Source of the DNA: Escherichia coli | Lineage (GTDB): Bacteria; Pseudomonadota; Gammaproteobacteria; Enterobacterales; Enterobacteriaceae | Assembly (NCBI RefSeq): GCF_044324785.1 | Contig: NZ_CP172127.1 | Length of the DNA stretch: 64,000 nucleotides | Direction: 5' to 3' (one strand) | Shown here: positions 1-64,000 of the stretch, piece by piece | Position numbering within the stretch: the stretch's first letter is position 1 | Layout of the letters: every line of letters begins with the position of its first letter | Position numbers and translations under genes: made by a program | The notes under the pieces: model-generated | Databases searched by the model: none | Told to the model about the DNA's origin: nothing | Seen by the model: only the letters and a program-made list of their open reading frames with translations

Positions 1-650
1 GTTTCTGGTGCGTTTATGGCGTGATATGCCCCCCGCTTTGCTGAACCTGTCAGGAGTCTTTTTTCACCATGTGAGGTAATAGTCTGTGCTGCTGTTACTG
101 CGCCGGATTTATCCACCAGCGCCAGCAACAGAGATCCATCGGGCAACACGGGGAATGTAAAATCACCTACCCCTTTCGCAACCAGATAATCAGATTTGCC
201 GTTTACAGCCTTTCTGCGCATGTCATCAAACTGACGGGAAAACGTATCCCGTCTTTGTTGTTCGTCCTTCTCTGCCCTTTTCAGGCGCTCCTGTTCGCGT
301 CGCTGGCGCTCGGTTTCCAGTTGTTCCCGTTTCTGGCTGGTGGCTTCTGGTGTTTCCGTTGTCCGGTAATCAATACCCAGAACATCAGCGGCAAGAAGCG
401 CCGCCTCTGTTGTGTCGCAGTTATTTACGCGTTTAATTAAATCCAGCCCATCACCAGCGCCGCACTGATTACAGATGAAGCTACCGCGCCCGTTGTCATC
501 GAACCGGAATCGATCTTTGCCCCCACATGCAGGGCAGGGAGCATGACGGCGCGGAGAGTCAGGGACATTTATGTTCAGGCAGCCCAGCACATGAGGCCAG
601 TTGTTTTCAGACGCACTGATAACCTGACGGATAAGATCAATGTTTCGCAT
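1..650 (-). CDS. P4-family DNA primase, N-terminal part only (gene continues beyond window start)
   Basis: Manual translation of the minus strand from ATG at 650-648 gives MRNIDLIRQVISASENNWPHVLGCLNINVPDSPRRHAPCPACGGKDRFRFDDNGRGSFICNQCGAGDGLDLIKRV...; the CPxCGGxDRFRF...CNQCGxGDG pattern is the zinc-ribbon of P4 alpha/TraC-type primases. No stop before position 1. Confidence 0.6.
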   Translation of the reverse strand, partial: MRNIDLIRQVISASENNWPHVLGCLNINVPDSPRRHAPCPACGGKDRFRFDDNGRGSFICNQCGAGDGLDLIKRVNNCDTTEAALLAADVLGIDYRTTETPEATSQKREQLETERQRREQERLKRAEKDEQQRRDTFSRQFDDMRRKAVNGKSDYLVAKGVGDFTFPVLPDGSLLLALVDKSGAVTAAQTITSHGEKRLLTGSAKRGAYHAINAPE

Positions 651-1008
651 CACCGTACCCCACGTGGTCTATAGCGTTTGCGATATGGCTAACCAGCATC
701 TGCCACTTGGTTATTCCGTAATCAGTCAGCATGCCATCATTGTTTAGCCACATATCAAATTCAGCGGTTGTCGCAAGTTTCCACTTATCGCCGTGGACAG
801 TCCTCATTGCTGGGTACATGAATGCGCAAATCAGATCACAAACATCTGACGGCTTCAGAGATGTAGTAATGGTGCGTCCCTCTGGCGTCTGAATTGCCAT
901 TTTCTCTTCACCAGTAGAATGAAGGTTATGAATCCACACAGCACCAGCAATCTTTGCCACCTGCTCTCCGATTGCGGAGCTAAGCGCCATTTCTGCATTT
1001 TCACGCAT
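637..1008 (-). CDS. hypothetical protein (mobile element, 123 aa)
   Basis: ORF in same-strand tightly packed gene string; start/stop overlaps with neighbours suggest an operon. No recognisable motif. Confidence 0.45.
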   Translation of the reverse strand: MRENAEMALSSAIGEQVAKIAGAVWIHNLHSTGEEKMAIQTPEGRTITTSLKPSDVCDLICAFMYPAMRTVHGDKWKLATTAEFDMWLNNDGMLTDYGITKWQMLVSHIANAIDHVGYGDAKH

Positions 1009-1342
1009 GAGAACCTCCCGCTACAGTTGCGCCCATGTCATTAACCATGCTTTGCCATATCTCACGCCCGACGTCAGTCAATCCGTCCTTAGTGACGCAA
1101 CGTTCAAGAAGCTCGATCCCCACGGTTTCCCACTGCGGGTAGAACACTTTCATGGCTGCCAGTGTGTAGCTATCGATCAGGCTGCGAACGCCTTTTACTC
1201 CATTGACGATTTCCACACGGACGGCCTCGCCGTCCGCATCAACCATGAAATAGTCCCCGCCGCTGGTGGAGGTAATGTGGTTATACAGTGCCGACGCATA
1301 CTTATTTGCCAGCGCATTCAGTCGGAAATTTTTAGTAATCAT
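1001..1342 (-). CDS. hypothetical protein (mobile element, 113 aa)
   Basis: ORF overlapping the downstream ORF start by 8 nt, typical of translational coupling. No recognisable motif. Confidence 0.45.
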   Translation of the reverse strand: MITKNFRLNALANKYASALYNHITSTSGGDYFMVDADGEAVRVEIVNGVKGVRSLIDSYTLAAMKVFYPQWETVGIELLERCVTKDGLTDVGREIWQSMVNDMGATVAGGSHA

Positions 1343-1352
1343 GGCTCCATCC

Positions 1353-1955
1353 TCAGTGCGTCACTGGTTCCGCTGGCATGCCGTTTTCATTCAGTTCAGC
1401 TATAAAGCTGTTGTGAAGTTCAGCAAGCGTTTCACGCCCAAATGGAGTCAGTGCTCCTTGTTCCACATCCATCATGGCTCTGTAGAAAATGATGGCGCGT
1501 TCTGTGCCAGACTCGATGCCAAAACGTTCTATCATCGCGCCCTCAATGTTGTTTGCCATAGCGAGGCGCTCTGCTACTGGATACAGCGGCATGGCGACGA
1601 TGCCGTTGGAATAAACAGCCACTTCGGAAGGATTGCCAGTATCATCAATGATGCTGACAGTGCCGTTTTCCTCTCTCATTTCCAGCATGAATACTGTTGC
1701 GATCAGCCATCTCCACATAATGACGTTATGCTGTGATGTGTAATCGAAATATCCCTGGTTGCCGCCATCGGCAATAGCGAGATGTATTGACATACCTTCA
1801 TCTGGTTTATCGTCATAATCCCCGGCATCCAGACGATTTACGGCATCAATATATGAGATGGCCTCAACGCGTTCTGTCATGCCATCGTTGCTGCGGTACA
1901 TGATGTTTACGCCGTCAGGCGTTGCTTCTGCATGGAAAGTTAAGAAATTATTCAT
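1353..1955 (-). CDS. hypothetical protein (mobile element, about 200 aa)
   Basis: ORF 1353-2060 trimmed to the ATG at 1955-1953 (MNNFLTFHAEATPDG...) which lies 2 nt after the stop of the upstream 73-aa ORF; longer start would overlap that gene. Confidence 0.4.
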   Translation of the reverse strand: MNNFLTFHAEATPDGVNIMYRSNDGMTERVEAISYIDAVNRLDAGDYDDKPDEGMSIHLAIADGGNQGYFDYTSQHNVIMWRWLIATVFMLEMREENGTVSIIDDTGNPSEVAVYSNGIVAMPLYPVAERLAMANNIEGAMIERFGIESGTERAIIFYRAMMDVEQGALTPFGRETLAELHNSFIAELNENGMPAEPVTH

Positions 1956-2169
1956 GTTTCGCTTCGCCTGAATGATTCTGTAACTCATATTTGCCCAACA
2001 ATTCGTCCGCTTCCTGAATAGCTTCTGGTACGCCATTGAGCAGTGACATAACCGCGCCAATCATTAACTTGTCTCTGTTGCTGGGGCTGGCCCCTTCAAG
2101 CCAGAACCCTAAAACAGTCTGAACCTGTTCGATGCGACATTGCGCTTCAATGAGCTGGATGTTGGTCAT
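1948..2169 (-). CDS. hypothetical small protein (73 aa)
   Basis: ORF in operon-like array, start overlaps upstream ORF stop (2166-2169). Confidence 0.4.
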   Translation of the reverse strand: MTNIQLIEAQCRIEQVQTVLGFWLEGASPSNRDKLMIGAVMSLLNGVPEAIQEADELLGKYELQNHSGEAKHE

Positions 2170-2429
2170 TTCGCACTCTCCACATCGATTAAACCGATAT
2201 CTATCAGGGAGGTAACTTTTTGTAGCCAGCTATTGATTACTGTCGCCTGTTCCCCTCCCACCGAGGGAACAATCTCATTCATCACATGAACCAGACCTGT
2301 GCGCGCTCTGGTAAGCCGTTCAGTCGCGCAATCTGCGGGAGTGAATGTGTCTGGATATGGCTCTTCACGCCCCAGCAATGATTCAATTTCCAGCTCACAC
2401 GGATGACGATAAATTAAGTTGATATTCAT
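2166..2429 (-). CDS. hypothetical small protein (87 aa)
   Basis: ORF in operon-like array; 4-nt overlap with upstream ORF. Confidence 0.4.
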   Translation of the reverse strand: MNINLIYRHPCELEIESLLGREEPYPDTFTPADCATERLTRARTGLVHVMNEIVPSVGGEQATVINSWLQKVTSLIDIGLIDVESAK

Positions 2430-2620
2430 TTTTCACCCCCAAGAATTACCAGCTCGGCACGGGCATCGTTAACCAAAGATGAGCACGCTTTAATCGCATC
2501 CACGACATCAGCAGCGTCCATTTCTTCAGCCGAAAGACTGACAGCAACCAGGACAGCCGCTGCTTGCTCGATTAATTGAAGTGCGGACGTAAGGCGAGGG
2601 GTATTAATTGAGTTATTCAT
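2426..2620 (-). CDS. hypothetical small protein (about 64 aa)
   Basis: ORF 2426-2677 trimmed to ATG at 2620 ([10 protein letters not shown]...) preceded by a G-rich Shine-Dalgarno-like stretch. Confidence 0.35.
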   Translation of the reverse strand: MNNSINTPRLTSALQLIEQAAAVLVAVSLSAEEMDAADVVDAIKACSSLVNDARAELVILGGEK

Positions 2621-3680
2621 TGGTTGCCCCCGTTTTTCCTGGCATTTCGCCACCTTCCAGCAGGAAATGAACGTCACGAACGGCGAGATCCAATATCGCG
2701 AGTAACGCCTTCAGTCTTTCGTCTCGTGAGGGAGAGTTGCTCACCAGAATGTCGTTAATCACTTCTGTCAGTGTGATGATCTGGCTTGTGCGTTCGAGGG
2801 GATCCATATGCACATCGTAGGTTTTAATCATGAGCCACCTCCATGCGGATACGACCAGCAAAAAAGCAGACGTGATCGCGCACCAGAGAACGGCGAGCAT
2901 CGCGTTCAGACTCGGCAGCAATATGATGAATTTTGGCGGTAATTGTCGGGCAATCGCGGCGAACTGCGGCGATAATCCAGATAAATTGCGGTTTTTGGGT
3001 AGGGGTAGTAGCCAGCATGTGGCAGCCTCCATTCGATAGCATGTAACGCTACCACCGGAAACGCCAATTTCGCTGGTGGTAGCCCAGACAGGGTTGGCGT
3101 AACCGGCTCGAATGGATACCGGCGCTTCCGAAGAAGCCCCTGCCTGAGCCACCATTGATTGACAAAGGCGCTGGATTATACACCAACGCCCAAAAAATGG
3201 GTGAGTCAGACCTACGACATAAAAAAAGACGCTCGGCGCGTCATATGTCGCCATTCGATTTACCAGGACGCCAATCCCGGCACCCGTTTTATGAGGTGCC
3301 TTATAACCATAAACCGTGTTGCCGCATAACGGCAAGCTCTTTTTTATGGACTCCGAAAACTCGCTATTGGAAGCACCAGATGCACAGTACATCGCGCTCA
3401 TTTCGTTAACGTCACGCACGTGGACGAATGTTTTTGTGGAGTCACTACACGAGCGGAAGACATCATCTACGACCAGAAATTTTCTGGCGCAGCCGCTGAC
3501 CTTCTCAACGCTAACACCATCGACCGTAATTTCTGACATAGTTAAGGCATCCGCTCCCACCACCAGAAAATGATAAACTTTGCTTGTATCTGCTGTATTA
3601 ATGCCAGACTTTGCTGTCATATTGCTGGATTTTGGCGACATACCTGCCAGTGAAAATGTCTTCTTCTGGACGGTTAGCAT
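2613..3680 (-). CDS. hypothetical protein; gene structure uncertain (355-aa ORF, possibly two genes)
   Basis: Single uninterrupted ORF with a GGAGG Shine-Dalgarno 7 nt before its ATG at 3680; however a second strong GGAGGTG ribosome-binding site precedes an internal ATG at 2831 and the middle of the ORF has a W/C-rich composition atypical of real protein. Confidence 0.3.
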
Positions 3681-3856
3681 TTGTTAACCTCCGCGAACTC
3701 CTTCATGAAACGTGCCAGCGGTTGTACGCATGGCGATTGATACCCGTCGCGATAAAACGTCACTCGGTTGTGAGACACGCTTTCGACAGTAACGAGTGCT
3801 CCGTGGGCATCTTTGTAGCGTTTTTGAGGTTGTGGTGTTCCTGTCGGCTTAAACAT
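3674..3856 (-). CDS. hypothetical small protein (about 60 aa)
   Basis: ORF 3674-3943 trimmed to internal ATG (MFKPTGTPQPQK...) so that it does not run deep into the upstream gene; stop abuts the next ORF start. Confidence 0.3.
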   Translation of the reverse strand: MFKPTGTPQPQKRYKDAHGALVTVESVSHNRVTFYRDGYQSPCVQPLARFMKEFAEVNKC

Positions 3857-4682
3857 GGACCGCCTCCAGACGCTTGGCGAGCCAGCGTTGCGACAGGCGG
3901 GTGAGTTCTCCTTTGCGCTGCTCATATTCCATGCCCATATCAATTAACGTGATATTGGTGCTTTCGAGATATGAGAGGTGCTCAAGCTGTTCTGCGTTCA
4001 TATGGTCGCGAGGTTCGCCAGAATAGCCATTTATCCGCGCCCACTGCTTAGCAGTTAGCCCACCAAGAACGATACGAGAAATCATATTGCTCTCGTTTGT
4101 GTAGTGGTGTTGCTGCGTCGTTTTCCCCTGCTCGGCACGGGCCATATTCAGCGCATCGCACATTGGCTTAAAGTTGTTTGCGGCACTAATACGGGCTTTT
4201 AGCTGGCGACGATAGCGGGCGGCGATTTCAGGCACGCTACGCTGTAATTCTTCCTCGCACTGGATGAAATAACGACGGATAGCGCGACCCTGATCATTGC
4301 GTTCGATCATTGCCAGTTCTTTCGCCATTCCGACACTTAACAGATAGTCTTTGCCGGGTCTGCCAGACTGCTTAATCTTGCTGTAAGCCGCGCCATTCGG
4401 GCTTTTCCCCAAATTTGGGGAAATTGTTTTATGGACTGAGTAATCGTGCCCAATGGTGAAGTCATATTCAGAGATGCGATCAGTGATCCATGTAGAGAAG
4501 TCTTTTCCCACGCCCAACGCTTTGTGTAACGCTTTTGCGCTAACAATATTGGTTTCACGCCCACCGATATGACCAGGAATAACCGGGACAATTGCGGCAA
4601 ATTCATTACCGTTAATTGTGCCCAGAGAGGCGTTCAGATGAGGGGCGGCCTCAGAAATTAATCTGCTTTTTTCGATGTTCAT
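3849..4682 (-). CDS. phage antirepressor-like protein (AntA N-terminal / KilA-C-like C-terminal)
   Basis: 277-aa ORF; sequence features reminiscent of prophage antirepressor families (…AKALHKALGVGKDFSTWITDRI… and C-terminal …ELAMIERNDQGRAIRRYFIQCEEEL…). Family call from memory, not searched. Confidence 0.5.
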   Translation of the reverse strand: MNIEKSRLISEAAPHLNASLGTINGNEFAAIVPVIPGHIGGRETNIVSAKALHKALGVGKDFSTWITDRISEYDFTIGHDYSVHKTISPNLGKSPNGAAYSKIKQSGRPGKDYLLSVGMAKELAMIERNDQGRAIRRYFIQCEEELQRSVPEIAARYRRQLKARISAANNFKPMCDALNMARAEQGKTTQQHHYTNESNMISRIVLGGLTAKQWARINGYSGEPRDHMNAEQLEHLSYLESTNITLIDMGMEYEQRKGELTRLSQRWLAKRLEAVHV

Positions 4683-4694
4683 TTTCAGTCTCCG

Positions 4695-5126
4695 TTAGGC
4701 GGCGTTAAACGCGTCCGGGTAGAGTTTCAGAATGTCGGCAATTTCCTGCTGAGAAAGTCCGTTGTGATCATTTATGTTCGCAAGATGGTTAACATGAGTG
4801 ATCACTTTCAGAACATCACCACGGCAGGAGAAACGGTAGCGGAGGTGTGTTCCGATACCATCAGGATTCTTTTCGTCGATACGCTCCAGAATGATTCCAA
4901 GCTGGCGTTCTAACTCTGTTGCATAGTTACGACCAGAAGACAGACGGCAGTAGCGAAGAATGTCATTTTCTGTCCATCCCTCTATACCAGTACGCAGCAT
5001 ATAGACTCTGGCACGATGTTTTTTCGGTGTGCGCTTTGGTGCTTGAAGGGATTTTTTCAGGGGCGTAACATCAGACACGCGAATATCTGAATTAGCCGCC
5101 TGTAATGGGCGGTTTTTCTTTTCCAT
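4695..5126 (-). CDS. hypothetical protein (mobile element, 143 aa), basic N-terminus
   Basis: ORF immediately downstream of alpA-like gene with start/stop overlap at 5126. Confidence 0.45.
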   Translation of the reverse strand: MEKKNRPLQAANSDIRVSDVTPLKKSLQAPKRTPKKHRARVYMLRTGIEGWTENDILRYCRLSSGRNYATELERQLGIILERIDEKNPDGIGTHLRYRFSCRGDVLKVITHVNHLANINDHNGLSQQEIADILKLYPDAFNAA

Positions 5127-5329
5127 CAGGCCACCTTCCCGCGGCGTTCTGCCAGCCAGTTGTGAATCTCAACCGCATCAAACGCAGTTATTTTTTCTCC
5201 CAGCTTTACTGGACGTGGTAGTGAACCGTTTCTTACTTTACGGTCGATGGTGGATACACTAACGCCCAGCAATTCAGCCAGGCGAAAGCGTCTGATATAG
5301 CCTTTTGTAGGGATAGTGTCGATGTTCAT
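5126..5329 (-). CDS. alpA: AlpA-family prophage transcriptional regulator / excisionase-like HTH protein
   Basis: 67-aa ORF MNIDTIPTKGYIRRFRLAELLGVSVSTIDRKVRNGSLPRPVKLGEKITAFDAVEIHNWL...; size and HTH pattern match AlpA/Vis-like proteins of P4/CP4-type elements. Confidence 0.7.
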   Translation of the reverse strand: MNIDTIPTKGYIRRFRLAELLGVSVSTIDRKVRNGSLPRPVKLGEKITAFDAVEIHNWLAERRGKVA

Positions 5330-5435
5330 GATTCCCGTAACCTCTTAGCGATAGTTGTTGCTTCGTTACGAGAAATCTAGCTGTATAGATATACAATGAA
5401 AAGGTACTGTAATTTTGCAGTACCTCTATAGTAAG

Positions 5436-6386
5436 TTAACTATCCACTTTGCCATTTGCCGCAGATCGTAGATGTTTAAGAATTACATCTTCATTAGTTA
5501 TCATAAGTGGTGGAACTTCGTCTAAATGACGAACAAGACAGTCACGCCACTTCTCAGGGCTTATTTCTTTCCTTTCTCCCCTGCATTCATTTGGATACTT
5601 ACTAAGTATATAAATTGCAGATTTTAATAGTTTCTCCCTATTGACTGCGTACCGTTCGGCACGTTTATTAACTTTTAGCGTATTTATATCATTGGATAAC
5701 TTGTTTGCGGATGGTTTGTGCATGGGTCTGTCATAAATATATTTTCCTCCATTTATAAGAAGATTGTATTCATAGTCAGTTATATACATTTTGTTTCGGC
5801 TTATTTCATACCAGCCGTCAATATAAAAAGCTCCGATTTCATAATTATTCGATTTGCTAAACTCGTCACATCTCGGAGGTATCAGTTCGCATACAGAGAT
5901 CTCCCAATCATCCCATTCTGATAGCTCCCGCTCATCGTTATCTATGAACGCAGGCGGAATTGCTAATAGACCGCTCCATCTTTCGATATCTCTTTCATCC
6001 TTCCCAACATTGTATCGCTCTATAACTGAGAAATGTTCTGATTTGTATGAAAACCTCATAAAATACATATAGTTATCGCTATTTTTATAATCAAGTGATG
6101 ATAAGCCATATGATTCGAGATTATCTGCCTTATTGCTCAGATCAAGGAGATAATTCTCATGTGCTGCTTTTGTATCTATATGAAAAATACTATCTGTTTC
6201 AACTTTAAGTAATTCTGGCTCGGCATCTTCATTTTTTGGGTAATGGTAAAACAATTCAATAGGTGGAATTTTTATACATATTTCTAAAACCCCAATTGCT
6301 GCATAGTGTATTAAATCGGATACTTCACATCCGGCCAGTTTGGCTGCTTTATCCAAAGAATAATATTTATGCGCAGGTAATTTCAT
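5436..6386 (-). CDS. hypothetical cargo protein (316 aa), AT-rich, between integrase and alpA
   Basis: Long ORF with markedly AT-rich codon usage compared with flanking genes; N-terminus has an HTH-like stretch (SLDKAAKLAGCEVSDLIHYAAIG); acidic, Y/N/K-rich remainder without recognisable catalytic motif. Confidence 0.55.
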   Translation of the reverse strand: MKLPAHKYYSLDKAAKLAGCEVSDLIHYAAIGVLEICIKIPPIELFYHYPKNEDAEPELLKVETDSIFHIDTKAAHENYLLDLSNKADNLESYGLSSLDYKNSDNYMYFMRFSYKSEHFSVIERYNVGKDERDIERWSGLLAIPPAFIDNDERELSEWDDWEISVCELIPPRCDEFSKSNNYEIGAFYIDGWYEISRNKMYITDYEYNLLINGGKYIYDRPMHKPSANKLSNDINTLKVNKRAERYAVNREKLLKSAIYILSKYPNECRGERKEISPEKWRDCLVRHLDEVPPLMITNEDVILKHLRSAANGKVDS

Positions 6387-6404
6387 TATGAATCTTTCCT
6401 CTCA

Positions 6405-7658
6405 TCATGCTCTGATTGGCGTTACGTTGTAGTCTTTTCCGCTTTCCAGTGCCACCAGCAGATCTGCCCACTGTGCTAGTGCTGCTTTACGCTCATCAAA
6501 ATACTGATGACGGTTATAAATCCCCTCTACGCCCTTAATGCGATGATTGAGGCATCGTTCCGCCACGACAGGATCAACACCCAATGCTGCTAAATGAGTA
6601 CGTGCGGTGCGTCGGAAGTCGTGAATCGTGAAATTAGGCACATCCGGAATTTCGGCGCGAACCTTAGCCAGTGCTACGGGTAAAGTGCTTTCCTGAATAT
6701 GTGGGATCATTCTGTTTTGCATCTTCCTGGCCGGAAGCACCCATGCGCTATTACATGAAAAGGTGTGTAGCTCTCTCAACCATTCAACGGCTGGGGAAGG
6801 TAGAGGTATATCAATAGGGTCTCCGTTTTTGCTGCGTTCTTCCGGCAAATGCCATACCGCACCATCTAAATCAAACTCTTCCCATCGTGCGGCGCATAAC
6901 TCCATCTTACGAACGCATAGTGCCAGCAATAGTTTAAATGTCAGTTCGTTTTGGCGGCTGAATCCTTTTGCGGTGCGCATAGCCTCGAATAGTCTGATAA
7001 GCTCATCGCGAGTTAGCCAACGGTCGCGGGAAACCTCTTTACCACCAGCATCAGATACTTCAAACGCTGAACAAGGGTTTATCTCCAGAGCGTGGCGTTT
7101 TATCCCATAGTCAAAGATACGGCGTGTCCAGCGCAATACATCTGTTGCTATCGTTGGTGCTCCTCGGTCAACGATACCTTTCAACATGTCGTCAATGTGG
7201 CGTGGCTTAACGTCCTCTACCTTCATATGCCCAATGCAGGGGTTAATATCCTTATCAATTCTCCGGCGAAGGATATCGGGATGTTTCCATCTCGGAAGTA
7301 TCTGGCGCTCGAAGTATTCGGAGGCCAGATCTGAAACACGCATGGCGTTTTTCTCAGCCTCCATTTTTGCCAGTGCTTCAGCTTTTCGTTCCTGTTTCTC
7401 TGCTGCTACGTCATAGCCAAGAGCAACTCTGGCTGACAGCTCTTTTGCTGTTTCTCTGGCTTTTGATAGTGACAGTTCGGAGTAAGAGCCTATAACCATA
7501 GCCCGCTGCTTTCCTGCGAGCTTATAGCGGAATCGCCAGAACGGGACTGTGTAGTTTTTGGGGTAGCAAATATAAAGGCCGTTGCCGTCTGCCTTGCCAT
7601 CAAATCTGTCTCCCGCCTTTATCCATGCGCGGATCTGCATATCTGTGAGTTTTGGCAT
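6405..7658 (-). CDS. int: tyrosine site-specific integrase, P4-type
   Basis: ORF 6405-7742 trimmed to MPKLTDMQIRAWIKAGDRFDG... (typical P4-integrase N-terminus); C-terminal catalytic region contains ...HDFRRTARTHLAALGV... and ...GIYNRHQY... (R/H-x-x-R/Y signature). Confidence 0.85.
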   Translation of the reverse strand: MPKLTDMQIRAWIKAGDRFDGKADGNGLYICYPKNYTVPFWRFRYKLAGKQRAMVIGSYSELSLSKARETAKELSARVALGYDVAAEKQERKAEALAKMEAEKNAMRVSDLASEYFERQILPRWKHPDILRRRIDKDINPCIGHMKVEDVKPRHIDDMLKGIVDRGAPTIATDVLRWTRRIFDYGIKRHALEINPCSAFEVSDAGGKEVSRDRWLTRDELIRLFEAMRTAKGFSRQNELTFKLLLALCVRKMELCAARWEEFDLDGAVWHLPEERSKNGDPIDIPLPSPAVEWLRELHTFSCNSAWVLPARKMQNRMIPHIQESTLPVALAKVRAEIPDVPNFTIHDFRRTARTHLAALGVDPVVAERCLNHRIKGVEGIYNRHQYFDERKAALAQWADLLVALESGKDYNVTPIRA

Positions 7659-7686
7659 TGCGAATACCTGAATATCGAATATGGGT

Positions 7687-7738
7687 GTGTACATAAAGCA
7701 ATGTACATGAAAGTCATTATGTACACCTCTATGTACAC
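7687..7738. promoter_or_regulatory. four direct copies of ATGTACA-like motif just upstream of int: candidate integrase arm-type binding sites / att region
   Basis: gtgtacat (7687-7694), atgtacatg (7701-7709), atgtacac (7719-7726), atgtacac (7731-7738) visible directly in sequence. Confidence 0.35.
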
Positions 7739-7783
7739 GCATATTGTGCGCTTTGTTGCGTCGTTATGATAGCTCATGATAAC

Positions 7784-7820
7784 AAAAAAGCCCGACATTT
7801 CGCGGGCTTTGTGGTTTTTT
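7784..7820. terminator. bidirectional rho-independent terminator downstream of yicC
   Basis: aaaaaagcccg-acatttcg-cgggctttgtggtttttt: GC stem flanked by A-run and T-run. Confidence 0.5.
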
Positions 7821-7846
7821 GCTGCTTGGTGATTTTTACTGATAGC

Positions 7847-8710
7847 TTATTCGATATTCTGGATCTGCTCGCGCATCTGCTCAATCAACACTTTCAGCTC
7901 GATGGCGGAGTTTGTCACTTCGGCATTGATAGACTTCGAAGCAAGAGTGTTCGACTCGCGGTTGAACTCCTGCATCATAAAGTCCAGACGACGGCCAACC
8001 GCTTCTTTTTTCTTCAGAATGTTGTAGGTCTCTTTGACATGCGCTTCGAGGCGATCCAGTTCTTCGGCAACGTCAATTCGTTGTGCCAGCAGAACCAACT
8101 CCTGCTCCAGACGGTTGTTTTCCAGTTGCACCTGAGCATCTTCCAGCTTCGCGACCAGACGCTCACGCTGCCATTGCAGGATTTCCGGCATATGGGCGCG
8201 GACTTTGACCACTTCGGCGGTGACGCCTTCCAGACGCTGCTCGATCAATGCTTTCAGCGCCTGACCTTCGGTTTCGCGCGCGACGATAAAGTCGTCCAGC
8301 GTACCATCCAACGCCGCGAGAATTTCAGCGGCAATCGCGTCGAGATCCTGCTCCTGGGCTGCCATCACGCCCGGCCAGCGTAGAATATCAACCGGGTTGA
8401 TTTCCCCTTCGTCACTCTGCATTTTTACCCAGTTCGCGGCAGTTACCAGCTGTTTAGCCAGTTTTTCGTTAAGGATCAGCTCACCTTGTGCGCTAACATC
8501 TGGCTCATAACGCAGGGTACATTCCACTTTACCGCGCGTCAGGCGAGAACGAATACGCTCGCGAACGACAGGTTCAAGGCTACGGAACTGCTCCGGCAGA
8601 CGAAAGTAAGTTTCCAGATAACGCTGGTTTACCGAGCGCATTTCCCAGGTTGCGCTCCCCCATTCACCCTTGATTTCACGCCGGGCGTAGGCGGTCATAC
8701 TGCGGATCAT
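7847..8710 (-). CDS. yicC: YicC family stress-induced protein
   Basis: 287-aa ORF MIRSMTAYARREIKGEWGSATWEMRSVNQRYLETYFRLPEQFR... recognised as YicC; conserved position next to rph. Confidence 0.9.
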   Translation of the reverse strand: MIRSMTAYARREIKGEWGSATWEMRSVNQRYLETYFRLPEQFRSLEPVVRERIRSRLTRGKVECTLRYEPDVSAQGELILNEKLAKQLVTAANWVKMQSDEGEINPVDILRWPGVMAAQEQDLDAIAAEILAALDGTLDDFIVARETEGQALKALIEQRLEGVTAEVVKVRAHMPEILQWQRERLVAKLEDAQVQLENNRLEQELVLLAQRIDVAEELDRLEAHVKETYNILKKKEAVGRRLDFMMQEFNRESNTLASKSINAEVTNSAIELKVLIEQMREQIQNIE

Positions 8711-8836
8711 AGACGTTCCTGTTTATAAAAGGAGAGGTGGAAGGATTATAGCCATCGATGCCTTGTCAGGATAGGAATAACCGCCGGAAGTCCGTATAAT
8801 GCGCAGCCACATTTGTTTCAAGCCGGAGATTTCAAT

Positions 8837-9553
8837 ATGCGTCCAGCAGGCCGTAGCAATAATCAGGTGCGTCCCGTTACCCTGACTCGTAACTATACAA
8901 AACATGCAGAAGGCTCGGTGCTGGTCGAATTTGGCGATACCAAAGTATTGTGTACCGCCTCTATTGAAGAAGGCGTGCCGCGCTTCCTGAAAGGTCAGGG
9001 CCAGGGCTGGATCACCGCAGAGTACGGCATGCTGCCACGTTCTACCCACACCCGTAACGCGCGTGAAGCGGCGAAAGGTAAGCAGGGTGGACGCACCATG
9101 GAAATCCAGCGTCTGATCGCCCGTGCTCTTCGCGCGGCAGTAGATTTGAAAGCGCTGGGTGAGTTCACTATTACGCTGGACTGCGACGTGCTTCAGGCTG
9201 ATGGTGGCACGCGTACCGCGTCGATTACGGGTGCCTGCGTGGCGCTGGCAGATGCGCTACAGAAGCTGGTGGAAAACGGCAAGCTGAAAACCAACCCGAT
9301 GAAAGGGATGGTAGCCGCGGTTTCTGTCGGGATTGTGAACGGCGAAGCGGTTTGCGATCTGGAATACGTTGAAGACTCAGCCGCAGAGACCGACATGAAC
9401 GTAGTGATGACCGAAGACGGGCGCATCATTGAAGTGCAGGGGACGGCAGAAGGCGAGCCGTTCACCCATGAAGAGTTACTCACCTTGTTGGCGCTGGCCC
9501 GAGGGGGAATCGAATCCATTGTAGCGACGCAGAAGGCGGCGCTGGCAAACTGA
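8837..9553 (+). CDS. rph: ribonuclease PH (full length)
   Basis: ORF trimmed to [42 protein letters not shown]...; 238 aa, intact C-terminus. Confidence 0.9.
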
Positions 9554-9560
9554 TTTTTAA

Positions 9561-9586
9561 GGCGACTGATGAGTCGCCTTTTTTTT
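9561..9586 (+). terminator. rph-pyrE intercistronic attenuator hairpin with T8 tract
   Basis: ggcgact-gatg-agtcgcc followed by tttttttt, read directly; matches the known UTP-sensitive pyrE attenuator location. Confidence 0.7.
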
Positions 9587-9618
9587 GTCTGTAGAAAAGT
9601 AAGATGAGGAGCGAAGGC

Positions 9619-10260
9619 ATGAAACCATATCAGCGCCAGTTTATTGAATTTGCGCTTAGCAAGCAGGTGTTAAAGTTTGGCGAGTTTACGCTGAAGTCCG
9701 GGCGCAAAAGCCCCTATTTCTTCAACGCCGGGCTGTTTAATACCGGGCGCGATCTGGCACTGTTAGGCCGTTTTTACGCTGAAGCATTGGTGGATTCCGG
9801 CATTGAGTTCGATCTGCTGTTTGGCCCTGCTTACAAAGGGATTCCGATTGCCACCACAACTGCCGTGGCGCTGGCGGAGCATCATGACCTGGACCTGCCG
9901 TACTGCTTTAACCGCAAAGAAGCAAAAGACCACGGTGAAGGCGGCAATCTGGTCGGTAGCGCGTTACAAGGACGCGTAATGCTGGTGGATGATGTGATCA
10001 CCGCCGGAACGGCGATTCGCGAGTCGATGGAAATTATTCAGGCCAATGGCGCGACGCTTGCTGGCGTGTTGATTTCGCTCGATCGTCAGGAACGGGGGCG
10101 CGGCGAGATTTCGGCAATTCAGGAAGTTGAGCGTGATTACAACTGCAAAGTGATCTCTATCATCACCCTGAAAGACCTGATTGCTTACCTGGAAGAGAAG
10201 CCGGAAATGGCGGAACATCTGGCGGCGGTTAAGGCCTATCGCGAAGAGTTTGGCGTTTAA
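9619..10260 (+). CDS. pyrE: orotate phosphoribosyltransferase
   Basis: [40 protein letters not shown]...; PRTase motif [13 protein letters not shown]. Confidence 0.95.
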
Positions 10261-10295
10261 AAATATGCGCTGTGCAGGGTTTTTGCTGTGCGCAG

Positions 10296-10326
10296 CGTGA
10301 TGCGCTTTAAGATATCGTGTTAATCT
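10296..10326 (+). promoter_or_regulatory. possible retron promoter (extended -10 TGt-TAATCT, weak -35)
   Basis: TG at 10318-10319 followed by taatct at 10321-10326, about 6 nt upstream of the predicted msr 5' end at 10332. Weak match; could also be read-through from pyrE. Confidence 0.25.
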
Positions 10327-10331
10327 GCTTT

Positions 10332-10525
10332 CGCCAGCAGTGGCAATAGCGTTTCCGGCCTTTTGTGCCGGGAGGGTCGGCGAGTCGCCGACTTAACGCC
10401 AGTAGTATGTCCATATACCCAAAGTCGCTTCATTGTACCTGAGTACGCTTCGCGTACGTCGCGCTGACGCGCTCAGTACAGTTACGCGCCTTCGGGATGG
10501 TTTAATGGTATTGCCGCTGTTGGCG
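10332..10525 (+). ncRNA. msr-msd: retron msr-msd non-coding RNA (template and primer for msDNA), bounded by a1/a2 inverted repeats
   Basis: a1 10332-10348 (cgccagcagtggcaata) pairs with a2 10509-10525 (tattgccgctgttggcg) as a 17-bp RNA duplex with two G-U wobbles; unpaired G at 10349 in the context AUAG-C is the candidate branching G; msr hairpins ccggc-cttttgt-gccgg (10355-10371) and gtcggcg-agt-cgccgac (10376-10392); msd palindromic block 10434-10480. Confidence 0.6.
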
Positions 10526-10557
10526 CCTCTTTTGGCCGCCGTGATGTGGAGAGTGGA

Positions 10558-11517
10558 ATGGATGCTACCCGGATAACCCTTCTGGCGCTCGATTTGTTCG
10601 GCTCGCCGGGCTGGAGCGCCGATAAAGAAATACAGCGGCTGTATGCGCTCAGTAATCATGCCGGACGCCATTACCGACGCATTATTCTTTCTAAACGCCA
10701 CGGTGGTCAGCGGCTGGTGTTAGCCCCTGATTACTTGCTCAAAACCGTACAGCGCAACATTCTTAAGAACGTTCTTTCACAATTTCCGCTTTCCCCTTTT
10801 GCTACAGCCTACCGACCAGGTTGCCCAATTGTCAGCAACGCGCAGCCTCACAGCCAACAGCCACAAATACTGAAACTCGATATCGAAAACTTTTTCGATA
10901 GTATTAGCTGGTTACAGGTCTGGCGTGTGTTTCGCCAGGCCCAGTTGCCACGTAATGTGGTAACCATGCTGACCTGGATTTGTTGTTATAACGACGCGTT
11001 ACCGCAGGGGGCACCAACTTCGCCAGCCATTTCCAATCTTGTGATGCGCTGTTTTGATGAGTGCATCGGGGCATGGTGCCAGGCACGAGGAATTACCTAC
11101 ACCCGCTACTGCGATGACATGACTTTTTCAGGTCACTTCAATGCCCGCCAGGTTAAAAATAAAGTGTGCGGATTGTTAGCGGAGATGGGCCTGAGCCTCA
11201 ATCAACGCAAAAGCTCCCTGATAGCTGCCTGTAAGCGCCAGCAGGTAACCGGGATTGTTGTTAATCACAAACCACAGCTTGCCCGCGAAGCGCGGCGGGC
11301 GCTGCGTCAGGAAGTACACTTATGCCAAAAATATGGCGTCATTTCGCATCTTAGTCGTCGTGGTGAACTTGATCCTTCATGCGATCTCCATGCACAGGCA
11401 ACGGCGTATCTTTATGCTTTGCAGGGAAGAATAAACTGGCTATTGCAAATCAATCCTGAGGATGAGGCCTTTAAACAGGCGAGGGAAAGTGTAAAGCGAA
11501 TGCTGTTGGCATGGTAA
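10558..11517 (+). CDS. ret: retron-type reverse transcriptase (319 aa)
   Basis: Start at ATG 10558 preceded by GGAGAG; contains RT motifs ...LPQGAPTSPAISNL... and ...ITYTRYCDDMTFSG... (YxDD box); size typical of retron RTs with no extra fused domain. Confidence 0.9.
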   Translation: MDATRITLLALDLFGSPGWSADKEIQRLYALSNHAGRHYRRIILSKRHGGQRLVLAPDYLLKTVQRNILKNVLSQFPLSPFATAYRPGCPIVSNAQPHSQQPQILKLDIENFFDSISWLQVWRVFRQAQLPRNVVTMLTWICCYNDALPQGAPTSPAISNLVMRCFDECIGAWCQARGITYTRYCDDMTFSGHFNARQVKNKVCGLLAEMGLSLNQRKSSLIAACKRQQVTGIVVNHKPQLAREARRALRQEVHLCQKYGVISHLSRRGELDPSCDLHAQATAYLYALQGRINWLLQINPEDEAFKQARESVKRMLLAW

Positions 11518-11525
11518 GAAAAGCG

Positions 11526-11547
11526 TCAGGCAGACGTTTCTGCCTGA
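11526..11547. terminator. hairpin between convergent RT and slmA genes
   Basis: tcaggcaga-cgtt-tctgcctga perfect 9-bp stem in the 43-bp gap. Confidence 0.45.
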
Positions 11548-11560
11548 ACGTTTGGGAGAA

Positions 11561-12157
11561 TTACTGCAACTGTGCGGCAATTAGCGGCCAGCGGGCGTCA
11601 AAATCATCCGTCGGGCGGTATTTAAACTCGCTGCGGACAAAGCGTGACAGCATACCTTCACAGAAGGCCAGGATCTGGCTTGCCAGCAGGGTTTCATCGG
11701 TGGTGTAACCTTCACCCTCACGCATTCTCTTTTCGCGCAATACCTGACGCAACTGCGCTTCAATACGCTCGAACAGCTGGTTGATGCGCCCTTGCAGGCG
11801 ATCCTGTTCAAACATTAGTGCATGACCAGTGAGGATGCGGGTCAGGCCAGGATTACGCTCACCAAAACCGAGAAGCAGCAACACAATCAGACGCAGGCGC
11901 GCTGTGGTGTCCTTCTCATCTTTCAGAATCAGATTGATGCGAGTAATCAGGCTATCTTCGATAAACTCAATCAGGCTATCGAACATGCGGGTCTTACTGG
12001 GGAAGTGGCGATACAGTGCCGCTTCGGAAACGCCGACAGAGGCGGCCAGTTTTGCCGTCGTGATACGTTGGCTTCCATCGCTGGATTCCAGCATCAGCGC
12101 CAGAGACTGAAGTATTTCCTCGCGACGGTTCCTTTTCGCAGTTTGTTTTTCTGCCAT
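11561..12157 (-). CDS. slmA: nucleoid occlusion factor SlmA (TetR family)
   Basis: ORF trimmed to [52 protein letters not shown]... Confidence 0.9.
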
Positions 12158-12263
12158 GTTACAAAATACCCCTGAAAATAAGCACTTGCCAGGCGGCACC
12201 CACGCTATGACCGCAAACGAAATGTTTGCGGCTATGTTATGACGTTATTCGGATGCGTATGTG

Positions 12264-12722
12264 TTACTGACGACCAGAGTGACCAAAGCCGCCTTCACCG
12301 CGGTCGGTGGCGTCGAAATCTTCCACCAGATTAAATTCAGCCTGTACTACCGGAACAAAAATCATCTGGGCGATGCGTTCGCCAGGTTGAATGGTGAAGC
12401 TGTCCTGACCACGGTTCCACACGGAAATCATCAACTGGCCCTGATAGTCGGAATCGATCAATCCTACCAGGTTACCAAGCACGATACCGTGCTTATGTCC
12501 CAATCCGGAGCGCGGCAGCATCATTGCCGCCAGTGAAGGATCGGCAATATGAATCGCCAGCCCGGTCGGAACCAGCGTAGTGTCACCCGGAGCCAGTTCT
12601 ACGGCGTCGTCGAGACAGGCACGCAGGTCAAGTCCGGCAGAGCCAGAGGTGGCATAAGTCGGGAGCGGAAATTCCTTCCCAACGCGCGGGTCCAGAATCT
12701 TAACGTCGATTTTTTTCATCAT
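12264..12722 (-). CDS. dut: dUTP diphosphatase
   Basis: [37 protein letters not shown]... recognised. Confidence 0.9.
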
Positions 12723-13920
12723 AACGGGTCACGATCTCGTCGAGTAATAATTGGCCAAGGAGCTCTTTGCGCTCAAGCGGTAAGACTTTATCTCCGTCCT
12801 GCCAGAAAAGGTGTAATGCGTTGTTGTCGCTGTTAAATCCTTGAGTTGGCTGGGAAACATCGTTCGCGCAGATCAGATCAAGGTTTTTACGGATACGTTT
12901 TTGCCGGGCGTATTCTTCCACATTATTTGTTTCGGCGGCAAATCCAACGACGTAGGGTCGATGGTCTTTTAGTGCGGCAACGCCTGCGACGATATCGGGG
13001 TTTTTAACCATTTTTATTGTTAATTCATCACCCTGCGTGGCCTGCTTTTTGATTTTCTCTGGGGCCACGGTAGCTGCGCGATAATCCGCCACGGCGGCGC
13101 AACCGATAAAAATATTTTGCTGCTGTACAGAAGCATTCACGGCCGCTTCCATTTCCAGCGCAGTCATCACATCAACACGTTTAACAAACGGTGGCGTCGG
13201 TAGTGAAACCGGACCTGATACCAGCGTGACGTTCGCGCCACGACGGGCAGCGGCGGCGGCGATAGCAAAACCCATCTTGCCTGAGCTGTGATTAGAGATA
13301 TAACGCACCGGATCGAGCGGTTCACGCGTCGGGCCGGCGGTAATCATAATGCTCAGATGTTTCAGGTCGTTGACGGGCGAAAAATGCGCTACCGCCATAT
13401 CAACAATGGTTAACGGATCGAGCATTCGCCCAGGGCCGATATCACCACAAGCCTGACTGCCACTGTCTGGCCCCCAGATGAGCAAACCACGGGAAGCAAG
13501 CACCTCTAAATTATGCTGCGTGGCAGCGGCACGGTACATCTGCTGGTTCATGGCGGGGAGCACGGCTACAGGCGCAGGAGTGGCCAGACAAATCGTCGAT
13601 ACCAGATCATTCGCCATTCCGGCAGCAACACGGGCAATCAAATCTGCCGTGGCAGGGGCGAGAATCACTAAATCAGCCCATTTACCCAGCTCAATATGGC
13701 CCATTGCGGCTTCGGCTGCCGGGTCCAGCAGACTGTCGGAAACGGGATACCCAGAAACCGCCTGCAAGCTAAGTGGGGTGATAAAGGCTTTTGCCGCTTC
13801 GGTCATGGCTACGCGGACGTCGGCCCCGCGCTCGCGCAAACGACGCACCAGTTCAGGGGTTTTATAGGCAGCAATACCGCCGCTAACGCCGAGAACGATT
13901 TTTTTACCGGCCAGGCTCAT
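12700..13920 (-). CDS. coaBC: bifunctional phosphopantothenoylcysteine decarboxylase / synthetase
   Basis: ORF trimmed to [37 protein letters not shown]... Confidence 0.9.
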
Positions 13921-14085
13921 GATGATTTTTCCTGTTGGGTGACACCAGAAGTTGGCGATTTTATCACAATACTTTTGTTGTCGTGCCTTCACCTGAGAAT
14001 CACTTTGCGAGGCGCTTTCCAGGATTGAAAACTGGCCGTCGATTTAACGGAACGGCTATGACAGGATGCGAGCACCACAAAGGAG

Positions 14086-14760
14086 GTGAAGGTGAAAAAC
14101 AATGCACAGCTGTTGATGCCGCGCGAAAAAATGCTGAAGTTTGGTATTAGCGCCTTAACGGATGTCGAGCTGCTGGCGCTATTTCTGCGTACCGGAACGC
14201 GCGGTAAAGATGTATTAACCCTGGCAAAAGAGATGCTGGAGAATTTCGGCTCTCTTTATGGCTTGTTAACCTCTGAATATGAACAGTTTAGTGGCGTTCA
14301 TGGAATTGGTGTGGCGAAATTCGCCCAGTTAAAGGGGATTGCCGAACTGGCGCGGCGTTACTACAACGTGCGGATGCGTGAAGAAAGCCCTTTACTCAGC
14401 CCGGAGATGACGAGGGAATTTTTACAAAGCCAGCTCACGGGTGAGGAGCGGGAGATCTTTATGGTGATCTTTCTCGACTCACAACACCGGGTTATAACGC
14501 ATAGCCGACTTTTTTCCGGCACGCTAAACCATGTTGAAGTCCATCCTCGGGAAATTATCCGCGAAGCGATAAAAATAAACGCCTCGGCGCTGATCCTTGC
14601 ACATAATCACCCTTCGGGTTGTGCTGAACCCAGTAAAGCGGATAAACTCATTACTGAACGGATAATAAAGAGTTGTCAGTTCATGGATTTACGCGTGCTC
14701 GACCATATCGTGATTGGGCGTGGAGAGTATGTTTCTTTTGCCGAACGCGGCTGGATTTAA
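14086..14760 (+). CDS. yicR: RadC-like JAB domain protein YicR
   Basis: C-terminal ...[21 protein letters not shown]... JAB/MPN motif; conserved position. Confidence 0.85.
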
Positions 14761-14955
14761 CCCGCTATGCGCGATCCTTCGGGATCTTTGTCTGTTCGGG
14801 ACTTGAGCACATCGCTGAGTCAGCGTATACTACGCCACCTTTGAGAATCTCGGGTTTGGCATTTGGGCCTGGCAATCGAGAGTTCACATAGAACTGCGAT
14901 GACCGGGCTGTAAAGCCTGACGAGGCGCCAATACCCCATACGAAGCTCGAGCTAA

Positions 14956-15213
<258 letters not shown>

Positions 15214-15230
15214 GTACTTAGAGGAAATAA

Positions 15231-15401
<171 letters not shown>

Positions 15402-15425
15402 TTCTCGCTTTGATGTAACGAAAAA

Positions 15426-15447
15426 CCTCGCTCCGGCGGGGTTTTTT
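15426..15447 (+). terminator. rho-independent terminator after rpmBG
   Basis: cctcgc-tccg-gcgggg followed by tttttt. Confidence 0.5.
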
Positions 15448-15498
15448 GTTATCTGCTTACCCCCATATTGATTGCATCTGTTCATTCCTGGAGATGCT

Positions 15499-16308
15499 AT
15501 GCCTGAATTACCTGAAGTTGAAACCAGCCGCCGCGGCATAGAACCGCATCTCGTTGGTGCAACCATTCTTCATGCGGTGGTGCGCAACGGACGCTTGCGC
15601 TGGCCGGTTTCAGAAGAGATCTACCGTTTAAGCGACCAACCAGTGCTTAGCGTGCAGCGGCGGGCTAAATATCTGCTGCTGGAGCTGCCTGAGGGCTGGA
15701 TTATCATTCATTTGGGGATGTCTGGCAGCCTGCGCATCCTTCCAGAAGAACTTCCCCCTGAAAAGCATGACCATGTGGATTTGGTGATGAGCAACGGTAA
15801 AGTGCTGCGCTACACCGATCCGCGCCGCTTTGGTGCCTGGCTGTGGACCAAAGAGCTGGAAGGGCATAATGTGCTGACCCATCTTGGACCGGAGCCGCTT
15901 AGCGACGATTTCAACGGTGAGTATCTGCATCAGAAGTGTGCGAAGAAAAAAACGGCGATTAAACCGTGGCTGATGGATAACAAGCTGGTGGTAGGGGTAG
16001 GGAATATCTATGCCAGCGAATCGCTGTTTGCGGCGGGGATCCATCCGGATCGGCTGGCGTCATCACTGTCGCTGGCAGAGTGTGAATTGTTAGCTCGGGT
16101 GATTAAAGCGGTGTTGCTGCGTTCGATTGAGCAGGGCGGTACAACGCTGAAAGATTTTCTGCAAAGTGATGGTAAACCGGGCTATTTCGCTCAGGAATTG
16201 CAGGTTTACGGGCGAAAAGGTGAGCCGTGTCGGGTGTGCGGTACGCCGATTATGGCGACTAAACATGCGCAGCGGGCAACGTTTTATTGTCGGCAGTGCC
16301 AGAAGTAA
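15499..16308 (+). CDS. mutM: formamidopyrimidine-DNA glycosylase
   Basis: ORF trimmed to [20 protein letters not shown]...; C-terminal zinc finger CRVCGTPI...CRQCQK. Confidence 0.9.
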
Positions 16309-16346
16309 TTCATGCGCGCCGGATGGCATACCATCCGGCATAAACG

Positions 16347-18111
<1,765 letters not shown>

Positions 18112-18424
18112 AGTAAATAGCTGACTTATGGATGTGCTGGGGATTCTATGTATTTAGCTGTGGCTTTACCATTACTTTTCCCGTTTTTGACTTAAATAGC
18201 AATTTACCCGCCAATTCTTGCTGAACATCTATACTTTTTTTGTATTTTTATGCGATTCATTGATTTCTGCAGTACGTGCAGGAAGGAATCGCAGAGCAAC
18301 AGTGAAAGAATATGGTTGCTAATGATTTTATTTGATTGATTTCTTTATTGAAAATCAACAATGTGCTTAAAAATCATTCGGGTCGGATTGCCGCGAAAGA
18401 AGTGATACACTAGCGCGTCAATAT

Positions 18425-18474
18425 CAGTGCGGTATCAGTATTCAGGTAGCTGTTGAGCCTGGGGCGGTAGCGTG
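18425..18474 (+). promoter_or_regulatory. JUMPStart element containing ops site (GGCGGTAGCGTG) for RfaH-dependent antitermination of the waaQ operon
   Basis: cagtgcggtatcagtattcaggtagctgttgagcctggggcggtagcgtg read directly; ops 12-mer at 18463-18474. Confidence 0.8.
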
Positions 18475-18523
18475 CTTTTTCTGCTTCACCTTAATCGGAT
18501 AATCTCAACAAAAAGAGTTACTT

Positions 18524-19582
18524 GTGGATAAGCCATTTCGAAGAATTTTGCTCATTAAGATGCGTTTTCATGGGGATATGTTATTAACTACTCCCGTCAT
18601 TAGTTCGCTGAAAAAAAATTACCCTGACGCAAAAATCGATGTGCTGCTTTATCAGGACACCATCCCGATCCTGTCTGAAAATCCAGAGATTAACGCGCTC
18701 TACGGCATAAAAAATAAAAAAGCAAAAGCCTCAGAAAAAATTGCCAACTTTTTTCATCTCATCAAGGTATTACGTGCCAATAAGTATGACCTTATCGTCA
18801 ATCTTACCGATCAATGGATGGTTGCTATACTGGTTCGCTTATTAAATGCCCGTGTGAAAATTTCCCAGGATTATCATCATCGGCAGTCTGCTTTTTGGCG
18901 TAATAGTTTCACTCATTTGGTGCCGTTGCAGGGTGGAAATGTGGTGGAAAGTAACTTATCCGTGCTATCGCCATTGAGACTTGAATCGTTGGTGAAGCAG
19001 ACAACCATGAGTTACCCGCCTGCAAGCTGGAAACGTATGCGTCGCGAACTTGATCACGCTGGTGTTGGACAAAATTATGTGGTTATCCAACCTACGGCGC
19101 GGCAAATCTTCAAATGCTGGGACAACGCCAAGTTTTCCGCTGTGATTGATGCCTTACATGCTCGTGGTTATGAAGTCGTTCTGACGTCCGGCCCAGATAA
19201 AGACGATCTGGCCTGCGTCAATGAAATTGCCCAGGGATGCCAGACGCTACCAGTAACGGCGCTGGCCGGAAAGGTGACCTTCCCGGAACTTGGTGCGTTA
19301 ATCGATCATGCCCAGCTGTTTATTGGCGTTGATTCCGCACCGGCGCATATTGCCGCTGCAGTTAATACGCCGCTGATATCGCTGTTTGGTGCGACAGACC
19401 ATATTTTCTGGCGTCCCTGGTCAAATAACATGATTCAATTCTGGGCGGGAGATTACCGGGAAATGCCAACGCGCGATCAGCGTGACCGAAATGAGATGTA
19501 TCTTTCGGTTATTCCGGCGGCAGATGTCATTGCTGCTGTCGATAAATTACTGCCCTCCTCCACGACAGGTACGTCGTTATGA
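18524..19582 (+). CDS. waaQ: LPS heptosyltransferase III
   Basis: GTG start at 18524 keeps the conserved heptosyltransferase N-terminus (RRILLIK...GDML.TTPV); product recognised as WaaQ. Confidence 0.8.
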   Translation: MDKPFRRILLIKMRFHGDMLLTTPVISSLKKNYPDAKIDVLLYQDTIPILSENPEINALYGIKNKKAKASEKIANFFHLIKVLRANKYDLIVNLTDQWMVAILVRLLNARVKISQDYHHRQSAFWRNSFTHLVPLQGGNVVESNLSVLSPLRLESLVKQTTMSYPPASWKRMRRELDHAGVGQNYVVIQPTARQIFKCWDNAKFSAVIDALHARGYEVVLTSGPDKDDLACVNEIAQGCQTLPVTALAGKVTFPELGALIDHAQLFIGVDSAPAHIAAAVNTPLISLFGATDHIFWRPWSNNMIQFWAGDYREMPTRDQRDRNEMYLSVIPAADVIAAVDKLLPSSTTGTSL

Positions 19583-20703
19583 TCGTTGCTTTTTGTTTAT
19601 ATAAATATTTTCCCTTTGGCGGTTTGCAGCGCGATTTCATGCGTATTGCTCAGACAGTCGCCGCCCGAGGTCATCATGTTCGGGTTTATACCCAGTCGTG
19701 GGAAGGCGAATGCCCTGATGTATTTGAACTGATCAAAGTGCCGGTTAAATCGCATACCAATCACGGGCGCAATGCGGAGTATTTTGCCTGGGTGCAAAAA
19801 CATTTACGCGAACATCCCGTCGATAGAGTCGTTGGATTTAATAAAATGCCGGGGCTGGACGTTTATTATGCCGCTGATGTTTGTTATGCCGAGAAAGTAG
19901 CGCAGGAAAAAGGCTTTTTCTATCGCCTGACGTCACGTTATCGCCATTATGCCGCCTTTGAGCGGGCAACCTTCGAACAGGGCAAGCCGACACAGCTGCT
20001 GATGCTGACAGATAAGCAAATCGCCGATTTCCAGAAACATTATCAGACTGAAGCGGAGCGTTTTCATATTCTGCCACCGGGGATTTATCCTGATCGTAAA
20101 TATAGCCAGCAGCCAGCCAATAGCCGTGAAATCTTCCGTAAGAAGAATGGAATAACCGAACAACAATATTTATTGTTGCAGGTCGGTTCAGACTTCACGC
20201 GTAAAGGTGTCGATCGTTCCATTGAAGCACTTGCTTCATTACCGGATACGCTGCGCCACAACACATTGCTATATGTTGTTGGGCAGGATAAACCGCGAAA
20301 ATTTGAGGCGCTGGCAGAAAAACGCGGCGTGCGCAGTAATGTTCACTTCTTCTCGGGGCGCAACGATGTCTCGGAATTAATGGCGGCGGCGGATTTATTA
20401 CTGCATCCTGCCTACCAGGAAGCGGCGGGAATTGTGCTGCTGGAAGCGATTACTGCAGGATTACCGGTACTAACAACTGCCGTTTGCGGCTATGCGCATT
20501 ATATTGTCGACGCCAATTGCGGCGAGGCTATTGCTGAGCCATTCCGCCAGGAAACATTGAATGAGATTTTACGCAAAGCGTTAACGCAATCTTCATTGCG
20601 CCAGGCCTGGGCGGAAAATGCGCGACATTATGCTGATACACAAGATTTATACAGTCTGCCAGAAAAAGCGGCGGATATCATAACGGGTGGTCTGGATGGT
20701 TGA
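19579..20703 (+). CDS. waaG: LPS core glucosyltransferase I (GT4)
   Basis: 374-aa [42 protein letters not shown]... Confidence 0.9.
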
Positions 20704-21493
20704 ACTTAAAGAGCCGTTTGCCACGTTATGGCGCGGTAAAGATCCTTTTGAGGAAGTTAAAACCTTGCAGGGTGAGGTTTTTCGTGAACTGGAAACTCGC
20801 CGCACTCTGCGCTTTGAAATGGCGGGCAAAAGCTATTTTCTCAAATGGCATCGCGGCACGACCCTGAAAGAGATAATCAAAAATTTACTCTCATTACGGA
20901 TGCCAGTATTAGGCGCAGACCGCGAATGGAATGCGATTCATCGACTGCGGGATGTCGGCGTTGATACTATGTATGGGGTGGCATTCGGCGAAAAAGGCAT
21001 TAATCCGCTGACCAGAACCTCGTTTATTATAACCGAAGATCTGACACCAACCATCAGTCTGGAAGATTACTGTGCTGACTGGGCGACTAACCCTCCAGAT
21101 GTTCGCGTAAAGCGTATGCTTATTAAGCGTGTCGCGATGATGGTGCGCGATATGCATGCTGCGGGCATTAACCACCGTGACTGTTATATCTGTCATTTCC
21201 TGCTGCACTTGCCTTTTTCCGGTAAGGAAGAGGAGTTAAAAATTTCGGTAATTGACCTGCACCGGGCGCAGCTTCGCACGCGCGTTCCACGTCGTTGGCG
21301 CGATAAAGATCTTATTGGGCTTTATTTTTCTTCGATGAATATCGGCCTGACTCAGCGGGATATCTGGCGGTTTATGAAAGTGTATTTTGCCGCCCCGCTT
21401 AAAGACATTCTCAAGCAGGAACAAGGACTGCTGTCGCAAGCAGAAGCAAAAGCCACAAAAATCAGGGAAAGAACGATTAGAAAATCGTTGTAA
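20696..21493 (+). CDS. waaP: LPS core heptose I kinase
   Basis: ORF trimmed to [41 protein letters not shown]... Confidence 0.9.
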
Positions 21494-21535
21494 CCCGTAA
21501 CTTATTTTTGCCAAAAATTTGGATACAGAGTAAAT

Positions 21536-22543
21536 ATGTCTCAACTCAATGATAGTGACATCATCCTTTTTGAGTATAATTTTCATTATCAAAATATAAG
21601 ATCTAAAAATACTCTTGATATAGCATTTGGTATTGACAGAAATTTTCTTTTTGGATGTGGTGTAGCCATTGCATCTATTCTATTAAACAATAGCGAAATC
21701 TCTTGTGAATTTCATGTTTTCACAGATTATATCAGTGATAAAGACAAGTTATATTTTTCCGATTTAGCAAAACAATATAATTCAAGAATTAATATTTATG
21801 TTATCAATTGTGATAAGCTGAAGTCATTACCAAGCACGAAAAACTGGACTTACGCAACATATTTTCGATTTATAATTGCAGATTATTTCTATAATAAACA
21901 TGAAAAAATACTATATCTTGATGCAGATATTGCTTGCAAGGGTAGTATTAAAGAACTCTTAGATTATCAATTTTCTACTAATGAAATTGCCGCAGTTGTA
22001 GCTGAAAGAGATATTGAATGGTGGCAGAATCGAGCCTCGGTATTAACTACACCACAATTAGGTTCTGGATATTTCAATGCTGGTTTTTTGCTGATAAATA
22101 TTGATGAGTGGAATCTAAATAACATTTCGTCAAAAGCTATTGAAATGCTGCGTGACCCAGATTGGGTAAGTAAAATCACCCACCTTGATCAAGATGTACT
22201 GAATGTATTATTGAATGGTAAAGTGAAGTTTGTTTCGGGGAAATATAATACCCGATATAGTATTAACTATGAATTAAAAGACAAAGTTGATAATCCAGTT
22301 AATGATGACACCGTGTTTATACACTATGTGGGACCTACAAAACCCTGGCATGAGTGGGCTGATTATCCGGTGTCACGTAGTTTTTTGATCGCCAAAGCAG
22401 CTTCTCCGTGGTGTAAAGAAGATTTACTTAAACCTGTGAATAGCAATCAGTATCGGTATTGTGCAAAACATAAATTTAAACAAAAGCATTATATTGCAGG
22501 CATTTTTAATTATTTAAAGTATTATAAAGAAAAATGCTTCTAA
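21536..22543 (+). CDS. waaI: LPS outer-core glycosyltransferase, family GT8 (WaaI/WaaO-like; first outer-core alpha-1,3 hexosyltransferase)
   Basis: 335-aa ORF with GT8 features (FGIDRNF..., DxD in LYLDADI, C-terminal HYVGPTKPWHEW); AT-rich. Symbol is an R3-type assignment inferred from gene order. Confidence 0.55.
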   Translation: MSQLNDSDIILFEYNFHYQNIRSKNTLDIAFGIDRNFLFGCGVAIASILLNNSEISCEFHVFTDYISDKDKLYFSDLAKQYNSRINIYVINCDKLKSLPSTKNWTYATYFRFIIADYFYNKHEKILYLDADIACKGSIKELLDYQFSTNEIAAVVAERDIEWWQNRASVLTTPQLGSGYFNAGFLLINIDEWNLNNISSKAIEMLRDPDWVSKITHLDQDVLNVLLNGKVKFVSGKYNTRYSINYELKDKVDNPVNDDTVFIHYVGPTKPWHEWADYPVSRSFLIAKAASPWCKEDLLKPVNSNQYRYCAKHKFKQKHYIAGIFNYLKYYKEKCF

Positions 22544-22568
22544 AGATTTAAGGTTAAAATAATTCAAT

Positions 22569-23276
22569 ATGATATATAATAAAACGATAAATGGGTTGAA
22601 AGTTTTCATAAAAGATAATGATCCCTTTTATGAGCAAGTTCTGAATGACTTTTTAACTTGCAGGGTTAAAACATTAAAAGTTTTTCGTTCTATTGATGAT
22701 ACTAAAGTCATTCTTATTGACACTGCTCGTGGACCTCTTGTACTTAAAGTTTATGCGCCAAAGCATAAAATGATCGAACGTTTCTTAAAATCTTGCATAA
22801 AAAAAGATTATTATGAAAATTTAATTTATCAAACCGATCGGGTACGTGGTGAAGGCATTCAATCAATTAATGACTATTTTTTGCTTGCTGAACGTAAAAC
22901 ATTAAATTTCGCGCATTATTATATTATGCTCATTGAGTATATTGAAGGTGTCGGGTTAAATGAGTATTTGGAAATTTCTGAAGAACTGAAGGATCAATTA
23001 TCAGAATCGATAAAAGAGTTGCATCAGCATGGAATGGTGTCTGGCGATCCTCATAAAGGAAATTTTATAGTATCTGAAAAAGGTTTAAGACTAATTGACC
23101 TTTCAGGTAAAAAAACAACCGCAGTTTTAAAAGCAAAAGATCGCATTGATCTTGAACGGCACTATAATATAAAAAATGAATTGAAAGACTTTGGCTATAC
23201 ATATCTTATATTCAAAAAGAAAATTAAAAAAGCAATCAGGGATGTAAAAGTCAAACTAGGCTTGAAGAGCAAATAA
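22569..23276 (+). CDS. waaY: LPS core heptose II kinase
   Basis: 235-aa ORF, kinase-like (...HQHGMVSGDPHKGNFIVSEKGLRLIDLSGK...). Confidence 0.75.
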   Translation: MIYNKTINGLKVFIKDNDPFYEQVLNDFLTCRVKTLKVFRSIDDTKVILIDTARGPLVLKVYAPKHKMIERFLKSCIKKDYYENLIYQTDRVRGEGIQSINDYFLLAERKTLNFAHYYIMLIEYIEGVGLNEYLEISEELKDQLSESIKELHQHGMVSGDPHKGNFIVSEKGLRLIDLSGKKTTAVLKAKDRIDLERHYNIKNELKDFGYTYLIFKKKIKKAIRDVKVKLGLKSK

Positions 23277-23300
23277 TGATTATGATGAAGGGTAATTAAA

Positions 23301-24314
23301 TTGGATTTTAAACATCTTACTCAATTTAAAGATATAATTGAACTGGACAAGCGCCCCGTTAAACTTGATGAACGGGAAACGTTTAATGTCTCATGGGGTA
23401 TTGATGAGAACTACCAGGTTGGGGCTGCGATTTCAATTGCTTCAATTCTTGAAAATAATAAACAAAACAAATTTACCTTTCACATAATCGCTGATTACTT
23501 AGACAAAGAGTATATTGAATTATTATCACAATTAGCAACGAAGTATCGAACAGTAATTAAATTATATCATATTGATTCTGAGCCATTGAAGGCGCTACCT
23601 CAATCAAATATCTGGCCAGTATCTATTTATTATCGTTTGCTTTCATTTGATTATTTTTCTGCGCGATTGGATTCATTATTATATCTTGATGCTGATATCG
23701 TCTGTAAGGGTTCATTGAACGAGTTAATAGCATTAGAGTTTAAAGATGAATATGGGGCTGTGGTAATTGATGTAGATGCTATGCAAAGTAAAAGCGCTGA
23801 GCGTTTATGTAATGAGGATTTTAACGGTAGCTATTTTAACTCTGGTGTAATGTATATTAATTTACGGGAATGGTTACAACAAAGACTAACGGAGAAATTC
23901 TTTGATCTATTATCAGATGAGTCAATTATCAAAAAATTAAAGTATCCGGATCAAGATATTTTAAACTTAATGTTTTTACATCATGCTAAAATATTACCGA
24001 GAAAATATAATTGTATTTATACTATAAAGTCAGAATTTGAAGAAAAAAATAGTGAATATTACACCCAGTTTATTAATGATGAAACTGTCTTCATACATTA
24101 TACTGGTGTAACTAAGCCATGGCATGATTGGGCGGACTACGCATCTGCAGATTATTTTCGTAATATTTATAATATATCTCCATGGAGAAACATACCTTAT
24201 AAAAAAGCTGTTAAAAAACATGAGTACAAAGAAAAATATAAACACTTGCTTTACCAGAAAAAATTTCTCGATGGTGTTTTTACAGCAATTAAATATAATG
24301 TTATGAAAGGTTAA
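23301..24314 (+). CDS. waaJ: LPS outer-core glycosyltransferase, family GT8 (WaaJ-like alpha-1,2-glucosyltransferase)
   Basis: 337-aa ORF with GT8 features (SWGIDENYQVGA..., LYLDADIVCKG, HYTGVTKPWHDW). Symbol inferred from order. Confidence 0.55.
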   Translation: MDFKHLTQFKDIIELDKRPVKLDERETFNVSWGIDENYQVGAAISIASILENNKQNKFTFHIIADYLDKEYIELLSQLATKYRTVIKLYHIDSEPLKALPQSNIWPVSIYYRLLSFDYFSARLDSLLYLDADIVCKGSLNELIALEFKDEYGAVVIDVDAMQSKSAERLCNEDFNGSYFNSGVMYINLREWLQQRLTEKFFDLLSDESIIKKLKYPDQDILNLMFLHHAKILPRKYNCIYTIKSEFEEKNSEYYTQFINDETVFIHYTGVTKPWHDWADYASADYFRNIYNISPWRNIPYKKAVKKHEYKEKYKHLLYQKKFLDGVFTAIKYNVMKG

Positions 24315-24322
24315 TATTCGAG

Positions 24323-25465
24323 ATGGTTGATAAAATAATATTTACAGTTACTCCTATTTTTTCAATTCCTCCTCGCGGAGCGGCCGCTGTTGAAACGTGG
24401 ATGTATCAGGTTGCTCAGCGTACCAATTTCCCAAATCGTATTGTTTGTATCAAGAATCCAGGATACTCAAATTACACCTTTGTTAATGATAATTGTAGTA
24501 TTCATAGGGTTGGATTCAGTCGCATATATAAGCGGTTATTTCAAAAATGGACAAGACTTGATCCTCTTCCATATTCACAGAGAATATTGAATATTGCCCA
24601 TGATTTTCCTATAACGAAAGAAAGTGTTATTGTAGTTCATAATAGCATGAAGCTATACACTCAAATTCGTAAGCGAGCTCCTCAGGCAAGAGTGGTTATT
24701 CATATGCATAATGCATTTGAACCAAAATTGCTTGAGCAAAATGTTAAAATGATAGTGCCTAGTTTATACTTGAAAAAGTATTACCAATCTTATTTAGCAA
24801 ATGCAGATATTGAGATTGTACCAAATGGAATTGATTTAGAAACCTATCAATCTACTTTTCAGCCGATCACTAGAAGCGAACTTAATATCTCCCCTGAAGA
24901 GAAAATTATTTTTTATGCTGGGCGTATCGTCCCTGATAAAGGCATATTACTGTTGATGCAATCATTCGAAAAATTGGCCGCTGCTCACAAAAATTTAAAA
25001 TTAGTTGTGATTGGTGATTATACAGAAATGAGTAAAAGTGACAAAGGTGCATATCAACACAATGTCAGGGAAATTGCAAAACGTTTGAAGGATCGTTGCA
25101 TTATGTTAGGAAGCATACCGCCTGAAAAGATGCATTGTTATTACCCACTGGCAGATTTAGTCATCATTCCTTCCCAGTTCCAGGAACCATTTTGCATGGT
25201 GGCAATTGAAGCTATGGGGGCTGGTAAGCCTGTTTTAGTGAGTACGCGTGGGGGGATGACGGAATTTGTCAAAGAAAATACTACGGGATTCCATTTAAAA
25301 GAACCTATGACTGCAGACTCTATAAGCAGCGATATTTTAAAAACGTTAGCGAATCCTGAATTAACAGCAGTTGCAAAGCAAGGTCAGGATTTTGTGTTTG
25401 ATCACTACAGTTGGGATGGCGTAACTCAAAGATTTGAAGAGGTCATTCATAATTGGTTTGAATAA
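24323..25465 (+). CDS. waaD: LPS outer-core glycosyltransferase, family GT4 (WaaD-like, R3-type terminal transferase)
   Basis: 380-aa ORF with GT4 EX7E-type region (...EPFCMVAIEAMGAGKPVLVSTRGGMTEFV...). Symbol is a tentative R3-type assignment. Confidence 0.45.
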   Translation: MVDKIIFTVTPIFSIPPRGAAAVETWMYQVAQRTNFPNRIVCIKNPGYSNYTFVNDNCSIHRVGFSRIYKRLFQKWTRLDPLPYSQRILNIAHDFPITKESVIVVHNSMKLYTQIRKRAPQARVVIHMHNAFEPKLLEQNVKMIVPSLYLKKYYQSYLANADIEIVPNGIDLETYQSTFQPITRSELNISPEEKIIFYAGRIVPDKGILLLMQSFEKLAAAHKNLKLVVIGDYTEMSKSDKGAYQHNVREIAKRLKDRCIMLGSIPPEKMHCYYPLADLVIIPSQFQEPFCMVAIEAMGAGKPVLVSTRGGMTEFVKENTTGFHLKEPMTADSISSDILKTLANPELTAVAKQGQDFVFDHYSWDGVTQRFEEVIHNWFE

Positions 25466-25467
25466 AT

Positions 25468-25500
25468 AAAAAGGCCGCATTATGCAGCCTTTTTTATTTT
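25468..25500. terminator. hairpin plus T-rich tract between convergent waaD-like and waaL
   Basis: aaaaaggccgcattatgcagccttttttatttttt. Confidence 0.4.
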
Positions 25501-26709
25501 TTACTTGTTTTTCATTGCTAATAATAAGCCGGCGTAAACGCCTAATAAATTTGGTTCAATTTGTTCTACGTTTCCACGGATAACAAAATAACCTATAAAA
25601 GATAGTAAGATTATATAATATGCATTATATGGTGAGCGGTTTTTATTCTGGACGCCATTTTTTATACACTCTTTCAATATTGCACAGTATAGCATCATAA
25701 GACTTATCAGCCCTAATAAACCAGTGCCAAACCAGATGAATAGCGCAAAATTATGTGGCCCTATCGATTGTCTAAAGGTCCATTCTGGATAATCAACGAC
25801 ACGTTTATTATAGACATCTTTATATGCAACGTTACCGTAACCGTAACCAATAACAGGATTTTCTAATATTAGATCGAGTGCGCTGCCTTGAGTACCATTT
25901 GCATAGCGATAAGAACTATTAGTTTGTTGAAGTTTATACGTTAGCTTTGCGGTCATCTCCTTATGTGTGAAAATAACCGACAATGCAATGATGGAAACCA
26001 TTACTCCTACTAATAGTAACTTCCATTGTTTAAACATCAGAATCCATATTAATCCAATGACTAACACGGAAAGCCAGGCCCCTCTGGATAAAGTTCCTAA
26101 TATCAGAAAAATAAAAATAAAGCTTAGAACCACAAAAGAAATGCGGTATTTTGCTGATTTGATAAGCCAGAGATTTAACAATGCAGGGAATAAAAAGACC
26201 ATCGAGTCAGAAATGCTACGGTGTCTATAATCTGCGAATGGCATTATCCCTTGTTGATAGTCCTTATAATAGGCAATCAATTCAGAAAAACAGCGTAAGC
26301 CCAACGCACTAATAAATGAGAAGAAAACGATTTTTTCGACATCTTCTCTTTTCTCGTCTCTCAATATGACTGGTATTGCTATTGTGCATAGTAAAGTATT
26401 CTCAATAATAGCTTTGAAAATTTCCTTCATGCTAGCCCCTGCATCAGGGGATTGAAGAAGTGACAGCAATGCAGCAATAGTTAATATGGCAACACTACCA
26501 AAAAGAAATGTTTTAAATAGTGAGAGATAGTGTTTTGGCCGTTTGCAGAGATAGACGATTGTCGTTATTGTCATAAGAATAACAATAAGATGTTTATACC
26601 TTGTAATCCCACCCAAAAAATAGGTGGTAATGAATAAGAATACGAGAGCTCTGTTCCAGTACGCTATCCAGTTTTTTTTCTCGAGAGAGAAAAATAATGT
26701 TGAGGTCAT
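25501..26709 (-). CDS. waaL: O-antigen ligase
   Basis: 402-aa polytopic membrane protein, AT-rich, located upstream of waaC in the hldD-waaF-waaC-waaL operon. Confidence 0.8.
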   Translation of the reverse strand: MTSTLFFSLEKKNWIAYWNRALVFLFITTYFLGGITRYKHLIVILMTITTIVYLCKRPKHYLSLFKTFLFGSVAILTIAALLSLLQSPDAGASMKEIFKAIIENTLLCTIAIPVILRDEKREDVEKIVFFSFISALGLRCFSELIAYYKDYQQGIMPFADYRHRSISDSMVFLFPALLNLWLIKSAKYRISFVVLSFIFIFLILGTLSRGAWLSVLVIGLIWILMFKQWKLLLVGVMVSIIALSVIFTHKEMTAKLTYKLQQTNSSYRYANGTQGSALDLILENPVIGYGYGNVAYKDVYNKRVVDYPEWTFRQSIGPHNFALFIWFGTGLLGLISLMMLYCAILKECIKNGVQNKNRSPYNAYYIILLSFIGYFVIRGNVEQIEPNLLGVYAGLLLAMKNK

Positions 26710-27698
26710 CTTATCTCCGATGTCAACTTATTGATTATTATTTCAAGATTTAAATTTTGAAAAACGGTTTGAGCTGGCAAATCTGCAAGAGACATACTTG
26801 TAGAACGACACTCTACTTGATTCTTCCCATACCCACCAATTAATCCCGGATCGGTTGGTCCATAAACCGTGATATTGGGTCTATCCAGTGCCGCCGTTAA
26901 ATGGCTTAACCCCGTATCCACCGACACTACAAATTTAGCCCCGGCCAGCACGCGGGCAACGCCTTCCAGACTCATCTTCGGCAATACTTCAACATAAGCA
27001 AATCCTTCCGCCAGTCGTTTCGCCCGTTCTTCCTCATGCGGCGCGCCCCACGGAAGTTTAATCCGTATTCCTGAATCAGCCAGTAAACCAATCAATTCTC
27101 GCCAGTGTTCTTCCGGCCAGTGTTTATCATCACGGGTCGTCGCATGAAGAAATACGGCATATTCGCCAGCATCTGTAGGCAGGTTCGTCAGGAAATGCTG
27201 TGCAATAGCATAATCGCCCTGGGTTTGCGGTTTGCTATAGCCCAGACTTTTGGCAAACAGTTCGCGGGTGCGTTCTACGGCGTGCTGCTGTTTTGCAATA
27301 TGATGCTTACGATTGTAAAACAGGCTGGCTAACGGTTCGCGAGCGGTTTGCCAGTCCAATCCATGCTTTACGCCATGCGCCAGACGTGTCACCAGTGCCG
27401 CGCTTTTTACCAGCCCCTGAGCGTCGATAACTGCGTCATAGTTCTCTGCTTGTAGCGCTTCACGAAACGCTTTGCGTTCAGCTTTTATGGGGGCCGAGAA
27501 CCAGGCTTTACGCCAGCGACGTATTGCCACAGGAATAACTCGCTCAACGGCAGCGTGCCAGGAAGGAATCTGTGCGAACCCTTCTTCCACCACCCAGTCA
27601 AACTTAATCCCTGGGATTGCCTGCTGGGCATCAGTGAGTGCGGGCAACGTATGGAGAACATCGCCCATCGACGATGTTTTAACGATCAAAACCCGCAT
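26706..27698 (-). CDS. waaC: LPS heptosyltransferase I
   Basis: MRVLIVKTSSMGDVLHTLPALTDAQQAIPGIKFDWVVEEGF... Confidence 0.9.
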   Translation of the reverse strand: MRVLIVKTSSMGDVLHTLPALTDAQQAIPGIKFDWVVEEGFAQIPSWHAAVERVIPVAIRRWRKAWFSAPIKAERKAFREALQAENYDAVIDAQGLVKSAALVTRLAHGVKHGLDWQTAREPLASLFYNRKHHIAKQQHAVERTRELFAKSLGYSKPQTQGDYAIAQHFLTNLPTDAGEYAVFLHATTRDDKHWPEEHWRELIGLLADSGIRIKLPWGAPHEEERAKRLAEGFAYVEVLPKMSLEGVARVLAGAKFVVSVDTGLSHLTAALDRPNITVYGPTDPGLIGGYGKNQVECRSTSMSLADLPAQTVFQNLNLEIIINKLTSEIR

Positions 27699-27701
27699 CC
27701 G

Positions 27702-28748
27702 TCAGGCTTCCTCTTGTAACAATAGTGCGTTGAGTTCTTCCAGTACGTGCTGGGGAGTAATGTCGATCAAGCTCTGGTGATAACCCTCCGCAGCGTCACC
27801 TTTACGCACTTTGTGATAGCCGGTAATCAGACGGATCACGCGCGCTTTATGGGATAGCGGTGGTGTGAAGTCCGGGCTACTCGGACCATACAGGGCAACC
27901 AGCGGACGATTGAGCGCCGCCGCAACGTGCATCAGACCAGAATCGTTAGTAACAATGGCTTTACAGGCTGCAATCAGGATAACCGCTTGATCAAGCTGTG
28001 TTTCCCCCGCCAGGTTACGACACCATGCCTGCTGCTCGGTATTCAAAGCGGCAAGAATCTCATTGCCCGCTTCATGATCTTTCGCCGAGCCAAACAGAAC
28101 CACCTGATAACCTTCATCAATCAGCTGCTTTGCCAGCTCCGCATAGTGGTAGTGTGGCCACCGTTTTGCCGGACCAAACTCCGCACCCGGGCAAAAGCCA
28201 ATCATCGGACGTTCTGATGAAAGCGAAAATTGATTACAGGTATATGATTTTTCACCTTCGCTCACCTGCAACTGCGGCCATAACAATGGCTGCGGCAGAT
28301 CTTGTGCTGTACGCATAATGCCTTTGTCATAGGCCAGCGCGACATAGCGTTCCACCATTAGCGGCCAGGCTTCTTTATCGAGCACGCGTACATCGTTGAG
28401 TAAACCGTAGCGCATCTCGCCGCGCCAGCCGGTGCGATGAGGAATACCCGCGAAGAAAGGCACTAATGCGGACTTGAAGGAGTTGGGTAAGACGTAGGCG
28501 CGGTCGTAGCGCTTTTCACGCAGACTATGACCCAGTTTGCGGCGTTCGCCGATTTCCAGCGCTCCGTGACCGAGAGGCATAGGGATAGCTTCGTTAACTT
28601 CCGGCATCCGCGATAATAATGGACGGCACCATGCCGGTGCCATCACGTCGATTATCGCCTGGGGATAGCGCGCCTGGAGCGTGCGATAGAGACTTTGCGA
28701 CATCATCATGTCGCCAACCCAAGACGGGCCGATCACCAGTATTTTCAT
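27702..28748 (-). CDS. waaF: LPS heptosyltransferase II
   Basis: MKILVIGPSWVGDMMMSQSLYRTLQARYPQAIIDVMAPAWCRPLL... Confidence 0.9.
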   Translation of the reverse strand: MKILVIGPSWVGDMMMSQSLYRTLQARYPQAIIDVMAPAWCRPLLSRMPEVNEAIPMPLGHGALEIGERRKLGHSLREKRYDRAYVLPNSFKSALVPFFAGIPHRTGWRGEMRYGLLNDVRVLDKEAWPLMVERYVALAYDKGIMRTAQDLPQPLLWPQLQVSEGEKSYTCNQFSLSSERPMIGFCPGAEFGPAKRWPHYHYAELAKQLIDEGYQVVLFGSAKDHEAGNEILAALNTEQQAWCRNLAGETQLDQAVILIAACKAIVTNDSGLMHVAAALNRPLVALYGPSSPDFTPPLSHKARVIRLITGYHKVRKGDAAEGYHQSLIDITPQHVLEELNALLLQEEA

Positions 28749-28757
28749 GCAGAGCTC

Positions 28758-29690
28758 TTATGCGTCGCGATTCAGCCAGGCCATGTATTCCGTTACACCT
28801 TCCGCAACGGTTTTGAACGGTTTGTCGTAACCCGCCGCGCGCAGATTTGTCAGATCTGCCTGCGTGAACGCCTGATAGCGGCCTTTCAGTTTATCCGGGA
28901 ACGGAATGTATTCGATCTGGCCTTTCTTGTGATAAGCAAGCGTTGCATCGGCTACTGCCTGGAAGGATTCTGCACGACCGGTGCCGAGGTTGAAGATGCC
29001 GGAAACGCCATTTTCCAGGAACCACAGATTCACATCAGCCACGTCGCCCACATAGACGAAGTCGCGTTTGAAGTTCTCGCTACCTTCAAACAGCTTCGGT
29101 GATTCACCGTTGTTAAGCTGGGTGTTGAGATGGAAAGCGACGCTCGCCATGCTGCCTTTATGGCCTTCACGCGGTCCATAAACGTTGAAATAACGGAATC
29201 CAACAATCTGCGAGTTGGCTTCCGGCAGGATTTGGCGAACATATTCATCAAACAGGAATTTTGAGTAACCGTAGACGTTCAACGGTTTTTCGTACTCGCG
29301 GGATTCAATAAAGTCGGAGGTGCGTCCGCCGTAGGTGGCTGCGGAAGAGGCATACAGGAACGGGATTTCGCGCTCCAGACAGTAGTGCAACAGCTCTTTG
29401 GAGTATTGATAGTTGTTATCCATCATATACTTGCCATCCCACTCGGTGGTGGAAGAGCATGCGCCCTCGTGGAAAATCGCTTCGACATCACCGAACTCTT
29501 CGCCAGCCATAATCTGGATCAGGAAGTCTTCCTTATCCATATAGTCCGCGATATTCAGATCCACCAGGTTCACAAACTTGGTGCCGTCTTTCAGGTTGTC
29601 CACCACCAGAATATCGGTGATGCCTTTATCATTCAGGGCCTTAACGATGTTGCTGCCGATAAAGCCCGCGCCGCCGGTAACGATGATCAT
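28758..29690 (-). CDS. hldD: ADP-L-glycero-D-manno-heptose 6-epimerase
   Basis: [42 protein letters not shown]... Confidence 0.95.
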
Positions 29691-29993
29691 AACTGTAACC
29701 TTCGAATTATGGAGTCAGAGACAATCTCAGACACGAATGTCTGTAATCATACCATCACATCCGAATCCCTTCAGCCCTTTACATAGAGGTGCAAGGATGC
29801 TAATTGCAACAAACTAGTTTGGGTTTTAGCGAGTCCTTCATGGCGGATGTTGGTTTTGTATGTGAATAGTGCTTTAGTATCAATATTCCGATGTATGATA
29901 AATAACGGAAGCATTTGAATGGATAATATACAGTATACATTCTGTTAATATTTATGATATAATTCTTTTTTTATATTAATGGTCTTATTAGTA

Positions 29994-30851
29994 ATGAAAT
30001 CATCCACCACAATTATCACTGCATATTTTGACATTGGTAGAGGGGATTGGACTGCTAATAAAGGGTTCCGTGAAAAACTAGCTCGTTCAGTTGATGTTTA
30101 TTTTAGTTACTTTGAGCGTCTGGCCGCACTTGAAAATGAGATGATTATTTTCACTTCTCCCGATTTGAAACCAAGGGTTGAAGCGATTCGCAACGGAAAA
30201 CCAACAACGGTTATCGTTATCGATATAAAAAAGAAATTTAGATATATCAGAAGTCGTATCGAAAAAATTCAAAAAGATGAGTCGTTTACAAATAGACTTG
30301 AGCCGCGGCAATTAAAAAACCCAGAGTACTGGTCACCAGAGTATGTATTGGTATGTAACCTTAAGGCCTATTTTGTAAATAAAGCTATCAACATGGGCTT
30401 AGTGAAAACGCCTCTTGTTGCGTGGATAGATTTTGGCTATTGCCGTAAGCCAAATGTAACTCGAGGATTGAAAATTTGGGATTTCCCATTTGATGAAAAT
30501 AAGATGCATCTTTTCACTATAAAAAAAGGGCTTACTGTCACATCTCAACAACAGGCTTTTGATTTCATGATTGGCAATCATGTATATATTATTGGTGGCG
30601 CAATTGTTGGTTCACAGCATAAATGGAAAGAATTCTATAAATTAGTTCTGGAAAGTCAAAAAATAACCCTAAACAATAACATTGTGGACGATGACCAGGG
30701 CATCTTTGTCATGTGCTATTACAAACGTTCCGATCTCTTCAACCTAAACTATCTGGGGAGAGGAAAATGGTTCGATTTGTTTCGCTGCTTCAGGAGTAAC
30801 ACTTTAGGGGCAAAAATGCAGGCGCTGAGAATTTTCCTTTCAAGAAAATAG
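29994..30851 (+). CDS. htrL: HtrL/YibB family protein
   Basis: ORF trimmed to MKSSTTIITAYFDIGRGDWTANKGF...; AT-rich gene at the conserved position between hldD and kbl. Confidence 0.75.
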   Translation: MKSSTTIITAYFDIGRGDWTANKGFREKLARSVDVYFSYFERLAALENEMIIFTSPDLKPRVEAIRNGKPTTVIVIDIKKKFRYIRSRIEKIQKDESFTNRLEPRQLKNPEYWSPEYVLVCNLKAYFVNKAINMGLVKTPLVAWIDFGYCRKPNVTRGLKIWDFPFDENKMHLFTIKKGLTVTSQQQAFDFMIGNHVYIIGGAIVGSQHKWKEFYKLVLESQKITLNNNIVDDDQGIFVMCYYKRSDLFNLNYLGRGKWFDLFRCFRSNTLGAKMQALRIFLSRK

Positions 30852-30897
30852 GTTTCCCTCCATTAGTGGGTAGCGTTTTGATGCCAACTGAGATAGG

Positions 30898-30930
30898 AAA
30901 AATGATGCTTTGGCATCATTTTTTCTTTTT
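30898..30930 (+). terminator. rho-independent terminator after htrL
   Basis: aatgatgc-tttg-gcatcatt followed by ttttctttttat. Confidence 0.55.
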
Positions 30931-31125
30931 ATATCAATGCAGTAAAATCGCGCATCATTATGCCCAGCCAAAACTGTACAGTTTTTCTACTATCTGTAGG
31001 TGTTGAGAGACATCAAGATACACGTTATTTATCCTGAATTTTGCAGAAGTGTTAACGCGTCATCTCGTCGCGACCTATAAGTTTGGGTAATATGTGCTGG
31101 AATTTGCCCTGTCTGGAGAATCGCA

Positions 31126-32322
31126 ATGCGTGGAGAATTTTATCAGCAGTTAACCAACGATCTGGAAACCGCACGGGCGGAAGGGTTGTTTAAAGAAGAG
31201 CGCATTATTACGTCTGCGCAGCAAGCAGATATCACTGTGGCTGATGGAAGCCACGTCATTAACTTTTGTGCCAATAACTATCTCGGACTGGCGAATCATC
31301 CGGATCTGATTGCGGCGGCAAAGGCGGGAATGGATTCTCACGGTTTCGGCATGGCTTCGGTGCGTTTTATTTGCGGCACTCAGGACAGCCATAAAGAGCT
31401 TGAACAAAAACTGGCGGCATTCCTGGGGATGGAAGATGCGATTCTCTACTCTTCCTGCTTTGATGCTAACGGTGGCCTGTTCGAAACGCTGTTGGGCGCG
31501 GAAGACGCCATTATCTCCGACGCACTGAACCACGCGTCTATTATTGATGGTGTGCGTCTGTGCAAAGCTAAACGCTATCGTTATGCCAACAACGATATGC
31601 AGGAGCTGGAAGCACGTCTGAAAGAAGCGCGTGAAGCCGGTGCGCGTCATGTGCTGATTGCCACCGATGGTGTGTTCTCGATGGATGGCGTGATTGCCAA
31701 CCTGAAAGGCGTTTGCGATCTGGCAGATAAATATGATGCCCTGGTGATGGTAGACGACTCCCACGCGGTAGGTTTTGTCGGTGAAAACGGTCGTGGTTCC
31801 CATGAATACTGCGATGTGATGGGCCGGGTCGATATTATCACCGGCACGCTCGGTAAAGCGCTGGGCGGGGCTTCTGGTGGTTATACCGCGGCGCGCAAAG
31901 AAGTGGTTGAGTGGCTGCGCCAGCGTTCTCGTCCGTACCTGTTCTCCAACTCGCTGGCACCGGCCATTGTTGCCGCGTCCATCAAAGTGCTGGAGATGGT
32001 TGAAGCGGGTAGCGAGCTGCGTGACCGTCTCTGGGCGAACGCGCGTCAGTTCCGTGAGCAAATGTCGGCGGCGGGCTTTACCCTGGCGGGAGCCGATCAC
32101 GCCATTATTCCGGTCATGCTTGGCGATGCGGTAGTAGCGCAGAAATTTGCTCGTGAGCTGCAAAAAGAGGGGATTTACGTCACCGGTTTCTTCTATCCGG
32201 TCGTTCCGAAAGGTCAGGCGCGTATTCGTACCCAGATGTCTGCGGCGCATACCCCTGAGCAAATTACGCGTGCAGTAGAAGCATTCACGCGTATTGGTAA
32301 ACAACTGGGCGTTATCGCCTGA
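31126..32322 (+). CDS. kbl: 2-amino-3-ketobutyrate CoA ligase (glycine C-acetyltransferase)
   Basis: 398-aa [41 protein letters not shown]... Confidence 0.95.
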
Positions 32323-32331
32323 GGATGTGAG

Positions 32332-33357
32332 ATGAAAGCGTTATCCAAACTGAAAGCGGAAGAGGGCATCTGGATGACCGACGTTCCTGTACCGGAACTC
32401 GGGCATAACGATCTGCTGATTAAAATCCGTAAAACAGCCATCTGCGGGACTGACGTTCACATCTATAACTGGGATGAGTGGTCGCAAAAAACCATCCCGG
32501 TGCCGATGGTCGTGGGCCATGAATATGTCGGTGAAGTGGTAGGTATTGGTCAGGAAGTGAAAGGCTTCAAGATTGGCGATCGCGTTTCTGGCGAAGGCCA
32601 TATCACCTGCGGTCACTGTCGCAACTGTCGTGGCGGTCGTACCCATCTGTGCCGCAACACGATCGGCGTCGGCGTTAACCGTCCGGGCTGCTTTGCCGAG
32701 TATCTGGTGATTCCGGCGTTCAACGCTTTCAAAATCCCCGACAATATCTCCGATGATCTGGCTTCCATTTTTGATCCCTTCGGTAACGCCGTGCATACCG
32801 CGCTGTCGTTCGATCTGGTGGGTGAAGATGTGCTGGTCTCTGGTGCAGGCCCGATTGGTATTATGGCGGCGGCGGTGGCGAAACACGTTGGTGCACGTAA
32901 CGTGGTGATTACTGATGTTAACGAATACCGCCTTGAGTTGGCGCGTAAAATGGGTATCACCCGTGCGGTTAACGTCGCTAAAGAGAACCTCAATGATGTG
33001 ATGGCAGAACTGGGCATGACCGAAGGCTTTGATGTCGGTCTGGAAATGTCCGGTGCGCCGCCAGCGTTTCGTACCATGCTCGACACCATGAACCACGGCG
33101 GTCGTATTGCGATGCTGGGTATTCCGCCGTCTGATATGTCTATCGACTGGACCAAAGTGATCTTTAAAGGCTTGTTCATTAAAGGTATTTACGGTCGTGA
33201 GATGTTTGAAACCTGGTACAAGATGGCGGCGCTGATTCAGTCTGGCCTCGATCTTTCGCCGATCATTACCCATCGTTTCTCTATCGATGATTTCCAGAAG
33301 GGCTTTGACGCCATGCGTTCGGGCCAGTCCGGGAAAGTTATCCTGAGCTGGGATTAA
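32332..33357 (+). CDS. tdh: L-threonine 3-dehydrogenase
   Basis: 341-aa [48 protein letters not shown]... Confidence 0.95.
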
Positions 33358-33365
33358 CACAAACA

Positions 33366-33390
33366 AGGGCTGGTATTCCAGCCCTTTTTC
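33366..33390 (+). terminator. rho-independent terminator after kbl-tdh
   Basis: agggctgg-tatt-ccagccct followed by ttttt. Confidence 0.6.
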
Positions 33391-33595
33391 CTGAGGATAA
33401 TCTGTTAAATATGTAAAATGCTGTCAGTAAAATAAAGAATGGGTAATTGCGCTGATCTCTTATATAGCTGTTCTCATTATCTCTCTACCCTGAAGTGACT
33501 CTCTCACCTGTAAAAATAATATCTCACAGGCTTAATAGTTTCTTAATACAAAGCCTGTAAAACGTCAGGATAACTTCAGAGGTCGTCGGTAATTT

Positions 33596-34630
33596 ATGAT
33601 GAACAGCACCAATAAACTTAGTGTTATTATTCCGTTATATAATGCGGGTGATGATTTCCGCACTTGTATGGAATCTTTAATTACGCAAACCTGGACTGCT
33701 CTGGAAATCATTATTATTAACGATGGTTCAACGGATAATTCTGTTGAAATAGCAAAGCATTACGCAGAAAACTATCCGCACGTTCGTTTGTTGCATCAGG
33801 CGAATGCTGGCGCATCGGTGGCGCGTAATCGTGGGATCGAGGCGGCGACGGGTAAATATGTCGCTTTTGTCGATGCTGACGATGAGGTCTATCCCACCAT
33901 GTACGAAACGCTGATGACCATGGCGTTAGAGGACGACCTCGACGTGGCGCAGTGCAACGCTGACTGGTGTTTTCGTGAAACGGGAGAAACCTGGCAATCC
34001 ATCCCCAGCGATCGCCTTCGCTCAACCGGTGTATTAACCGGCCCGGACTGGCTGCGGATGGGGCTTTCTTCGCGCCGTTGGACTCACGTTGTCTGGATGG
34101 GGGTTTATCGCCGCGATGTTATTGTTAAAAATAACATTAAATTTATTGCCGGATTACATCATCAGGATATTGTCTGGACAACAGAATTCATGTTTAACGC
34201 GCTGCGTGCGCGATATACCGAGCAATCGTTATATAAATATTATCTGCATAATACGTCAGTGAGTCGGTTGAATAGACAAGGGAATAAAAACCTTAATTAT
34301 CAACGTCACTATATTAAGATTACCCGCCTGCTAGAGAAATTAAATCGAAATTATGCCGACAAAATTACGATTTACCCGGAATTTCATCAGCAAATAACTT
34401 ACGAAGCATTGCGTGTTTGCCATGCGGTGCGCAAAGAGCCGGATATTATTACCCGCCAACGGATGATTGCCGAGATATTTACTTCCGGTATGTATAAGCG
34501 CCTGATTACCAATGTGCGCAGCGTGAAGGTGGGTTACCAGGCGTTACTGTGGTCTTTCCGCTTATGGCAATGGCGCGACAAAACGCGGTCGCACCATCGC
34601 ATTACGCGTAGCGCCTTTAATTTGCGCTAG
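33596..34630 (+). CDS. waaH: GT2 family glycosyltransferase WaaH (YibD)
   Basis: MMNSTNKLSVIIPLYNAGDDFRTCMESLITQTWTALEIIIINDGSTDNS... GT2 signature. Confidence 0.85.
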   Translation: MMNSTNKLSVIIPLYNAGDDFRTCMESLITQTWTALEIIIINDGSTDNSVEIAKHYAENYPHVRLLHQANAGASVARNRGIEAATGKYVAFVDADDEVYPTMYETLMTMALEDDLDVAQCNADWCFRETGETWQSIPSDRLRSTGVLTGPDWLRMGLSSRRWTHVVWMGVYRRDVIVKNNIKFIAGLHHQDIVWTTEFMFNALRARYTEQSLYKYYLHNTSVSRLNRQGNKNLNYQRHYIKITRLLEKLNRNYADKITIYPEFHQQITYEALRVCHAVRKEPDIITRQRMIAEIFTSGMYKRLITNVRSVKVGYQALLWSFRLWQWRDKTRSHHRITRSAFNLR

Positions 34631-35576
34631 CGTTAAGTTTTGCCGCTTCGGGCTGCTTGCCCCAGCCTTGCCACTGATGCTGGAAGTAAACGATCAGCGT
34701 GCTCTGGCTGATGCTTTCGCTTAATACTTCAAAGAAGCGATTAGCATAAACAGGTTCTATCGGTTTCTTCGGTTTGCAGAGCTTCACGCCACGGAACGGA
34801 TTACGCGGTGTGTCGGGCACAGTGTTTTTCGGCGGTGTAGACGTATCAATCTGCGGTTCATTCAGCAAGCTGCTGGCTTTCACCAGCGTAATGTCTGGCG
34901 GCAGGTTATAAACCATCTGTTGTAGCACGCGTACCGTGGAAGGGTGAGGATGCCCAATGGCAATGGTTGAACCGTTGCGACGCGCCAGATCAATTGCGCG
35001 ATTGAACTGCACACGGATGTCCGCTTCATTTTGCGAATCGTCGAGGAATACCTTCCGTTTGATCACCTTCACGCCAGTGCCTTGCGCGGCGCGCATCGCC
35101 TGGGTATTACCGATGGTTACGCTGTCGAGGAAGTAAAGATTGTAACGCTCCAGCGCCTGCATCACTTTCTGCATACCAAACAGGTTAGAGGTCATCTTGC
35201 TGCCCATGTGGTTGTTGATCCCCACGGCATAGGGCACGTTATTGACCGCACTACGAATAATGCGCTCAATTTCGTCGCTGCTCATCTCCGGGCGTAGCGT
35301 ATTTTTCTCCAGCGGCTGTTTACTCAGTGGTGCCATCGGTAGATGAATCAACACTTCGTGACCGCTGTTATGCGCTTTGGTCGCCATCTCTCTGGCGTGC
35401 GGTGAATCGGGTAATACAGCGACGGAGATGGCAGAAGGCATCGCCAGCACCTGGTTTTCGTTGTGCGGGCGATACCCAAAATCATCAATGACGATGGCAA
35501 GTTTGCCAGCAATTACGGGGGAGGAGAGCGCCAACAGAGCGGCAAATGCAAGAACGTTACGACGAAATGGAAACAA
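34617..35576 (-). CDS. yibQ: divergent polysaccharide deacetylase family protein YibQ
   Basis: 319-aa ORF with signal peptide; conserved position. Confidence 0.8.
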   Translation of the reverse strand: MFPFRRNVLAFAALLALSSPVIAGKLAIVIDDFGYRPHNENQVLAMPSAISVAVLPDSPHAREMATKAHNSGHEVLIHLPMAPLSKQPLEKNTLRPEMSSDEIERIIRSAVNNVPYAVGINNHMGSKMTSNLFGMQKVMQALERYNLYFLDSVTIGNTQAMRAAQGTGVKVIKRKVFLDDSQNEADIRVQFNRAIDLARRNGSTIAIGHPHPSTVRVLQQMVYNLPPDITLVKASSLLNEPQIDTSTPPKNTVPDTPRNPFRGVKLCKPKKPIEPVYANRFFEVLSESISQSTLIVYFQHQWQGWGKQPEAAKLNASAN

Positions 35577-35579
35577 AAC

Positions 35580-36839
35580 TTATCTTCCCAACCACGGCTG
35601 TGGATTGACCGCCTGACCCTGGCGGCGAATTTCGAAATAGAGTGAAGGCCGACCCTGACCGCCACTGCTGCCCACCAGTGCAATCGGCTGGCCCGCGCGA
35701 ACCTGCGAACCAACGCTCACCAGTGCGCTCTGATTATAGCCGTAAAGACTCATGTCGCCTTTACCATGCTCAACCACCACCACCAGACCGTAGCCTTGCA
35801 GCCAGTCAGCCAGAATCACCCGACCGTCGGCAATTGCTTTAACTTCAGTGCCTTCAGAGGCACCGATCACCATCCCTTTCCAGCGTAGTTCGCCTTGTAG
35901 TTGTTCACCATAGCGATGCAGCGTAGGGCCACGAACTGGCCAGAATGCCTGACCACGCGGCGCACCCAGGCCACCGGTGCGAGACATCAGCGATTTTTCG
36001 CTTTCGGTCGGTTTGTAGGTGGTGCCTTTGCGCGTTGCTTCTTTCTGGCGGTCGCGAACCGCCTGGGCCTCACGCGCTTCTCGTTCAGCACGCGCTTTCG
36101 CCGCGGCTTCCGCACGGGCAATGCTGTTACGCAGACGGGATTCGTTGGCGCGCAGCTCGCTCAACTGTTGCTGACCTTGCTGGATGGAAGACTCCAGCCC
36201 TGCCAGCGTCTTTTTACGCTCGTTCAGCGCCTGGGTCAGCTTCGCCTGTTGGGCGCGCTGCTCATACAACAGCGTTTGTTGCTCGCTCTGTTTCTCTTCC
36301 AGCTCGGCGCGTTGCATAGCGACTTCTTCACGCGTTTGTTTCAACTGAGCAATGGTTTCTTGTCGCGCCTGGTTGAGATAGCCGAAATAAGCCTGTAAAC
36401 GCTGTCCACGCTGGCTTTCTTCACCGCTGAGAATCAGCTGAATACCGGTATGCTCGCCCTGACGGAATGCGGCATCCAGTTGTGCGGCGAGGCTGCGCTC
36501 CTGGGCGGCTTTTTGCTGCTCCAGTTTGGCAATCGACGCGTTCATCTCATCAATCTGTTTATTCAGTTGATTGAGCGTGTTTTGCGTTTCGCGCAGCTTA
36601 CGGGTGGCTTCCGAGATCGCTTCTTCCTGCTTTTTCAACTGAGCAAGCAGGCTGGAGCGTTGTTGTTGCTTTTGGCGTACCGCGCGCTCTTTCGCGGCGA
36701 TATCTGCCTGAATAGATTTGAGTTGGTCACGCTCATCCGCGTGGGCGGAAAAGGCGCACAACAATACGCCAGCGCTAAGAACGCTGGCGTAGATGATGGG
36801 CCTGATTGCAAACCTGCGCGGTTTCACGGCCCGTGTCAT
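35580..36839 (-). CDS. envC: murein hydrolase activator EnvC (coiled coil + LytM/M23-like)
   Basis: ORF trimmed to MTRAVKPRRFAIRPIIYASVLSAG...; long Q/A/E-rich coiled coil then M23-like C-terminus. Confidence 0.9.
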   Translation of the reverse strand: MTRAVKPRRFAIRPIIYASVLSAGVLLCAFSAHADERDQLKSIQADIAAKERAVRQKQQQRSSLLAQLKKQEEAISEATRKLRETQNTLNQLNKQIDEMNASIAKLEQQKAAQERSLAAQLDAAFRQGEHTGIQLILSGEESQRGQRLQAYFGYLNQARQETIAQLKQTREEVAMQRAELEEKQSEQQTLLYEQRAQQAKLTQALNERKKTLAGLESSIQQGQQQLSELRANESRLRNSIARAEAAAKARAEREAREAQAVRDRQKEATRKGTTYKPTESEKSLMSRTGGLGAPRGQAFWPVRGPTLHRYGEQLQGELRWKGMVIGASEGTEVKAIADGRVILADWLQGYGLVVVVEHGKGDMSLYGYNQSALVSVGSQVRAGQPIALVGSSGGQGRPSLYFEIRRQGQAVNPQPWLGR

Positions 36840-36872
36840 GGTATTAATCGCCTTTCCCCTCATGGGGAGGGA

Positions 36873-38417
36873 TTATTCCACGATGAACAGCGGCTTACCA
36901 GTCATCTCTTGCGGGATTTCCATACCCATCAGCGACAACATGGTCGGCGCGATGTCAGAAAGTTTGCCGCCTTCAACCGCTTTCACGTTCTTATCACCAA
37001 CGTAAATCAGCGGAACTGGTAGGTTGGTGTGTGCCGTGTGTGCCTGACCCGTTGCCGGATCGCGCATCTGTTCAGCGTTACCGTGGTCAGCGGTGATCAG
37101 CAGTTGTCCACCCACGGACTCAACCGCTTTCGCGACTTCTTCCACGCAGTGATCCAGCGCTTCAACCGCTTTAACCGCCGCTTCCATCACCCCGGTGTGA
37201 CCTACCATGTCGCCGTTCGGATAGTTACAGATAATGGTGTCGTATTTGCCGCTCTTGATTGCCGCAACCAGTTTTTCGGTCAGCTCTGCGGAGCTCATTT
37301 CCGGTTGCAGATCGTAGGTAGCCACTTTCGGTGAGTTGATCAGAATGCGATCTTCGCCTTTGAACGACTCTTCTACGCCACCGTTAAAGAAGAAAGTGAC
37401 GTGGGCATATTTTTCGGTTTCGGAAATACGCAACTGAGTTTTGTCGTTTTTCGCCATCCATTCGCCGAAGGTGTTAACCAGGGAAGCTGGTGGGTAAGCA
37501 ACCGCAGTTTTGATGTCAGCGGCGTATTCGGTCAGCATCACGAAATCGACGTTAACCACTTTCTTACGCGCGAAGCCATCGAAATCAGCGTTCACGAATG
37601 CACGAGTGATTTCACGTGCGCGGTCAGCACGGAAGTTCATGAAAATCAGCGCATCGCCGTCTTCCATTGCCGCATCTGGCTGACCTTCTGCACGAATAAC
37701 GGTCGCTTTCACGAACTCGTCGTTTTCGTCGCGAGCATAAGCAGCCTGCAAACCAGCAACGGCGGTATCGGCCTGGAACTCGCCCTGCGCCAGAGTCAGC
37801 AGGTCATAAGCTTTTTCAACGCGATCCCAACGGTTATCGCGGTCCATGGCGTAGTAACGACCAATGATGGACGCTACGCGGCCTTTGCCCAGTGCGGCAA
37901 ATTTTTCTTCGAATTTTTTCAGCGAGGATTCAGCACTGCGCGGTGGAGTGTCGCGACCGTCAAGGAATGCGTGCAGGTAGATTTTTTCTGCGCCGCGTTC
38001 AGCGGCCAGTTCTACCATCGCCATGATGTGATCTTCGTGGCTGTGTACGCCGCCTGCGGAGAGCAGACCCATAATGTGAACTGCTTTGCCTGCGTTTTTC
38101 GCTTTATCTACCGCGCCAGTCAGTACCGGGTTAGCGAAGAAAGCGCGATCTTTGATTTCAACGTCCAGACGAGTCAGGTCCTGATACACGATGCGGCCGG
38201 CACCCAGGTTAACGTGGCCTACTTCGGAGTTACCCATCTGACGGTCAGGCAGACCGACTTCCAGACCGGAAGCGTCGATCAGGGTATGCGGACGATTGGC
38301 CCACAGTGCATCCATTACCGGGGTTTTAGCACTAAAAATGGCGTTATCCTGCTGTTCTTCACGATAGCCATAGCCATCCAGAATCACCAGTACCATAGGT
38401 TTTTTAGAAACCGACAT
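36873..38417 (-). CDS. gpmM: 2,3-bisphosphoglycerate-independent phosphoglycerate mutase
   Basis: ORF trimmed to [28 protein letters not shown]... (514 aa). Confidence 0.9.
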
Positions 38418-38665
38418 TGCGACAACCTCATACTCAAGAGTCAAAATTTGCGTAATTTTACTACAGCTGAATCGATAAAATAGCCTCTGAAGATCAAAAT
38501 ATACGACCGCTCGCGGCAAGCCGATGCCAGATTTGCGCTTTTTTTTTCGTCGCGCCCCGCAAAATTGCATTCCAGTTAACGCGCTGGCTGTATTTGCCGC
38601 ACCGCGCAGGTATACTCCTTTCCTGGTTTTTTTAATCACTACGTCGGGAGTTGTTACCCCCCATG

Positions 38666-39094
38666 CAAGAAATTATGCAATTTGTTGGCCGTCATCCCAT
38701 ACTGAGTATCGCCTGGATCGCGTTACTGGTGGCGGTTCTTGTGACTACGTTTAAGAGCCTGACCTCGAAAGTGAAGGTGATTACTCGTGGTGAAGCTACG
38801 CGTCTGATCAACAAAGAAGACGCTGTGGTTGTGGATTTACGTCAGCGTGATGACTTCCGTAAAGGCCATATCGCAGGTTCTATCAACTTGTTGCCGAGCG
38901 AAATCAAAGCCAACAATGTTGGTGAGCTTGAGAAGCACAAAGACAAACCGGTTATCGTGGTAGACGGTTCTGGCATGCAGTGCCAGGAGCCTGCAAACGC
39001 GCTGACGAAAGCTGGTTTTGCGCAAGTATTCGTGCTGAAAGAGGGCGTTGCTGGCTGGGCTGGCGAAAACTTACCTCTGGTGCGCGGCAAATAA
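38666..39094 (+). CDS. yibN: rhodanese-like domain protein YibN
   Basis: ORF trimmed to [27 protein letters not shown]...; rhodanese fold region. Confidence 0.85.
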
Positions 39095-39235
39095 TTTACC
39101 TGTCGTCTTTCATGATGCAGGCCGTTAGCTGCAATTAGGCCCCCAGCGACTTATTGTTATAAGCTTCTGGGGACACTCCATTTTGCAGCCGCCCTGCAAC
39201 ATGAAATTTCAGGGTAAAAAAACAGGAGCTAAGTT

Positions 39236-39487
39236 ATGGCCAATGTTGAAATCTATACCAAAGAAACCTGCCCGTATTGCCATCGTGCGAAAGCACTGCT
39301 GAGCAGCAAGGGCGTGAGTTTTCAGGAGTTGCCGATCGATGGCAACGCCGCTAAGCGTGAAGAGATGATCAAACGCAGCGGGCGCACCACGGTTCCCCAG
39401 ATTTTTATTGACGCACAGCACATTGGCGGCTGTGATGACTTGTATGCATTGGATGCACGTGGTGGACTGGATCCCCTGCTGAAATAA
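39236..39487 (+). CDS. grxC: glutaredoxin 3
   Basis: [83 protein letters not shown] (CPYC active site). Confidence 0.95.
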
Positions 39488-39549
39488 CGTGTGAACGTTG
39501 GCATTACATTGCGCAGTATTTAAGGACAACACTTAAGGGTTTTCTACAC

Positions 39550-40017
39550 ATGTCAGAACAAAACAACACCGAAATGACTTTCCAGATCCAACGTATTTAT
39601 ACCAAGGATATTTCTTTCGAAGCGCCGAACGCGCCGCACGTTTTCCAGAAAGATTGGCAGCCAGAAGTTAAACTTGATCTGGATACGGCATCTTCTCAAC
39701 TGGCAGATGACGTTTACGAAGTGGTACTGCGTGTTACCGTAACGGCCTCCCTGGGCGAAGAAACCGCGTTCCTGTGTGAAGTTCAGCAGGGCGGTATTTT
39801 CTCCATCGCGGGTATCGAAGGCACCCAGATGGCACATTGCCTGGGTGCATACTGCCCGAACATTCTGTTCCCGTATGCTCGTGAGTGCATCACCAGCATG
39901 GTATCCCGCGGTACATTCCCGCAACTGAACCTTGCGCCGGTTAACTTCGATGCGCTGTTCATGAACTATTTGCAGCAGCAGGCTGGCGAAGGTACTGAAG
40001 AACATCAGGATGCCTGA
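39550..40017 (+). CDS. secB: protein-export chaperone SecB
   Basis: [51 protein letters not shown]... Confidence 0.95.
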
Positions 40018-41036
40018 TGAACCAACGTAATGCTTCAATGACTGTGATCGGTGCCGGCTCGTACGGCACCGCTCTTGCCATCACCCTGGCAAGAAATGGC
40101 CACGAGGTTGTCCTCTGGGGCCATGACCCTGAACATATCGCAACGCTTGAACGCGACCGCTGTAACGCCGCGTTTCTCCCCGATGTGCCTTTTCCCGATA
40201 CGCTCCATCTTGAAAGCGATCTCGCCACTGCGCTGGCAGCCAGCCGTAATATTCTCGTCGTCGTACCCAGCCATGTCTTTGGTGAAGTGCTGCGTCAGAT
40301 TAAACCGCTGATGCGTCCTGATGCGCGTCTGGTGTGGGCGACCAAAGGGCTGGAAGCGGAAACCGGGCGTCTGTTACAGGACGTGGCGCGTGAAGCGTTA
40401 GGCGATCAAATTCCGCTGGCGGTTATCTCTGGCCCAACGTTTGCGAAAGAACTGGCAGCAGGTTTACCGACGGCTATTTCGCTGGCCTCGACCGACCAGA
40501 CCTTTGCCGATGATCTCCAGCAGCTGCTGCACTGCGGCAAAAGTTTCCGCGTTTACAGCAACCCGGATTTCATTGGCGTGCAGCTTGGCGGCGCGGTGAA
40601 AAACGTCATCGCCATTGGCGCGGGGATGTCCGACGGTATCGGTTTTGGTGCGAATGCGCGTACGGCGCTGATCACCCGTGGGCTGGCTGAAATGTCGCGT
40701 CTTGGTGCGGCGCTGGGTGCCGATCCTGCCACCTTTATGGGCATGGCGGGGCTGGGCGATTTGGTGCTGACCTGTACCGACAACCAGTCGCGTAACCGCC
40801 GTTTTGGCATGATGCTCGGTCAGGGCATGGATGTACAAAGCGCGCAGGAGAAGATTGGTCAGGTGGTTGAAGGCTACCGCAATACGAAAGAAGTCCGCGA
40901 ACTGGCGCATCGCTTCGGCGTTGAAATGCCAATAACCGAGGAAATTTATCAAGTATTATATTGCGGAAAAAACGCGCGCGAGGCAGCATTGACGTTATTA
41001 GGTCGTGCACGCAAGGACGAGCGCAGCAGCCACTAA
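40017..41036 (+). CDS. gpsA: NAD(P)H-dependent glycerol-3-phosphate dehydrogenase
   Basis: [50 protein letters not shown]... Confidence 0.95.
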
Positions 41037-41114
41037 TCCCAGGGAACTTTGTTACCGCTATGACCCGGCCCGCGCAGAACGGGCCGGTCATTATCTCATC
41101 GTGTGGAGTAAGCA

Positions 41115-41936
41115 ATGTCGTGTGAAGAACTGGAAATTGTCTGGAACAATATTAAAGCTGAAGCCAGAACGCTGGCGGACTGTGAGCCAATGCTGGCCAG
41201 TTTTTACCACGCGACGCTACTCAAGCACGAAAACCTGGGCAGTGCACTGAGCTACATGCTGGCGAACAAACTGTCATCGCCAATTATGCCTGCCATTGCT
41301 ATCCGCGAAGTGGTGGAAGAAGCCTACGCCGCCGACCCGGAAATGATCGCCTCTGCGGCCTGTGATATTCAGGCAGTGCGTACCCGCGACCCGGCAGTCG
41401 ATAAATACTCAACCCCATTGTTATACCTGAAAGGTTTTCATGCCTTGCAGGCCTATCGTATCGGTCACTGGCTTTGGAATCAGGGCCGCCGCGCACTGGC
41501 AATATTTCTGCAAAACCAGGTTTCTGTGACGTTCCAGGTTGATATTCACCCGGCAGCAAAAATTGGTCGCGGTATCATGCTTGACCATGCGACGGGCATC
41601 GTCGTCGGTGAAACGGCGGTGATTGAAAACGACGTATCGATTCTGCAATCTGTGACGCTTGGCGGTACGGGTAAATCTGGTGGTGACCGTCACCCGAAAA
41701 TTCGTGAAGGTGTGATGATTGGCGCGGGCGCGAAAATTCTCGGCAATATTGAAGTTGGGCGCGGCGCGAAGATTGGCGCAGGTTCCGTGGTGCTGCAACC
41801 GGTGCCGCCGCATACCACCGCCGCTGGCGTTCCGGCACGCATTGTCGGTAAGCCGGATAGCGATAAACCGTCAATGGATATGGATCAGCATTTCAACGGT
41901 ATTAACCATACGTTTGAATATGGGGATGGGATCTGA
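41115..41936 (+). CDS. cysE: serine O-acetyltransferase
   Basis: MSCEELEIVWNNIKAEARTLADCEPMLASFYHATLLKHENLGSALSYMLANKL...; hexapeptide repeats. Confidence 0.95.
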   Translation: MSCEELEIVWNNIKAEARTLADCEPMLASFYHATLLKHENLGSALSYMLANKLSSPIMPAIAIREVVEEAYAADPEMIASAACDIQAVRTRDPAVDKYSTPLLYLKGFHALQAYRIGHWLWNQGRRALAIFLQNQVSVTFQVDIHPAAKIGRGIMLDHATGIVVGETAVIENDVSILQSVTLGGTGKSGGDRHPKIREGVMIGAGAKILGNIEVGRGAKIGAGSVVLQPVPPHTTAAGVPARIVGKPDSDKPSMDMDQHFNGINHTFEYGDGI

Positions 41937-41988
41937 CGTCCTGTGATTGTGCCGGATGCGATGTAATCATCTATCCGGCATACAGTAA

Positions 41989-42462
41989 CTAATCTCTCAA
42001 TACCGCTCCCGGATACCCCAGCTGCCGCCAGGCTTCATACACCACGACCGACACCGCATTGGACAGGTTCATGCTGCGGCTGTCCGGCACCATTGGAATG
42101 CGAATTTTTTGTTCAGCGGGCAGGGCATCAAGAATGCTTGCTGGCAGGCCGCGCGTTTCCGGGCCGAACATCAGATAATCGCCATCCTGATAGCTTACGG
42201 CGCTGTGAGCAGGCGTACCTTTCGTGGTGAGGGCAAACAGGCGCTGGGGATTTTCTGCTTCGAGGAACGCGCGATAGTCATGATGACGCGTAACGGCGGT
42301 AAACTCGTGATAGTCCAGCCCCGCGCGGCGCAGGCGCTTATCGTCCCAGGCAAATCCCATCGGTTCGATGATATGCAGACGAAAGCCGGTATTAGCGCAA
42401 AGACGGATGATGTTGCCAGTATTTGGCGGAATTTCTGGTTCGTAAAGTACGATGTTTAGCAT
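41989..42462 (-). CDS. trmL: tRNA (cytidine/uridine-2'-O)-methyltransferase TrmL
   Basis: [54 protein letters not shown]... Confidence 0.9.
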
Positions 42463-42534
42463 ACTGCCCCCTTAGTGCGGGGGCAGGATAGCAGAAAATT
42501 GGTGATTGGTACGGTCTTTTCCCCTCACCCCCGA

Positions 42535-43725
42535 CTATGCCGCATTCCCTTTCGCCATCGGAGCCAGTGCCGCAGGCAACTCTTTACCCAGCCCCTGCAC
42601 CAGCGAATCTTGCGTAATTTCGCTAATTGATTTCGCACCAGTCAGCGTCATTGCCACTTTCATCTCTTTTTCGATCAGATTCAGCAGGTTAGCTACACCC
42701 GCCTGGCCCGCTGTTGCCAGCGCATACAGGAAAGCACGACCCAGCAGTATGGTATCAGCACCGAGCGCGATCATACGCACGACATCAAGCCCGTTACGAA
42801 TCCCGCTATCTGCCAGAATGGCGATATCACCTTTCACGGCATCTGCAATAGCAGGCAGTGCACGAGCAGAAGAGAGTACGCCATCTAACTGGCGGCCACC
42901 GTGGTTAGAAACCACAATTCCATCAGCACCAAAACGTACTGCATCGCGCGCATCTTCCGGATCGAGGATCCCTTTGATCACCATCGGGCCATCCCAGAAA
43001 TCGCGGATCCACTCAAGGTCTTTCCATGAGATGGACGGATCGAAGTTATTCCCCAGCCAGCCGATGTAATCTTCCAGTCCGGTCGGTTTGCCGAGGTAAG
43101 CCGAGATATTACCTAAATCATGTGGACGACCGTTCAGGCCCACATCCCACGCCCATTGCGGATGCGTCACCGCCTGCAAATAGCGGCGCATTGCCGCGTT
43201 CGGGCCGCTCATCCCAGAATGTGCATCACGGTAACGTGCGCCCGGTGTCGGCATATCCACGGTGAAAACCAGCGTCGAGCAGCCTGCCGCTTTTGCTCGC
43301 TCCAGCGCGTTACGCATAAAGCCGCGATCGCGCAGCACATAAAGCTGGAACCACATCGGACGTTTAATGGCTGGAGCGACTTCTTCAATCGGGCAAACGG
43401 AAACCGTCGAGAGAGTAAACGGAATGCCATGCGCATCCGCCGCTTTGGCAGCCTGAACTTCGCCACGACGCGCATACATGCCACACAAACCCACCGGAGC
43501 CAGCGCCACCGGCATCGACAATTTCTCATTAAACAGCGTCGTTTCCAGGCTTAAGTCAGACATGTTTTTCAGAATACGCTGGCGCAGCGCCACTTCTGAC
43601 AAATCTTCCACGTTGCGGCGCAGCGTGTATTCAGAATATGCACCCCCATCCATATAGTGGAACAGGAACGGCGGCAGAATGCGTTGTGCTGCGGCGCGAT
43701 AATCGCTGGCTGCGGAAATAATCAT
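42535..43725 (-). CDS. lldD: L-lactate dehydrogenase (FMN-dependent)
   Basis: [50 protein letters not shown]... Confidence 0.95.
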
Positions 43726-44498
43726 GCGTTTTTCTCCCTCGAATGCTCATTATGGTCACCAGGCAGGCGGGTAATACGTGCATGGCGAGCTTGATCTTCA
43801 TCGAATCGTTTCATGGTAGTGTGAACAAAGCTAAGGTGCGCCATCATTGCTTTGCGCGCCCCGTCAGCATCACCGGCAAAAATGGCGTCAATGACTGCCT
43901 GATGTTGTTCGGTCAGCTGTGAAAAAACCGGGGGTACCAGATACATCCGCTGGCGGCTATGCTTCACAGAGGATTGCAGGACATCGAAGAAACCGCGCAT
44001 GGTTTGCAGCAGCACGATGTTATGTGAGGCTTCGGCAATCGCCAGATGAAAACGAACGTCCGCTTGTGAGGCGAGATCCGGGTCTTCACTTAGCGTTGCT
44101 TCAAAGCAAAGCTGAATTTTCTCTTTTTCGCCAGGTGTGGCGCGCATTGCCGCATGCCACGCGGTGCTGGCTTCAATGGCGTAGCGGGCTTCCAGAATAT
44201 CGAAACTGTAATCCGGATCATCGGCCATCAGCGTTTTCAGCGGCTGGACGATGTTTTGCTCCGACCATGTGTCATGACGCCAGCGAATAAACGTCCCGCC
44301 GCCGCGTCGACTAAGCAGCACGCCTTCGCTCACCAGTTTTGCCAGCGCCTCGCGCAGTGAATTACGCGACACACCGAGTTGCATCGCCAGTTGACGTTCA
44401 GCGGGCAACTTCATGCCCGCCTCCAGGTTTTTTTCATCAATCAGCGCCCGCACACGATCGGCAACCTCGTCTGACAGGCGTCTGGGTAAAACAATCAT
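43722..44498 (-). CDS. lldR: GntR-family L-lactate operon regulator
   Basis: ORF trimmed to [55 protein letters not shown]... Confidence 0.9.
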
Positions 44499-46153
44499 TA
44501 AGGAATCATCCACGTTAAGACATAAGCCTGAAGCGTGGTGATCACGCCCACCATACAGGTGAAGATCAGGCTGTGTTTGACAGTAAAGCGGAACAAATCA
44601 GACTCTTTGCCCACCAGGCCTACCGCCGCACAGGCGATAGCGATAGATTGCGGCGAGATCATTTTGCCGGTGACACCACCGGTGGTGTTGGCGGCAACCA
44701 GCAACAGGTCAGAAACGCCAATTTGTTGTGCTGCAGTGGCTTGCAGCGCGGCGAACAGGGCGTTAGATGAGGTATCCGATCCGGTCAGGAAGACACCAAG
44801 CCAGCCGAGGAACGGCGAGAAGAAGGTGAATGCATGGCCGGTGTGCGCCAGTGCCAGCGCCAGCGTTGATGATAGTCCGGAATAGTTCGAGATAAAGGCG
44901 AACGCCAGCACCATACCGATGGAGTAGATAGGCAGAGCCAGTTCTTTCAGCGTGCTGCCGAAGGTGCTGATAGCGTCAGATGGTTTCATCTTCAGCCAGA
45001 CAATTGAGAGCAGGGCAGCAAAAAGAATGGCGGTACCGGTGGCAGAGAACCAGTCGAACTTAAACACGGCGGCATACGCTGTCGCTTCGCTGACCACTGG
45101 CGGCATACGGGCAACCAGTTTATCGAGGTACGGCACCGGAATATTGATCACCCATTCATACAGCGCACCACCCGAAGCGAACAGGGCTTTAAACGGTGGA
45201 ATACTCCACAGCGTTACGGTGGCGGTCAGGAATAGGAACGGTGTCCAGGCGCGAAGCACCTGACCTGCGGTGTAACCGGTGTGAGCCAGCGTCATATCAA
45301 CCTGTGACGCCCCTAAGTCACCGAAGCGGAATACGCGCACTGGTTGCCAGCGTTTGAGGAACAGCGTCAGGCAGAGCAGTGATACCAGCGAAGAGATAAT
45401 GTCTGGCAGTTCCGGCCCAATGAAGTTAGAGCTGAGGTATTGAGCAATGGCAAACGAACCACCTGCAACCACGACCGCAGGCCACGTTTCTTTGATTCCG
45501 CGCCAACCGTCCATAATCGCCATGATCCAGAACAGCACGATAATGGTCATAAACGGCAGCTGACGCCCCACCATCTGACCAATCTCAAAGCTGTCGATGC
45601 CTGTTACCTGCCCGGCGACCAGAATCGGAATACCCATCGCGCCAAATGCCACTGGTGCGGTGTTAACAATCAGGCACAGTCCGGCGGCGTAGAGTGGTTT
45701 AAAGCCCAGACCGACCAGCAATGCGGCGGTAATTGCTACCGGTGCGCCAAAGCCTGCGGCTCCTTCAAGGAAAGCGCCGAAACAGAAACCGACGATCAGC
45801 ATTTGCAGGCGCTGGTCAGGGGTTATCGAAAGAATAGACGAGCGGATGATGTCAAACTGCCCGGTTTTCACCGAGATCTTATAGACGAACACCGCTGCAA
45901 TAATGATCCACGCGATGGGCCACAAACCGTAGAAGAAGCCATAAATCACCGAGGCCAGCGCGTTAGCGACCGGCATTTTATAGAACAGCAAAGCCACGGC
46001 AAGGGCGATTGCCACCGTCCATGAGGCGGCGACATAACCTTTGAGTTTGAGCTTAATCAGCGCAAAGAAGAAAAACAGGATGGGAAGCGATGCTATCAGA
46101 CTGGAAAGCCAGATATTCCCGGCGGGATCGTAGTTTTGTTGCCAGAGATTCAT
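44498..46153 (-). CDS. lldP: L-lactate permease
   Basis: ORF trimmed to [41 protein letters not shown]... Confidence 0.9.
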
Positions 46154-46385
46154 TGCAGGTCTCCTGGAGTCCACGCACATCGTGTAATGAGTCTGATGCT
46201 CATCTCCTTGTCACACGTTGTGTAAAAGTGGCACTGCCAATTGTGTTGTGTAGGGATAATGACAATGAATGGTTAACTAAATGTTATGCATTGGCAACAT
46301 TGATGCGAGTTTTAATTGGGGAATTGTGAACCAGAGGTCAGATAAGCGAAGAATTGGTAGGGCCAATCTTGGGGGAGAGGTAATG

Positions 46386-46420
46386 AAGAAAAGGGCAATC
46401 CTCATCAGAGAATTGCCCTC
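46386..46420 (-). terminator. rho-independent terminator downstream of the autotransporter gene
   Basis: On minus strand: gggcaattctctgatgaggattgccc followed by ttttcttc. Confidence 0.5.
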
Positions 46421-46431
46421 AGATTGTTGAC

Positions 46432-46535
<104 letters not shown>

Positions 46536-46564
46536 GTGGCGTTTACCCATTCGTTAATGGATGA

Positions 46565-49500
46565 TTACCACTGAATACCGGCACCGAGTGCGGCGGAGTA
46601 TTCACCCTGGCTATTGGTACTACCTTGTAATTTGTAGACCCAACGACCATTGGCGCTCACCATCGACACACCTAAAGCAACAGCCGACTCACCGTTGTAA
46701 GTACCGCCACCAATAGAGGCCATACTGGCACCTGGAGTGTAAGCCTGCGGCAGACCGGTCATTGCCATTGCAGAAGCGATACCACCGCTCAACTTGCTTT
46801 CGGTTTTGGACAGTTTGTTATCCATCTCAACCATCCGCTGATCGGTGTATTGCTTCGTTTCCTGCACGCTTTGCTTCAGCTGCGCATAGTTCACTGCGTC
46901 GTTGTTGTTCACGCCAGCGGAGACGTTGCTGATGCGAGTCGTACCGCCATTACCACCACCGAGAGTGATGTTGCTGTAGTCTACAGAGCCATCAGCTTTG
47001 GTGTCGTAACGAACGCCGCCTGCCTCAGAAGACTTCAGCTGCGAAACGTTAACCGCATCGGTGGCATTAACACCTGCAGCAACGTTGGTGATACGACGCT
47101 GGTTGGTAGAAGAACCCACAGAGATGGTATTTTCTTCGTTGGCCACGGAGCCTGTACCCAGCGCGACGCTGTTGTCAGCGGCAGCAATGGAACCAGAACC
47201 AATCGCAACACTGTCTTTACCCTGCGCGTTGGCATCTACGCCATCGGTGTTGGTCTTGAAGTATTTGGTGCTACCGGTGGTTACGATATCGCCAATGCCG
47301 TTTTCGATATTGGTAACGCGAGTATCCAGATTCGTCACCTGATTGTTCAGGTTAGTAATGCTCTGGGTATTCTGGGAAACCTGCGCGTCCGTTACTTTCA
47401 ACTGACCCACGTTGACCGCATCGGTATCAGCCGAACCAGCCGCGACGTTGGTGATCTGACGTTGACCGTCTTCACTGCCGACAGAGAACTCACCCACAGA
47501 GTTCTGCGGTGCATCCATGTTGTAGGCGGTGTAGCCAGTTTGAGCACCACGAGTCGTCTGTGAGCCATTACCCATAGCAATGCTGTTTGCATGGTTTGCA
47601 CGCGCGTTGCTACCAATAGCAATACCGTTGATCGCATCAGACAGAACCAGAGTGTTCAGGCCGATACCAATGCCCGCATTACCATTAACGATAGTATTCG
47701 CGCCCATTGCCAGCGAGTCAGTACCTACTGCCAGTGAATCTTCTTCCGTTGAATTAGCGTGGAAGTATTTAGTCGGCGTGGTTGCAACTGCACCAATGGC
47801 ATTTTGCAACTGGCGAACCGTAACGGCGTCATGGGCTTCGGAACCATCGGCTACGTTGATGATTTGACGATATTTACCATCATCACCAATAGACAACGCA
47901 CCAAGTAGTTCGCCATCCGTGGTGTCATAACCAATCACAACACCTTCTTCCGACACGCTGGTGTCACGAGAACCTTTAACTATTACACGGCTGGAAACAG
48001 AACTGCTACCCAGGGCGATACCCGTATCAACGTCGCTGTAGCTGTCCTGACCGATGACTACACTGCTATGGCCTTCGGCAACAGCGTTATAACCCACGGC
48101 CACGCTGCTATCGCCTTTGGCAACAGAGTCATAACCGACAGCGGTAGAGCCGATACCAACTGCGCTGGCGTCGTTGAACGCTAAGCCCTTATCGTTGGTA
48201 CGCACATAGTTAATACCTGCACCATTTTCGTTGATATAGGATTCGCTGGTGTCACCGGCAAGCTGATTGATGATTTCGCTGTTCTGCTGGATCATCATAT
48301 TGGTGTTAAACAGCTGAGAACCGTTGATGGCGTCGGTACTGCCTTCGCCAATGTTACCATCAGCAACGTTTGTGATGATGCTGGCCTTGCCGTCATGGCT
48401 GGCGTTGTAGGCACCTGCACCGTCATTGGCCGTTGCATCCCACAGCAGAGCGTTATCGTCGAGCGCATCCAGGGCGTCACCGACGTTGTTGTACTCGGCA
48501 TTTGCAATGGTGTAACTCGGCGCAGTGATAGTGCCGTCAGCGTTAACTTCTGCGTCACCCCCCAGGGCATCGGCAATGTATTTGTTGGTGGTATACAGTT
48601 GTGAACCGTTAATGGCATCGCTGCTGGTGGCAGAGATTGCACCGTTAGCGACGTTAGTGATTACACTGGCTGTTTTATCTTTTCCGTGAGCGGCGCTAAA
48701 TGCACCATTACCATCATTGGCTGTAGCATCCCACAGCAGGGCGTCATCCAGCGTGGTATCGATCGCTTCCAGCGCGTCACCGACGTTGCTGTAACTGCCG
48801 CCAGCGATGGCATAAGTCGGTGCGGTGATTGTGCCGTCAGCATTGACTTCTGCGTCACCACCCAGAGTATCGGCAATGTACTTGCTGGTGTCATAGAGCT
48901 GTGAGCCGTTAATAGCGTCGCTGCTGGTAGAGGAAATTGCACCGTCTGCAACATTAGTAATGATGCTGGCCATGTTATCTTTTCCGCGACCGGCGCTAAA
49001 CGCACCGTCACCGCCCTTGGCGGTCGCATCCCAGAGTAGGGCGTCACCGAGTGATGTGCTAAATGACGTGTTAATGGCTGCCAGAGCCTCACCGACGTTA
49101 TTGTAGTCAGTACCACCAATAGTGTAGGTTGGCCCGGTTAATACACCCGCATCGCTGATATCAGCACCACCGCCAAGGTATGACGTAAATGAATCAGCTA
49201 AGCCATAAAGTTGTGAGCCATTAATGGCGTCAGTGCTGTCAGAGGATACTGTGCCTGCCAGTAAGTTGGTGATTTTGCTGTCAGTACCGTTGGTGCCGTG
49301 TTTGGCACTGAATGCACCCGCCGTAGCATTCCACAGCAGAGAGTCATCACCGAGACTGTCAACAGCATCACTCAGGTTGTTGATATTGGTAGTGTTGGTG
49401 GTGATATTGGCGGTATTGGTCGCCACGTTATCGTTGGTGGTTTTCAGCTGAGAGCCGTTAACCGCGTCGGTGCTGCCAGCCGCCAGTTCACCGGCTTTGA

Positions 49501-52279
49501 CGTTGGTGATTTTGTTGGTGGCATCGGTGCCGTGCGCGGCGCTGAATGCTTTCGCTGCATCATTCCACAGCAGAGAGTCATCACCGAGACTGTCAACAGC
49601 GTCAGTCAGGTTGGTGATGTTGGTGGTGTTCGTGGCGATATTGGTGGTGTTGGCTGCCACGGCATCGTTAGTGGTTTTGAGCTGAGAGCCGTTAACCGCG
49701 TCGGTGCTGCCAGCCGTCAGGTCACCGTCTTTGACGTTAGTGATTTTGCTGGTGGCATCGGTACCGTGTGCGGCGCTGAATGCTTTCGCTGCATCATTCC
49801 ACAGCAGAGAGTCATCACCGAGACTGTCAACAGCGTCAGTCAGGTTGGTGATGTTGGTGGTGTTCGTGGCGATATTGGTGGTGTTGGCTGCCACGGCATC
49901 GTTAGTGGTTTTGAGCTGAGAGCCGTTAACCGCGTCGGTGCTGCCAGCCGTCAGGTCACCGTCTTTGACGTTAGTGATTTTGCTGGTGGCATCGGTACCG
50001 TGTGCGGCGCTGAATGCTTTCGCTGCATCATTCCACAGCAGAGAGTCATCACCGAGACTGTCAACAGCGTCAGTCAGGTTGGTGATGTTGGTGGTGTTCG
50101 TGGCGATATTGGTGGTGTTGGCTGCCACGGCATCGTTAGTGGTTTTGAGCTGAGAGCCGTTAACAGCGTCGGTGCTGCCAGCCGTCAGGTCACCGTCTTT
50201 GACGTTGGTGATTTTGCTGGTGGCATCGGTGCCGTGCGCGGCGCTGAACGCGGTGCCATTCCACAGCAGGGCATCGTCTTTAAGGTCGCCAACGGAATCA
50301 GTCAGGTTGGTGATATTGGTGGTGTTGGTCGCTACGTTATCGTTGGTGGTTTTGAGCTGAGAGCCGTTAACCGCGTCAGTGCTGCCAGCCGTCAGGTCAC
50401 CGTCTTTGACGTTGGTGATTTTGCTGGTGGCATCGGTGCCGTGCGCGGCGCTGAACGCGGTGCCATTCCACAGCAGGGCATCGTCTTTAAGGTCGCCAAC
50501 GGAATCAGTCAGGTTGGTGATATTGGTGGTGTTGGTCGCTACGTTATCGTTGGTGGTTTTGAGCTGAGAGCCGTTAACCGCGTCAGTGCTGCCAGCCGTC
50601 AGGTCACCGTCTTTGACGTTAGTGATTTTGCTGGTGGCATCGGTGCCGTGCGCGGCGCTGAACGCGGTGCCATTCCACAGCAGGGCATCGTCTTTAAGGT
50701 CGCCAACGGAATCCGTCAGGGTATTGATACTGTTAGTGTTGGTGGTGATATTGGCAGTATTGGTCGCTACGTTATCGTTGGTGGTTTTCAGCTGAGAACC
50801 GTTAACCGCATCCTTACTGGTATCAGAAATAGCGCCGTCTTTAACGTTGGTGATGGTACTGGTAGTATCTGTACCATGTGCCGCACTATATGCCTTTTTA
50901 AGGGAGTCCCATTGTAACGTATTATTGTCCAGGCCCGTTAAGGCGTCGCCAACAGTGCCGAAAATACCACTTTTCAGCCTGTAATTTGGGGAAGTAACGA
51001 CGCCTTGCGCATTGACGGTAGCCCCCCCACCAAGATTGTCCGCTACTGACTTACTGATAGCATAAAGCTGTGATCCATTGATGGCATCAGTACTGGTAGT
51101 GCTGATATCACCTGCTGCCATATTGACAATTTGTCGCTGAGCTGTTGTGTTACCCACAGAAACAGTATCCGCGTCAGTCGCTACAGAACCAGCACCCAGA
51201 GCAACTGAATTTTTCCCCTGAGCACTGGCTTGAGCACCAATTGCAGTGCCATTTTCTAAACCGGCATAACTGCCTTGTCCAAGAGCAATAGCATTTACAC
51301 CACCTGTAATACTACCATTACCCAGCGCGATAGCATTTGCGCCGTCAGCTTTATTCCCTTGACCGATGGCAATTGCGCCAGCCGCTACTGCCTGACTTTG
51401 ATTGCCCAGAGCAATCGTGTTGTCGACATCTGCAATACTGCCGGAGCCCAACGCGATACTATTAAGTCCATTTGCCTCCGCGTTAGTACCAACTGCCGTC
51501 GCATTTTCAGCAGCTTTGCTCTCTGCACCCATAGCAATCGCGTTTGCGTCGCTGGCGGCGGATAGTCTGCCTAATGCGAGGCTGTCTACGCCAGCAGCAG
51601 CACTGTTACGGCCTACTGCAATCGCGTTAGCTGCAGATGCGGCACTACTTGCACCCAGCGCCATTGCATATTCTTTCGACGCATTAGCCGTTGCACCGAG
51701 GGCGATACTCATAATTCCTAAGGCCTTGCTCTTACGTCCAAATGCGATGGCGTCATCAGCACCAGTCTCTGCGTAATCCCCTTGTGCAATAGCAAATTCA
51801 CCTGTTGAGTTTGCATAACGACCAAGTGCGATTGAAAATCCACCCGTTGACGTTGCCGATGCACCTATAGCGAGGCTTCGCTCACCTGCTGAGATAGTGT
51901 TAATCCCTAACGCCACTGATGCTTCGCCAAGCGAATGGGTCTTAGCACCGAGGGCTGTTGACCACCTTCCGTCAGCAGTTGAGTGATAACCTACTGCGGT
52001 GCTGGAGCCACCCCCGGTGTCTGTAAAGCTATTTGCTTTTGCATCTTCACCGATAGCAACCCAGCCTGTTCCTGTGCCCTGGCCATAATTGACGCCCTGA
52101 CCGTTGTCAATCCCGGCATTCGCCAGTGCCCCAAACGACGACAACAACCCACCCGCAACCAGGGCAGAAATTAACAGCTTACTGCGCCCGCTCTTTTTGC
52201 CACGGCTTTTGGCCGTTTCGCTGGCAACGGTGTAACTGCCCGTAGCCGGATTCCAGATAACTTTAAAAATTTTGTTCAT
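46565..52279 (-). CDS. trimeric autotransporter adhesin (YadA-like membrane anchor; UpaG/EhaG/SadA family), 1904 aa
   Basis: N-terminal extended signal peptide [21 protein letters not shown]...; hundreds of residues of NxxAxG/SxAxG head and neck repeats; C-terminal YadA-type anchor ...[41 protein letters not shown] ending in aromatic residue. Confidence 0.9.
49452..50800. repeat. near-identical in-frame tandem repeats inside the autotransporter gene (3 x 234 bp then 3 x 207 bp)
   Basis: Antisense ORF track shows identical 71-aa peptides at 49704 and 49938 (period 234) and identical 62-aa peptides at 50172 and 50379 (period 207); in the sense frame the protein repeats [48 protein letters not shown]... 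Confidence 0.85.
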
Positions 52280-52322
52280 TATTGATGCTCTCTATTCCTT
52301 GATATAAGCGCAGAAGCTGCAT

Positions 52323-53006
52323 TTATTTTTTGTTTTTTCGCTGCCGAGTTTCAGCAGGTTGAACAGTGTCGAACTGGAGATTGGCCATATTGATGGACAA
52401 CTTCAGATACTTCAGGTTATTAGGCGAAACGCCTTTTAATGTCAGATTAATGTCTTGCCATTGACCAGGCATTAATTGCAGAGTGGAATTCATGGTGGTG
52501 TTGAAAAGTAATTGTTGCCACTTTGCCAGAGCTTTGGCATCGGTGGGTCTTTCATTGCCCCATGTCGCATGAAAGCCAATATTTGATACGGGAACGCTTA
52601 AAAGGTTAACCAGCGAAATACGAATAACACTGCCATTTTCAACCGCATCAATAGCCAGCACCCGGCCTGCCAAACCGACCGATCCGTTATTTAAAATGAA
52701 ATATTGTGTTTGTGCTGGGTTAAATTCTGTAAAGACAAATTCGTCCTGCTTGTCTTTAACCGCTTTCACCACGCCAGCGAGCGTTTTGGTACTATTTATG
52801 ATGGTAGTTTGTTGTTTTTCAAAATGTTCTATCTTTCGCTTATCGAGTTCCTGTTGTTTCTCAAGCGCCTCAATTTTGCTTTTTTGCAACTCTTGCTGTG
52901 TAACGAGGTCGTCGACCTTACTCGCTTTTTCAATATAGTCACACCCTGCCAATAAGCAGAGAGGCACTATTATTAACACGCTTAACAGTGTTTTCTTTAG
53001 GTTCAT
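52323..53006 (-). CDS. SadB-like lipoprotein (putative trimeric autotransporter export helper)
   Basis: Lipobox LLAGC after signal peptide; coiled-coil segment QQELQKSKIEALEKQQELDKRKIEHFEKQQ; encoded immediately upstream of and co-oriented with the autotransporter, as sadB is with sadA in Salmonella. Confidence 0.6.
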   Translation of the reverse strand: MNLKKTLLSVLIIVPLCLLAGCDYIEKASKVDDLVTQQELQKSKIEALEKQQELDKRKIEHFEKQQTTIINSTKTLAGVVKAVKDKQDEFVFTEFNPAQTQYFILNNGSVGLAGRVLAIDAVENGSVIRISLVNLLSVPVSNIGFHATWGNERPTDAKALAKWQQLLFNTTMNSTLQLMPGQWQDINLTLKGVSPNNLKYLKLSINMANLQFDTVQPAETRQRKNKK

Positions 53007-53494
53007 AGGATGAATTCCTTTTCATAATCCCGATACGTTGATAATTACAGTACAATCATTTTTTTTATGAATGATTAGAGTGGGGCATATCCGCCAAATA
53101 AATTTGTTAGAGAATTTTTGTATTAATGGGTTGTGCGAATATGTTTTTAAGTGTCAAACAATTTTAGTTTGTAGCCAATAAATAAATTGATCGCGCGGAT
53201 TTTAATGATCGCTGTCAATCAATGTCAAATGTTTCACCGGATAAAGGCCCAGGGAAGGGAAAGGTAAATATTCAGTTGAGTGATGTTTTATTGCGAAGTT
53301 TGCGATGCTGATAGAAAAATTTAAATAATTAATTATGTTTCAAGCATTGATATGCGGTAATTCATTGCTGATATTGATACATCATTATTTAATTTGTACC
53401 TGCTTTTCAGAATTTAGCCTGCTCCGAGCGCTCAGAAGTGTAGGTGGAGTTGAATATATAATGTTAAGAACGTTACAAATATTCGATCTCTGAA

Positions 53495-53525
53495 ACAGGC
53501 TCCTGCATGTGCCAGCAGGAGCGAG
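53495..53525 (-). terminator. stem-loop downstream of yibL
   Basis: ggctcctgc-atgtgcca-gcaggagc 8-9 bp stem. Confidence 0.4.
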
Positions 53526-53566
53526 TAAATCGTGAGTGGCTGTAATTACAGCGACGAGAAAGGAAC

Positions 53567-53929
53567 TTAAAACGCAGTCTTAGAGAATCCAGTCATCTCC
53601 TGCAGGCCCATTTCACGGCCCAGCGCGGTCATTGGGTGCACAACGACCAGTCCGCGAACGCTCTTCTTCAGTTTGCCCATATCAGCTTGCTCTTTTTTAG
53701 TAATCGCGCGCTGGAACGGCATCTTCATCAGCTTCTGTGCTTCCTTACTGAGTTTCTGGCTGTGAACTTCGCGCAGGCGAGCAATTTCTGCTTCCAGAGT
53801 GGCTTTCTCTTTTTCCAGTTCGGCATATTTGTCTGCGGCTTCCACCAGCGACAGATCGGCCTGCTGGTGACGGATGGCGTCCAGACGATCGCTGAGACGT
53901 TTGATTTCGTTTTTTTCGACTTCTTTCAT
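53567..53929 (-). CDS. yibL: YibL family ribosome-associated protein
   Basis: 120-aa [55 protein letters not shown]... Confidence 0.85.
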
Positions 53930-54212
53930 GTGATGACTTCTGATAGAGATAAATTTATAGCCTCTAGTATGCGCGACCAGGTGCTTTGTTCACAACTGAT
54001 GACATTGCAATAGTTCTATAACGTAATCATTAACTTGCTTAAAAAGCACGCAATTTGTTGATTAATTAAGAAATTTAAAGAAAAAAGATAGTTAACAGAA
54101 GCGGATGATTATTGAGGATTGAGCACGTTTTCCTTAATGTCATTTATACCGGGATCTAAACTAAAATTGGCGGCCGCGCATTCCCGGCGCGGGGTAATAC
54201 GGAGATATCATC

Positions 54213-54422
54213 ATGGGCAAATTAGGTGAAAACGTTCCGCTTCTTATCGATAAAGCCGTAGATTTCATGGCATCCAGCCAGGCGTTCCGGGAGTATCTGA
54301 AAAAACTACCTCCCCGTAACGCGATTCCGTCCGGAATACCTGATGAAAGCGTGCCGTTATATCTACAACGTCTGGAGTATTATCGTCGGCTTTATCGGCC
54401 GAAACAGGTAGAGGAGAAGTAA
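54213..54422 (+). CDS. yibT: small protein YibT-like (69 aa)
   Basis: ORF at the position occupied by yibT between yibL and mtlR; symbol from position, sequence not independently verified. Confidence 0.55.
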
Positions 54423-54432
54423 GCGAAAGTAC

Positions 54433-55020
54433 TTACTTTTGAAAGGCTTTTTTTAAGCTGATTTTGGAAATCAGCTCTGTCAGTGAAAGGACCATTGTTG
54501 ATCGCACAGCCTGTTGGTAACGCTGAATTTGCATTGCATACAAACTGGAGTCTGCAGGTTCAAACTGTGGCGGCGGTGGTAACGCCGCCACGCAATGCAG
54601 TTCACCAAAGGGTCCAAGGATTTCGTCGTCGGTAAACGCGTACTCGTTGCCGTCGTGATTTAGCTCTTCACGCAATGCCATCAGTAGCTCCGCATCTTCG
54701 TATTCCTGGCGGTTAATGACGCCCAACCCGTAAATGAGTTTTAAACGCACAGAAAGCTCGCCCAGCGGACCGTCGCCGTCGAGTAACGGTTCTACAGCAT
54801 ACTTCACCGCGTAATCGTCTTTGCGGAATACCTGAAGCACCAGAAGATTTACCGCCTCGGTCAAAAGCTCGACGGCGGTGATCAGAAAGCTTCGCACGGT
54901 TTTGCCAGCATTCAGACGCTCAAGCACACGGTTTTCAAAGGCCTGGGTTTGTTCCATTGTTGCCTGCATATCTGACAATCTGTTATTCGGGCGCAGGGTG
55001 TCCTGCGCCTGGTCCACCAT
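54433..55020 (-). CDS. mtlR: mannitol operon repressor
   Basis: 195-aa ORF directly downstream of mtlD. Confidence 0.85.
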   Translation of the reverse strand: MVDQAQDTLRPNNRLSDMQATMEQTQAFENRVLERLNAGKTVRSFLITAVELLTEAVNLLVLQVFRKDDYAVKYAVEPLLDGDGPLGELSVRLKLIYGLGVINRQEYEDAELLMALREELNHDGNEYAFTDDEILGPFGELHCVAALPPPPQFEPADSSLYAMQIQRYQQAVRSTMVLSLTELISKISLKKAFQK

Positions 55021-56168
55021 TATTGCATTGCTTTATAAGCGGTTACCGCCTCGGATACAACCTCGCTGTTGGCATCAAGACCGGAAATCTGTGCCAGCGC
55101 CGCCTGCGGACCTTTGTCAGCGATCAGTGCTGCCAGTTCCTGAGCCTGCGGATCATCTTCACTGCGGAAGTGCATTGCAGCGGCAATACCTTCAATCAGG
55201 TTTTTATGTGGCAGACCATATTCCAGCGTACCGAGCAGTGGCTTGATCAGACGGTCACCAGCGCTCAGTTTACGCAGCGGCTGACGGCCTACGCGCTCTA
55301 CATCATCTTTCAGATACGGGTTCTCAAAACGACCAAGGATTTTCTGGATGTACGCCGCATGTTTGTCCGCGTCAAAGCCGTAACGCTTGATCAGTACCGC
55401 GCCGCTTTCTTCCATCGCACCTTTTACCACCGCGCGGATTTTCTCGTCGAGAATCGCATCACGAATGGTCTGATGACCCGCCAGTTTTCCGAGGTACGCG
55501 GTTATAGCATGACCCGTATTCAGGGTGAAGAGTTTACGTTCGACAAATGCCATCAGGTTGTCGGTTAACTCCATGCCTGGGATGTTCGGCAGCGCGCCTT
55601 TGAACTGGGTTTTATCAACAATCCATTCGCTGAATGTTTCTACCGTCACTTCCAGCGGATCGTTGGTTGCAGAAGCCGAAGGCGGCACGATGCGGTCAAC
55701 GGCGGAATCAACAAAGCCAACGTGTTCTTCTACCCACGCTTTGGCATCTTCTGGCAGGGCGTTCATCACATGGCCTTTCAGCTGCGTGGTGCCGCGTACC
55801 ATGTTTTCACAAGCGATAATGTTCAGTGGGGATTCATTACCTTGTTCTTTACGTTTCACCAGCCCTTTGGCGATTGCCGGGGCAATACGTTCCAGCACAA
55901 CCGGACCAACGGCGGTAGTGACTAAATCAACCTGAGCAATCAGATCAACGACATCATCACCAATGCTGCTGACGGCATTGACGCCGGAAACGGTATCTAC
56001 CTGCTCGGTTTCACCGACCACATGAACCTGATAGCTATGACGGGCATTCAGGGCATCAAGTACCACCTGATTGACATCGGCAAACGTCAGTTGGATACCC
56101 GCGTCTGCCAGCAGTTTACCGATAAAGCCACGACCGATATTACCTGCGCCAAAATGTAATGCTTTCAT
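55020..56168 (-). CDS. mtlD: mannitol-1-phosphate 5-dehydrogenase
   Basis: ORF trimmed to [34 protein letters not shown]... (382 aa). Confidence 0.95.
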
Positions 56169-56189
56169 AGTATTAACCTTCATCAATGT

Positions 56190-56260
56190 TTTTACCCGAG
56201 AGGGCTGGGGTGAGGCTTTTCCCTCACCCAAACCCTCTCCGTGAGGAGAGGGTAGGATTG
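56190..56260. repeat. GC-rich palindromic element in the mtlA-mtlD intercistronic region
   Basis: Two adjacent hairpins: gggtgagg-cttttc-cctcaccc and ccctctc-cgtgagg-gagaggg. Confidence 0.6.
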
Positions 56261-56262
56261 GA

Positions 56263-64000: not shown

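Follow-up and report, generated by a model that had tools for sequence, protein, structure and literature searches.

A two-component retron of the Ec107 type, without a linked effector gene, in the pyrE–slmA gap of Escherichia coli

In the current view, a retron is an abortive-infection system of three parts whose msDNA restrains a toxin. In the stretch of 64,000 nucleotides of E. coli DNA analysed here (the window), a retron reverse transcriptase (RT) lies between the housekeeping genes pyrE and slmA, and a reading of the sequence alone had proposed that it belongs to a retron without a cis-encoded effector. This raises the question of whether the effector is really missing and, if so, what kind of element has been kept at this site.

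Judged from its sequence, the locus carries Retron-Ec107, named Retron-Eco5 by Simon et al. 2019 (PMC6868368), in the form of an intact allele. This is a two-component element consisting of an msr-msd noncoding RNA (ncRNA) and an RT. The flanks of the window match K-12 MG1655 up to position 10261 and again from 11560, at 98.3–98.9% identity (blastn). Where K-12 has the 34-bp palindrome GAAACTCGCCGGATGAAAAGTCATCCGGCGTCAT, the window carries an insert of 1298 bp (Table 1), whose only contents are the ncRNA and the RT gene. Ec107 is known to replace the same K-12 palindrome (PMC6868368; Herzer, Inouye & Inouye 1992), and the YCDD catalytic box is the variant described for RT-Eco5 (PMC6868368). 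The identification follows from this shared replacement, together with the Ec107-like RT model, the YCDD box and the RT length of 319 aa. Thus, both hallmarks of Ec107/Eco5 are present: an insert of about 1.3 kb at the pyrE-ttk/slmA palindrome and an Ec107-like RT with YCDD. The msr-msd upstream of the RT and the lack of any further ORF add to the likeness. The window allele is nevertheless distinct, as it shares at most 96.9% DNA identity with the 381 copies found in complete E. coli genomes, unlike its flanks, which are 98–99.5% identical to other E. coli.

The RT gene starts with the ATG at 10558 and ends with the stop codon at 11515–11517; the same 960-bp CDS is annotated by PGAP in other genomes. 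Pfam recognized a single domain in the product, RVT_1 (residues 46–233, E=1.7e-20), which bears out the earlier statement that this is a protein of 319 aa with no fused extra domain. The motifs expected of a retron RT are all in place (NAQPH at 94, LPQG at 148, YCDD at 184 and VTG at 230). The protein was matched by 81 PADLOC retron RT models, the best being PDLC03739 RT_Ec107-like (E=5.2e-132, 437.8 bits, model positions 4–307 of 307), followed by the RT_III-A models (E=1.6e-93). Its best NCBIfam match, retron_St85_RT, reached 226.8 bits and so stayed under the curated cut-off of 235.

Table 1. Features of the retron insert and its flanks (positions in the window)
Feature	Position	Strand	Description	Basis
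Whole retron insert	10262–11559	.	1298 bp, in the pyrE/slmA gap	blastn against K-12 MG1655
pyrE	9619–10260	+	Flank, outside the retron; protein identical to K-12 PyrE	
Inverted repeat directly after the pyrE stop	10267–10297	+	GCGCTGTGCA...TGCGCAGCG	Read from the sequence
a1 arm of the a1/a2 duplex closing the ncRNA	10332–10348	+		Inverted repeat, MFE fold, compensatory changes
Candidate branching guanosine	10349	+	2'-OH primer for msDNA synthesis	Unpaired G directly 3' of a1 in the fold
msr	10350–10400	+	Two short hairpins, RT recognition elements	Fold, conservation
msd	10397–10503	+	Long imperfect hairpin, template for 107-nt msDNA	Fold; boundaries approximate
a2 arm of the a1/a2 duplex	10504–10525	+		Inverted repeat, MFE fold, compensatory changes
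Retron reverse transcriptase, Ec107-like	10558–11517	+	319 aa, YCDD catalytic box	ORF, Pfam, PADLOC, motifs
Hairpin between the RT and slmA stops	11526–11547	.	9-bp stem TCAGGCAGA/TCTGCCTGA, T-run on the slmA (-) strand	Terminator scan
slmA	11561–12157	-	Flank, outside the retron; convergent with the RT; protein identical to K-12 SlmA	Annotated homologous loci

The element is tightly framed by its neighbours. The end of pyrE and the start of the RT gene are 297 bp apart, and this interval holds the ncRNA. On the other side, the stop codon of the convergent slmA lies 43 bp past that of the RT, with a hairpin in between, exactly as the sequence-only reading had laid it out. This hairpin is the terminator of slmA and probably also terminates the retron. 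Its stem is kept across genera, even in Pseudocitrobacter, where it falls inside the coding end of the RT. A second inverted repeat directly follows pyrE. Since no T-run comes after it, it was left unscored by the terminator scan; both arms of its stem have been kept all the way from E. coli to Pseudocitrobacter in a spacer that is otherwise just 38–49% identical, and it is likely to be either the terminator of pyrE or the left border of the element. No target-site duplication was found at the insert junctions. On the plus strand upstream of the ncRNA, the sigma-70 promoter scan gave no match, which would fit the published starvation-dependent expression of Ec107: an increase in phosphate starvation and stationary phase is reported by Herzer 1996, as cited in PMC6868368.

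The ncRNA between pyrE and the RT gene (about 10332–10525), on which the sequence-only reading was silent, is an integral part of the element. An Rfam scan of positions 9500–12300 at E<=1 returned just two chance matches and no retron msr family, so the ncRNA was defined through its repeats, folding and covariation rather than through a curated model. The inverted repeats that form the a1/a2 duplex (10332–10353 and 10504–10525) are 82% complementary. The predicted fold, with the a1/a2 duplex enclosing two msr hairpins and the long msd hairpin, has an energy of -95.8 kcal/mol (z = -6.15), and none of 200 shuffled sequences folded equally well. The msd boundaries were set by counting 107 nt back from a2, the length being taken from the literature name msDNA-Ec107.

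Comparison across genera points to the same structure. Standard pairs occupy 92.6% of the ncRNA pair cells, vs 33–51% for slid controls, the reference structure having come from one of the sequences compared. Seven pairs have changed on both sides. In a1/a2 these compensatory changes between genera include A-U to G-C and C-G to U-A; msr helices 2 and 3 are 94–100% paired and also show compensatory changes between genera, and msd helices 4–6 are 88–98% paired. Sequence is kept along with shape: within E. coli the msr hairpins hardly vary, between species and genera they are 81–88% identical, the msd is 75–80% identical between genera, and the whole msr-msd is 75–83% identical vs 38–49% in the adjacent spacer. 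The guanosine directly 3' of a1, G10349, is invariant in all seven sequences across genera; by analogy with established retron biochemistry it is the candidate priming nucleotide. With a1/a2 repeats around msr and msd hairpins upstream of the RT, and a G 3' of a1, the ncRNA has the canonical msr-msd layout.

What is missing is the third component: neither an effector gene nor a fused effector domain of the kind found in tripartite defence retrons is present at the locus. The earlier reading held that the locus leaves no room for an accessory effector. This proved correct, as the insert is filled by the ncRNA and the RT gene, it contains no conserved small ORF, and no PADLOC effector lies nearby. 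The same reading had named an overlooked small effector ORF as the finding that would speak against it. Besides the RT gene, the insert contains 16 ORFs of 25 aa or more, and these were compared across 10 other alleles and genera. Not one of the 16 keeps its length and sequence beyond what conservation of the RT or the ncRNA explains.

Two of these ORFs deserve a closer look, as a small protein of the 1.3-kb locus could act as the effector; alternatively, the msd could be reverse-transcribed into a repetitive gene. The first, of 47 aa (10433–10576, plus strand), overlaps the msd and the RT start and is open in all alleles; its length, however, varies (47, 61 and 101–103 aa), its identity between genera is 44–55%, and it stays open because the underlying ncRNA is conserved at the nucleotide level. 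The second, a 102-aa antisense ORF (10393–10701), is present in E. coli but broken or absent in other species and genera. As for a repetitive gene, there are indeed two-component RT-ncRNA systems whose effector gene is of their own making, as described for DRT2 (PMC12483538). The window RT, though, scores 55.8 bits with the NCBIfam Drt2 model, far under the cut-off of 390. Moreover, the length of the msd, 107 nt, is not divisible by 3, and five of its six frames contain stops, so a concatemer of it cannot give an endless ORF. We find either form of this explanation barely credible.

The solitary arrangement is not a peculiarity of the window, as it recurs in all relatives sampled. The RT stands alone in each of 8 contexts from other taxa, and in distant relatives it is preceded by 270–500 bp of non-coding DNA. 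We also clustered the ORFs within 3 kb of the RT in the best 80 of 401 confirmed relatives, taking one genome per species. No neighbour family occurred in more than 8 of these 80 loci, and the largest were blocks of local synteny; the clustering used crude ORF calling and BLAST at E<=1e-6, at which remote homology between families would be missed. Among 77 loci from this set, the nearest downstream gene is convergent in 35, and a co-directional ORF follows within 150 bp in 29, drawn from many unrelated families. Five co-directional downstream neighbours were compared with PADLOC, without a match. Thus, the effector is genuinely absent, both at this locus and across the whole Ec107-like lineage.

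Several minor neighbours were recorded in the same survey. In 8 Lachnospiraceae loci the RT is followed downstream by an ORF of 75 aa, which neither Pfam nor PADLOC matched and which E. coli lacks. MazG (a label from Pfam) occurs in a few loci only, and so do GNAT-like, AraC-type regulator, cell-wall-binding and membrane proteins, whose labels were read from their sequences.

An effector absent in cis might still act in trans, the retron then being the sensor half of a tripartite defence system with a dedicated effector elsewhere in the chromosome. The characterised defence retrons all use an effector (Millman et al., preprint, 2020; Mestre 2020), and selection on the RT and the ncRNA would be compatible with a sensing role. 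A possible partner is even close at hand: a P4-like island (1–7742), 2.5 kb from the retron, holds one ORF with a weak, PDC-S22-like PADLOC match (1e-10). The island and the retron nevertheless occur independently, since CRE1540 carries the island without the retron and IAI39 the retron without the island, and we rejected the island as a partner. Most genomes with orphan retrons also lack homologues of the known retron-associated proteins (Mestre 2020). Partners in defence are almost always linked in cis, whereas none is linked in the best 80 of 401 loci, and the element sits amid core genes rather than in a defence island. We therefore judge a dedicated effector in trans to be unlikely.

Another candidate lies directly upstream. 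PyrE is a phosphoribosyltransferase (PF00156, Pribosyltran), and since type III retrons use PRTase-like effectors, it could by analogy be the effector itself. It adjoins the retron in every Enterobacteriaceae lineage whose RT is at least 68% identical, and the adjacency was noted by Mestre 2020. However, the PyrE protein of the window is 100% identical to that of the retron-less K-12, the gene evolves at a dN/dS of 0.02, and every E. coli genome has it at this place, whether or not the retron is there. Farther away the association dissolves: no PRTase neighbours the RT in Leminorella, in Pragia and Budvicia, or in the Neisseria, Robinsoniella and Bariatricus relatives, and just 2 of the 59 RTs of the branch adjoin a phosphoribosyltransferase (Mestre 2020). 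A role for PyrE as effector is highly improbable, and the adjacency that Mestre et al. remarked on is best taken as a coincidence of position.

If no effector accompanies the retron, it could be a degenerate remnant of a type III-A-like system that has lost its PRTase-like effector and drifts without function. The RT_III-A models come second in PADLOC; Mestre 2020 puts the branch on a shared node with PRTase-linked RTs and suggests that it may have lost an associated protein, and type III-A1 is the sister lineage of clade2_Ec107like (Toro 2026). The insert occurs in 381 of 5426 complete E. coli genomes (7%), always as a single chromosomal copy and never on a plasmid. It is thus absent from 93% of them, which makes the element dispensable. 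At least one allele is disrupted: in IAI39 the RT has a 1-bp deletion and is a frameshifted, annotated pseudogene.

The behaviour of the surviving copies argues against drift. In seven representative alleles, 94.1–96.9% identical to that of the window, the 319-aa RT is intact in six, and the window likewise has the full-length protein with all catalytic motifs. The RT evolves at a dN/dS of 0.15 at a dS of 0.13 (Nei-Gojobori; 7 intact alleles, whose pairs are not independent), vs 0.02 for pyrE and 0.025 for slmA, each at a dS of 0.11. The RT is under clear, if relaxed, purifying selection, and about 85% of its amino-acid changes have been removed over the diversification of E. coli. Across genera, the ncRNA has preserved both its sequence and, by compensatory changes, its structure, next to a spacer that has been scrambled. 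Purifying selection and conservation across genera largely refute the view of the locus as a decaying remnant, which we regard as very unlikely. An effector may well have been lost in the ancestry of the element; it is the loss of function that does not hold.

How long has the element been at this site? The dS of the RT is like that of the flanking core genes, so the RT dates back to about the time at which these E. coli lineages diverged. Both the pyrE and the slmA junctions were found in all 381 retron-positive genomes. The pyrE-slmA gap also holds an 88% identical RT homologue in an Escherichia sp. and RTs of 68–72% identity in three Pseudocitrobacter species and two further Enterobacteriaceae lineages. 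The amino-acid distance of the RT rises with the distance of the flanks, and both give concordant groups (r = 0.95; the 55 pairs are not independent, and a few deep splits dominate them). This correlation fits vertical descent from before the split of the genera, accompanied by many losses; repeated site-specific capture through recombination in the flanks could also produce it. More distant RTs lie elsewhere: between cyaY and cyaA in Leminorella and a related contig (62–64% identity), next to a galactarate dehydratase-type gene (Pfam GD_AH) in Pragia and Budvicia (54%), and among unrelated metabolic genes in the Neisseria, Robinsoniella and Bariatricus relatives.

That the intergenic site of related RTs differs between families, and that the element encodes an RT at all, would be expected of a selfish retroelement kept by its own transposition and not by benefit to the host. 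Such an element should hardly be confined to one copy at one site, and never be on a plasmid, in 381 genomes. Its RT has no integrase or endonuclease domain, the junctions bear no target-site duplication, its divergence tracks the host flanks, and no Ec107-like RT (above about 45% identity) was found in phage and plasmid collections. We give the selfish explanation very little credence.

We consider it probable, then, that the window carries a functional, effector-less and vertically maintained Retron-Ec107. Its mode of action can be proposed from retron biochemistry and the Ec107 literature. The ncRNA and the RT would be co-transcribed, their promoter lying within the 70 bp that follow the pyrE terminator, and the RT would bind the msr hairpins. 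Beside the a1/a2 duplex it would prime from the 2'-OH of G10349 and copy the msd into a branched msDNA of 107 nt, with trimming aided by host RNase H. The production of msDNA by Ec107 has been reported, and its length depends on RNase H (PMC6868368, PMC8989520). The functional unit would be the RT-msDNA ribonucleoprotein, which would have a conserved component of the cell or of a phage as its target or partner and would not guard a dedicated toxin. We infer that this particle is the selected unit because nothing else is conserved with it.

What the particle does may be anti-phage or physiological, and we prefer neither of these candidate roles. In the msd, both shape and sequence are conserved, which may point to the recognition of a partner that is itself conserved, and not to an arms race. 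Taken together with the published induction in starvation and stationary phase, such conservation would fit a domesticated, host-level role. A wider proposal is that Ec107-like retrons in general are domesticated, vertically inherited two-component retrons without a toxin. The RT-msDNA itself would be their working part, for example as a starvation-switched decoy, sponge or regulator of a conserved host or phage nucleic-acid-binding protein, and throughout Enterobacterales they would reside at fixed sites, in the terminators that separate convergent core genes (pyrE-slmA, cyaY-cyaA). We put this generalization forward tentatively, as a possibility with clearly less than an even chance of being right.

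The effector-less state of Ec107 is real, but it has already been published as a puzzle. Mestre 2020 described the stand-alone cassette in RT clade 2 and posed unknown effectors in trans and a different mechanistic function as alternatives. Toro 2026 found 'clade2_Ec107like' to be abundant, mostly in host-associated Bacillota/gut Firmicutes, with no recurrent accessory modules. Ec107 was excluded from the defence experiments of Millman et al. (preprint, 2020), and our literature searches found no later functional work or phage-protection test on it. With both the object and the puzzle in print, the value of the present analysis lies in the allele and in the supporting comparative evidence: purifying selection on the RT, conservation of the ncRNA across genera, same-site homologues, solitary relatives, and the surveys of neighbours and small ORFs. 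Ec107-like retrons are the main exception to the three-part picture of retrons. A selected, old and site-fixed lineage without a toxin gene argues that the RT-msDNA can work in its own right, which would broaden the range of purposes that retrons serve. A minimal, non-toxic chassis for genome editing with retrons would be a further gain.

Among known systems, the type III-A retrons (an RT, a PRTase-like effector and in some cases a winged-helix auxiliary protein; Mestre 2020) have the closest RTs outside the Ec107-like branch, and the msr-msd-RT cassette is common to both. The present locus differs in having no PRTase-like effector that co-evolves with the RT. The sole PRTase nearby is the housekeeping pyrE, identical in retron-less strains, and its adjacency is not conserved outside Enterobacteriaceae. 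In RT length and motifs the element also resembles the type II-A retrons Ec86 (Eco1) and St85 (Sen2), which have NDT-like effectors. The window RT nonetheless falls below the St85 cut-off, is accompanied by no nucleoside deoxyribosyltransferase-like gene and lies outside any prophage or island. In gene content the nearest parallels are DRT2 and DRT9, which likewise consist of an RT and an ncRNA only. Their RTs, however, belong to the UG/Abi lineage and work by rolling-circle or protein-primed synthesis and not through 2'-5' branched msDNA; the present locus has neither the UG2-type RT nor the stop-free concatemer ORF of DRT2. By this comparison the resemblance is one of architecture only; DRT2 and DRT9 are a precedent for a complete system of two components in which the DNA product carries the effector function.

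The retron allele of the window matches none of the 381 copies from complete E. coli genomes at more than 96.9% identity. Elsewhere in the window, identity to some genomes reaches 99.2–99.5% (positions 1–7800 against CRE1540 and 39001–64000 against strain N3). Judged by these sequence comparisons, no representative of the retron lineage of the window strain is present among the complete genomes. Within the species, the reverse transcriptase (RT) was disrupted in one of the eight copies examined, namely that of IAI39 (locus L002), where the Ec107 RT has a 1-bp deletion and the annotation treats it as a pseudogene. In the list of the retron's spread, the match in FDAARGOS_944 has a length of 1300 vs 1302, and this copy may be a second indel carrier besides IAI39.

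To the left of the retron, a P4-like satellite or integrative island, inserted beside yicC, extends into the window with one of its ends. Besides the ORFs listed in the table, this stretch contains the end of a TOPRIM-DUF927 primase as well as ash/Icd-like genes. The island recurs at this site, with 99.2% identity, in E. coli CRE1540, AH25, and EC28; CRE1540 carries it without the retron. On the other side of the retron, the region of a 1904-aa ORF finds its best E. coli matches in sequences whose annotations read YadA-like family protein and RHS element core protein, and the remainder of 39–64 kb consists of core E. coli genes (mtlA, lldP, lldD, and others). Both this region and the core genes are unrelated to the retron.

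Features of the window and of loci from other genomes, with coordinates within the respective sequence
Feature	Sequence	Coordinates	Strand	Remark
Island end	window	1-7742
AntA/AntB antirepressor-like ORF	window	3849-4682		weak PADLOC PDC-S22 match, 1e-10
Tyrosine integrase	window	6405-7742	-	in the island
Retron allele	window	10262-11559
1904-aa ORF	window	46565-52279	-
Disrupted Ec107 RT	L002	6298-7239
MazG-family gene	L020-L022, L044	6005-6442

Downstream ORFs accompany the RT in some Firmicutes relatives. In 8 Lachnospiraceae loci (L029-L031, L035-L037, L043, L045), which are among the Firmicutes loci closest to Ec107, a conserved ORF of 74–76 aa lies on the RT strand, 50–150 bp 3′ of the RT (e.g., MAMNPKKLFKMQMAWKQFNDTHPKV...). 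Searches of Pfam and PADLOC with this ORF gave no match; it may represent an accessory protein specific to the lineage, or a case of mere synteny. In Bariatricus massiliensis and related contigs (L020-L022, L044), a gene for a MazG-family nucleotide pyrophosphohydrolase follows the RT on its strand, with a start 6 bp past the RT stop, an arrangement seen in none of the remaining sampled loci.

In Pseudocitrobacter (L012, L024-L026, L104), the stops of RT and slmA overlap by 4 bp. Since the conserved TCAGGCAGA/TCTGCCTGA-type hairpin falls within the RT coding end in these loci, its retention is independent of the position of the RT end.

Leminorella and a related contig (L013, L014, L027, L106) carry an RT of 62–64% identity whose stop shares a 4-bp overlap with that of cyaA. 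In L014, several ORFs make up cyaA and hemC, and frameshifts in the assembly are the probable cause of this splitting. The RT of these loci sits in the convergent cyaY-cyaA gap, a placement that resembles pyrE-slmA in that both are terminator gaps between convergent core genes.

Follow-up and report, generated by a model that had tools for sequence, protein, structure and literature searches.

The closest described counterparts of the element analysed here are the waaQ leader of Escherichia coli K-12, with its small RNA RirA, and the leader of the rfa operon in strain CFT073. The requirement of the waaQ operon for RfaH, and the RirA RNA itself, have been treated in several studies (PMC6358824, PMC5736990, PMC8745692). 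In vitro, transcription pauses at C9 and U11 of the ops element; positions 3-8 of this element form the core contacted by RfaH and T11/G12 is the pause dinucleotide, while G4, G5, A7 and G8 are essential for RfaH recruitment, T6 is flipped out of a hairpin that the non-template DNA forms with C3:G8 as its closing pair, and pausing requires G12 (PMC5995543). ChIP-seq analysis of CFT073 revealed that RfaH joins RNA polymerase at the ops element of the rfa leader and stays bound across the unit, and deletion of rfaH reduced the progression of polymerase and led to premature termination within the rfa operon (PMC9765446).

The segment considered here lies at 18425-18474 of a 64-kb stretch of E. 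coli DNA, referred to below as the window. Its sequence, strand and position, the gene content and base composition of the operon that follows it, and its conservation, all of which were observed directly, identify it with high confidence as the JUMPStart/ops leader of the waaQ (rfaQ) lipopolysaccharide (LPS) core operon of an R3-type E. coli, where RfaH would load at ops for full-length transcription. Nothing in the sequence stands against this explanation. The element is already known, is orthologous to the K-12 waaQ leader and RirA, and adds no new biology; the sequence-only reading that preceded this analysis had called it an expected, known feature, a description borne out by the published experimental support for the same sequence in K-12 and for the rfa leader of CFT073.

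The ops motif and its JUMPStart context

The preceding reading had reported an exact 12-nt ops sequence, and GGCGGTAGCGTG is indeed found at 18463-18474 (+) with no mismatch to ops; it is unique in the window, being the single match even when one mismatch is allowed, with 0.26 matches expected. In this copy the core positions 3-8 correspond to 18465-18470 and T11/G12 to 18473/18474, and the 12-mer agrees with the family consensus GGCGGTAGnnTG: its central C3-G8 is intact and the pause dinucleotide T11-G12 is in place. All of the bases found to be required in the in vitro work are present (PMC5995543). The motif is on the non-template strand, since ops and the genes from waaQ through the waaD-like gene are all (+). 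A second ops 12-mer was not found within the waaQ operon. The 8-nt core GGCGGTAG has three other copies in the window, at 13389 (-), 44620 (-) and 55911 (+), and these were rejected as ops sites, as they continue with CGCA, GCCT and TGAC, thus lack TG at positions 11-12, and have no JUMPStart context.

The block around the motif, for which the letters at 18424-18483 read TCAGTGCGGTATCAGTATTCAGGTAGCTGTTGAGCCTGGGGCGGTAGCGTGCTTTTTCTGC, had been described as JUMPStart-like, and this was upheld by a cmscan search of the whole window with Rfam 15, in which the JUMPstart family RF01707 scores 55.2 bits at 18436-18474 (+), where the gathering threshold is 35 (E=6.4e-10); the alignment covers all 38 model positions and contains no non-canonical pairs. 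The canonical 39-nt JUMPStart element, with ops at its 3' end, therefore occupies 18436-18474 (+); of the limits first proposed for the block, 18425-18474, the end holds exactly, but the start lies 11 nt upstream of the canonical element. Those 11 nt (18425-18435, +) are an upstream box, CAGTGCGGTAT, which duplicates the JUMPStart 5' box and is kept in orthologous leaders. Directly 3' of ops, at about 18475-18480 (+), a C is followed by a T-run (CTTTTT), and the T-run is also kept in most orthologous leaders.

The Rfam structure line places the JUMPStart RNA stem-loop at 18443-18461 (+), with CAGGU (18443-18447) and GCCUG (18457-18461) enclosing a 9-nt loop. This stem is paired in 99.6% of cells across the 48 leaders aligned below, one pair varying among AU, GU and GC, and its 3' base (18461) is 12 nt upstream of the 3' end of RNA paused at U11, so that, judging by position, it would sit roughly where an RNA hairpin lies directly behind polymerase paused at ops and might limit backtracking or affect the pause.

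The waaQ operon

The divergent placement of the element between waaA and waaQ, as first read, is also correct. The Kdo transferase gene waaA (16834-18111, -; NCBIfam NF004385, 905 bits, and RefSeq annotation) bounds the intergenic region on one side and the heptosyltransferase gene waaQ/rfaQ (18524-19582, +; NF007742, 710 bits) on the other, leaving a gap of 412 bp (18112-18523) in which ops ends up 49 nt before the GTG start of waaQ. That start, at 18524, is supported by tblastn, whose matches in other genera extend from residue 1 of the open reading frame, and the RefSeq rfaQ start in a strain with an identical leader is the equivalent GTG. It is preceded only by AAGAG (18513-17), a weak Shine-Dalgarno sequence, in agreement with published descriptions of RfaH-type operons that have no canonical ribosome-binding site.

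Downstream of waaQ, NCBIfam equivalogs and the RefSeq annotation of the best-matching strain identify waaG (19579-20703, +), waaP (RfaP; 20696-21493, +), a waaI/O-type alpha-1,3-galactosyltransferase gene (21536-22543, +), waaY (RfaY; 22569-23276, +), a waaJ-like GT8 glycosyltransferase gene (23301-24314, +) and a waaD-like LPS GlcNAc transferase gene (24323-25465, +). These seven co-directional genes, separated by gaps of at most 42 nt, form an operon of 6.9 kb (18524-25465, +), which fits the earlier description of a long waaQ operon that includes strain-specific outer-core genes, the distal ones here being AT-rich and of R3 type. The waaL, rfaC, rfaF and rfaD genes come after the operon on the - strand; we take the order waaQ-G-P-I-Y-J-D, with waaL in an opposing operon, to represent the R3 core type. 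The element thus adjoins a polysaccharide cluster, as a JUMPStart sequence does, and heads the LPS core operon waaQGP-I-Y-J-D.

The operon probably ends at a palindromic hairpin with an A-run, a 12-bp stem (5 GC pairs) and a T-run, which a terminator scan located at 25468-25494; this separates the waaD-like gene from waaL, which converge on it, and is likely to be a bidirectional terminator. G+C content is about 48% over waaQ-waaP and 28-39% from 21500 to 26500, the four distal genes of the operon all being in the range 28-39%. This fall in G+C matches the AT-rich, H-NS-bound operons that RfaH is reported to serve (PMC9765446).

The waa region as a whole (18112-30000) is 98.7-98.8% identical to its best match among 5426 complete E. 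coli genomes, and the leader is 100% identical in many of them; the exact R3-type waa haplotype of the window is therefore absent from those 5426 genomes.

Predicted transcription start and pause site

In MG1655, the 73-nt non-coding RNA gene rirA (b4760) is annotated at 3808166-3808238 (-) and reads TCAAAGTAAGTGCGTTATCAGTATTCAGGTAGCTGTTGAGCCTGGGGCGGTAGCGTGCTTTTTTCTGCTTAAC on the waaQ strand. Its homologue in the window, the 5' part of the waaQ leader, is found at 18418-18489 (+), with 67 of 73 positions identical and one 1-nt gap. By homology to the K-12 rirA/waaQ 5' untranslated region, whose 5' end corresponds to 18418 of the window, ops is placed within a transcribed untranslated leader, and the K-12 RirA 5' end suggests that waaQ transcription starts at about 18418, some 45 nt upstream of ops. 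An extended -10 sequence, TGaTACACT (18403-18411, +), ends 6 nt before this position and is kept in the K-12 and window alleles and in the Kluyvera leaders, so it is probably an element of the waaQ promoter. A scan of the intergenic region for sigma-70 -35/-10 pairs did not call TGaTACACT and returned two weak promoter-like sites at chance frequency; the promoter assignment therefore relies on the K-12 RirA 5' end.

Published Term-seq data from K-12 list strong RNA 3' ends at MG1655 3808184 and 3808183 (-), with 62,669 and 116,952 reads (PMC7815308, supplements 1 and 3), and these ends have a Rho score of 1.04, classed as not Rho-dependent, and an intrinsic-terminator score of 6.28 (PMC7815308). 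By the flanking sequence printed with them they fall at G10 and U11 of ops, so that the equivalent ops pause site in the window is predicted at 18472-18473 (+). The pause position, the binding of RfaH and its effect have been demonstrated by others on an identical sequence, and by analogy the same behaviour would be expected here. The annotated 3' end of RirA does not coincide with the abundant Term-seq ends, which are 17-18 nt upstream, at the ops pause, and would correspond to an RNA of 55-56 nt; the literature searched contained nothing explicit on a RirA terminator or on RirA in Term-seq data.

Conservation within E. coli

The 412-bp intergenic region has a match in 5424 of 5426 complete E. 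coli genomes, where it occurs as two alleles: 4431 records are at least 99% identical to the window, and 935, including a K-12-like laboratory strain, are 60-80% identical. The 48-nt block at 18432-18479 is present as one copy each in 5412 of the 5426 genomes and is 100% identical in 4906. This block, which contains ops, is invariant between the window and K-12 alleles, although the intergenic regions as a whole are only about 80% identical.

Alignment of the window with the K-12-like allele reveals three zones, namely 89 identical bases beside waaA, a strongly diverged middle of about 165 bp, and a conserved zone that begins with TAAAAATCATTCGGGTCGG and takes in the promoter region, JUMPStart, ops and the T-run. 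The waaA-waaQ spacer (18112-18523) thus has the structure of a mosaic allele. The leader allele of the window is found with both R1 and R3 outer-core genes; in the R1-type strain 7/2 the intergenic region is 100% identical and the outer-core genes are different. The O157:H7 strain PV15-279 has the same 48-nt leader block.

Conservation across Enterobacterales

Comparison with other waaQ leaders, one of the checks that the sequence-only reading had proposed, was extended across the order by a scan for WaaQ in one genome per species (GTDB), which yielded 72 loci. An exact copy of the ops core, GGCGGTAG, precedes the waaQ match by 49-64 nt in 45 distinct leaders. The genera with such a leader include Escherichia, Citrobacter, Salmonella, Kluyvera, Silvania, Pluralibacter and Pseudocitrobacter, as well as Kosakonia, Cedecea, Buttiauxella, Shimwellia, Leminorella and Intestinirhabdus. 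When these 45 leaders were aligned with the window and two decayed copies from Kluyvera (48 rows), ops showed no variation at positions 2-3 and 5-11 and almost none at positions 1, 4 and 12, whereas the flanks were variable.

In Providencia, Arsenophonus, Moellerella, Hartigia and Siccibacter, the 3 kb preceding waaQ contain no JUMPstart match, and in Brenneria and one of two Superficieibacter loci the match is located 1.3-1.5 kb upstream of waaQ, ahead of another gene. These loci, in which ops is missing or displaced, indicate that the element at its exact waaQ-leader position is confined to part of the order, chiefly the Enterobacteriaceae.

The two decayed copies come from Kluyvera intermedia (L011:2897-2972) and K. 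cryocrescens (L072:2897-2972), where the leader is kept and ops has decayed to AGCGGTAGCGTA and AAGCAGTAGCGTA, respectively. Rfam made no JUMPstart call in either of these waaQ leaders, and it is possible that RfaH control of waaQ has been lost or relaxed in both species.

Proposed route to full-length transcription

Every sequence-level feature of an ops/JUMPStart leader is thus present at this locus, which supports the RfaH-dependent antitermination that had been proposed from the DNA alone. By analogy with the published systems, RNA polymerase would start at about 18418, transcribe JUMPStart and pause at U11 of ops (18473), where non-template GGCGGTAGCGTG, exposed in the open bubble, would fold into a small hairpin that presents G5/T6. 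Autoinhibited RfaH would bind this hairpin, open, and remain attached to the polymerase throughout the remainder of the operon, and the modified polymerase would resist pausing, Rho-dependent termination and roadblocks formed by H-NS/StpA. The refolded KOW (C-terminal) domain of RfaH would then recruit a ribosome to waaQ, with its GTG start and weak AAGAG Shine-Dalgarno sequence, and, as a predicted outcome, all of the 6.9-kb operon would be expressed, including the AT-rich outer-core genes at its distal end. The short RNA from the 5' leader, with JUMPStart and ops in it, would be the counterpart of the K-12 small RNA RirA, which is reported to counteract RfaH.

A tblastn search of the 64-kb window with an approximate RfaH query did not find rfaH; the strain presumably has this gene elsewhere and behaves like the published strains. 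Its LPS core operon, including the R3-specific AT-rich outer-core genes, has the standard RfaH control signal, and the completion of the core, the attachment of O antigen, and phenotypes towards serum and phage would be expected to depend on rfaH as they do in other E. coli. The comparison also has value for annotation, in that most RefSeq records lack annotations for the leader, the RirA homologue and the ops pause site.

A possible terminator hairpin in the leader

A different role for the leader, which would add a step to RfaH loading at ops and not replace it, is that the upstream box, the JUMPStart stem and transcribed ops (to 18476) form one long hairpin followed by a U-run, that is, an intrinsic terminator. 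Such an attenuator would stop polymerases without RfaH and release a RirA-like RNA, while RfaH-modified polymerase would read through. We consider this unlikely, on balance, and the folding data divide as follows. Folding the RNA from 18418 to 18489 at minimum free energy (MFE) gives one interrupted hairpin (-19.3 kcal/mol), with the U-run directly after it. Its outer helix joins AGUGCG (18426-18431) to CGUGCU (18471-18476), which comprises the 3' half of ops and the following CU; further in, UAUC/GU is paired to GC/GGUA, and the tip is the Rfam stem. However, the leader folds no better than shuffled sequence (z = -0.66).

Conservation of the pairing is similarly double-edged. Across the 48 leaders the outer helix is 89% paired, and the whole hairpin has 93% of cells paired compared to 30-51% after a shift of the 3' partners by 1-3 columns; a few double changes occur in the outer helix, for example G-C to A-U in Cedecea (ACACG/CGUGU) and Enterobacter sp. 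Ag1. Yet the tested structure came from a sequence that is itself in the alignment, most of the variation consists of transitions on one side only, opposite G or U, where pairing persists trivially, and RNAalifold, given the same 48-leader alignment, predicts only the inner stem and a small hairpin internal to ops, with the outer helix absent.

The data on RNA ends and on the U-run are likewise divided. The score of 6.28 that the Term-seq authors assigned at the leader 3' end exceeds the value of at least 3 regarded as suggestive of an intrinsic terminator, and the annotated RirA 3' end is 14 nt beyond the hairpin, but the K-12 3' ends are at ops G10/U11, inside the proposed 3' arm, and the published list contains none within or beyond the U-run or at the RirA end. 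At least 4 T are present within 9 nt after ops in 36 of the 48 distinct leaders, but the U-run is missing in the other 12, and a simple terminator scan of the intergenic region returned no terminator.

The broader proposal that a long hairpin is conserved in the waaQ leaders found in Escherichia, Citrobacter, Salmonella, Kluyvera and Cedecea, and that the RfaH loading site serves at the same time as the 3' arm of a terminator, is regarded as slightly more doubtful still. If it were true, RfaH loading at ops would decide within about 10 nt between termination, yielding a RirA-type RNA, and elongation, and the part of JUMPStart outside ops would gain a defined function.

Other explanations of the block

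A further proposal, which we judge very improbable, is that the block is mainly a small RNA gene (RirA) that titrates RfaH in trans and not a loading site in cis. The annotation of MG1655 rirA over the homologous segment and the abundance of short leader RNAs in the Term-seq data (PMC7815308) are in its favour, but RfaH recognizes ops as non-template DNA in a paused complex (PMC5995543), and its occupancy extends from the leader ops over the whole rfa operon (PMC9765446). The trans effect of RirA is known by overexpression only, and roles in trans and in cis are compatible.

There is next to no reason to regard the block as a functionless chance 12-mer, which the Rfam score and the positional conservation across genera with diverged flanks exclude, or as a DNA-level recombination anchor for swapping core-type cassettes, a reading that could draw on the intergenic mosaic between alleles, on the position of the conserved block at the border of the variable segment and on the occurrence of one leader allele with both R1 and R3 outer-core genes, but that leaves the strand specificity, the fixed distance to waaQ and the published RfaH and pause data unexplained.

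Other features of the window

Upstream of waaA, a 323-aa reverse transcriptase open reading frame at 10546-11517 (+) matches the PADLOC model RT_Ec107-like (E=5.5e-132) and is situated between pyrE (9604-10260) and slmA (11561-12199, -), and the distance from pyrE to waaA is about 1.26 kb longer in the window than in strain 7/2 or K-12. This position fits the insertion site of retron Ec107; no msr/msd RNA was located. The first 7742 nt of the window are a phage-like integrative island beside yicC, with genes for a tyrosine integrase (6405-7742, -), an AntA/AntB antirepressor (3849-4682, -) and an ash-family protein (2613-3680, -), a DUF927 protein at its left edge, and Rfam matches to C4 antisense RNA (3072-3159, -) and isrK (3222-3299, -). 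On the same side of yicC, K-12 and strain 7/2 have dinD, yicG and ligB.

Comparison with known systems

The nearest known system is the K-12 waaQ leader with RirA (b4760), which shares with the window its locus, orientation, extended -10 sequence and, approximately, its distance to waaQ. The 48 nt at 18432-18479 are identical in both, and K-12 has one extra T beyond them; across the 73-nt RirA span the window differs by five substitutions and the deletion of one T. The two loci also differ in the mid-intergenic allele (about 80% identity overall) and in the outer-core genes, which in the window are of R3 and not of K-12 type.

Relative to RF01707, a family found upstream of O-antigen, capsule, haemolysin and other polysaccharide clusters, the waaQ version has the same 5-bp stem, 9-nt loop and 3'-terminal ops, but its 5' end reads CAGUAUUC where the consensus has CAGCGCAC, and it has an extra CAGTGCG box 11 nt further upstream. 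The distal genes of CFT073, which we take to be of R1 core type, would differ from those of the window. The rfa operon of that strain nevertheless provides the functional parallel, as an AT-rich, H-NS-bound operon with a single leader ops in which RfaH travels with RNA polymerase over the whole unit (PMC9765446).

Follow-up and report, generated by a model that had tools for sequence, protein, structure and literature searches.

The lipopolysaccharide (LPS) core of Escherichia coli is encoded by the waa locus, which occurs in five long-established types (K-12, R1, R2, R3 and R4). The R3 locus (as typified by the prototype F653, O157:H7, strain 042 and Shigella flexneri 2a) consists of waaQ, waaG, waaP, waaI, waaY, waaJ and waaD, which are met by the convergently oriented waaL, waaC, waaF and hldD; the R3 core of O157 is stated in PMC13293308, and the enzyme roles in R3 strains are described in PMC9927288 and PMC3184986, each of which cites Kaniuk et al. 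2004. The variable cassette of the R1 and R4 loci comprises waaO, waaT, waaY and waaW, together with waaV (in R1) or waaX (in R4), and their waaL lies on the strand of the waaQ operon, without detectable similarity to the R3 ligase gene. The R2 cassette (8.5 kb) holds a GT8 gene (wabA in PMC13293308), waaB, waaO, waaJ(R), waaY, waaZ and waaK, while hybrid loci have been reported for R2/K-12 and R1/R4 (PMC13293308). In the annotated K-12 record the corresponding genes read rfaS, waaB, waaO(rfaI), rfaJ, rfaY, waaZ and waaU, which agrees with the layout (waaS-B-I-J-Y-Z-U) that the initial annotation had given. The core locus of Salmonella enterica is related to that of R2.

Here we analysed a stretch of 64,000 nucleotides of an E. 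coli genome (contig NZ_CP172127.1; hereafter, the 64-kb window), in which the block situated between waaP and waaC is almost certainly the variable section of an intact waa locus of the R3 type (Table 1). The list of open reading frames places, 3' of waaQ-waaG-waaP, a GT8 gene, the waaY kinase, a second GT8 gene, a GT4 gene and a convergent waaL (minus strand), all five of them intact and with zero internal stops; both reading frames and strands match exactly the order that had been read from the letters alone. The content, order and integrity of these genes, together with the type identity and the boundaries of the block, were established directly in the present analysis. Upstream, the products of waaQ and waaP (RfaQ and RfaP) and, downstream, those of waaC and waaF (RfaC and RfaF) score above the curated NCBIfam cut-offs, while for the WaaG protein zero NCBIfam models reach theirs, its name being taken from the amino-acid identity (98.4-99.2%) to annotated waaG of the 042, O157, R1 and R4 loci. 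The hldD gene was named from the rfaD annotation in homologous records, and the conserved hldD-waaF-waaC part is 98-100% identical in amino acids to all core types. The waaI gene (labelled waaO by RefSeq) encodes the Pfam domains Glyco_transf_8 and Glyco_transf_8C, and the LDADI (DXD) motif is kept in both GT8 genes.

Table 1. Features of the waa locus and its leader (positions refer to the 64-kb window)
Feature	Coordinates	Strand	Evidence and remarks
JUMPstart element with ops sequence GGCGGTAGCGTG (18462-18473)	18436..18474	+	Rfam RF01707, 55.2 bits (gathering score 35); waaQ operon leader
waaQ (heptosyltransferase III), R1/R3/R4-lineage allele	18524..19582	+	NCBIfam NF007742, 709.9 bits
waaG (GT4; predicted glucosyltransferase I, first outer-core glucose)	19579..20703	+	Identity to annotated waaG
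waaP (heptose I kinase)	20696..21493	+	NCBIfam NF011703, 480.6 bits
waaI (GT8; predicted UDP-galactose:(glucosyl) LPS alpha-1,3-galactosyltransferase)	21536..22543	+	335 aa; NF011718, 614.7 bits (cut-off 461)
waaY (heptose II kinase), R3 allele	22569..23276	+	235 aa; NF007684, 387.5 bits; Pfam WaaY
waaJ (GT8)	23301..24314	+	337 aa, TTG start; Pfam Glyco_transf_8 and Glyco_transf_8C
waaD (GT4)	24323..25465	+	380 aa; NF012028 (subfamily), 767.2 bits; Pfam Glycos_transf_1
Hairpin, 12-bp stem, A run and T run at its sides	25468..25494	.	Terminator scan
waaL (O-antigen ligase), R3-specific allele	25501..26709	-	402 aa; NF012031, 690.8 bits; Pfam Wzy_C
waaC type-specific 3' end (last ~37 codons, GC 0.33); right edge of the cassette	26706..26817	-	Homology break
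Conserved remainder of the hldD-waaF-waaC-waaL operon	26818..29690	-	waaC to 27698, waaF 27702-28748, hldD 28758-29690

The assignment to R3 is carried by typing, protein identity and co-linearity. In-silico PCR (primers R3-F and R3-R and the pairs of the other types from PMC13293308, with five reference loci as controls, each of which was typed correctly) yielded the R3 waaJ-waaD amplicon only (23385-24405, 1021 bp, 0 mismatches), the R3-R site lying at 23385 in waaJ and the R3-F site at 24386 in waaD. Compared with their counterparts in O157:H7 Xuzhou21 and strain 042, the five block proteins (WaaI, WaaY, WaaJ, WaaD and WaaL) show 97.6-99.5% identity; no protein from a K-12, R1, R2 or R4 reference locus exceeds 58%. 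WaaI reaches 97.6-98.8% to O157 and 042, WaaY 98.3-98.7% to R3 loci (versus 51-57% to other types), the waaJ product 98.2-99.4% to the RefSeq waaJ coding sequences of O157 and 042, WaaD 99.2-99.5% to R3 loci (56.7% to R2 WaaK) and WaaL 98.0-98.8% (51.5% to R2 WaaL, with zero detectable match to K-12, R1 or R4 reference-locus proteins). Both comparisons proposed in the initial annotation (of the proteins with typed loci, and core-type PCR, here in silico) bear out its R3 reading (waaI-waaY-waaJ-waaD with an R3 waaL), with no best match falling to R1, R2 or R4, and no feature of the sequence speaks against it; the transferase names waaI, waaJ and waaD (as well as waaY), which it had drawn from order and family, are those used for R3 strains in the literature (PMC9927288, PMC3184986). 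Furthermore, positions 16000-31000 align co-linearly and without gaps with strain 042 (98.6%) and O157:H7 (98.4%). For F653, whose sequence was represented by the arms of published primers, these arms and those of S. flexneri 2457T fall at the ends of the genes, as expected (including both ends of waaI), with 0-3 true mismatches per arm, the S. flexneri 2457T arms matching O157 better than the window.

In comparison to the described R3 loci, the window shows the same gene order and orientation, 98.4-99.0% nucleotide identity, the R3 amplicon, a waaJ that likewise starts with TTG and a WaaC of 330 aa with the extended tail; within the locus the difference is allelic only (~1-1.6% of nucleotides), while the downstream waaH is intact in the window and frameshifted in O157:H7 Xuzhou21. 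The R1 and R4 loci resemble the window in waaQ, waaG, waaP and the region between waaA and waaQ (98.6-100% nucleotide identity), as well as in the left edge (the waaP stop) and the right edge (inside waaC) of the cassette. The likeness to R2 lies at the opposite end, where the waaQ operon likewise closes with a GT4 gene (waaK) and meets a convergent waaL from the lineage seen in the window, whereas waaQ, waaG and waaP of R2 are of K-12 lineage, with products only 72-90% identical to those of the window. Within this picture, WaaQ is 98.3-98.9% identical to the proteins of R1, R3 and R4 loci and 72-73% to those of K-12 and R2.

The type-variable segment is larger than the five genes themselves (21536-26709), as it extends from 21494 (directly after the waaP stop) to about 26815-26817, so that it takes in the final ~110 bp of waaC, with the last ~37 codons of this gene. 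Homology with the R1 and R4 loci stops at the last base of waaP (blastn break at 21493), homology with K-12, R1 and R4 restarts at 26815-26818, and the divergence in the WaaC alignment begins at approximately residue 295. The GC content changes at the same positions (0.475 falls to 0.315 at 21493/21494, and 0.33 rises to 0.524 at ~26817): the block has a GC of 0.333 against 0.49-0.53 in the flanks, and the five block genes (0.306-0.369) are poorer in GC than waaQ, waaG and waaP (0.467-0.484) or waaC and waaF (0.503-0.539). The initial annotation had rightly described the block, waaL included, as AT-rich relative to waaQGP and waaCF, and had taken this as consistent with a horizontally exchanged cassette. 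The exchange itself fits the data in that sharp boundaries at the GC step and the scatter of R3 over phylogroups (A, B1, D and E) are consistent with exchange by recombination; the argument from base composition calls for a caveat, since AT-richness is equally pronounced in the cassettes of all five core types (GC 0.332-0.354) and other R3 strains are no more distant from the window in the cassette than in its flanks, so that the AT-richness tells nothing in particular about this strain. Low GC is a mark of the region, and not of recent import into this strain. The scenario in which the block was recently acquired by horizontal transfer (e.g. with a mobile element), rather than having long resided there as an allele exchanged through homologous recombination, could draw on the abrupt GC steps and on the phylogroup scatter, but we regard it as improbable: every core type is equally poor in GC at this site, cassette and flanks are equally diverged from other R3 strains, and the boundaries carry neither integrase or transposase genes nor flanking repeats, direct or inverted (the sole repeats being paralogous GT8 motifs common to waaI and waaJ). 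No tRNA genes were found in the 64-kb window; separately, a permissive Rfam scan of the non-coding region of the retron returned zero described families.

The whole block is present in 1363 of the 5426 complete E. coli genomes (98.4-99.0% identity), and the R3 allele of the window differs by 1.0-1.6% from all complete genomes of E. coli searched in RefSeq, with only 3 of the 1363 R3 genomes in this set reaching at least 99.0% identity to the cassette. This divergence, together with the approximately 8 residues by which WaaI and WaaL each differ from their O157 counterparts, could be taken to indicate a hybrid or sub-variant of R3, in which allelic differences or a foreign segment alter the core structure or the ligase specificity. 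We consider this very unlikely, and rejected a hybrid core type, as the alignment to the R3 loci of 042 and O157 is continuous, without any inserted or replaced segment, the divergence is even over the five genes and equal to that of the flanks, and the exact WaaI, WaaY, WaaD and WaaL proteins (four of the five were looked up) are public on 210 to more than 1000 E. coli contigs. As the best nucleotide identity is only 99.0%, an origin from Shigella or another Escherichia species was weighed too, but E. coli was retained: the flanks show 97-98.8% identity to E. coli, the exact proteins carry E. coli as their deposited species, and O157 is matched better than the window by the S. flexneri 2457T primer arms. 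That the locus belongs to another established type (K-12, R1, R2 or R4) and is R3-like in gene families only is barely conceivable and was ruled out by in-silico PCR, protein identities and nucleotide alignment: GT8, GT4, WaaY and WaaL families do occur in all five types, and WaaD and WaaL do have their distant R2 relatives, but the window holds no primer site of any non-R3 type even with up to two mismatches allowed, the top non-R3 identities are 40-58% (versus 98-99% to R3), and the five-gene block lacks counterparts of waaS, waaB, waaZ, waaU, waaK, waaT, waaW, waaV and waaX.

The region consists of two convergent operons (the waaQ operon and hldD-waaF-waaC-waaL) that meet at a likely hairpin terminator. 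The JUMPstart/ops element, which characterizes RfaH-dependent operons, lies 50 bp upstream of waaQ. The ops sequence recruits the antiterminator RfaH, and by analogy with published work on near-identical genes the waaQ operon would make use of it. The terminator scan returned 1 site (0.2 expected), namely the hairpin within the 35 bp that separate waaD from the convergent waaL, which is likely a bidirectional intrinsic terminator. Moreover, the ATG of waaL overlaps the waaC stop codon (ATGA), an arrangement through which the two genes may be translationally coupled.

Transcripts reading from the JUMPstart/ops leader would provide WaaQ, WaaG and WaaP (common to R1/R4) and subsequently the R3-specific enzymes, with sugar specificities predicted from those published for near-identical genes. 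WaaG would transfer glucose I onto heptose II, WaaI would add an alpha-1,3-galactose, WaaJ an alpha-1,2-glucose and WaaD a further alpha-1,2-glucose, while WaaY would phosphorylate heptose II; the operon on the other strand would provide for the heptose steps and encode the ligase WaaL in its R3-specific form, expected to join the undecaprenyl-linked O antigen to the finished core. An R3 outer core is defined chemically by a GlcI-Gal-GlcII backbone whose GlcII bears an alpha-1,2-Glc, and serologically by binding of R3-specific antibody. Kaniuk and colleagues are said to have identified, in 2004, the glucose added by WaaJ as the O-antigen attachment site, and the same work reportedly found that, in the R3 core of O157, the GlcNAc side branch on the galactose depends on WabB, whose gene lies outside the waa locus. 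There is a slight chance that the R3 allele of the window, in combination with non-waa modification genes (such as wabB), might give a core subtly unlike the F653 and O157 structures (e.g. in its decoration with a side branch or in the donor that WaaL prefers). The secondary sources conflict on the sugar of WaaD: the enzyme adds glucose according to PMC9927288, a waaD mutant is described as being without GlcNAc in PMC3184986, and the family-based annotation reads 'LPS N-acetylglucosaminyltransferase'.

Taken together, the R3-type locus is standard, well-characterised and already known, carried by O157:H7 and by ~25% of the complete E. coli genomes; the type can be assigned automatically by a published tool, and its assignment here raises no new questions. 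R3 status is useful metadata for the strain, as the core type affects recognition by phages and protists, antibody cross-reactivity and the attachment of the O antigen.

In agreement with the initial annotation, which had read an R3-type outer-core block in the order GT8, waaY kinase, GT8, GT4 and convergent waaL after waaQ-waaG-waaP, the ORF scan and Pfam domains reproduced this arrangement, and no internal stops were found in any of the waa-locus ORFs. The K-12 gene set named there for comparison likewise corresponds to the annotated K-12 record (rfaS, waaB, waaO (rfaI), rfaJ, rfaY, waaZ and waaU). As waaG matched no NCBIfam model at the curated cut-off, its name rests on 98-99% identity with waaG genes annotated elsewhere. 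For core typing, the reference loci were taken from complete genomes with annotation. R3 (layout waaI-waaY-waaJ-waaD) was represented by O157:H7 Xuzhou21 and 042, R1 by an O145:H28 strain carrying a GT2 waaV-like gene, R2 by strain ESY001, which has waaZ and waaK, and R4 by strain E118, which has a GT25 waaX-like gene; K-12 was also included. In-silico PCR with nine typing primers (Trofimova et al. 2025; PMC13293308, Table 2) on the window and all reference loci gave for each control only its own-type product, at the published size except for R1 (853 bp versus 842), while the sole product in the window was the R3 amplicon (23385-24405, exactly 1021 bp, 0 primer mismatches), with no primer site of another core type present there at ≤2 mismatches. 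The five cassette proteins shared 97.6-99.5% identity with their O157:H7 and 042 counterparts, and only 40-58% with the closest proteins of K-12, R1, R2 or R4, so that the best matches lay with R3 and not with R1, R2 or R4; for WaaL, no match could be detected among the K-12, R1 or R4 ligases, whereas the R2 ligase was 51.5% identical to it and R2 WaaK 56.7% identical to the GT4 protein (WaaD). Furthermore, the homology arms of recombineering primers from the R3 prototype F653 (PMC9927288) and S. flexneri 2a 2457T (PMC3184986) mapped to the expected ends of waaG, waaI, waaJ and waaD, with 0-3 true mismatches per arm. Taken together, these independent lines of sequence evidence support the predicted R3 core type.

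Features of the outer-core locus and of other parts of the window
Feature	Coordinates	Orientation	Basis or context
Ash-family ORF	2613-3680		P4-like element
C4 antisense RNA	3072-3159	minus	P4-like element
isrK RNA	3222-3299	minus	P4-like element
AntA/AntB antirepressor	3849-4682		P4-like element
tyrosine integrase	6405-7742		P4-like element
yicC	7847-8710		adjoins P4-like element
reverse transcriptase	10546-11517		323 aa
slmA/ttk	11561-12199	minus	
JUMPstart element	18436-18474		Rfam; 50 bp upstream of waaQ
waaQ	18524-19582	co-directional with cassette ORFs 1-4	ORF scan; NCBIfam RfaQ equivalog above curated cut-off
waaG	19579-20703	as waaQ	ORF scan; identity to annotated waaG genes
waaP	20696-21493	as waaQ	ORF scan; NCBIfam RfaP equivalog above curated cut-off
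cassette ORF 1 (waaI)	21536-22543	as waaQ	Pfam Glyco_transf_8 and C-terminal domain; NCBIfam 3-alpha-galactosyltransferase equivalog above curated cut-off
cassette ORF 2 (waaY)	22569-23276	as waaQ	Pfam WaaY; NCBIfam RfaY equivalog above curated cut-off
cassette ORF 3 (waaJ)	23301-24314	as waaQ	Pfam Glyco_transf_8 and C-terminal domain
cassette ORF 4 (waaD)	24323-25465	as waaQ	Pfam Glycos_transf_1 (GT4); NCBIfam subfamily-level match
hairpin	25468-25494		12-bp stem between A run and T run; in 35-bp gap between waaD and waaL stop codons
cassette ORF 5 (waaL)	25501-26709	minus, convergent	Pfam Wzy_C O-antigen-ligase domain; NCBIfam RfaL equivalog above curated cut-off
waaC	26706-27698	minus, after waaL	ORF scan; NCBIfam RfaC equivalog above curated cut-off
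waaF	27702-28748	minus	ORF scan; NCBIfam RfaF equivalog above curated cut-off
hldD	28758-29690	minus	ORF scan
yibB/htrL	29979-30851		region 29739-31000
waaH	33596-34630		344 aa
1904-aa ORF	46565-52279	minus	between lldP and yibL
HlyD-family adaptor	59078-60214		near RHS ORF
RHS ORF	62030-63961	minus	right window edge

The variable cassette is slightly larger than the span first reported, extending from 21494 to ~26817 (5.3 kb, GC 0.333), since homology with the R1 and R4 loci (98.5-98.7% at the nucleotide level, through waaA, waaQ, waaG and waaP) ends at 21493, the final base of the waaP stop codon, and resumes at 26815-26818, ~110 bp inside the waaC 3' end, where the WaaC tails are type-specific. 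WaaC is nearly identical between types to ~residue 294, beyond which the tails differ in sequence and length (the R3 tail being common to the window, O157 and 042), and GC within waaC is 0.33 for the tail and 0.524 for the remainder. The AT-richness attributed to the block (waaL included) was borne out by GC values of 0.306-0.369 for the five cassette genes (window overall 0.489), as compared to 0.467-0.484 for waaQ, waaG and waaP and 0.503-0.539 for waaC and waaF. As to the proposal that this composition marks a horizontally exchanged cassette, exchange by homologous recombination in the conserved flanks would account for the sharp edges, which coincide with the change in GC, and for the occurrence of R3 in several phylogroups (A 11.9%, B1 49.7%, D 28.9%, E 84.3%; PMC13293308). 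Such an origin is generally accepted (Heinrichs et al. 1998, as cited by PMC13293308). AT-richness does not point to recent import into this strain. A strain-specific recent import is opposed by the similar cassette GC of all five core types (0.332-0.354 at the same site), by the lack of mobility genes and boundary repeats at the cassette edges, and by a divergence from 042 and O157 (98.1-99.6% identity) in the same range as that of flanking housekeeping genes; we therefore consider low GC a regional property in the species. Upstream, waaQ, waaG and waaP form two lineages, the window proteins being 98-99% identical to those of R1, R3 and R4 and only 72-90% to those of K-12 and R2; likewise, 18112-21493 (the waaA-waaQ intergenic region and these three genes) falls with R1, R3 and R4 (98.4-100% at the nucleotide level), K-12 and R2 being only 70-80% identical.

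The JUMPstart element ahead of waaQ contains the ops sequence GGCGGTAGCGTG; ops is known to bring in the antiterminator RfaH, which lets transcription proceed along long LPS operons. The hairpin between waaD and waaL may act as a bidirectional intrinsic terminator, and the overlap of the waaL ATG with the waaC TGA (ATGA) suggests translational coupling. Published roles of nearly identical genes (PMC9927288 and PMC3184986, each with reference to Kaniuk et al. 2004, J Biol Chem 279:31237) lead us to infer that WaaG would add glucose I, WaaI the HexII galactose and WaaJ the HexIII glucose, that WaaD would place a glucose substituent on HexIII, and that WaaY would phosphorylate heptose II and WaaL ligate the O antigen. 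For WaaD the sources conflict, as PMC9927288 (citing Kaniuk 2004) describes a glucosyltransferase and PMC3184986 implies addition of GlcNAc. The family-based RefSeq/NCBIfam name of the window GT4 is 'lipopolysaccharide N-acetylglucosaminyltransferase' (that of waaI being waaO), and one NCBI record in the same cluster as WaaD is named UDP-glucose--(glucosyl)LPS alpha-1,2-glucosyltransferase. In the R3 core of O157, the GlcNAc branch is made by WabB, whose gene lies outside the waa locus.

Beyond the cassette, hldD showed only 95.9-97.2% nucleotide identity to all six reference loci (neighbours 98-99%) at 99.7-100% protein identity, the excess divergence being almost entirely synonymous; recombination with a more distant lineage may account for this allele. 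The yibB/htrL gene (GC 0.372) is carried by the window as well as by 042, O157 and K-12. The R1, R2 and R4 reference loci lack it: there, homology stops at 29738 and kbl comes directly after hldD; consistent with this gap, 7 of the 11 full-length matches in the spread of hits had only 82% query coverage. An intact waaH encodes a UDP-glucuronate:LPS(HepIII) glycosyltransferase, whereas that of O157:H7 Xuzhou21 is annotated as frameshifted. The 1904-aa ORF has no counterpart at its site in K-12, and since its 3' part matches ehaG, the gene of a trimeric autotransporter adhesin in O157, with a nucleotide identity of only 84-88%, the site is a variable adhesin locus. The ORF at the right edge, with an HlyD-family adaptor gene nearby, corresponds to the C-terminal portion of an RHS element core protein (NF041261, model positions 747-1261), with a score of 1078 bits that falls short of the curated cut-off (2000).

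Between pyrE (end 10260) and slmA/ttk, ~1.3 kb (10262-11559) absent from 042 encodes a reverse transcriptase with a YCDD motif; a hit of this protein to the PADLOC model RT_Ec107-like (E = 5.5e-132) makes the insert a putative Ec107-like retron. No Rfam family matched its presumed msr/msd region (10200-10700). Retron-Ec107 was reportedly described at precisely this pyrE-ttk site. Positions 1-7742 are part of a P4-like integrative element, for which homologous records also annotate a TOPRIM/DUF927 primase, and at least 80% of the length of this stretch (7.8 kb) occurs in only 110 of 5426 complete genomes. No tRNA gene lies in the window, so a tRNA within it cannot be the attachment site.

The full outer-core block was present in 1363 of the 5426 complete E. 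coli genomes (25%), in single copy, always chromosomal and 98.4-99.0% identical to the window. Exact-protein lookup, covering WaaI, WaaY, WaaD and WaaL of the five cassette proteins, found all four among existing E. coli protein entries, on 210 to >1000 contigs. The block is thus a known R3 waa locus of textbook type, useful for strain typing and little beyond.

Follow-up and report, generated by a model that had tools for sequence, protein, structure and literature searches.

The region between positions 46565 and 53006 of the window (the whole 64,000-nucleotide stretch of Escherichia coli DNA analysed here) is very probably an intact sadBA-type operon, the UpaG/EhaG locus that E. coli carries with the mtl operon on one side and the lld operon on the other. 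A sequence-only reading of the same DNA had described a 227-residue lipoprotein with a coiled coil encoded directly 5′ of a 1904-residue YadA-type adhesin; both open reading frames and their domains are present as described, and neither translation has an internal stop. Gene content, intactness, homology, synteny, strain distribution and repeat-number variation are all established for this locus. Its genes are laid out as follows:

53567-53929, minus strand: yibL, placed by comparison with annotated genomes
52323..53006, minus strand: sadB homologue, a 227-residue open reading frame with an ATG start
52280..52322, minus strand: spacer of 43 nt separating the sadB-like stop from the adhesin start
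46565..52279, minus strand: trimeric autotransporter adhesin, a 1904-residue open reading frame with an ATG start
start at about 46153, minus strand: lldP, placed by comparison with annotated genomes

CFT073 (annotated upaG), UTAK-15 (annotated ehaG), N3 and five further strains share this gene order, from yibL through lipoprotein and adhesin to lldP. The adhesin gene lies between yibL on the mtl-operon side and lldP on the lld-operon side, the position that marks UpaG, EhaG and SadA orthologues, and its C-terminal 504 residues are 94-97% identical to UpaG and EhaG, bearing out the proposed membership of the UpaG/EhaG positional family. UpaG of CFT073 (c4424) shares the chromosomal site, operon layout and module types, also follows a 227-residue lipoprotein, and differs in having 1778 residues and nine stalk modules rather than 1904 and ten. 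In enterohaemorrhagic and diarrhoeagenic E. coli the positional orthologue is EhaG, which is flanked by the same two genes but has 1616 residues and only four modules. The lipoprotein at the EhaG locus is 242 residues long because its stop codon has been lost, and its reading frame runs on to the ehaG start. The resemblance to Salmonella sadB-sadA that had been noted from the sequence also stands: the Salmonella enterica pair (STM3690-STM3691; PDB 4C47, 2YO0 and 2YO3) has the same gene order, strand and mtl/lld position, and its spacer is 44 bp (PMC3953254) against 43 nt in the window. Seven other E. coli loci with a 227-residue lipoprotein have the 43-nt spacer too. A terminator scan found no terminator-like hairpin in this spacer, which holds a purine-rich ribosome-binding stretch, GGAATAGAGAG; the lipoprotein gene is directly adjacent to the adhesin gene on its 5′ side.

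Sequence and fold comparisons support the lipoprotein as a SadB homologue. Its signal peptide, as read from the sequence, ends in the lipobox LLAG followed by C22, with Asp23 at +2, and C22-D23-Y aligns with the Asp-Tyr that comes right after the cysteine of SadB. A phmmer search places residues 23-227 on chain residues 3-207 of Salmonella SadB (4C47; E 2.2e-70) without gaps. The two proteins thus align over their full length, each with a lipidated Cys and Asp at +2, but they are only 54% identical (53.7% for the mature protein as a whole, 44% for the coiled coil and 58% for the C-terminal domain). The lipoprotein is more similar to its counterparts in E. coli, with 89% identity to the CFT073 protein and 66.5% to that of the EhaG locus. 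A heptad-patterned helix extends over approximately residues 29-87, and in its best register the a/d positions are V,I,I,V / L,L,F,I,L,V with interspersed Gln. The AF2 model, of moderate confidence (pLDDT 67), has a helix at 29-87 followed by eight strands, which corresponds to the SadB-family fold of a long N-terminal coiled coil and a MATH-like beta-sandwich. Foldseek with this model returns 4C47 chains A-C first (E 1e-18) and then YajI (2JWY). Scans of Pfam-A and NCBIfam gave no significant match to the lipoprotein, so the SadB relationship was established by searching PDB sequences and by comparing folds; NCBIfam PRK11530, a model presumably representing YajI, matches residues 117-203 weakly. 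An unrelated lipoprotein, which the sequence-only reading had kept in view, is refuted by these alignments.

Two known proteins help to place the lipoprotein. YajI, an enterobacterial SadB paralogue and the second-best structural match, is likewise a lipoprotein whose C-terminal domain adopts this beta-sandwich fold, but it is encoded at an unrelated locus near yajC-secDF, has no autotransporter partner and is about 14-15% identical to SadB (PMC3953254). The TpgA-AtaA pair of Acinetobacter sp. Tol 5 is the other known helper pair; there the gene of a small envelope protein neighbours that of a giant trimeric adhesin, whose surface display the small protein promotes. TpgA is nevertheless unrelated to SadB, has a BamE-like and an OmpA-type peptidoglycan-binding domain, and acts at the outer membrane and peptidoglycan; it is an analogue of SadB and not a homologue.

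Alternatively, the lipoprotein could serve a purpose of its own, as YajI may do, and be no more than a neighbour of the adhesin; YajI is linked to no autotransporter (PMC3953254). Direct contact between SadB and SadA could not be demonstrated in Salmonella (PMC3953254), and neither Pfam nor NCBIfam assigns the lipoprotein to a functional family, both of which would fit such a reading. On the other hand, the same-strand spacing of 43-44 nt is kept from Salmonella to E. coli, both genes are lost together in K-12, and the lipoprotein gene is present in all nine of the other adhesin-bearing loci examined. In two independent studies, SadA display rose 3-6-fold when SadB was co-expressed (4-6-fold, with better protease resistance, in PMC3953254, and 3-fold in PMC11054257). 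A global survey further places SadB homologues beside trimeric autotransporter genes, in Enterobacterales only. A coincidental neighbour is accordingly highly unlikely, and the lipoprotein is treated below as the adhesin's putative helper.

The domain composition of the adhesin is that of a type Vc trimeric autotransporter of the YadA family, with an ESPR-type Sec signal, a passenger made of head, neck and stalk, and a membrane anchor:

52121..52279, minus strand: extended signal peptide (ESPR), residues 1-53, ending in ALA with NAG following (Pfam ESPR at residues 1-48, E 1e-15)
51149..52012, minus strand: N-terminal YadA-like head, residues about 90-377 (YadA_head repeats)
48416..50689, minus strand: array of ten stalk modules, residues 531-1288, with a D-A/S-L-L-W motif at each module start
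46568..46750, minus strand: YadA-type membrane anchor, residues 1844-1904 (Pfam YadA_anchor, E 2.9e-19)

In addition to the YadA_head repeats at residues 90-377, Pfam finds three further patches of these repeats and about 17 YadA_stalk motifs. The anchor matches the Hia anchor structures 3EMO and 2GR7 with E-values of 1e-16 to 1e-22. Anchors of the YadA type contribute four strands per chain to a 12-stranded barrel. The signal peptide of UpaG likewise comprises residues 1-53 (PMC5670179). A 539-residue open reading frame on the opposite strand (49298-50917) was rejected as a Gly/Val-rich read-through of the adhesin repeats.

A run of 1904 stop-free codons with domain E-values of this order is far beyond chance. 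It also bears on whether the adhesin gene might be a decaying or non-functional remnant whose long reading frame yields no working fibre, a pseudogene being an outcome that the sequence-only reading had allowed for. The locus is dispensable, as the lipoprotein gene is missing from 1277 of the 5426 complete genomes, K-12 among them, and near-identical repeats are prone to deletion, the N3 adhesin being shorter by one 100-residue module. However, the adhesin gene is full length from ESPR to anchor, its 5715 nt containing neither a stop nor a frameshift, and its anchor matches that of UpaG, a functional adhesin, with 100% identity. The protein is exactly RefSeq WP_395765595.1 and is found unchanged in 17 UniRef entries, and the nine alleles compared are all intact, differing in length by whole in-frame modules. 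The chance that the gene is a remnant is practically negligible.

The membrane-proximal part of the adhesin places it firmly among the UpaG, EhaG and SadA orthologues. Identity to both UpaG and EhaG is 100% over the last 100 residues of the protein; over the last 504 it is 96.6% to UpaG and 93.8% to EhaG. The SadA fragments 2YO0 and 2YO3 match with 474 and 313 bits and are about 90% identical to the membrane-proximal 400 residues, although SadA as a whole has 1461 residues and fewer stalk modules. These alignments, which the sequence-only reading had proposed as a check, thus agree with the position of the gene in assigning it to this orthologous group.

Identity over the entire protein falls to 80% for UpaG and 79% for EhaG, and the head is the most divergent portion. 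Residues 54-470 are 51% identical to the head of CFT073 UpaG and 62% to that of EhaG, yet 97-100% identical to five other E. coli alleles, and DNA at least 95% identical to the head coding sequence occurs in 456 of 5426 complete E. coli genomes (8%). Among the RefSeq records compared, this allele class is labelled ‘YadA-like family protein’; under NCBI naming the head type is that of neither UpaG nor EhaG sensu stricto. Because of this low head identity, the adhesin is better regarded as an orthologue with a third head allele than as UpaG or EhaG proper, and for the same reason binding specificity cannot be transferred from the characterised proteins. According to a review (PMC7247748), UpaG and EhaG mediate aggregation and biofilm formation and bind extracellular matrix proteins.

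The stalk varies in a different manner, by whole modules. The spacings of the ten modules are 69, 69, 76, 78, 78, 78, 100, 100 and 97 residues, and several copies are 95-100% identical, the 69-residue copies being identical and the 78-residue copies nearly so. Tandem Repeats Finder recovers the same periodicity in the gene as units of 207 nt (3.1 copies), 234 nt (4.1 copies) and 300 nt (2 copies). Module number ranges from 4 to 10 among nine alleles, with the ten of the window the highest; RIVM_C037134 has 5 and A287 has 8. The adhesin of strain N3 differs from that of the window only in lacking residues 1118-1217, a single module.

The locus is variable between strains, as had been claimed. 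Of 5426 complete E. coli genomes, 4149 (76%) carry a sadB-like gene. K-12 retains 371 nt between lldP and yibL and has neither gene, which matches the short gap given in the sequence-only reading. Positions 46508-53565 of the window are missing in K-12, from 57 nt past the adhesin stop to the yibL stop, and the junction falls at the edge of the first REP element. According to Grin et al. (2014), the operon has the mtl and lld operons as its neighbours in Escherichia, Salmonella and Shigella, and K-12 has lost it (PMC3953254).

Presence in one strain and absence in another could alternatively reflect recent acquisition of a genomic island by this strain. The lipoprotein gene and the region upstream of it have a GC content of 33-42%, below that of the surroundings; head and lipoprotein fall into discrete allele classes, and the immediate flanks are 93-96% identical to K-12, which suggests recombination. 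Allelic exchange by homologous recombination accounts for this mosaic pattern, however, and the same site is occupied in three-quarters of complete E. coli genomes as well as in Salmonella and Shigella (PMC3953254). No integrase, tRNA or IS element was found at the borders among the open reading frames of the window and in annotated relatives, and the K-12 junction at a REP element is deletion-like. Recent acquisition is extremely unlikely, and an ancestral locus lost by K-12 is the preferred reading.

Candidate expression signals lie on both sides of the gene pair, with promoter and terminator identified here as consensus matches only:

53199..53228, minus strand: predicted sigma-70 promoter, TTGACA, 18 nt, TAAAAT (11 of 12 consensus matches)
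46448..46532, minus strand: REP pair just 3′ of the adhesin stop, read from the sequence
46391..46420, minus strand: intrinsic-terminator-like hairpin, a 13-pair stem followed by a T-run, between the adhesin operon and lldP (terminator scan)

The predicted promoter lies about 190 nt 5′ of the sadB-like start in a 559-nt AT-rich intergenic region of 33-36% GC, and forms the best-conserved island when the upstream region in the window is aligned with its counterparts in CFT073 (UpaG) and UTAK-15 (EhaG). The terminator-like hairpin is kept in the window, CFT073, UTAK-15 and K-12. An Rfam scan of positions 45500-54500 gave no RNA family above threshold; below it were a REP-derived naRNA4 match at 46439-46479 and otherwise only a chance-level match to STnc380. 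H-NS repression of upaG is cited in PMC5012682.

The localisation, helper function, adhesive function and H-NS control of the pair in the window are inferred from what has been published on Salmonella SadBA and on UpaG/EhaG. Transcription would probably start at the sigma-70 promoter, be silenced by H-NS at the AT-rich upstream region under most laboratory conditions, and end at the hairpin past the REP pair. The SadB homologue would carry its lipid on Cys22 and be kept in the inner membrane by Asp at +2, in keeping with the Asp +2 rule and with the inner-membrane localisation of SadB, itself a trimeric lipoprotein (PMC3953254). It would trimerise through its N-terminal coiled coil, with three beta-sandwich domains facing the periplasm. 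The adhesin is predicted to be exported by Sec with its extended signal peptide, after which three chains would form a 12-stranded outer-membrane barrel with the Bam complex. The passenger would then be threaded outward, and head, stalk modules and anchor would make up a long fibre that, by homology, may support adhesion, aggregation and biofilm formation.

The most likely contribution of the SadB homologue is to hold or synchronise the three unfolded and highly repetitive chains near the Sec machinery, which would favour assembly in register. It would thereby raise the amount and quality of displayed adhesin, probably without being strictly essential. Truncated UpaG assembles in the E. coli laboratory strain AD202 with no co-expressed helper (PMC5670179), and therefore a helper is not obligatory for assembly of the barrel.

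A more speculative and rather doubtful proposal is that the head allele marks a third type of adhesin, different in function and with a receptor or tissue preference of its own, and that the ten-module stalk makes this adhesin unusually dependent on SadB for chain register. Such dependence might be heightened because the 69-residue modules are identical and the 78-residue modules nearly so. If this proposal is true, the adhesin would lend itself to testing the idea of register synchronisation, which Grin et al. proposed but never proved.

The UpaG/EhaG adhesin family was characterised between 2008 and 2012. UpaG of uropathogenic E. coli CFT073 was reportedly described by Valle et al. in 2008, and Totsika et al. 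are said to have described EhaG, the diversity of EhaG and UpaG, and their control by H-NS in 2012. The operon, the helper lipoprotein, the conserved position and the absence from K-12 were already published in 2014 (Grin et al., PMC3953254). What the window adds is confined to local particulars, namely a head allele unnamed in the RefSeq records compared and an array of ten stalk modules. As the exact proteins are already in RefSeq, the importance of the locus beyond correct annotation is slight. Automated pipelines may nevertheless under-annotate this common pair of adhesin and helper, because the RefSeq label of the adhesin is generic and the lipoprotein has no Pfam-A or NCBIfam match. For the family, near-identical strains that differ by the in-frame gain or loss of entire stalk modules show how the fibre comes to vary in length, and fibre length bears both on the reach of the adhesin beyond LPS and capsule and on its use as a vaccine antigen.

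In the sequence-only reading, a lipoprotein gene and a YadA-type adhesin gene were proposed to form an operon between lldP and yibL resembling Salmonella sadB-sadA. Both open reading frames (ORFs) are found exactly where that reading had placed them, and the sadBA-type interpretation is supported by homology, synteny and intactness. The locus is laid out as follows, with the two ORFs taken from the ORF listing and yibL and lldP placed by comparison with annotated genomes.

53567-53929, minus: yibL, upstream of the operon
53228-53199, minus: predicted promoter (TTGACA, 18 nt, TAAAAT), the top candidate of this region in a consensus scan
52323-53006, minus: lipoprotein ORF, 227 aa, ATG start
46565-52279, minus: adhesin ORF, 1904 aa, ATG start
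46448-46532, minus: pair of repetitive extragenic palindromic (REP) elements directly after the adhesin stop codon
46420-46391, minus: predicted terminator-like hairpin (13 pairs and a T-run) after the REP pair
start ~46153, minus: lldP, downstream of the operon

Translation of the lipoprotein and adhesin ORFs reveals no internal stops, and a terminator scan finds no terminator-like hairpin within the 43-nt spacer between them. The published arrangement is closely similar: in Escherichia, Salmonella and Shigella the mtl and lld operons flank sadA, and the sadB lipoprotein gene, 44 bp upstream of sadA, belongs to the same operon (Grin et al. 2014, PMC3953254). The yibL-lipoprotein intergenic region spans 559 nt at 33-36% GC, and the promoter-like site is its clearest conserved island when the upstream regions of the window, CFT073 and an EhaG-type locus are aligned. 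The hairpin at 46420-46391 is conserved in all four aligned loci, K-12 included. A run of nine A residues (53058-53066, minus) lies in the predicted 5' leader, ~50 nt before the lipoprotein start codon, and is conserved in CFT073. Repression of upaG by H-NS is cited in PMC5012682.

The lipoprotein carries the lipobox L-L-A-G-C22 followed by Asp23. A PDB sequence search gives one match, 4C47 (Salmonella "inner membrane lipoprotein", which is SadB; E 2.2e-70), in which residues 23-227 align gap-free to chain residues 3-207 with an overall identity of 53.7%; the coiled-coil part taken alone is 44% identical and the C-terminal domain 58%. An AlphaFold model of moderate confidence (mean pLDDT 67) has a single long helix (29-87) followed by a beta-rich domain; in a Foldseek comparison with the PDB its top hits are three 4C47 chains (E ~1e-18), then the paralogue YajI (2JWY). 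By simple heptad count, V/I/L/F occupy the a and d positions of one register, with Gln interspersed. Scans of 52323-53006 against Pfam-A and NCBIfam (release 20) return no significant match; a weak NCBIfam hit at residues 117-203 (E 0.005) is to PRK11530, presumably the YajI paralogue. RefSeq names the protein "DUF3251 domain-containing protein" or "SadB/YajI family lipoprotein", and its exact sequence is found on 626 contigs. The explanation that an unrelated lipoprotein happens to neighbor the adhesin is contradicted by direct evidence.

Pfam assigns the adhesin the following parts.

Residues 1-48: ESPR extended signal peptide (E 1e-15)
Residues 90-377: YadA_head repeat block, with three shorter head-like patches further along
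About 17 copies: YadA_stalk motifs
Residues 1844-1904: YadA_anchor (E 2.9e-19)

SadA fragments in the PDB match residues 1487-1830 at ~90% identity (2YO0, 474 bits; 2YO3, 313 bits), and Hia anchor structures are also among the matches. A pseudogene is another rival, and it too is contradicted directly: signal peptide, head, stalk and anchor are all present, and therefore the gene is complete from one end to the other. Tandem Repeats Finder detects arrays of 207 nt (x3.1), 234 nt (x4.1) and 300 nt (x2) in 48459-50809. At the protein level the stalk has ten consecutive modules, each opening with D-A/S-L-L-W, at spacings of 69, 69, 76, 78, 78, 78, 100, 100 and 97 residues. Both full 69-aa units have the same sequence, and the first two of the 78-aa units likewise match each other exactly. 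The exact protein is RefSeq WP_395765595.1, and its database cluster consists mostly of "partial" proteins of ~950-1120 aa from draft assemblies. Near-identical stalk repeats evidently break short-read assemblies, so surveys of adhesin length from drafts would be unreliable. Antisense to the repeats is a GTG-started 539-aa ORF (49298-50917, plus) whose product is a repeat rich in Gly/Val/Ile/Arg; it is almost certainly a side effect of the biased, repetitive codons of the opposite strand.

At the same site lies a gene annotated as upaG in CFT073 (1778 aa) and as ehaG in UTAK-15 (1616 aa); the lipoprotein encoded ahead of it has 227 aa in CFT073 and 242 aa in UTAK-15. The window's lipoprotein is 89% identical to that of the UpaG locus versus 66.5% for the EhaG locus. 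The adhesin is 79.9% identical to UpaG and 78.8% to EhaG overall, 96.6% and 93.8% over its last 504 residues, and 51% and 62% in the head (residues 54-470). The EhaG-class lipoprotein (UTAK-15 locus, 9373-10101) has 242 rather than 227 residues; its stop codon is gone, and the ORF crosses the former spacer to finish at the ehaG start codon. The window's head allele is not rare: among 5426 complete E. coli genomes, 456 have head-coding DNA of 95% identity or more, and RefSeq gives the product in these no name beyond "YadA-like family protein." The best overall match, strain N3, has an identical adhesin save for one absent 100-aa module (residues 1118-1217). Nine alleles sampled range from 4 to 10 modules and 1518 to 1904 aa, every change being in frame, and the window's is the longest.

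A sadB-like gene is present in 4149 of the 5426 genomes, chromosomal in every case, with identities of at least 95% in 745, 80-90% in 1121 and 60-80% in 2271. Together with the absence of any integrase, tRNA or insertion sequence at the borders of the locus, this distribution directly contradicts recent acquisition as an island. K-12 is known to have lost both sadA and sadB by deletion (Grin et al. 2014, PMC3953254). In alignment, window 46508-53565 is replaced there by about ten unrelated bases, and the lldP-yibL gap is 371 nt; the missing stretch runs from 57 nt past the adhesin stop to the base adjoining the yibL stop. The left junction (46507/46508) coincides with the border of the first REP after the adhesin gene, which suggests that one end of the deletion lay within or at a REP. 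An Rfam naRNA4 match at 46439-46479 is below threshold (36 bits; gathering score 59.5) and corresponds to the second REP.

Identity to K-12 is ~98% over most of the window and drops to 93-96% in lldD-lldR-lldP (41000-46500) and yibL-yibT-mtlR (53566-56000), an elevated-diversity shoulder on either side of the adhesin locus. This pattern fits homologous recombination that exchanges alleles around a gene undergoing diversification. Elsewhere, the LPS core region (waa/rfa; 12921-21389, annotated in K-12 as coaBC through rfaP) is ~90% identical to K-12 and 21390-26817 has no megablast match to it, suggesting a core type different from that of K-12.

Salmonella SadB forms trimers that combine a coiled coil of nine heptads with MATH-like beta-sandwich domains. 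Its co-expression raises surface SadA 4-6-fold, improves protease resistance and lessens non-specific stickiness; a direct SadB-SadA interaction could not be demonstrated, and SadB was proposed to synchronize export of three unfolded, repetitive chains (Grin et al. 2014, PMC3953254). An effect on display of ~3-fold was reproduced in a 2024 study (PMC11054257), and a 2026 survey found SadB homologues adjoining trimeric autotransporters in Enterobacterales only. UpaG and EhaG are described in PMC7247748 as SadA positional orthologues active in aggregation, biofilm formation and matrix binding. Sequence features, homology and synteny were observed directly, as were intactness and variation across the population; on these grounds the locus is very probably an intact operon of the sadBA type that works in the way reported for Salmonella SadBA and E. 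coli UpaG/EhaG, and the three rivals are together improbable. Localization, trimerization, activity as a helper, adhesion and control by H-NS would follow the literature on those systems. The operon is already known in all structural and positional respects, and public databases already contain both proteins with identical sequences; what is particular here, a head allele unnamed in the RefSeq records examined and a large number of modules, warrants no more than a minor follow-up.

What the first reader, a model, noticed from the sequence alone, without database searches (positions are those of the whole stretch)
49452..50800. Perfect or near-perfect 234-bp and 207-bp tandem repeats inside the adhesin gene
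Three consecutive 234-bp units and three 207-bp units are almost identical at the DNA level (identical antisense peptides in the ORF track), all multiples of 3, so recombination between them would change stalk length in frame. This is a likely source of strain-to-strain and possibly within-population size variation of the adhesin, and a hazard for short-read assembly (repeat number may be collapsed or expanded).
Basis: seen in the sequence. Interest (0 to 1): 0.5.

Follow-up and report, generated by a model that had tools for sequence, protein, structure and literature searches.

The report
Variable repeat modules in E. coli adhesin
The near-identical 234-bp and 207-bp repeats are real and encode stacked stalk modules of a known E. 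coli surface adhesin (UpaG/EhaG/SadA type); strains differ by whole modules and short-read assemblies break there, but this behaviour is already known for this protein family.

Summary
The gene at window 46565-52279 (- strand, 1904 aa) is a trimeric autotransporter adhesin at the E. coli sadB-TAA-lldP locus, the position of upaG/ehaG. Its stalk holds ten consecutive modules, each a neck, a coiled coil and a DALL connector. Two 69-aa modules (207 bp) and three 78-aa modules (234 bp) are almost identical at DNA level, with perfect self-identity over 395 nt at offset 234 and 242 nt at offset 207. The two unit types differ by a 21-bp heptad indel and a 6-bp indel.

- Database alleles with identical flanking protein sequence differ by exact multiples of 69 or 78 aa, giving lengths of 1664-1977 aa.
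- Complete genomes carry 1-8 matches to the unit.
- Two near-identical complete-genome loci differ by exactly 3 x 234 bp.
- Draft assemblies of this allele end their contigs at window 49534, the edge of the perfect tract.

Within lineages the copy number looks stable: about 30 complete genomes carrying one common allele share a single gene length, and this lineage has one count. Rapid within-population switching therefore remains untested. The long + strand ORF is a codon-usage by-product. This is an ordinary, well-understood kind of adhesin length polymorphism, as in BadA and Cha. Interest is low.

The parts
46565..52279 (-). Trimeric autotransporter adhesin gene, 1904 aa, a positional orthologue of upaG/ehaG/sadA
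   Evidence: Intact ORF. Pfam finds ESPR, YadA_head repeats, YadA_stalk x16 and YadA_anchor. Synteny is mtlR-yibT-yibL-DUF3251/SadB-TAA-lldP in E. coli genomes, where some alleles are annotated ehaG or upaG.
52136..52279 (-). Extended signal peptide region (ESPR), aa 1-48
   Evidence: PF13018, E 4e-16.
50627..50854 (-). Unit A0 (76 aa). It has its own 5' half and a B-type 3' half. The period-207 tract starts here.
   Evidence: Unit parse and alignment.
50213..50626 (-). Units B1 (50420-50626) and B2 (50213-50419): two 207-bp, 69-aa neck/coiled-coil/DALL modules differing by 1 nt
   Evidence: TRF 207-bp period at 50101-50743.
49511..50212 (-). Units C1 (49979-50212), C2 (49745-49978) and C3 (49511-49744): three 234-bp, 78-aa modules differing by 2-5 nt. 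Each carries an internal 21-bp heptad duplication.
49274..49510 (-). Unit C4' (79 aa), a diverged edge unit of the same array
   Evidence: D1 family copy 49292-49591 is 89% identical to the next copies.
48377..49273 (-). Units D1-D3 (104, 100 and 95 aa): longer modules with an FGG-like insert, 300-bp period, 79% identity
   Evidence: Match to the SadA fragment 2yo2. E. coli N3 lacks exactly one unit.
49536..50164 (-). Tract of perfect period-234 identity (395 nt + 234 nt). This is the substrate for unequal recombination or slippage and the cause of contig breaks.
   Evidence: Draft contigs start at 49534.
50172..50713 (-). Tract of period-207 identity with a single mismatch
46568..46750 (-). 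YadA-like membrane anchor (beta-barrel segment), aa 1844-1904
   Evidence: PF03895, E 1.5e-19.
52323..53006 (-). Upstream DUF3251 / SadB-YajI family lipoprotein gene (227 aa), the conserved partner of this adhesin locus
   Evidence: ORF. RefSeq annotation of the orthologous position. The role of SadB in SadA display is stated in PMC7247746.

Best explanation
The repeats are the coding sequence of stacked stalk modules of a trimeric autotransporter adhesin of the UpaG/EhaG/SadA group.

Each unit encodes one complete structural period: a neck (ITNVKDG...DAVNGSQL), a coiled-coil segment with asparagine-rich heptads, and a DALL alpha-to-beta connector (DDxLLW...FSAAHG). The 78-aa unit has one more heptad (NIATNTT, 21 bp) and two more residues than the 69-aa unit. 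Because every unit starts and ends in the same structural phase and is a multiple of 3 nt, gaining or losing whole units keeps both the reading frame and the trimer register. The only effect is to lengthen or shorten the fibre, by roughly 5-6 nm per unit when scaled from SadA.

The genetic mechanism is misaligned pairing between near-identical direct repeats: unequal homologous recombination between sister chromosomes, or replication slippage. The same pairing also homogenises interior units (concerted evolution).

In nature this produces discrete allele length classes among E. coli lineages. It operates on an evolutionary, between-lineage timescale rather than as a demonstrated fast switch.

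Shown here: the module anatomy, whole-unit polymorphism, homogenisation of units within an allele, and assembly breaks. Inferred: the recombination mechanism, its rate, and the functional effect of length.
For: TAA identity:
- Pfam finds ESPR, YadA_head, 16 YadA_stalk and YadA_anchor.
- The locus sits at the ehaG/upaG position.

Module fold:
- The unit matches solved SadA fragments 2yo2, 2ynz and 3zmf at E 4e-21 to 6e-14 across the coil end, DALL and neck.
- 2ynz is listed as the DALL connector structure in PMC7247746.
- There is one YadA_stalk hit per unit.

Unit anatomy and indels.

Whole-unit polymorphism:
- 120 homologues fall into architectures such as (69,76,78,99,100,97) through (69,76,78x5,100,100,97).
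- Alleles with 100% identical 462-aa N-terminal and 613-aa C-terminal flanks differ by +1x78, +2x78 or +1x69.
- Complete genomes show 1-8 unit matches.
- L013 versus L017 differ by exactly 702 bp with 18 SNPs in 10.2 kb.

Concerted evolution: 78-aa units differ by 2-5 nt within the window allele but by 10-22 nt from the units of strain C4.

Change concentrated in repeats: over 17.7 kb, the window and N3 differ inside the gene only by two synonymous SNPs in the 234-bp array plus an exact 300-bp unit deletion.

Precedent: BadA neck/stalk domain number varies between isolates through recombination (PMC8859334). Cha repeat-number variation alters adhesion, as cited in PMC9704523.
Against: - No direct evidence of ongoing change in this lineage. 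The 69/78 unit count is the same in the window, in N3, in L021 and in the 5.48-Mb record. UniRef lists the identical protein in 17 entries.
- About 30 complete genomes carrying one common allele (94.3% identical to the window gene) all have a 5466-bp gene, so copy number can be stable for long periods.
- Some length classes (1890, 1907-1909, 1942 and 1977 aa) were seen only on draft contigs and could in principle be mis-assembled.
- Identical protein flanks do not prove recent common ancestry.
- No functional data here link length to adhesion.
Confidence: 0.85

Rival explanations
1. The array is a fast contingency-type switch. Unit number changes at high frequency within a clonal population or within a host, giving mixed adhesin lengths, in the manner of a periscope protein or a phase-variable locus.
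For: - Perfect homology tracts of 395 nt and 242 nt are long enough for efficient RecA-dependent and RecA-independent misalignment (the mechanism is from general knowledge).
- The only differences between very close relatives lie in the repeats.
- Cha sets a precedent.
Against: - The 69/78 count is the same in every independent full-length assembly of this allele.
- One gene length is shared across about 30 complete genomes carrying a single common allele.
- The one unit-level difference from N3 is in the 79%-identical 300-bp units, not in the near-perfect ones.
Confidence: 0.12
2. The copy number in the window is an assembly artefact: the repeat was collapsed or expanded, so the 3+3 structure is not the true genome.
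For: - Short-read assemblies demonstrably fail at this array. In the 24 draft contigs read, the 989-aa fragment (indexed in 90 blocks) starts at window 49534.
- The two sites where the window differs from N3 and L021 both lie in the array and could be polishing artefacts.
Against: - The closed genome N3 and contig L021 (GCA_958315875.1) show the same 69/78 unit count and differ from the window inside the gene only at the same two sites.
- The identical protein is recorded on a 5.48-Mb contig.
Confidence: 0.05
3. The long + strand ORF (49298-50917, 539 aa) is a real antisense overlapping gene, and the repeats are maintained for its sake.
For: The ORF is unusually long. An antisense overlapping ORF inside ehaG (oloz5029) has been claimed in EHEC (PMC9927249).
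Against: - The ORF is in the fully codon-overlapped antisense frame, where stops arise only from the sense codons TTA, CTA and TCA.
- None of these codons occurs between aa 455 and 1006, which is the repeat array. Elsewhere in the gene there are 36 in about 1350 codons.
- Because the units are copies, one stop-free unit multiplied seven times explains the ORF length.
- The sense strand has clear Pfam and PDB homology.
Confidence: 0.02

Closest known systems
UpaG / EhaG (E. coli) and SadA (Salmonella) trimeric autotransporter adhesins
   Same: - Same chromosomal position, between yibL/sadB and lldP.
- Same domain grammar: ESPR, YadA-like head, neck/coiled-coil/DALL and FGG stalk modules, a second head, and the anchor.
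[quoted passage not shown]
   Different: - This allele is not named upaG or ehaG by RefSeq; its close relatives are labelled 'YadA-like family protein'.
- The 234-bp unit matches alleles annotated upaG (Nissle 1917, 83972) at only about 80% and once per genome.
- O157 EhaG (1588 aa) does not show this run of 69/78-aa module spacings.
- The run of five nearly identical modules is specific to this allele group.
Bartonella henselae BadA neck/stalk domain repeats
   Same: - A TAA stalk built of repeated coiled-coil plus DALL-neck tandem connector domains.
- Domain number differs between isolates and is attributed to recombination.
- Long reads are needed to assemble it (PMC9602544; PMC8859334).
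   Different: - BadA has about 30 domains plus a downstream pseudogene 'toolbox'.
- Here there are 10 modules and no evident donor cassettes next to the gene.
- Fibronectin binding by DALL-neck motifs is shown for BadA, not for this protein.
Haemophilus cryptic genospecies Cha adhesin (tandem peptide repeat variation)
   Same: A TAA in which the number of tandem peptide repeats varies and correlates with head exposure, adhesion and aggregation. This is as cited in PMC9704523; the primary paper was not read.
   Different: Different repeat unit and organism. Spontaneous variation was shown experimentally for Cha, and nothing of that kind has been shown here.
Periscope proteins (Gram-positive and other monomeric surface rods with near-identical tandem repeat domains)
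   Same: DNA repeats of high identity encoding more than 50 residues. Repeat number varies between closely related strains. Homologous recombination is proposed as the mechanism. Short reads cannot resolve the repeats (PMC9704523).
   Different: The class as defined excludes trimeric TAAs. The units here are not independently folding monomeric domains; they are periods of a trimeric coiled-coil fibre.

Membership tests
Trimeric autotransporter adhesin (type Vc secretion) | C-terminal YadA-like membrane anchor domain | tested here: met
   PF03895 at aa 1844-1904, E 1.5e-19, full model 1-60/60.
Trimeric autotransporter adhesin (type Vc secretion) | Passenger made of head repeats, neck connectors and coiled-coil stalk | tested here: met
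   YadA_head repeats lie in two regions and there are 16 YadA_stalk hits. PDB matches to SadA, AtaA, UspA1 and Hia fragments.
Trimeric autotransporter adhesin (type Vc secretion) | N-terminal (extended) signal peptide | tested here: met
   ESPR PF13018 at aa 1-48, E 4e-16.
Trimeric autotransporter adhesin (type Vc secretion) | Forms a surface-exposed homotrimer | not testable with these tools
   Inferred only from homology to solved trimeric SadA fragments.
UpaG/EhaG/SadA orthologue group | Position between the sadB-like lipoprotein gene and lldP, downstream of mtlR-yibT-yibL | tested here: met
   Synteny in L001-L018, including O157 ehaG.
UpaG/EhaG/SadA orthologue group | Named UpaG or EhaG by curated annotation rules | tested here: not met
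   Close relatives are annotated 'YadA-like family protein'. NCBIfam gives only sub-threshold hits to other TAA models. It is therefore a divergent allele of the locus, not the canonical CFT073 UpaG or EDL933 EhaG sequence.
UpaG/EhaG/SadA orthologue group | Adhesion to extracellular matrix, autoaggregation and biofilm formation | not testable with these tools
   Reported for UpaG and EhaG in PMC7247748. Not tested for this allele.
Repeat-number-variable surface fibre (BadA / Cha / periscope-like behaviour) | Tandem in-frame repeats with very high DNA identity | tested here: met
Repeat-number-variable surface fibre (BadA / Cha / periscope-like behaviour) | Repeat number differs between closely related strains | tested here: met
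Repeat-number-variable surface fibre (BadA / Cha / periscope-like behaviour) | Repeat number changes within a clonal population, or in response to selection | not testable with these tools
   There are only indirect hints, and they favour stability within lineages.
Periscope protein class (strict definition) | Monomeric single-chain protein with independently folding tandem domains | tested here: not met
   The protein is a TAA, and the class definition explicitly excludes TAAs (PMC9704523).

The most novel reading that the evidence does not exclude
In E. coli lineages whose interior modules are almost identical, as in this allele, the stalk array could behave as a true length rheostat. Unit gain and loss would occur at appreciable frequency within a host population. 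Selection would then tune how far the adhesin head reaches past the O-antigen or capsule layer, or vary the number of DALL-neck matrix-binding sites. That would make a Gram-negative trimeric adhesin functionally equivalent to the periscope proteins, from which TAAs are currently excluded.
Probability: 0.12. Interest if true: 0.5.

Novelty: new member of a known kind. Interest (0 to 1): 0.22.

Why it matters
There are three practical consequences.

- Gene presence/absence and allele typing of upaG/ehaG-like adhesins from short-read data will be unreliable for this allele group. Contigs break at the array, and partial proteins flood the databases.
- Vaccine or typing schemes based on UpaG must allow for length classes that differ by whole 69- or 78-aa modules.
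- The allele series offers a natural set of fibres differing only in module number. It could be used to test how stalk length affects adhesion behind O-antigen or capsule.

None of this changes current understanding of trimeric autotransporter adhesins.

Tried and rejected
- I tried to read the primary UpaG/EhaG and SadA structure papers (PMC3302597, PMC2446758, PMC3529040). They are not held, so I could not check whether unit-number polymorphism of upaG was already described in detail.
- NCBIfam has no above-threshold model for this protein or for the SadB-like neighbour.
- The antisense-gene reading of the 539-aa + strand ORF was considered and rejected on codon grounds.
- Mis-assembly of the window's copy number was considered and judged unlikely, because independent assemblies agree.
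- I used a whole-locus search with spread sampling to estimate gene lengths across E. coli. Spans are confounded by flank indels and by the K-12-type deletion, so I fetched the annotated loci instead.
- Structure prediction was not run. Monomer models of trimeric fibres are uninformative, and sequence matches to solved SadA fragments already assign the fold.
Full report
**Observation**

Tandem Repeats Finder reports two periods:
- a 234-bp period at 49292-50248 (4.1 copies, 95% matches, no indels);
- a 207-bp period at 50101-50743 (3.1 copies, 96%).

A direct offset scan shows perfect self-identity over 395 nt at offset 234 (49536-49930). At offset 207 it runs 242 nt, then 92 nt after a single mismatch (50172-50506). 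The repeats are therefore real, at about the stated coordinates, and far beyond chance. They lie in a single intact ORF on the - strand, 46565-52279, 1904 aa.

**What the gene is**

Pfam finds an ESPR signal (aa 1-48), two blocks of YadA_head repeats, 16 YadA_stalk (neck) hits and a complete YadA_anchor at aa 1844-1904.

The gene sits between a DUF3251/SadB-family lipoprotein gene (52323-53006) and lldP, downstream of mtlR-yibT-yibL. Every E. coli genome fetched has this arrangement, and some alleles there are annotated ehaG or upaG.

The window is E. coli. Over 17.7 kb it differs from strain N3 by about two dozen SNPs plus the changes described below. The identical protein is WP_395765595.1, recorded on a 5.48-Mb contig.

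It is thus an allele of the UpaG/EhaG/SadA positional orthologue group, although RefSeq labels its relatives only 'YadA-like family protein'.

**Anatomy of the array**

Cutting the protein at the neck motif ITN[VL]xxG gives ten consecutive modules:

| Unit | Length (aa) | Window coordinates |
|---|---|---|
| A0 | 76 | 50627-50854 |
| B1 | 69 | 50420-50626 |
| B2 | 69 | 50213-50419 |
| C1 | 78 | 49979-50212 |
| C2 | 78 | 49745-49978 |
| C3 | 78 | 49511-49744 |
| C4' | 79 | 49274-49510 |
| D1-D3 | 104, 100, 95 | 48377-49273 |

- Each module has one YadA_stalk hit.
- The coil-end/DALL/neck stretch matches the solved SadA fragments 2yo2, 2ynz and 3zmf at E 4e-21 to 6e-14. 2ynz is the reference DALL connector structure (PMC7247746).
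- The longer D units add an FGG-like insert that matches the N-terminal part of 2yo2.
- B and C units differ by a 21-bp indel, which is exactly one heptad (NIATNTT) and is visible as a 21-bp mini-repeat in each C unit. They also differ by a 6-bp indel and a block of substitutions in the DALL part.
- A0 and C4' are mosaic edge units.

**Is copy number variable?**

Yes, between strains.
- Among the 120 best database homologues, the spacing pattern of LLW motifs ranges from (69,76,78,99,100,97) at 1664 aa to (69,76,78x5,100,100,97) at 1977 aa. That is 0-2 spacings of 69 aa and 1-6 spacings of 78 aa.
- Several allele pairs are 100% identical over the 462-aa N-terminal and 613-aa C-terminal flanks yet differ by +1x78, +2x78 or +1x69.
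- Length classes 1664, 1742, 1821, 1830 and 1906 occur on contigs of 4.8-5.4 Mb, which are chromosome-sized.
- In 5426 complete genomes, the 234-bp unit is found in 960, at 1-8 places per genome, median 4.
- Strains 1190 and GPEC403-625 carry a 5730-bp gene (5x78+79). Strain UID2309220033 carries the same allele at 5028 bp (2x78+79). The difference is exactly 702 bp (3x234), with 18 SNPs in 10.2 kb.

**Signs of the process**

- Within the window allele, the three 78-aa units differ by 2-5 nt of 234. They differ by 10-22 nt from the units of strain C4, whose own units differ from one another by 11-13 nt. This is the pattern expected from recent duplication or homogenisation by misaligned recombination.
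- Between the window and its close relative N3, the only differences inside the 5.7-kb gene are two synonymous SNPs, both in the 234-bp array (window 50165 and 49937), and an exact in-frame 300-bp deletion of one D unit (48617-48916).
- The crossover of that deletion lies in the neck motif SSDA|INGSQLY, with only a 2-bp interval between flanking mismatches.
- L021 (GCA_958315875.1) encodes the identical protein but carries the N3 bases at those same two sites. The two differences may be real gene conversion or mutation, or they may be repeat-related polishing errors.

**Limits**

Copy number looks stable within lineages.
- The window, N3, L021 and the 5.48-Mb record all have the same B/C unit count.
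- About 30 complete genomes carrying one common allele, 94.3% identical to the window gene, all have a 5466-bp gene.

Fast within-population switching is therefore neither shown nor suggested. It cannot be tested with these tools.

**Assembly hazard**

This is shown directly.
- The 90%-identity cluster that contains the window protein has 55 members, and most of the members listed are 'partial' proteins of 953-1123 aa. All of them are C-terminal fragments beginning inside the last C units.
- The commonest, 989 aa, is indexed in 90 blocks of the collection. In the 24 contigs read (two places shown, 22 similar), it starts at contig base 1. That base corresponds to window 49534, two bases from the start of the perfect period-234 tract.

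Short-read assemblers therefore stop at the array. Collapse or expansion was not demonstrated.

**Mechanism**

Best explanation, confidence about 0.85. Each unit is one complete structural period and a multiple of three nucleotides, so misaligned pairing of the near-identical repeats adds or removes whole neck/coil/DALL periods. The pairing could arise from unequal sister-chromosome recombination or from replication slippage. The frame and the trimer register are preserved.

Scaling from SadA (1461 aa, about 108 nm; PMC7247746), a unit is roughly 5-6 nm. The observed 1664-1977-aa range would then be about 20 nm of reach. This is an inference.

By analogy with BadA, where DALL-neck motifs bind fibronectin cumulatively (PMC9602544), module number might also change avidity for matrix proteins. 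SadA function is reported to be masked by LPS and fimbriae (PMC7247748), so length could matter for exposure. Neither idea has been tested.

**Comparison with what is known**

- TAA stalk repeat-number variation is established for BadA (PMC8859334) and for Cha (cited in PMC9704523).
- The periscope-protein class shows the same behaviour but by definition excludes TAAs.

This finding is therefore a clear, well-documented new example of a known kind, not a new mechanism.

**The + strand ORF**

It lies in the fully overlapped antisense frame, where only the sense codons TTA, CTA and TCA create stops. None occurs between aa 455 and 1006, which is the array, against 36 elsewhere in the gene. Because the units are copies, one stop-free unit explains the whole 539-aa ORF. 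A claimed antisense gene in ehaG (PMC9927249) was noted but not mapped onto this allele.

**Verdict**

Novelty is low, and interest is about 0.2.

Noticed in passing
window 48377-49273 (units D1-D3); deletion 48617-48916 relative to E. coli N3 (L001): A third tier of repeats: three 95-104-aa modules (300-bp period, 79% identity) containing an FGG-like insert. The near-identical strain N3 lacks exactly one module. The deletion is an in-frame 300 bp whose crossover interval is only 2 bp, inside the neck motif SSDA|INGSQLY. Recombination or slippage therefore also acts on diverged units.
   Followed up: yes
window 49612-49651, 49846-49885, 50080-50119, 49381-49420: A 21-bp (one-heptad) tandem duplication sits inside every 234-bp unit and is absent from the 207-bp units. 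It accounts for 21 of the 27 bp by which the two unit types differ. Slippage has thus acted at heptad level as well as at unit level.
   Followed up: yes
window 49298-50917, + strand: A 539-aa antisense ORF spans the array. It is explained by the absence of the sense codons TTA, CTA and TCA between aa 455 and 1006. A published claim of an antisense overlapping gene in ehaG (oloz5029, PMC9927249) was not mapped onto this allele.
   Followed up: partly
window 49937 and 50165: These are the only two point differences between the window gene and both N3 and L021. Both are synonymous and both lie in the 234-bp array. At 50165, N3 and L021 carry the base found in the downstream paralogous units. They could reflect gene conversion, or they could be polishing errors in a repeat.
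   Followed up: partly
window about 44000-46500 (lldP): 23 of the roughly 26 SNPs between the window and N3 over 17.7 kb cluster in lldP, just downstream of the adhesin gene. This looks like an imported recombination patch.
   Followed up: no
window about 46500-53100, compared with K-12-type genomes (H58-H70): K-12 and related laboratory strains match the 21.7-kb query over a span of only 14.9 kb, with no adhesin or SadB-like gene listed under the match. The whole sadB-TAA segment appears to be missing in that lineage.
   Followed up: no
window 52323-53006, - strand: The upstream 227-aa gene is annotated DUF3251 or 'SadB/YajI family lipoprotein' in RefSeq, but it gave no NCBIfam hit in my scan. 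It is the presumed export helper of the adhesin, by analogy with SadB.
   Followed up: partly
protein database cluster of the window protein (P0122-P0135); L019/L020 base 1 = window 49534: Public databases hold many 'partial' C-terminal fragments of this adhesin (953-1123 aa). They were generated by contig breaks at the repeat array. They distort clustering: the cluster representative is a 1056-aa fragment.
   Followed up: yes

Follow-up and report, generated by a model that had tools for sequence, protein, structure and literature searches.

The question raised by this Escherichia coli locus is whether two closely spaced GATC sites, lying in the AT-rich DNA upstream of a lipoprotein–adhesin operon, form a Dam-dependent switch, or whether they sit incidentally in a promoter that is silenced by other means. 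The window, that is, the whole stretch of DNA analysed, is 64,000 nucleotides long, and the region in question occupies 560 bp of it (positions 53007-53566). Gene order and flanking genes identify this region as the intergenic spacer between yibL and sadB, with the following neighbours:

46565..52279, minus strand: trimeric autotransporter adhesin (TAA) gene of the UpaG/EhaG/SadA type, 1904 aa (Pfam domains, position)
52323..53006, minus strand: SadB-type inner-membrane lipoprotein gene (PDB 4C47 match, lipobox)
53007..53566, no strand given: yibL–sadB spacer, regulatory region of the sadB–TAA operon (35% GC, flanking genes)
53567..53929, minus strand: yibL, the upstream gene, on the same strand as sadB

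The lipoprotein matches the crystal structure of Salmonella SadB (PDB 4C47) over residues 23-227 with E = 2e-70, and its translation carries the lipobox LLAGC followed by Asp. It is named "SadB/YajI family lipoprotein" in RefSeq and is also annotated as a DUF3251/SadB-family protein. The adhesin has the Pfam domains ESPR (PF13018), YadA_head (PF05658), YadA_stalk (PF05662), and YadA_anchor (PF03895). The annotated gene order, lldD-lldR-lldP-TAA-sadB-yibL-yibT-mtlR-mtlD-mtlA, is that of the sadBA/upaG/ehaG location; sadBA was described between mtl and lld with an intergenic gap of 44 bp (PMC3953254), and the gap between sadB and the adhesin gene is 43 nt here (52280 to 52322). The lipoprotein–adhesin operon named in the first-pass annotation is therefore borne out, with a YadA-type adhesin as its second gene.

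Equivalent positions in other strains are occupied by related gene pairs. CFT073 has C_RS20890 (c4423) and upaG in an identical gene order, and O121:H19 has ehaG, which makes the adhesin the positional orthologue of both upaG and ehaG. The window belongs to a close relative of E. coli N3 and not to N3 itself: positions 52300-54100 are 100% identical to N3, the flanks being 99.1-99.6% identical. The adhesin gene exceeds the N3 RefSeq version by 300 nt (1904 vs 1804 aa), and its internal repeats align with one another at 79-92% identity; judged from these alignments, the length difference is repeat-number variation in the stalk. E. coli K-12 carries a deletion that begins just past the yibL stop codon and ends downstream of the adhesin gene, and it cannot serve as a source of regulatory data because the deletion takes the whole spacer, sadB, and the adhesin gene.

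The composition of the spacer is distinctive at the local scale. Its GC content is 0.354 vs 0.489 across the whole window, and sliding 200-bp windows from 53000 to 53499 have GC contents of 0.315-0.335. The AT-richness is local but not unique, since the window has more AT-rich stretches at 21-25 kb and 60-62 kb. The first-pass annotation had called the region strongly AT-rich and a likely target of nucleoid-protein silencing; the former is confirmed by these values and the latter is supported, though it was already known, UpaG at the orthologous locus having been cited as H-NS-repressed. H-NS regulation at the upaG/ehaG locus is already published and is not new here: PMC5012682 places UpaG among the H-NS-repressed autotransporters of UPEC (Totsika et al., 2012, as cited there). 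When the spacer was scanned for the Lang-type H-NS consensus motif, no match exceeded dinucleotide shuffles, and H-NS occupancy in this strain is presumed by analogy with the orthologues.

Expression data from related loci point in the same direction. Overproduction of TosR in CFT073 raised c4423 by log2 5.1, and a locus check identified c4423 (C_RS20890) as the CFT073 sadB homologue upstream of upaG. TosR is a PapB-family regulator for which both binding to AT-rich DNA and counteraction of H-NS are predicted. For Salmonella sadBA, native inducing conditions have not been established in the literature (PMC3953254). STM3690 was down 4.2-fold in an anaerobic Salmonella fur mutant, and hns was up 3.1-fold in the same mutant. 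The data on TosR, on Salmonella sadBA, and on STM3690 are consistent with a silenced promoter that needs anti-silencing. The promoters of UpaC, UpaH, F9, and SslE are likewise sigma-70 promoters within AT-rich DNA, and these systems are culture-silent and derepressed in hns mutants, as described in PMC5012682. Set against these H-NS-silenced autotransporter and fimbrial promoters, the present region shows no apparent difference and looks like a typical example.

The position of the promoter within this AT-rich DNA was addressed by a consensus scan and by alignment of orthologous spacers. The candidate elements are as follows:

53223..53228, minus strand: predicted −35 hexamer, TTGACA (consensus scan; TTTGACA invariant in 17/17 spacers)
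53199..53204, minus strand: predicted −10 hexamer, TAAAAT, after an 18-nt spacer (ATTA[A/G][A/C]AT in 17/17 orthologues)
53007..53192, minus strand: predicted sadB 5′ leader, 186 nt, AT-rich (start placed from the −10 hexamer)

The predicted promoter matches the consensus at 11/12 positions and is the sole outstanding site in sense orientation; the scan found no other sense-strand match of at least 9/12 in the spacer. When the spacer was dinucleotide-shuffled, 3% of the shuffles reached 11/12, and the 64-kb window holds only three such sites on its two strands together. The hexamer spacing falls within the 16-18 nt of sigma-70 promoters, and both hexamers are conserved in orthologues. From the position of the −10 hexamer, the predicted transcription start would lie at about 53192/53191 on the minus strand.

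The alignment comprised 17 spacer sequences from E. coli haplotypes, E. fergusonii, E. ruysiae, E. marmotae, Salmonella, and two Pseudocitrobacter species. They were drawn from three sources: E. coli haplotypes, including ST131 and the O121 ehaG strain; a scan of species-representative genomes; and contigs with distant SadB homologues (E. fergusonii, Salmonella enterica, Pseudocitrobacter corydidari, E. ruysiae, and E. marmotae). The genome scan, run with a single SadB protein, returned five loci, and the distant orthologues were added via a protein search and contig look-ups. Across the 17 spacers, the only invariant blocks are TTTGACA and, 17-18 nt further on, ATTARMAT; the rest is barely alignable between genera. 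The distance from the promoter to the sadB ATG is held at 171-210 nt in all taxa aligned. In independent scans, the same promoter was the best sense-strand match in Salmonella (10/12), in O121/EhaG (11/12), and in CFT073/UpaG (11/12). The site is assigned as the operon promoter because of this invariance, the fixed distance, and its independent re-finding in orthologues. The upaG locus of CFT073, the ehaG locus of EHEC, and Salmonella sadBA thus resemble the present locus in their mtl–lld position, in the pairing of a lipoprotein with an autotransporter, and in the −35 and −10 elements; unlike them, the promoter of this strain is a derived haplotype, with a 3-bp insertion and with a T-to-C change that gives it a second GATC at +1.

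Between the −10 hexamer and the predicted start lies a GC-rich discriminator, CCGCGC (53193-53198), which is kept in Escherichia and in P. vendiensis and is not kept in Salmonella or E. fergusonii. By comparison with stringent promoters, this discriminator might confer sensitivity to ppGpp/DksA.

Taken together, the region is probably the sadB–TAA spacer with a sigma-70 promoter set in H-NS-silenced, AT-rich DNA, in which the GATC sites are incidental. RNA polymerase would start from the near-consensus promoter at about 53192/53191 and would transcribe a leader of about 186 nt to the sadB ATG at 53006. The promoter would be embedded in about 500 bp of DNA with 32-35% GC, of the kind that appears to be bound and silenced by H-NS at the orthologous loci. 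It would follow from such silencing that the operon is off in culture unless silencing is relieved, as in an hns mutant or on TosR overproduction. The GATC at +1 would have arisen in one E. coli sub-lineage through a T-to-C change, and the other GATC would fall at −18 to −15 in the promoter spacer; neither would be a conserved control part, and the locus would carry no epigenetic switch of the pap or agn43 type. The GATC sites are accordingly presumed to have no regulatory role.

A different assignment of the conserved block has to be weighed at this point, namely that it is not the operon promoter and instead drives a separate short leader transcript or forms a protein site, with sadB being transcribed from a more proximal start or by read-through from yibL. 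The length of the 186-nt leader is in keeping with such an arrangement, and so are its conserved blocks, one at 53145-53172, found in the alignment, and the other a palindrome:

53054..53076, minus strand: palindrome or hairpin AATCATT-N9-AATGATT in the leader (alignment, folding)

The palindrome is kept in Escherichia and in P. vendiensis, with one paired change of C:G to T:A in E. marmotae, and it may act as an operator or form a small RNA hairpin. Read-through is made possible by the weak U-tract of a hairpin downstream of yibL:

53500..53521, minus strand: GC-rich hairpin CTCCTGC-N8-GCAGGAG (46 nt past the yibL stop codon)

This hairpin is conserved in Escherichia and in P. vendiensis in the alignment and is probably a yibL terminator or 3′-end element; it was not called by the terminator scan because its T-run is weak, and transcription of yibL might continue past it into the sadB spacer. 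Against a separate leader transcript, however, the terminator scan found no minus-strand terminator-like site between the promoter and the ATG. The consensus scan, as noted, offered no second sense-strand promoter in the spacer from which sadB could be served, and the distance of 171-210 nt between promoter and ATG recurs in every taxon. The leader likewise lacks the marks of an independent RNA element: no Rfam family reached its gathering score in a scan of 52900-54300, and alignment folding with RNAalifold across genera returned an empty structure, so that a conserved leader fold was not found. That the block serves something other than the operon is, on this balance, quite unlikely.

The sole Rfam match at E ≤ 1 in that scan was U4, at 16.6 bits vs a threshold of 46 (E = 0.5), which is attributed to chance. 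The leader folds no better than its shuffled versions (z-score −0.36). A riboswitch, a thermometer, or an sRNA in the leader was considered and rejected on the Rfam result, this z-score, and the missing conserved fold.

Further upstream, the alignment revealed one more conserved element:

53404..53412, minus strand: conserved motif TTCTGAAAA (alignment; 170-182 bp upstream of −35)

The motif TTCTGAAAA is present in 15 of the 17 spacers, including those of Salmonella, E. fergusonii, and Pseudocitrobacter, and the remaining two have TCTGAAAT at the aligned position. Its distance to the −35 hexamer is constant (170-182 bp), though the intervening DNA cannot be aligned across genera. On the strength of this sequence conservation, TTCTGAAAA may be a distal regulatory site.

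The GATC sites that raised the question of methylation are the following:

53207..53210, no strand given: promoter-spacer GATC, about −18 to −15 (10/17 aligned sequences)
53189..53192, no strand given: GATC at the predicted start, at about +1 to +4, a derived minority allele (alignment, allele counts)
53485..53488, no strand given: third GATC, just downstream of the yibL hairpin

The first-pass annotation had reported two GATC sites 18 bp apart and had speculated that they could underlie methylation-dependent phase variation. The positions of the pair are exact, 18 bp from start to start, and the two sites bracket the −10 hexamer; the third site at 53485-53488 had been missed. The number of sites is ordinary, with three observed vs about 1.7-2.0 expected from composition (P(≥3) = 0.31), and a pair within 18 bp arose in 9% of first-order Markov simulations (P ~0.09). 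In the window, 17 of the 230 gaps between consecutive GATCs are 18 bp or shorter. A denser cluster, with three GATCs in 37 bp (60365, 60377, and 60398; 60365-60401), lies elsewhere in the window, in the intergenic DNA from yibH to an Imm57-family immunity gene beside an Rhs element.

Conservation of the pair is poor. Of the 17 aligned sequences, 10 have the promoter-spacer GATC, among them P. vendiensis and most E. coli of the haplotype family; its retention there could reflect constraint rather than drift. No promoter GATC is present in the other seven (ST131, O121/EhaG, Escherichia sp. E1V33, E. fergusonii, E. ruysiae, E. marmotae, and Salmonella); in place of the promoter-spacer GATC, ST131 has GCTC, O121 has CATC, and Escherichia sp. 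E1V33 has AATC. The GATC at +1 is found in the N3-like sequence and in one other of the 17, and a first alignment also had it in a metagenome contig (L005). CFT073, the UpaG reference strain, has GATT at the +1 position. A count over 5426 complete E. coli genomes gave 336 with the exact two-GATC allele and 797 with the GATC…GATT allele, and the haplotype family of the spacer comprises about 1295 genomes at a coverage of at least 80%. The pair is therefore regarded as a derived minority state, given its poor conservation and the allele counts of 336 vs 797.

Dam-dependent phase variation would mean that an OxyR- or Lrp-like protein competes with Dam at the GATCs and so sets a heritable ON or OFF state in strains of the N3 haplotype. 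The arrangement has some resemblance to known systems. The agn43 (flu) gene also encodes an autotransporter adhesin. Its regulatory region has three GATCs at intervals of 19 and 13 bp, the first of which falls on the annotated isrC start, just upstream of flu; here, one GATC lies at the predicted +1. The best match to the OxyR consensus in the spacer (13/20, 53164-53200) stands directly after the −10 hexamer and covers the +1 GATC, from +1 to about +30, and it exists only in the haplotype with the 3-bp TTT insertion, other haplotypes scoring 7-10 at the homologous position. As a positive control, the genuine OxyR site in the K-12 agn43 regulatory region scored 14/20 by the same scan, so a score of 13 is not far from that of a true site. 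The same control shows that the OxyR consensus scan has no discriminating power, because the genuine site reaches only 14/20 and a background of 13/20 is common: the window holds 20 matches of at least 13/20, and 13 was reached in 29% of shuffles. Furthermore, in agn43 the three GATCs fall within one OxyR site, whereas here the weak OxyR-like match holds the GATC at 53189 alone and the one at 53207 lies outside it, upstream of the −10 hexamer. The GATCs also lack the conservation across orthologous loci that would be expected of an agn43-type switch.

Like pap, the locus has two GATCs in AT-rich DNA ahead of an adhesin operon. In pap, each of the two GATCs belongs to a set of Lrp sites, about 102 bp separates them, and the regulators PapI and PapB are encoded locally. 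Unlike this, the GATCs are 18 bp apart here, and no gene for a PapI/PapB-type regulator is adjacent, the neighbours being yibL and sadB only. The best Lrp match that overlaps the pair scores 10/15, and the best anywhere in the spacer, 13/15, does not exceed shuffles. Consensus scans of the spacer for OxyR, Lrp, Fur, CRP, FNR, ArcA, and IHF gave nothing above dinucleotide shuffles. Most genomes that have the promoter do not have the +1 GATC, and ST131, O121/EhaG, and the sister species keep the promoter without any GATC in it. A search of the available literature found no link of GATC sites or Dam to upaG, ehaG, sadA, or yibL. There is thus no good evidence for a methylation switch, because the GATC pair is neither statistically unusual nor conserved, and the suggestion of phase variation is left unsupported, with no OxyR or Lrp match above background; such a switch is very unlikely at this locus.

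A milder role for methylation, in which methylation, or transient hemimethylation following replication, at −18 to −15 and at +1 to +4 alters RNA polymerase binding or open-complex formation directly, would tune promoter strength without any heritable switch. Such tuning has been described for IS10 pIN and for other promoters with a GATC in their core. This alternative is kept because the footprint of RNA polymerase at the predicted promoter takes in both GATCs, and the retention of the promoter-spacer GATC in 10 of 17 orthologues, as far as P. vendiensis, agrees with it. It is nevertheless unlikely, although less so than phase variation or a non-operon function of the conserved block, given that both GATCs lie clear of the −10 and −35 hexamers and that many lineages keep the hexamers without the GATCs.

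The derived allele allows one further proposal, in which the recent 3-bp insertion and T-to-C change of the N3 haplotype placed the +1 GATC inside an OxyR-like site, next to the second GATC at −18 to −15, and made the operon Dam-sensitive or bistable once H-NS silencing is relieved. If true, this would be a newly evolved epigenetic switch in an otherwise non-phase-variable autotransporter operon, with the ancestral alleles as natural controls. The idea is highly improbable. Should the minority allele prove Dam-sensitive, it would offer a rare view of an epigenetic switch arising by point mutation, which is unlikely on present evidence.

The preferred reading of an H-NS-silenced sigma-70 promoter with incidental GATCs makes the region an ordinary adhesin promoter under H-NS silencing, at a locus where regulation by H-NS has been published. 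What it adds, as a by-product, is a conservation-backed position for the sadBA/upaG/ehaG promoter together with the upstream motif, and both could guide reporter and footprinting work on this operon.

Follow-up and report, generated by a model that had tools for sequence, protein, structure and literature searches.

The window, by which we mean the whole stretch of 64,000 nucleotides of Escherichia coli DNA that was analysed, carries the mannitol operon on its minus strand. Gene calls were taken from the list of open reading frames (ORFs) together with the RefSeq annotation of the identical strain N3 chromosome record NZ_CP031609.1, and they place mtlA (PTS mannitol transporter IICBA; ORF list and N3 annotation) at 56263-58176 with its stop codon TAA at 56263-56265, mtlD (mannitol-1-phosphate 5-dehydrogenase; N3 annotation) at 55020-56168 with its start codon ATG at 56166-56168, and mtlR (ORF list and N3 annotation) at 54433-55020. 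The spacer between mtlA and mtlD is 94 nt long (56169-56262, minus strand). A sequence-only reading of this DNA had pointed to two adjacent GC-rich palindromes in this intercistronic gap of a single operon, and the annotation agrees with that placement. The palindromes themselves are real: GGGTGAGG-cttttc-CCTCACCC occupies 56208-56229 and CCCTCTC-cgtgag-GAGAGGG occupies 56233-56252 (both as read on the plus strand), neither occurs a second time in the 64-kb window, and neither pattern was matched in 100 dinucleotide-preserving shuffles (0/100). A repeat search widens the second palindrome to 9 bp of 100% complementarity around a 4-nt loop (56232-56240 / 56245-56253). What the description as two palindromes had overlooked is a third CCCTCTC block, which makes five blocks and not four.

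Written in mRNA sense, the N3 spacer reads UAA uccaauccu ACCCUCUCC ucac GGAGAGGGU uu GGGUGAGG gaaaag CCUCACCC cag CCCUCUC ggguaaaaacauugauGAAGGuuaauacu AUG, and the five blocks follow in the order Y1 (CCCTCTCC), R1 (GGAGAGGG), R2 (GGGTGAGG), Y2 (CCTCACCC) and Y3 (CCCTCTC), all on the minus strand. A stretch of 9 nt whose sequence varies between genera (56254-56262) leads from the mtlA stop to the first stem, SL1, which was recognised as an inverted repeat and a predicted stem and has Y1 (ACCCTCTCC, 56245-56253) as its 5' arm and R1 (GGAGAGGGT, 56232-56240) as its 3' arm. R2 (GGGTGAGGG, 56221-56229), the mirror image of R1, is the 5' arm of the second stem, SL2, and Y2 (CCTCACCC, 56208-56215) is its 3' arm, with the loop GAAAAG at 56216-56221. 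Y3, the third copy of the pyrimidine block (56198-56204), can pair with R1 as its alternative partner or can form a mini-hairpin, CCC-UCUC-GGG, with 56195-56197. The A/U-rich mtlD leader (UAAAAACAUUGAUGAAGGUUAAUACU, 56169-56194) completes the spacer and holds the Shine-Dalgarno sequence GAAGG at 56177-56181. Because Y3 is present, the repeat search also finds an 18-nt inverted repeat of 89% complementarity between R1-R2 and Y2-Y3 (56198-56215 / 56222-56239), and the five blocks can therefore form either twin hairpins or one long hairpin, two competing folds. The GAAGG of mtlD is also predicted to lie in the loop of a weak hairpin, AUUGAU-GAAG-GUUAAU (56169-56190, minus strand), which recurs in the predicted folds of three out of four further species, all of them close relatives.

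The suggestion that the palindromes belong to a small repeat family is borne out by their block architecture, which is that of BoxC, also called PIT (potential intrastrand triplex) or TMECO, an interspersed enterobacterial repeat (Holder et al. 2015, PMC4666352) that has been known since the 1990s and was treated earlier by Bachellier et al. and Hoyne et al. (both cited in PMC4666352). The TMECO consensus is given there as CCCTCNCCC N3-6 GGGNGAGGG N3 GGGNGAGGG, and the 23 copies listed for K-12 are intergenic without exception; inverted pairs occur at five sites, each of which joins a type A unit, with linker TTA, to a type B unit, with linker CCG or CTG (PMC4666352). A TMECO single strand folds into a purine-motif triplex in vitro, with none detected in vivo, and TMECO loci are linked to local genome variability or instability; the same study assigns the repeat no function (PMC4666352). 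With this family the mtl element has in common the three-block unit (CCCTCTCC, loop, GGAGAGGG, 3-nt linker, GGGTGAGGG), the intergenic location expected for BoxC, variable flanking DNA and what looks like an inverted-pair layout, with one linker that is type A-like and one that is type B-like. It also has mirror-image purine blocks that permit G*G:C, T*A:T and A*A:T triads: for CCCTCTCC / GGAGAGGG / GGGTGAGG, 8/8 purine-motif triads are allowed in N3, and across 67 sequences the allowed triads number 9/9 in 35, 8 in 24 and 7 in 8.

The mtl element can be described as a composite of one unit, Y1-R1-(TTT)-R2, and an inverted remnant, Y2-Y3, which on the other strand reads R-(CTG)-R. The linker TTT is one change away from the type A linker TTA, and CTG is the linker of the published type B copy no. 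8; the second unit is without its hairpin, which has shrunk to CCCTCTC followed by GGG, the GGG alone being left. Read side by side, the mtl element looks like a more compact form of the K-12 pairs at hrpB-mrcB and lldD-trmL, from which it differs in its inter-unit spacer of 5-6 nt, as against 16 nt in the hrpB-mrcB pair and a longer one in lldD-trmL. It further departs from the family in the 8-nt length of the E. coli blocks and in the reduction of the second unit to Y2-Y3-GGG. Since the first stem has 8 bp and the loop 4 nt, the strict TMECO pattern is unmatched by the N3 spacer even with three substitutions allowed, and the mtl site is missing from the published K-12 table and supplements of PMC4666352. 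Orthologous copies from other genera do fit the strict consensus, which is matched by 24 of the 66 orthologous spacers of other species, and on these grounds of sequence the mtl hairpins are best called a diverged, BoxC-derived ortholog rather than a strict TMECO.

As for other copies in the genome, by which the sequence-only reading proposed to check the family assignment, they exist for the family and not for the exact element. Of 5426 complete E. coli genomes, 5408 contain the family consensus, with a median of 15 places in each, and the 65-nt mtl composite occupies one place per genome (BLAST, 5426 E. coli genomes), so that what is repeated is its units alone. The 64-kb window has no second complete BoxC copy. 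GGGNGAGGG at 42522 was considered as a second element and rejected as one leftover block. In the lldD-trmL region of N3 (42495-42545, minus strand) the inverted pair of K-12 (TMECO nos. 17 and 18) is absent, and what is left between lldD and the leader of trmL is one block, GGGGTGAGGGG.

Within E. coli the mtl core is close to universal, being found in 5404 of 5426 genomes (99.6%) and at 99% identity or more in 4827. The canonical BoxC pair at lldD-trmL, 7 kb away in K-12, is in contrast complete in 2715 of the 5426 genomes (50%), and the mtl copy is set apart from typical BoxC loci by being fixed in E. coli and orthologous over 24 genera, with a linker that pairs at two of its three positions. 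The DNA beside the core varies, with at least three spacer length alleles: 94 nt (N3 and O157:H7), about 229 nt (K-12, with two REPs) and about 319 nt (E302 and A33, with four REPs). In the 229-nt spacer of K-12 the extra 135 nt consist of a hairpin (CCCACCCTCTCC acat GGAGAAGGTGGGG) and a two-REP BIME, placed between direct repeats of CCCTCTCC. As an estimate of the frequency of the short allele, 885 of 5386 genomes (~16%) match the K-12-specific junction only partly, a figure with which single-piece matches to the N3 junction in 4 of 24 evenly spaced rows roughly agree. The long form of the spacer also occurs in E. albertii, and the 94-nt allele is therefore most simply a deletion, which would have arisen between the two CCCTCTCC direct repeats. 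The five-block core and the mtlD leader are the same in all seven aligned alleles, with the exception of one loop. This is the SL1 loop of APEC E14033 (L006), which is ACAT and not TCAC; ACAT is the loop of the extra upstream hairpin of K-12-type alleles, and the exchange may reflect conversion or recombination between two similar hairpins.

Conservation was followed between genera by a scan with the MtlD protein of one genome per species, which yielded 80 loci, in each of which the end of mtlA was located and the spacer extracted. The five-block core stands directly upstream of the mtlD leader in 66 of the 80 loci, that is, in 66 species from 24 named genera of Enterobacteriaceae, including Escherichia, Salmonella, Citrobacter, Klebsiella, Enterobacter, Kosakonia, Lelliottia and Leclercia as well as Cedecea, Buttiauxella, Siccibacter, Franconibacter, Mangrovibacter, Pluralibacter, Yokenella, Atlantibacter and others. 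Pairs of sequences have an average identity of 0.90 over the blocks and linkers of the core, compared with 0.77 over the mtlD leader and 0.33 over the ten columns that precede the repeat blocks (alignment A3, in which Y1 is out of register). For mtlD itself, the corresponding averages over its first 120 codons are 0.92 at the first, 0.96 at the second and 0.58 at the third codon position, and the conservation of the core is thus about that of the first codon position. Identities for the last 100 codons of mtlA were disregarded, because the C-termini of mtlA are not collinear and the values are meaningless. From the distribution of the core we infer that the common ancestor of the Enterobacteriaceae sampled here probably had it between mtlA and mtlD already and that it has been retained since. 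It is this conservation at an orthologous site that is new, the repeat family itself being already known.

The DNA upstream of the core is an insertion hotspot. In species without insertions Y1 starts about 7-13 nt past the mtlA stop, and in other genera the upstream half of the spacer has taken up REPs, further canonical BoxC units or ERIC elements. Citrobacter werkmanii (L015), C. youngae (L017) and Enterobacteriaceae RIT691 (L054) carry, upstream of the core, about 125 nt of inserted DNA that includes ...GTGAATCCCCAGGAGC...GTGACTGGGGTGAGCG... and that we take to be an ERIC/IRU element. Strict TMECO units are also found downstream of mtlR in three Enterobacter loci (L031, L032 and L034, at about 3670-3810), which confirms that the BoxC family is active outside E. 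coli. The mtlA-mtlD gap of Pantoea and Mixta has no BoxC. Pantoea has instead two tandem and unrelated GC-rich hairpins, GGGGCGGGCAAGCCCGTCCC and GGGGCGGATTTGCCCGCCCC, at fixed positions of about 1428 and 1456, and Mixta has one, a layout analogous to the BoxC twin hairpins; the loci with such non-BoxC hairpins are mostly from these two genera (L073, L075-L076, L078-L079, L081-L085 and L087-L089). Two of them carry other labels, 'Enterobacter cancerogenus M004' (L073) and 'Enterobacter ludwigii EnVs2' (L079), and have a Pantoea-type mtl locus with 83% MtlD identity and the Pantoea hairpins, which may point to wrongly labelled assemblies or to horizontal transfer.

In the sense of the operon, the spacer RNA is predicted to fold with -40.4 kcal/mol, compared with -25.8 +/- 3.5 kcal/mol for shuffled sequences (z = -4.2), and 0/200 shuffles were as stable. 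The twin-hairpin fold of N3 is predicted at -40.1 and the long hairpin at -40.2 kcal/mol; among 67 species the minimum-energy fold is the twin form in 42 and the long form in 24, with energies that are near equal in most. This near equality is due to the fact that Y1 and Y3 duplicate each other and therefore is no evidence for a selected switch.

Pairing between the blocks was followed across species in alignment columns that were picked with the blocks in mind, and on this footing 95.7% of cells are paired in the long hairpin (alignment A4), with six pairs that have changes on both sides, a result reached by 0/500 shuffles; shifting the partner by 1-3 columns as a control left only 38-61% paired. 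Two of the three linker positions are nearly always pairable in the long hairpin (one with UG 38, CG 18 and UA 4, another with UA 57 and CG 2), and its arms are completely complementary in a Klebsiella oxytoca locus (L022) and in Siccibacter colletis. SL2 and the small third stem together have 94.4% of cells paired and five pairs changed on both sides; among the double-sided changes in SL2 are GGGAAAG/CTTTCCC in Franconibacter and, in the locus that bears the label Citrobacter freundii M-21 (L056), GGGTGAAAGG/CCTTTCACCC, and a mismatch, GGTTGAGG, occurs in Salmonella and several Citrobacter. As Y1 was out of register in the MAFFT alignments, SL1 was tested by comparing run lengths rather than column pairs: in 34 of 66 sequences Y1 has a C-run exactly as long as the G-run of R1, and over 5000 permutations the mean was 19.9 and the maximum 33. 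The majority of stem pairs show no variation across species, R1 being almost invariant among those aligned and its partner Y3 varying at few positions. The compensatory changes come from few lineages and could result from quasi-palindrome template switching without selection. Moreover, the blocks are kept more strictly than a hairpin requires, which points to a sequence-specific or DNA-level constraint that is family-wide and not to RNA structure alone.

An Rfam search of 55900-56500 at a permissive E-value returned chance-level microRNA and snoRNA matches only (E of at least 0.5, with scores far below the gathering threshold), and literature searches found nothing on the mtlA-mtlD gap. In its main text, the Term-seq study PMC9023263 names neither mtlA nor mtlD, no 3' end within the gap appears in the supplements of PMC7815308, a study that mapped 3' ends, and a 2026 paper on MtlR does not mention it. 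In the transcript data sets checked, the mtl operon was uninduced.

The conservation of the element at one site in at least 24 genera suggests that it may have a job in the mRNA of the mannitol operon, and a role as an mRNA stabiliser plausibly fits such strong orthologous conservation. REP/BIME elements act as intercistronic mRNA stabilisers, for example in malE-malF. Like them, the mtl element is a GC-rich extragenic palindrome that lies in an operon, near a stop codon and without a U-tract, and the function proposed here is the same, a barrier to 3' exonucleases that allows differential expression within an operon. The sequence of the mtl core is unrelated to REP, and the REP consensus palindrome (GCCGGATG...CATCCGGC / GCCTGATGCG...ATCAGGC types) is absent from the 94-nt N3 spacer; REPs are confined to the extra 135-nt or 225-nt segment of K-12-type and E302-type alleles, beside the BoxC core.

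Our analysis leads us to favor, tentatively and as a possibility that falls somewhat short of an even chance, the reading that the BoxC-derived composite acts as an mRNA decay barrier that separates the decay of mtlA from that of mtlD-mtlR. The blocks would fold in the order of transcription, SL1 (Y1:R1) 9 nt past the mtlA stop and then SL2 (R2:Y2) and the small third stem, and RNA polymerase would read through the combined structure of about -40 kcal/mol because it has no U-tract. An endonucleolytic cut in the A/U-rich mtlD leader would then leave stems that halt 3'-to-5' exonucleases, and the mtlA segment would decay on a schedule separate from that of mtlD-mtlR, as with REP/BIME in other operons. 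The long hairpin (R1-R2 : Y2-Y3), with the same predicted energy, might be an alternative state or a site of double-stranded RNA processing. The decay-barrier reading is supported by analogy by the unrelated GC-rich hairpins that Pantoea and Mixta hold in the same gap, and it is weakened by the SL2 mismatch of Salmonella and several Citrobacter and by sequence conservation of the blocks in excess of what stems call for.

It is also possible, if rather doubtful in our judgment, that the element is a passive or selfish BoxC copy without any role in mtl, held in place by genome-wide upkeep of the BoxC consensus through a property of triplex or hairpin DNA, a sequence-specific factor or gene conversion, with template switching keeping the arms complementary. 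Such a copy would be in keeping with blocks that are near-invariant and the same as the family consensus, with the retained triplex-compatible mirror symmetry of R1 and R2, with the lack of a demonstrated function for the BoxC family (PMC4666352) and with the indel hotspot just upstream, as reported for TMECO loci. However, other BoxC loci are gained and lost between E. coli strains, lldD-trmL being complete in half of them, and the mtl copy is fixed at 99.6% and across 24 genera. The E. coli form has, moreover, departed from the consensus in its 8-bp stem and its TTT linker and is fixed in that state, which argues that there is no homogenisation now, and Y2-CAG-Y3-GGGU and the adjoining leader, which lie outside any single unit, are conserved too.

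It would take an unlikely further step to regard the mtl copy as an exapted BoxC whose bistable RNA has been kept throughout the history of the Enterobacteriaceae and sets the relative output or stability of the transporter and dehydrogenase messages. Should that be the case, it would be the first function assigned to any BoxC/PIT member and would offer a natural assay system.

An effect linked to translation seems to us quite improbable. Here the hairpin about 9 nt past the mtlA stop, within the footprint of the terminating ribosome, would cause stalling and tmRNA rescue and hence less MtlA. Liang, Rudd and Deutscher are said to have described in 2015 (Mol Cell) that REP elements less than 15 nt from a stop codon hinder termination, with ribosome stalling and tmRNA rescue. 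At the mtl locus, the first perfect GC-rich hairpin (BoxC SL1, REP or other) begins a median of 9 nt past the stop and at most 15 nt past it in 57 of 81 spacers, and in species without insertions the distance from the stop to Y1 is steady at about 7-13 nt although its sequence is not conserved. This distance statistic carries reduced weight, because any insert into a 9-nt spacer lands near the stop and the pattern is partly one of construction. In addition, species with ERIC or other long inserts, in which SL1 lies 40-145 nt from the stop, still conserve the core, and the conservation of R2, Y2 and Y3 is left unaccounted for.

Processing by RNase III, which would cut the long hairpin (R1-link-R2 : Y2-link-Y3, 17-19 bp and longer in the predicted N3 fold) and so split mtlA from mtlD-mtlR, we regard as very improbable. 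In N3 the long and twin forms are isoenergetic, and in 24 of 67 species the fold of lowest energy is the long one; both its pairable linker positions and its fully complementary arms in K. oxytoca and S. colletis are consistent with such a substrate, but folding in the order of transcription favors SL1 first and the helix is at the lower limit of length for RNase III substrates. A leaky terminator or attenuator that sets the mtlA:mtlD ratio, the partial terminator of the sequence-only reading, is very unlikely and already disfavored, for although the stems, like those of an intrinsic terminator, are stable, GC-rich and formed in nascent RNA between two genes, they have no U/T-run after them on either strand and therefore are not an intrinsic terminator, a promoter and terminator scan of the gap (56169-56262) gave no terminator-like or promoter-like site, mtlD and mtlR thus having no promoter-like site of their own there and needing read-through, and published PIT assays, as summarised in PMC4666352, showed neither promoter nor terminator activity and no effect on RNA polymerase. 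Those assays took in promoters, terminators and RNA polymerase and not mRNA decay.

The mtl copy stands apart in its family by its fixation at one site, mtl output is easy to measure through growth on mannitol, mannitol-1-phosphate toxicity and the MtlA:MtlD ratio, and E. coli offers three natural alleles of the neighbouring DNA (94, ~229 and ~319 nt). Together these properties make it a practical locus at which to ask what BoxC does, if anything; if loss of the element has no effect, it is merely an old and well-preserved repeat.

Beyond mtlR, the window also holds a 227-aa ORF (52323-53006), for which no Pfam match was found, and beside it a 1904-aa ORF (46565-52279, minus strand) with an ESPR signal and YadA head, stalk and anchor domains, which on this domain content is a trimeric autotransporter adhesin. 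The K-12 coordinates of mtlR and lldP leave no room for it between the two genes, and the 1904-aa ORF therefore appears to be strain-variable.
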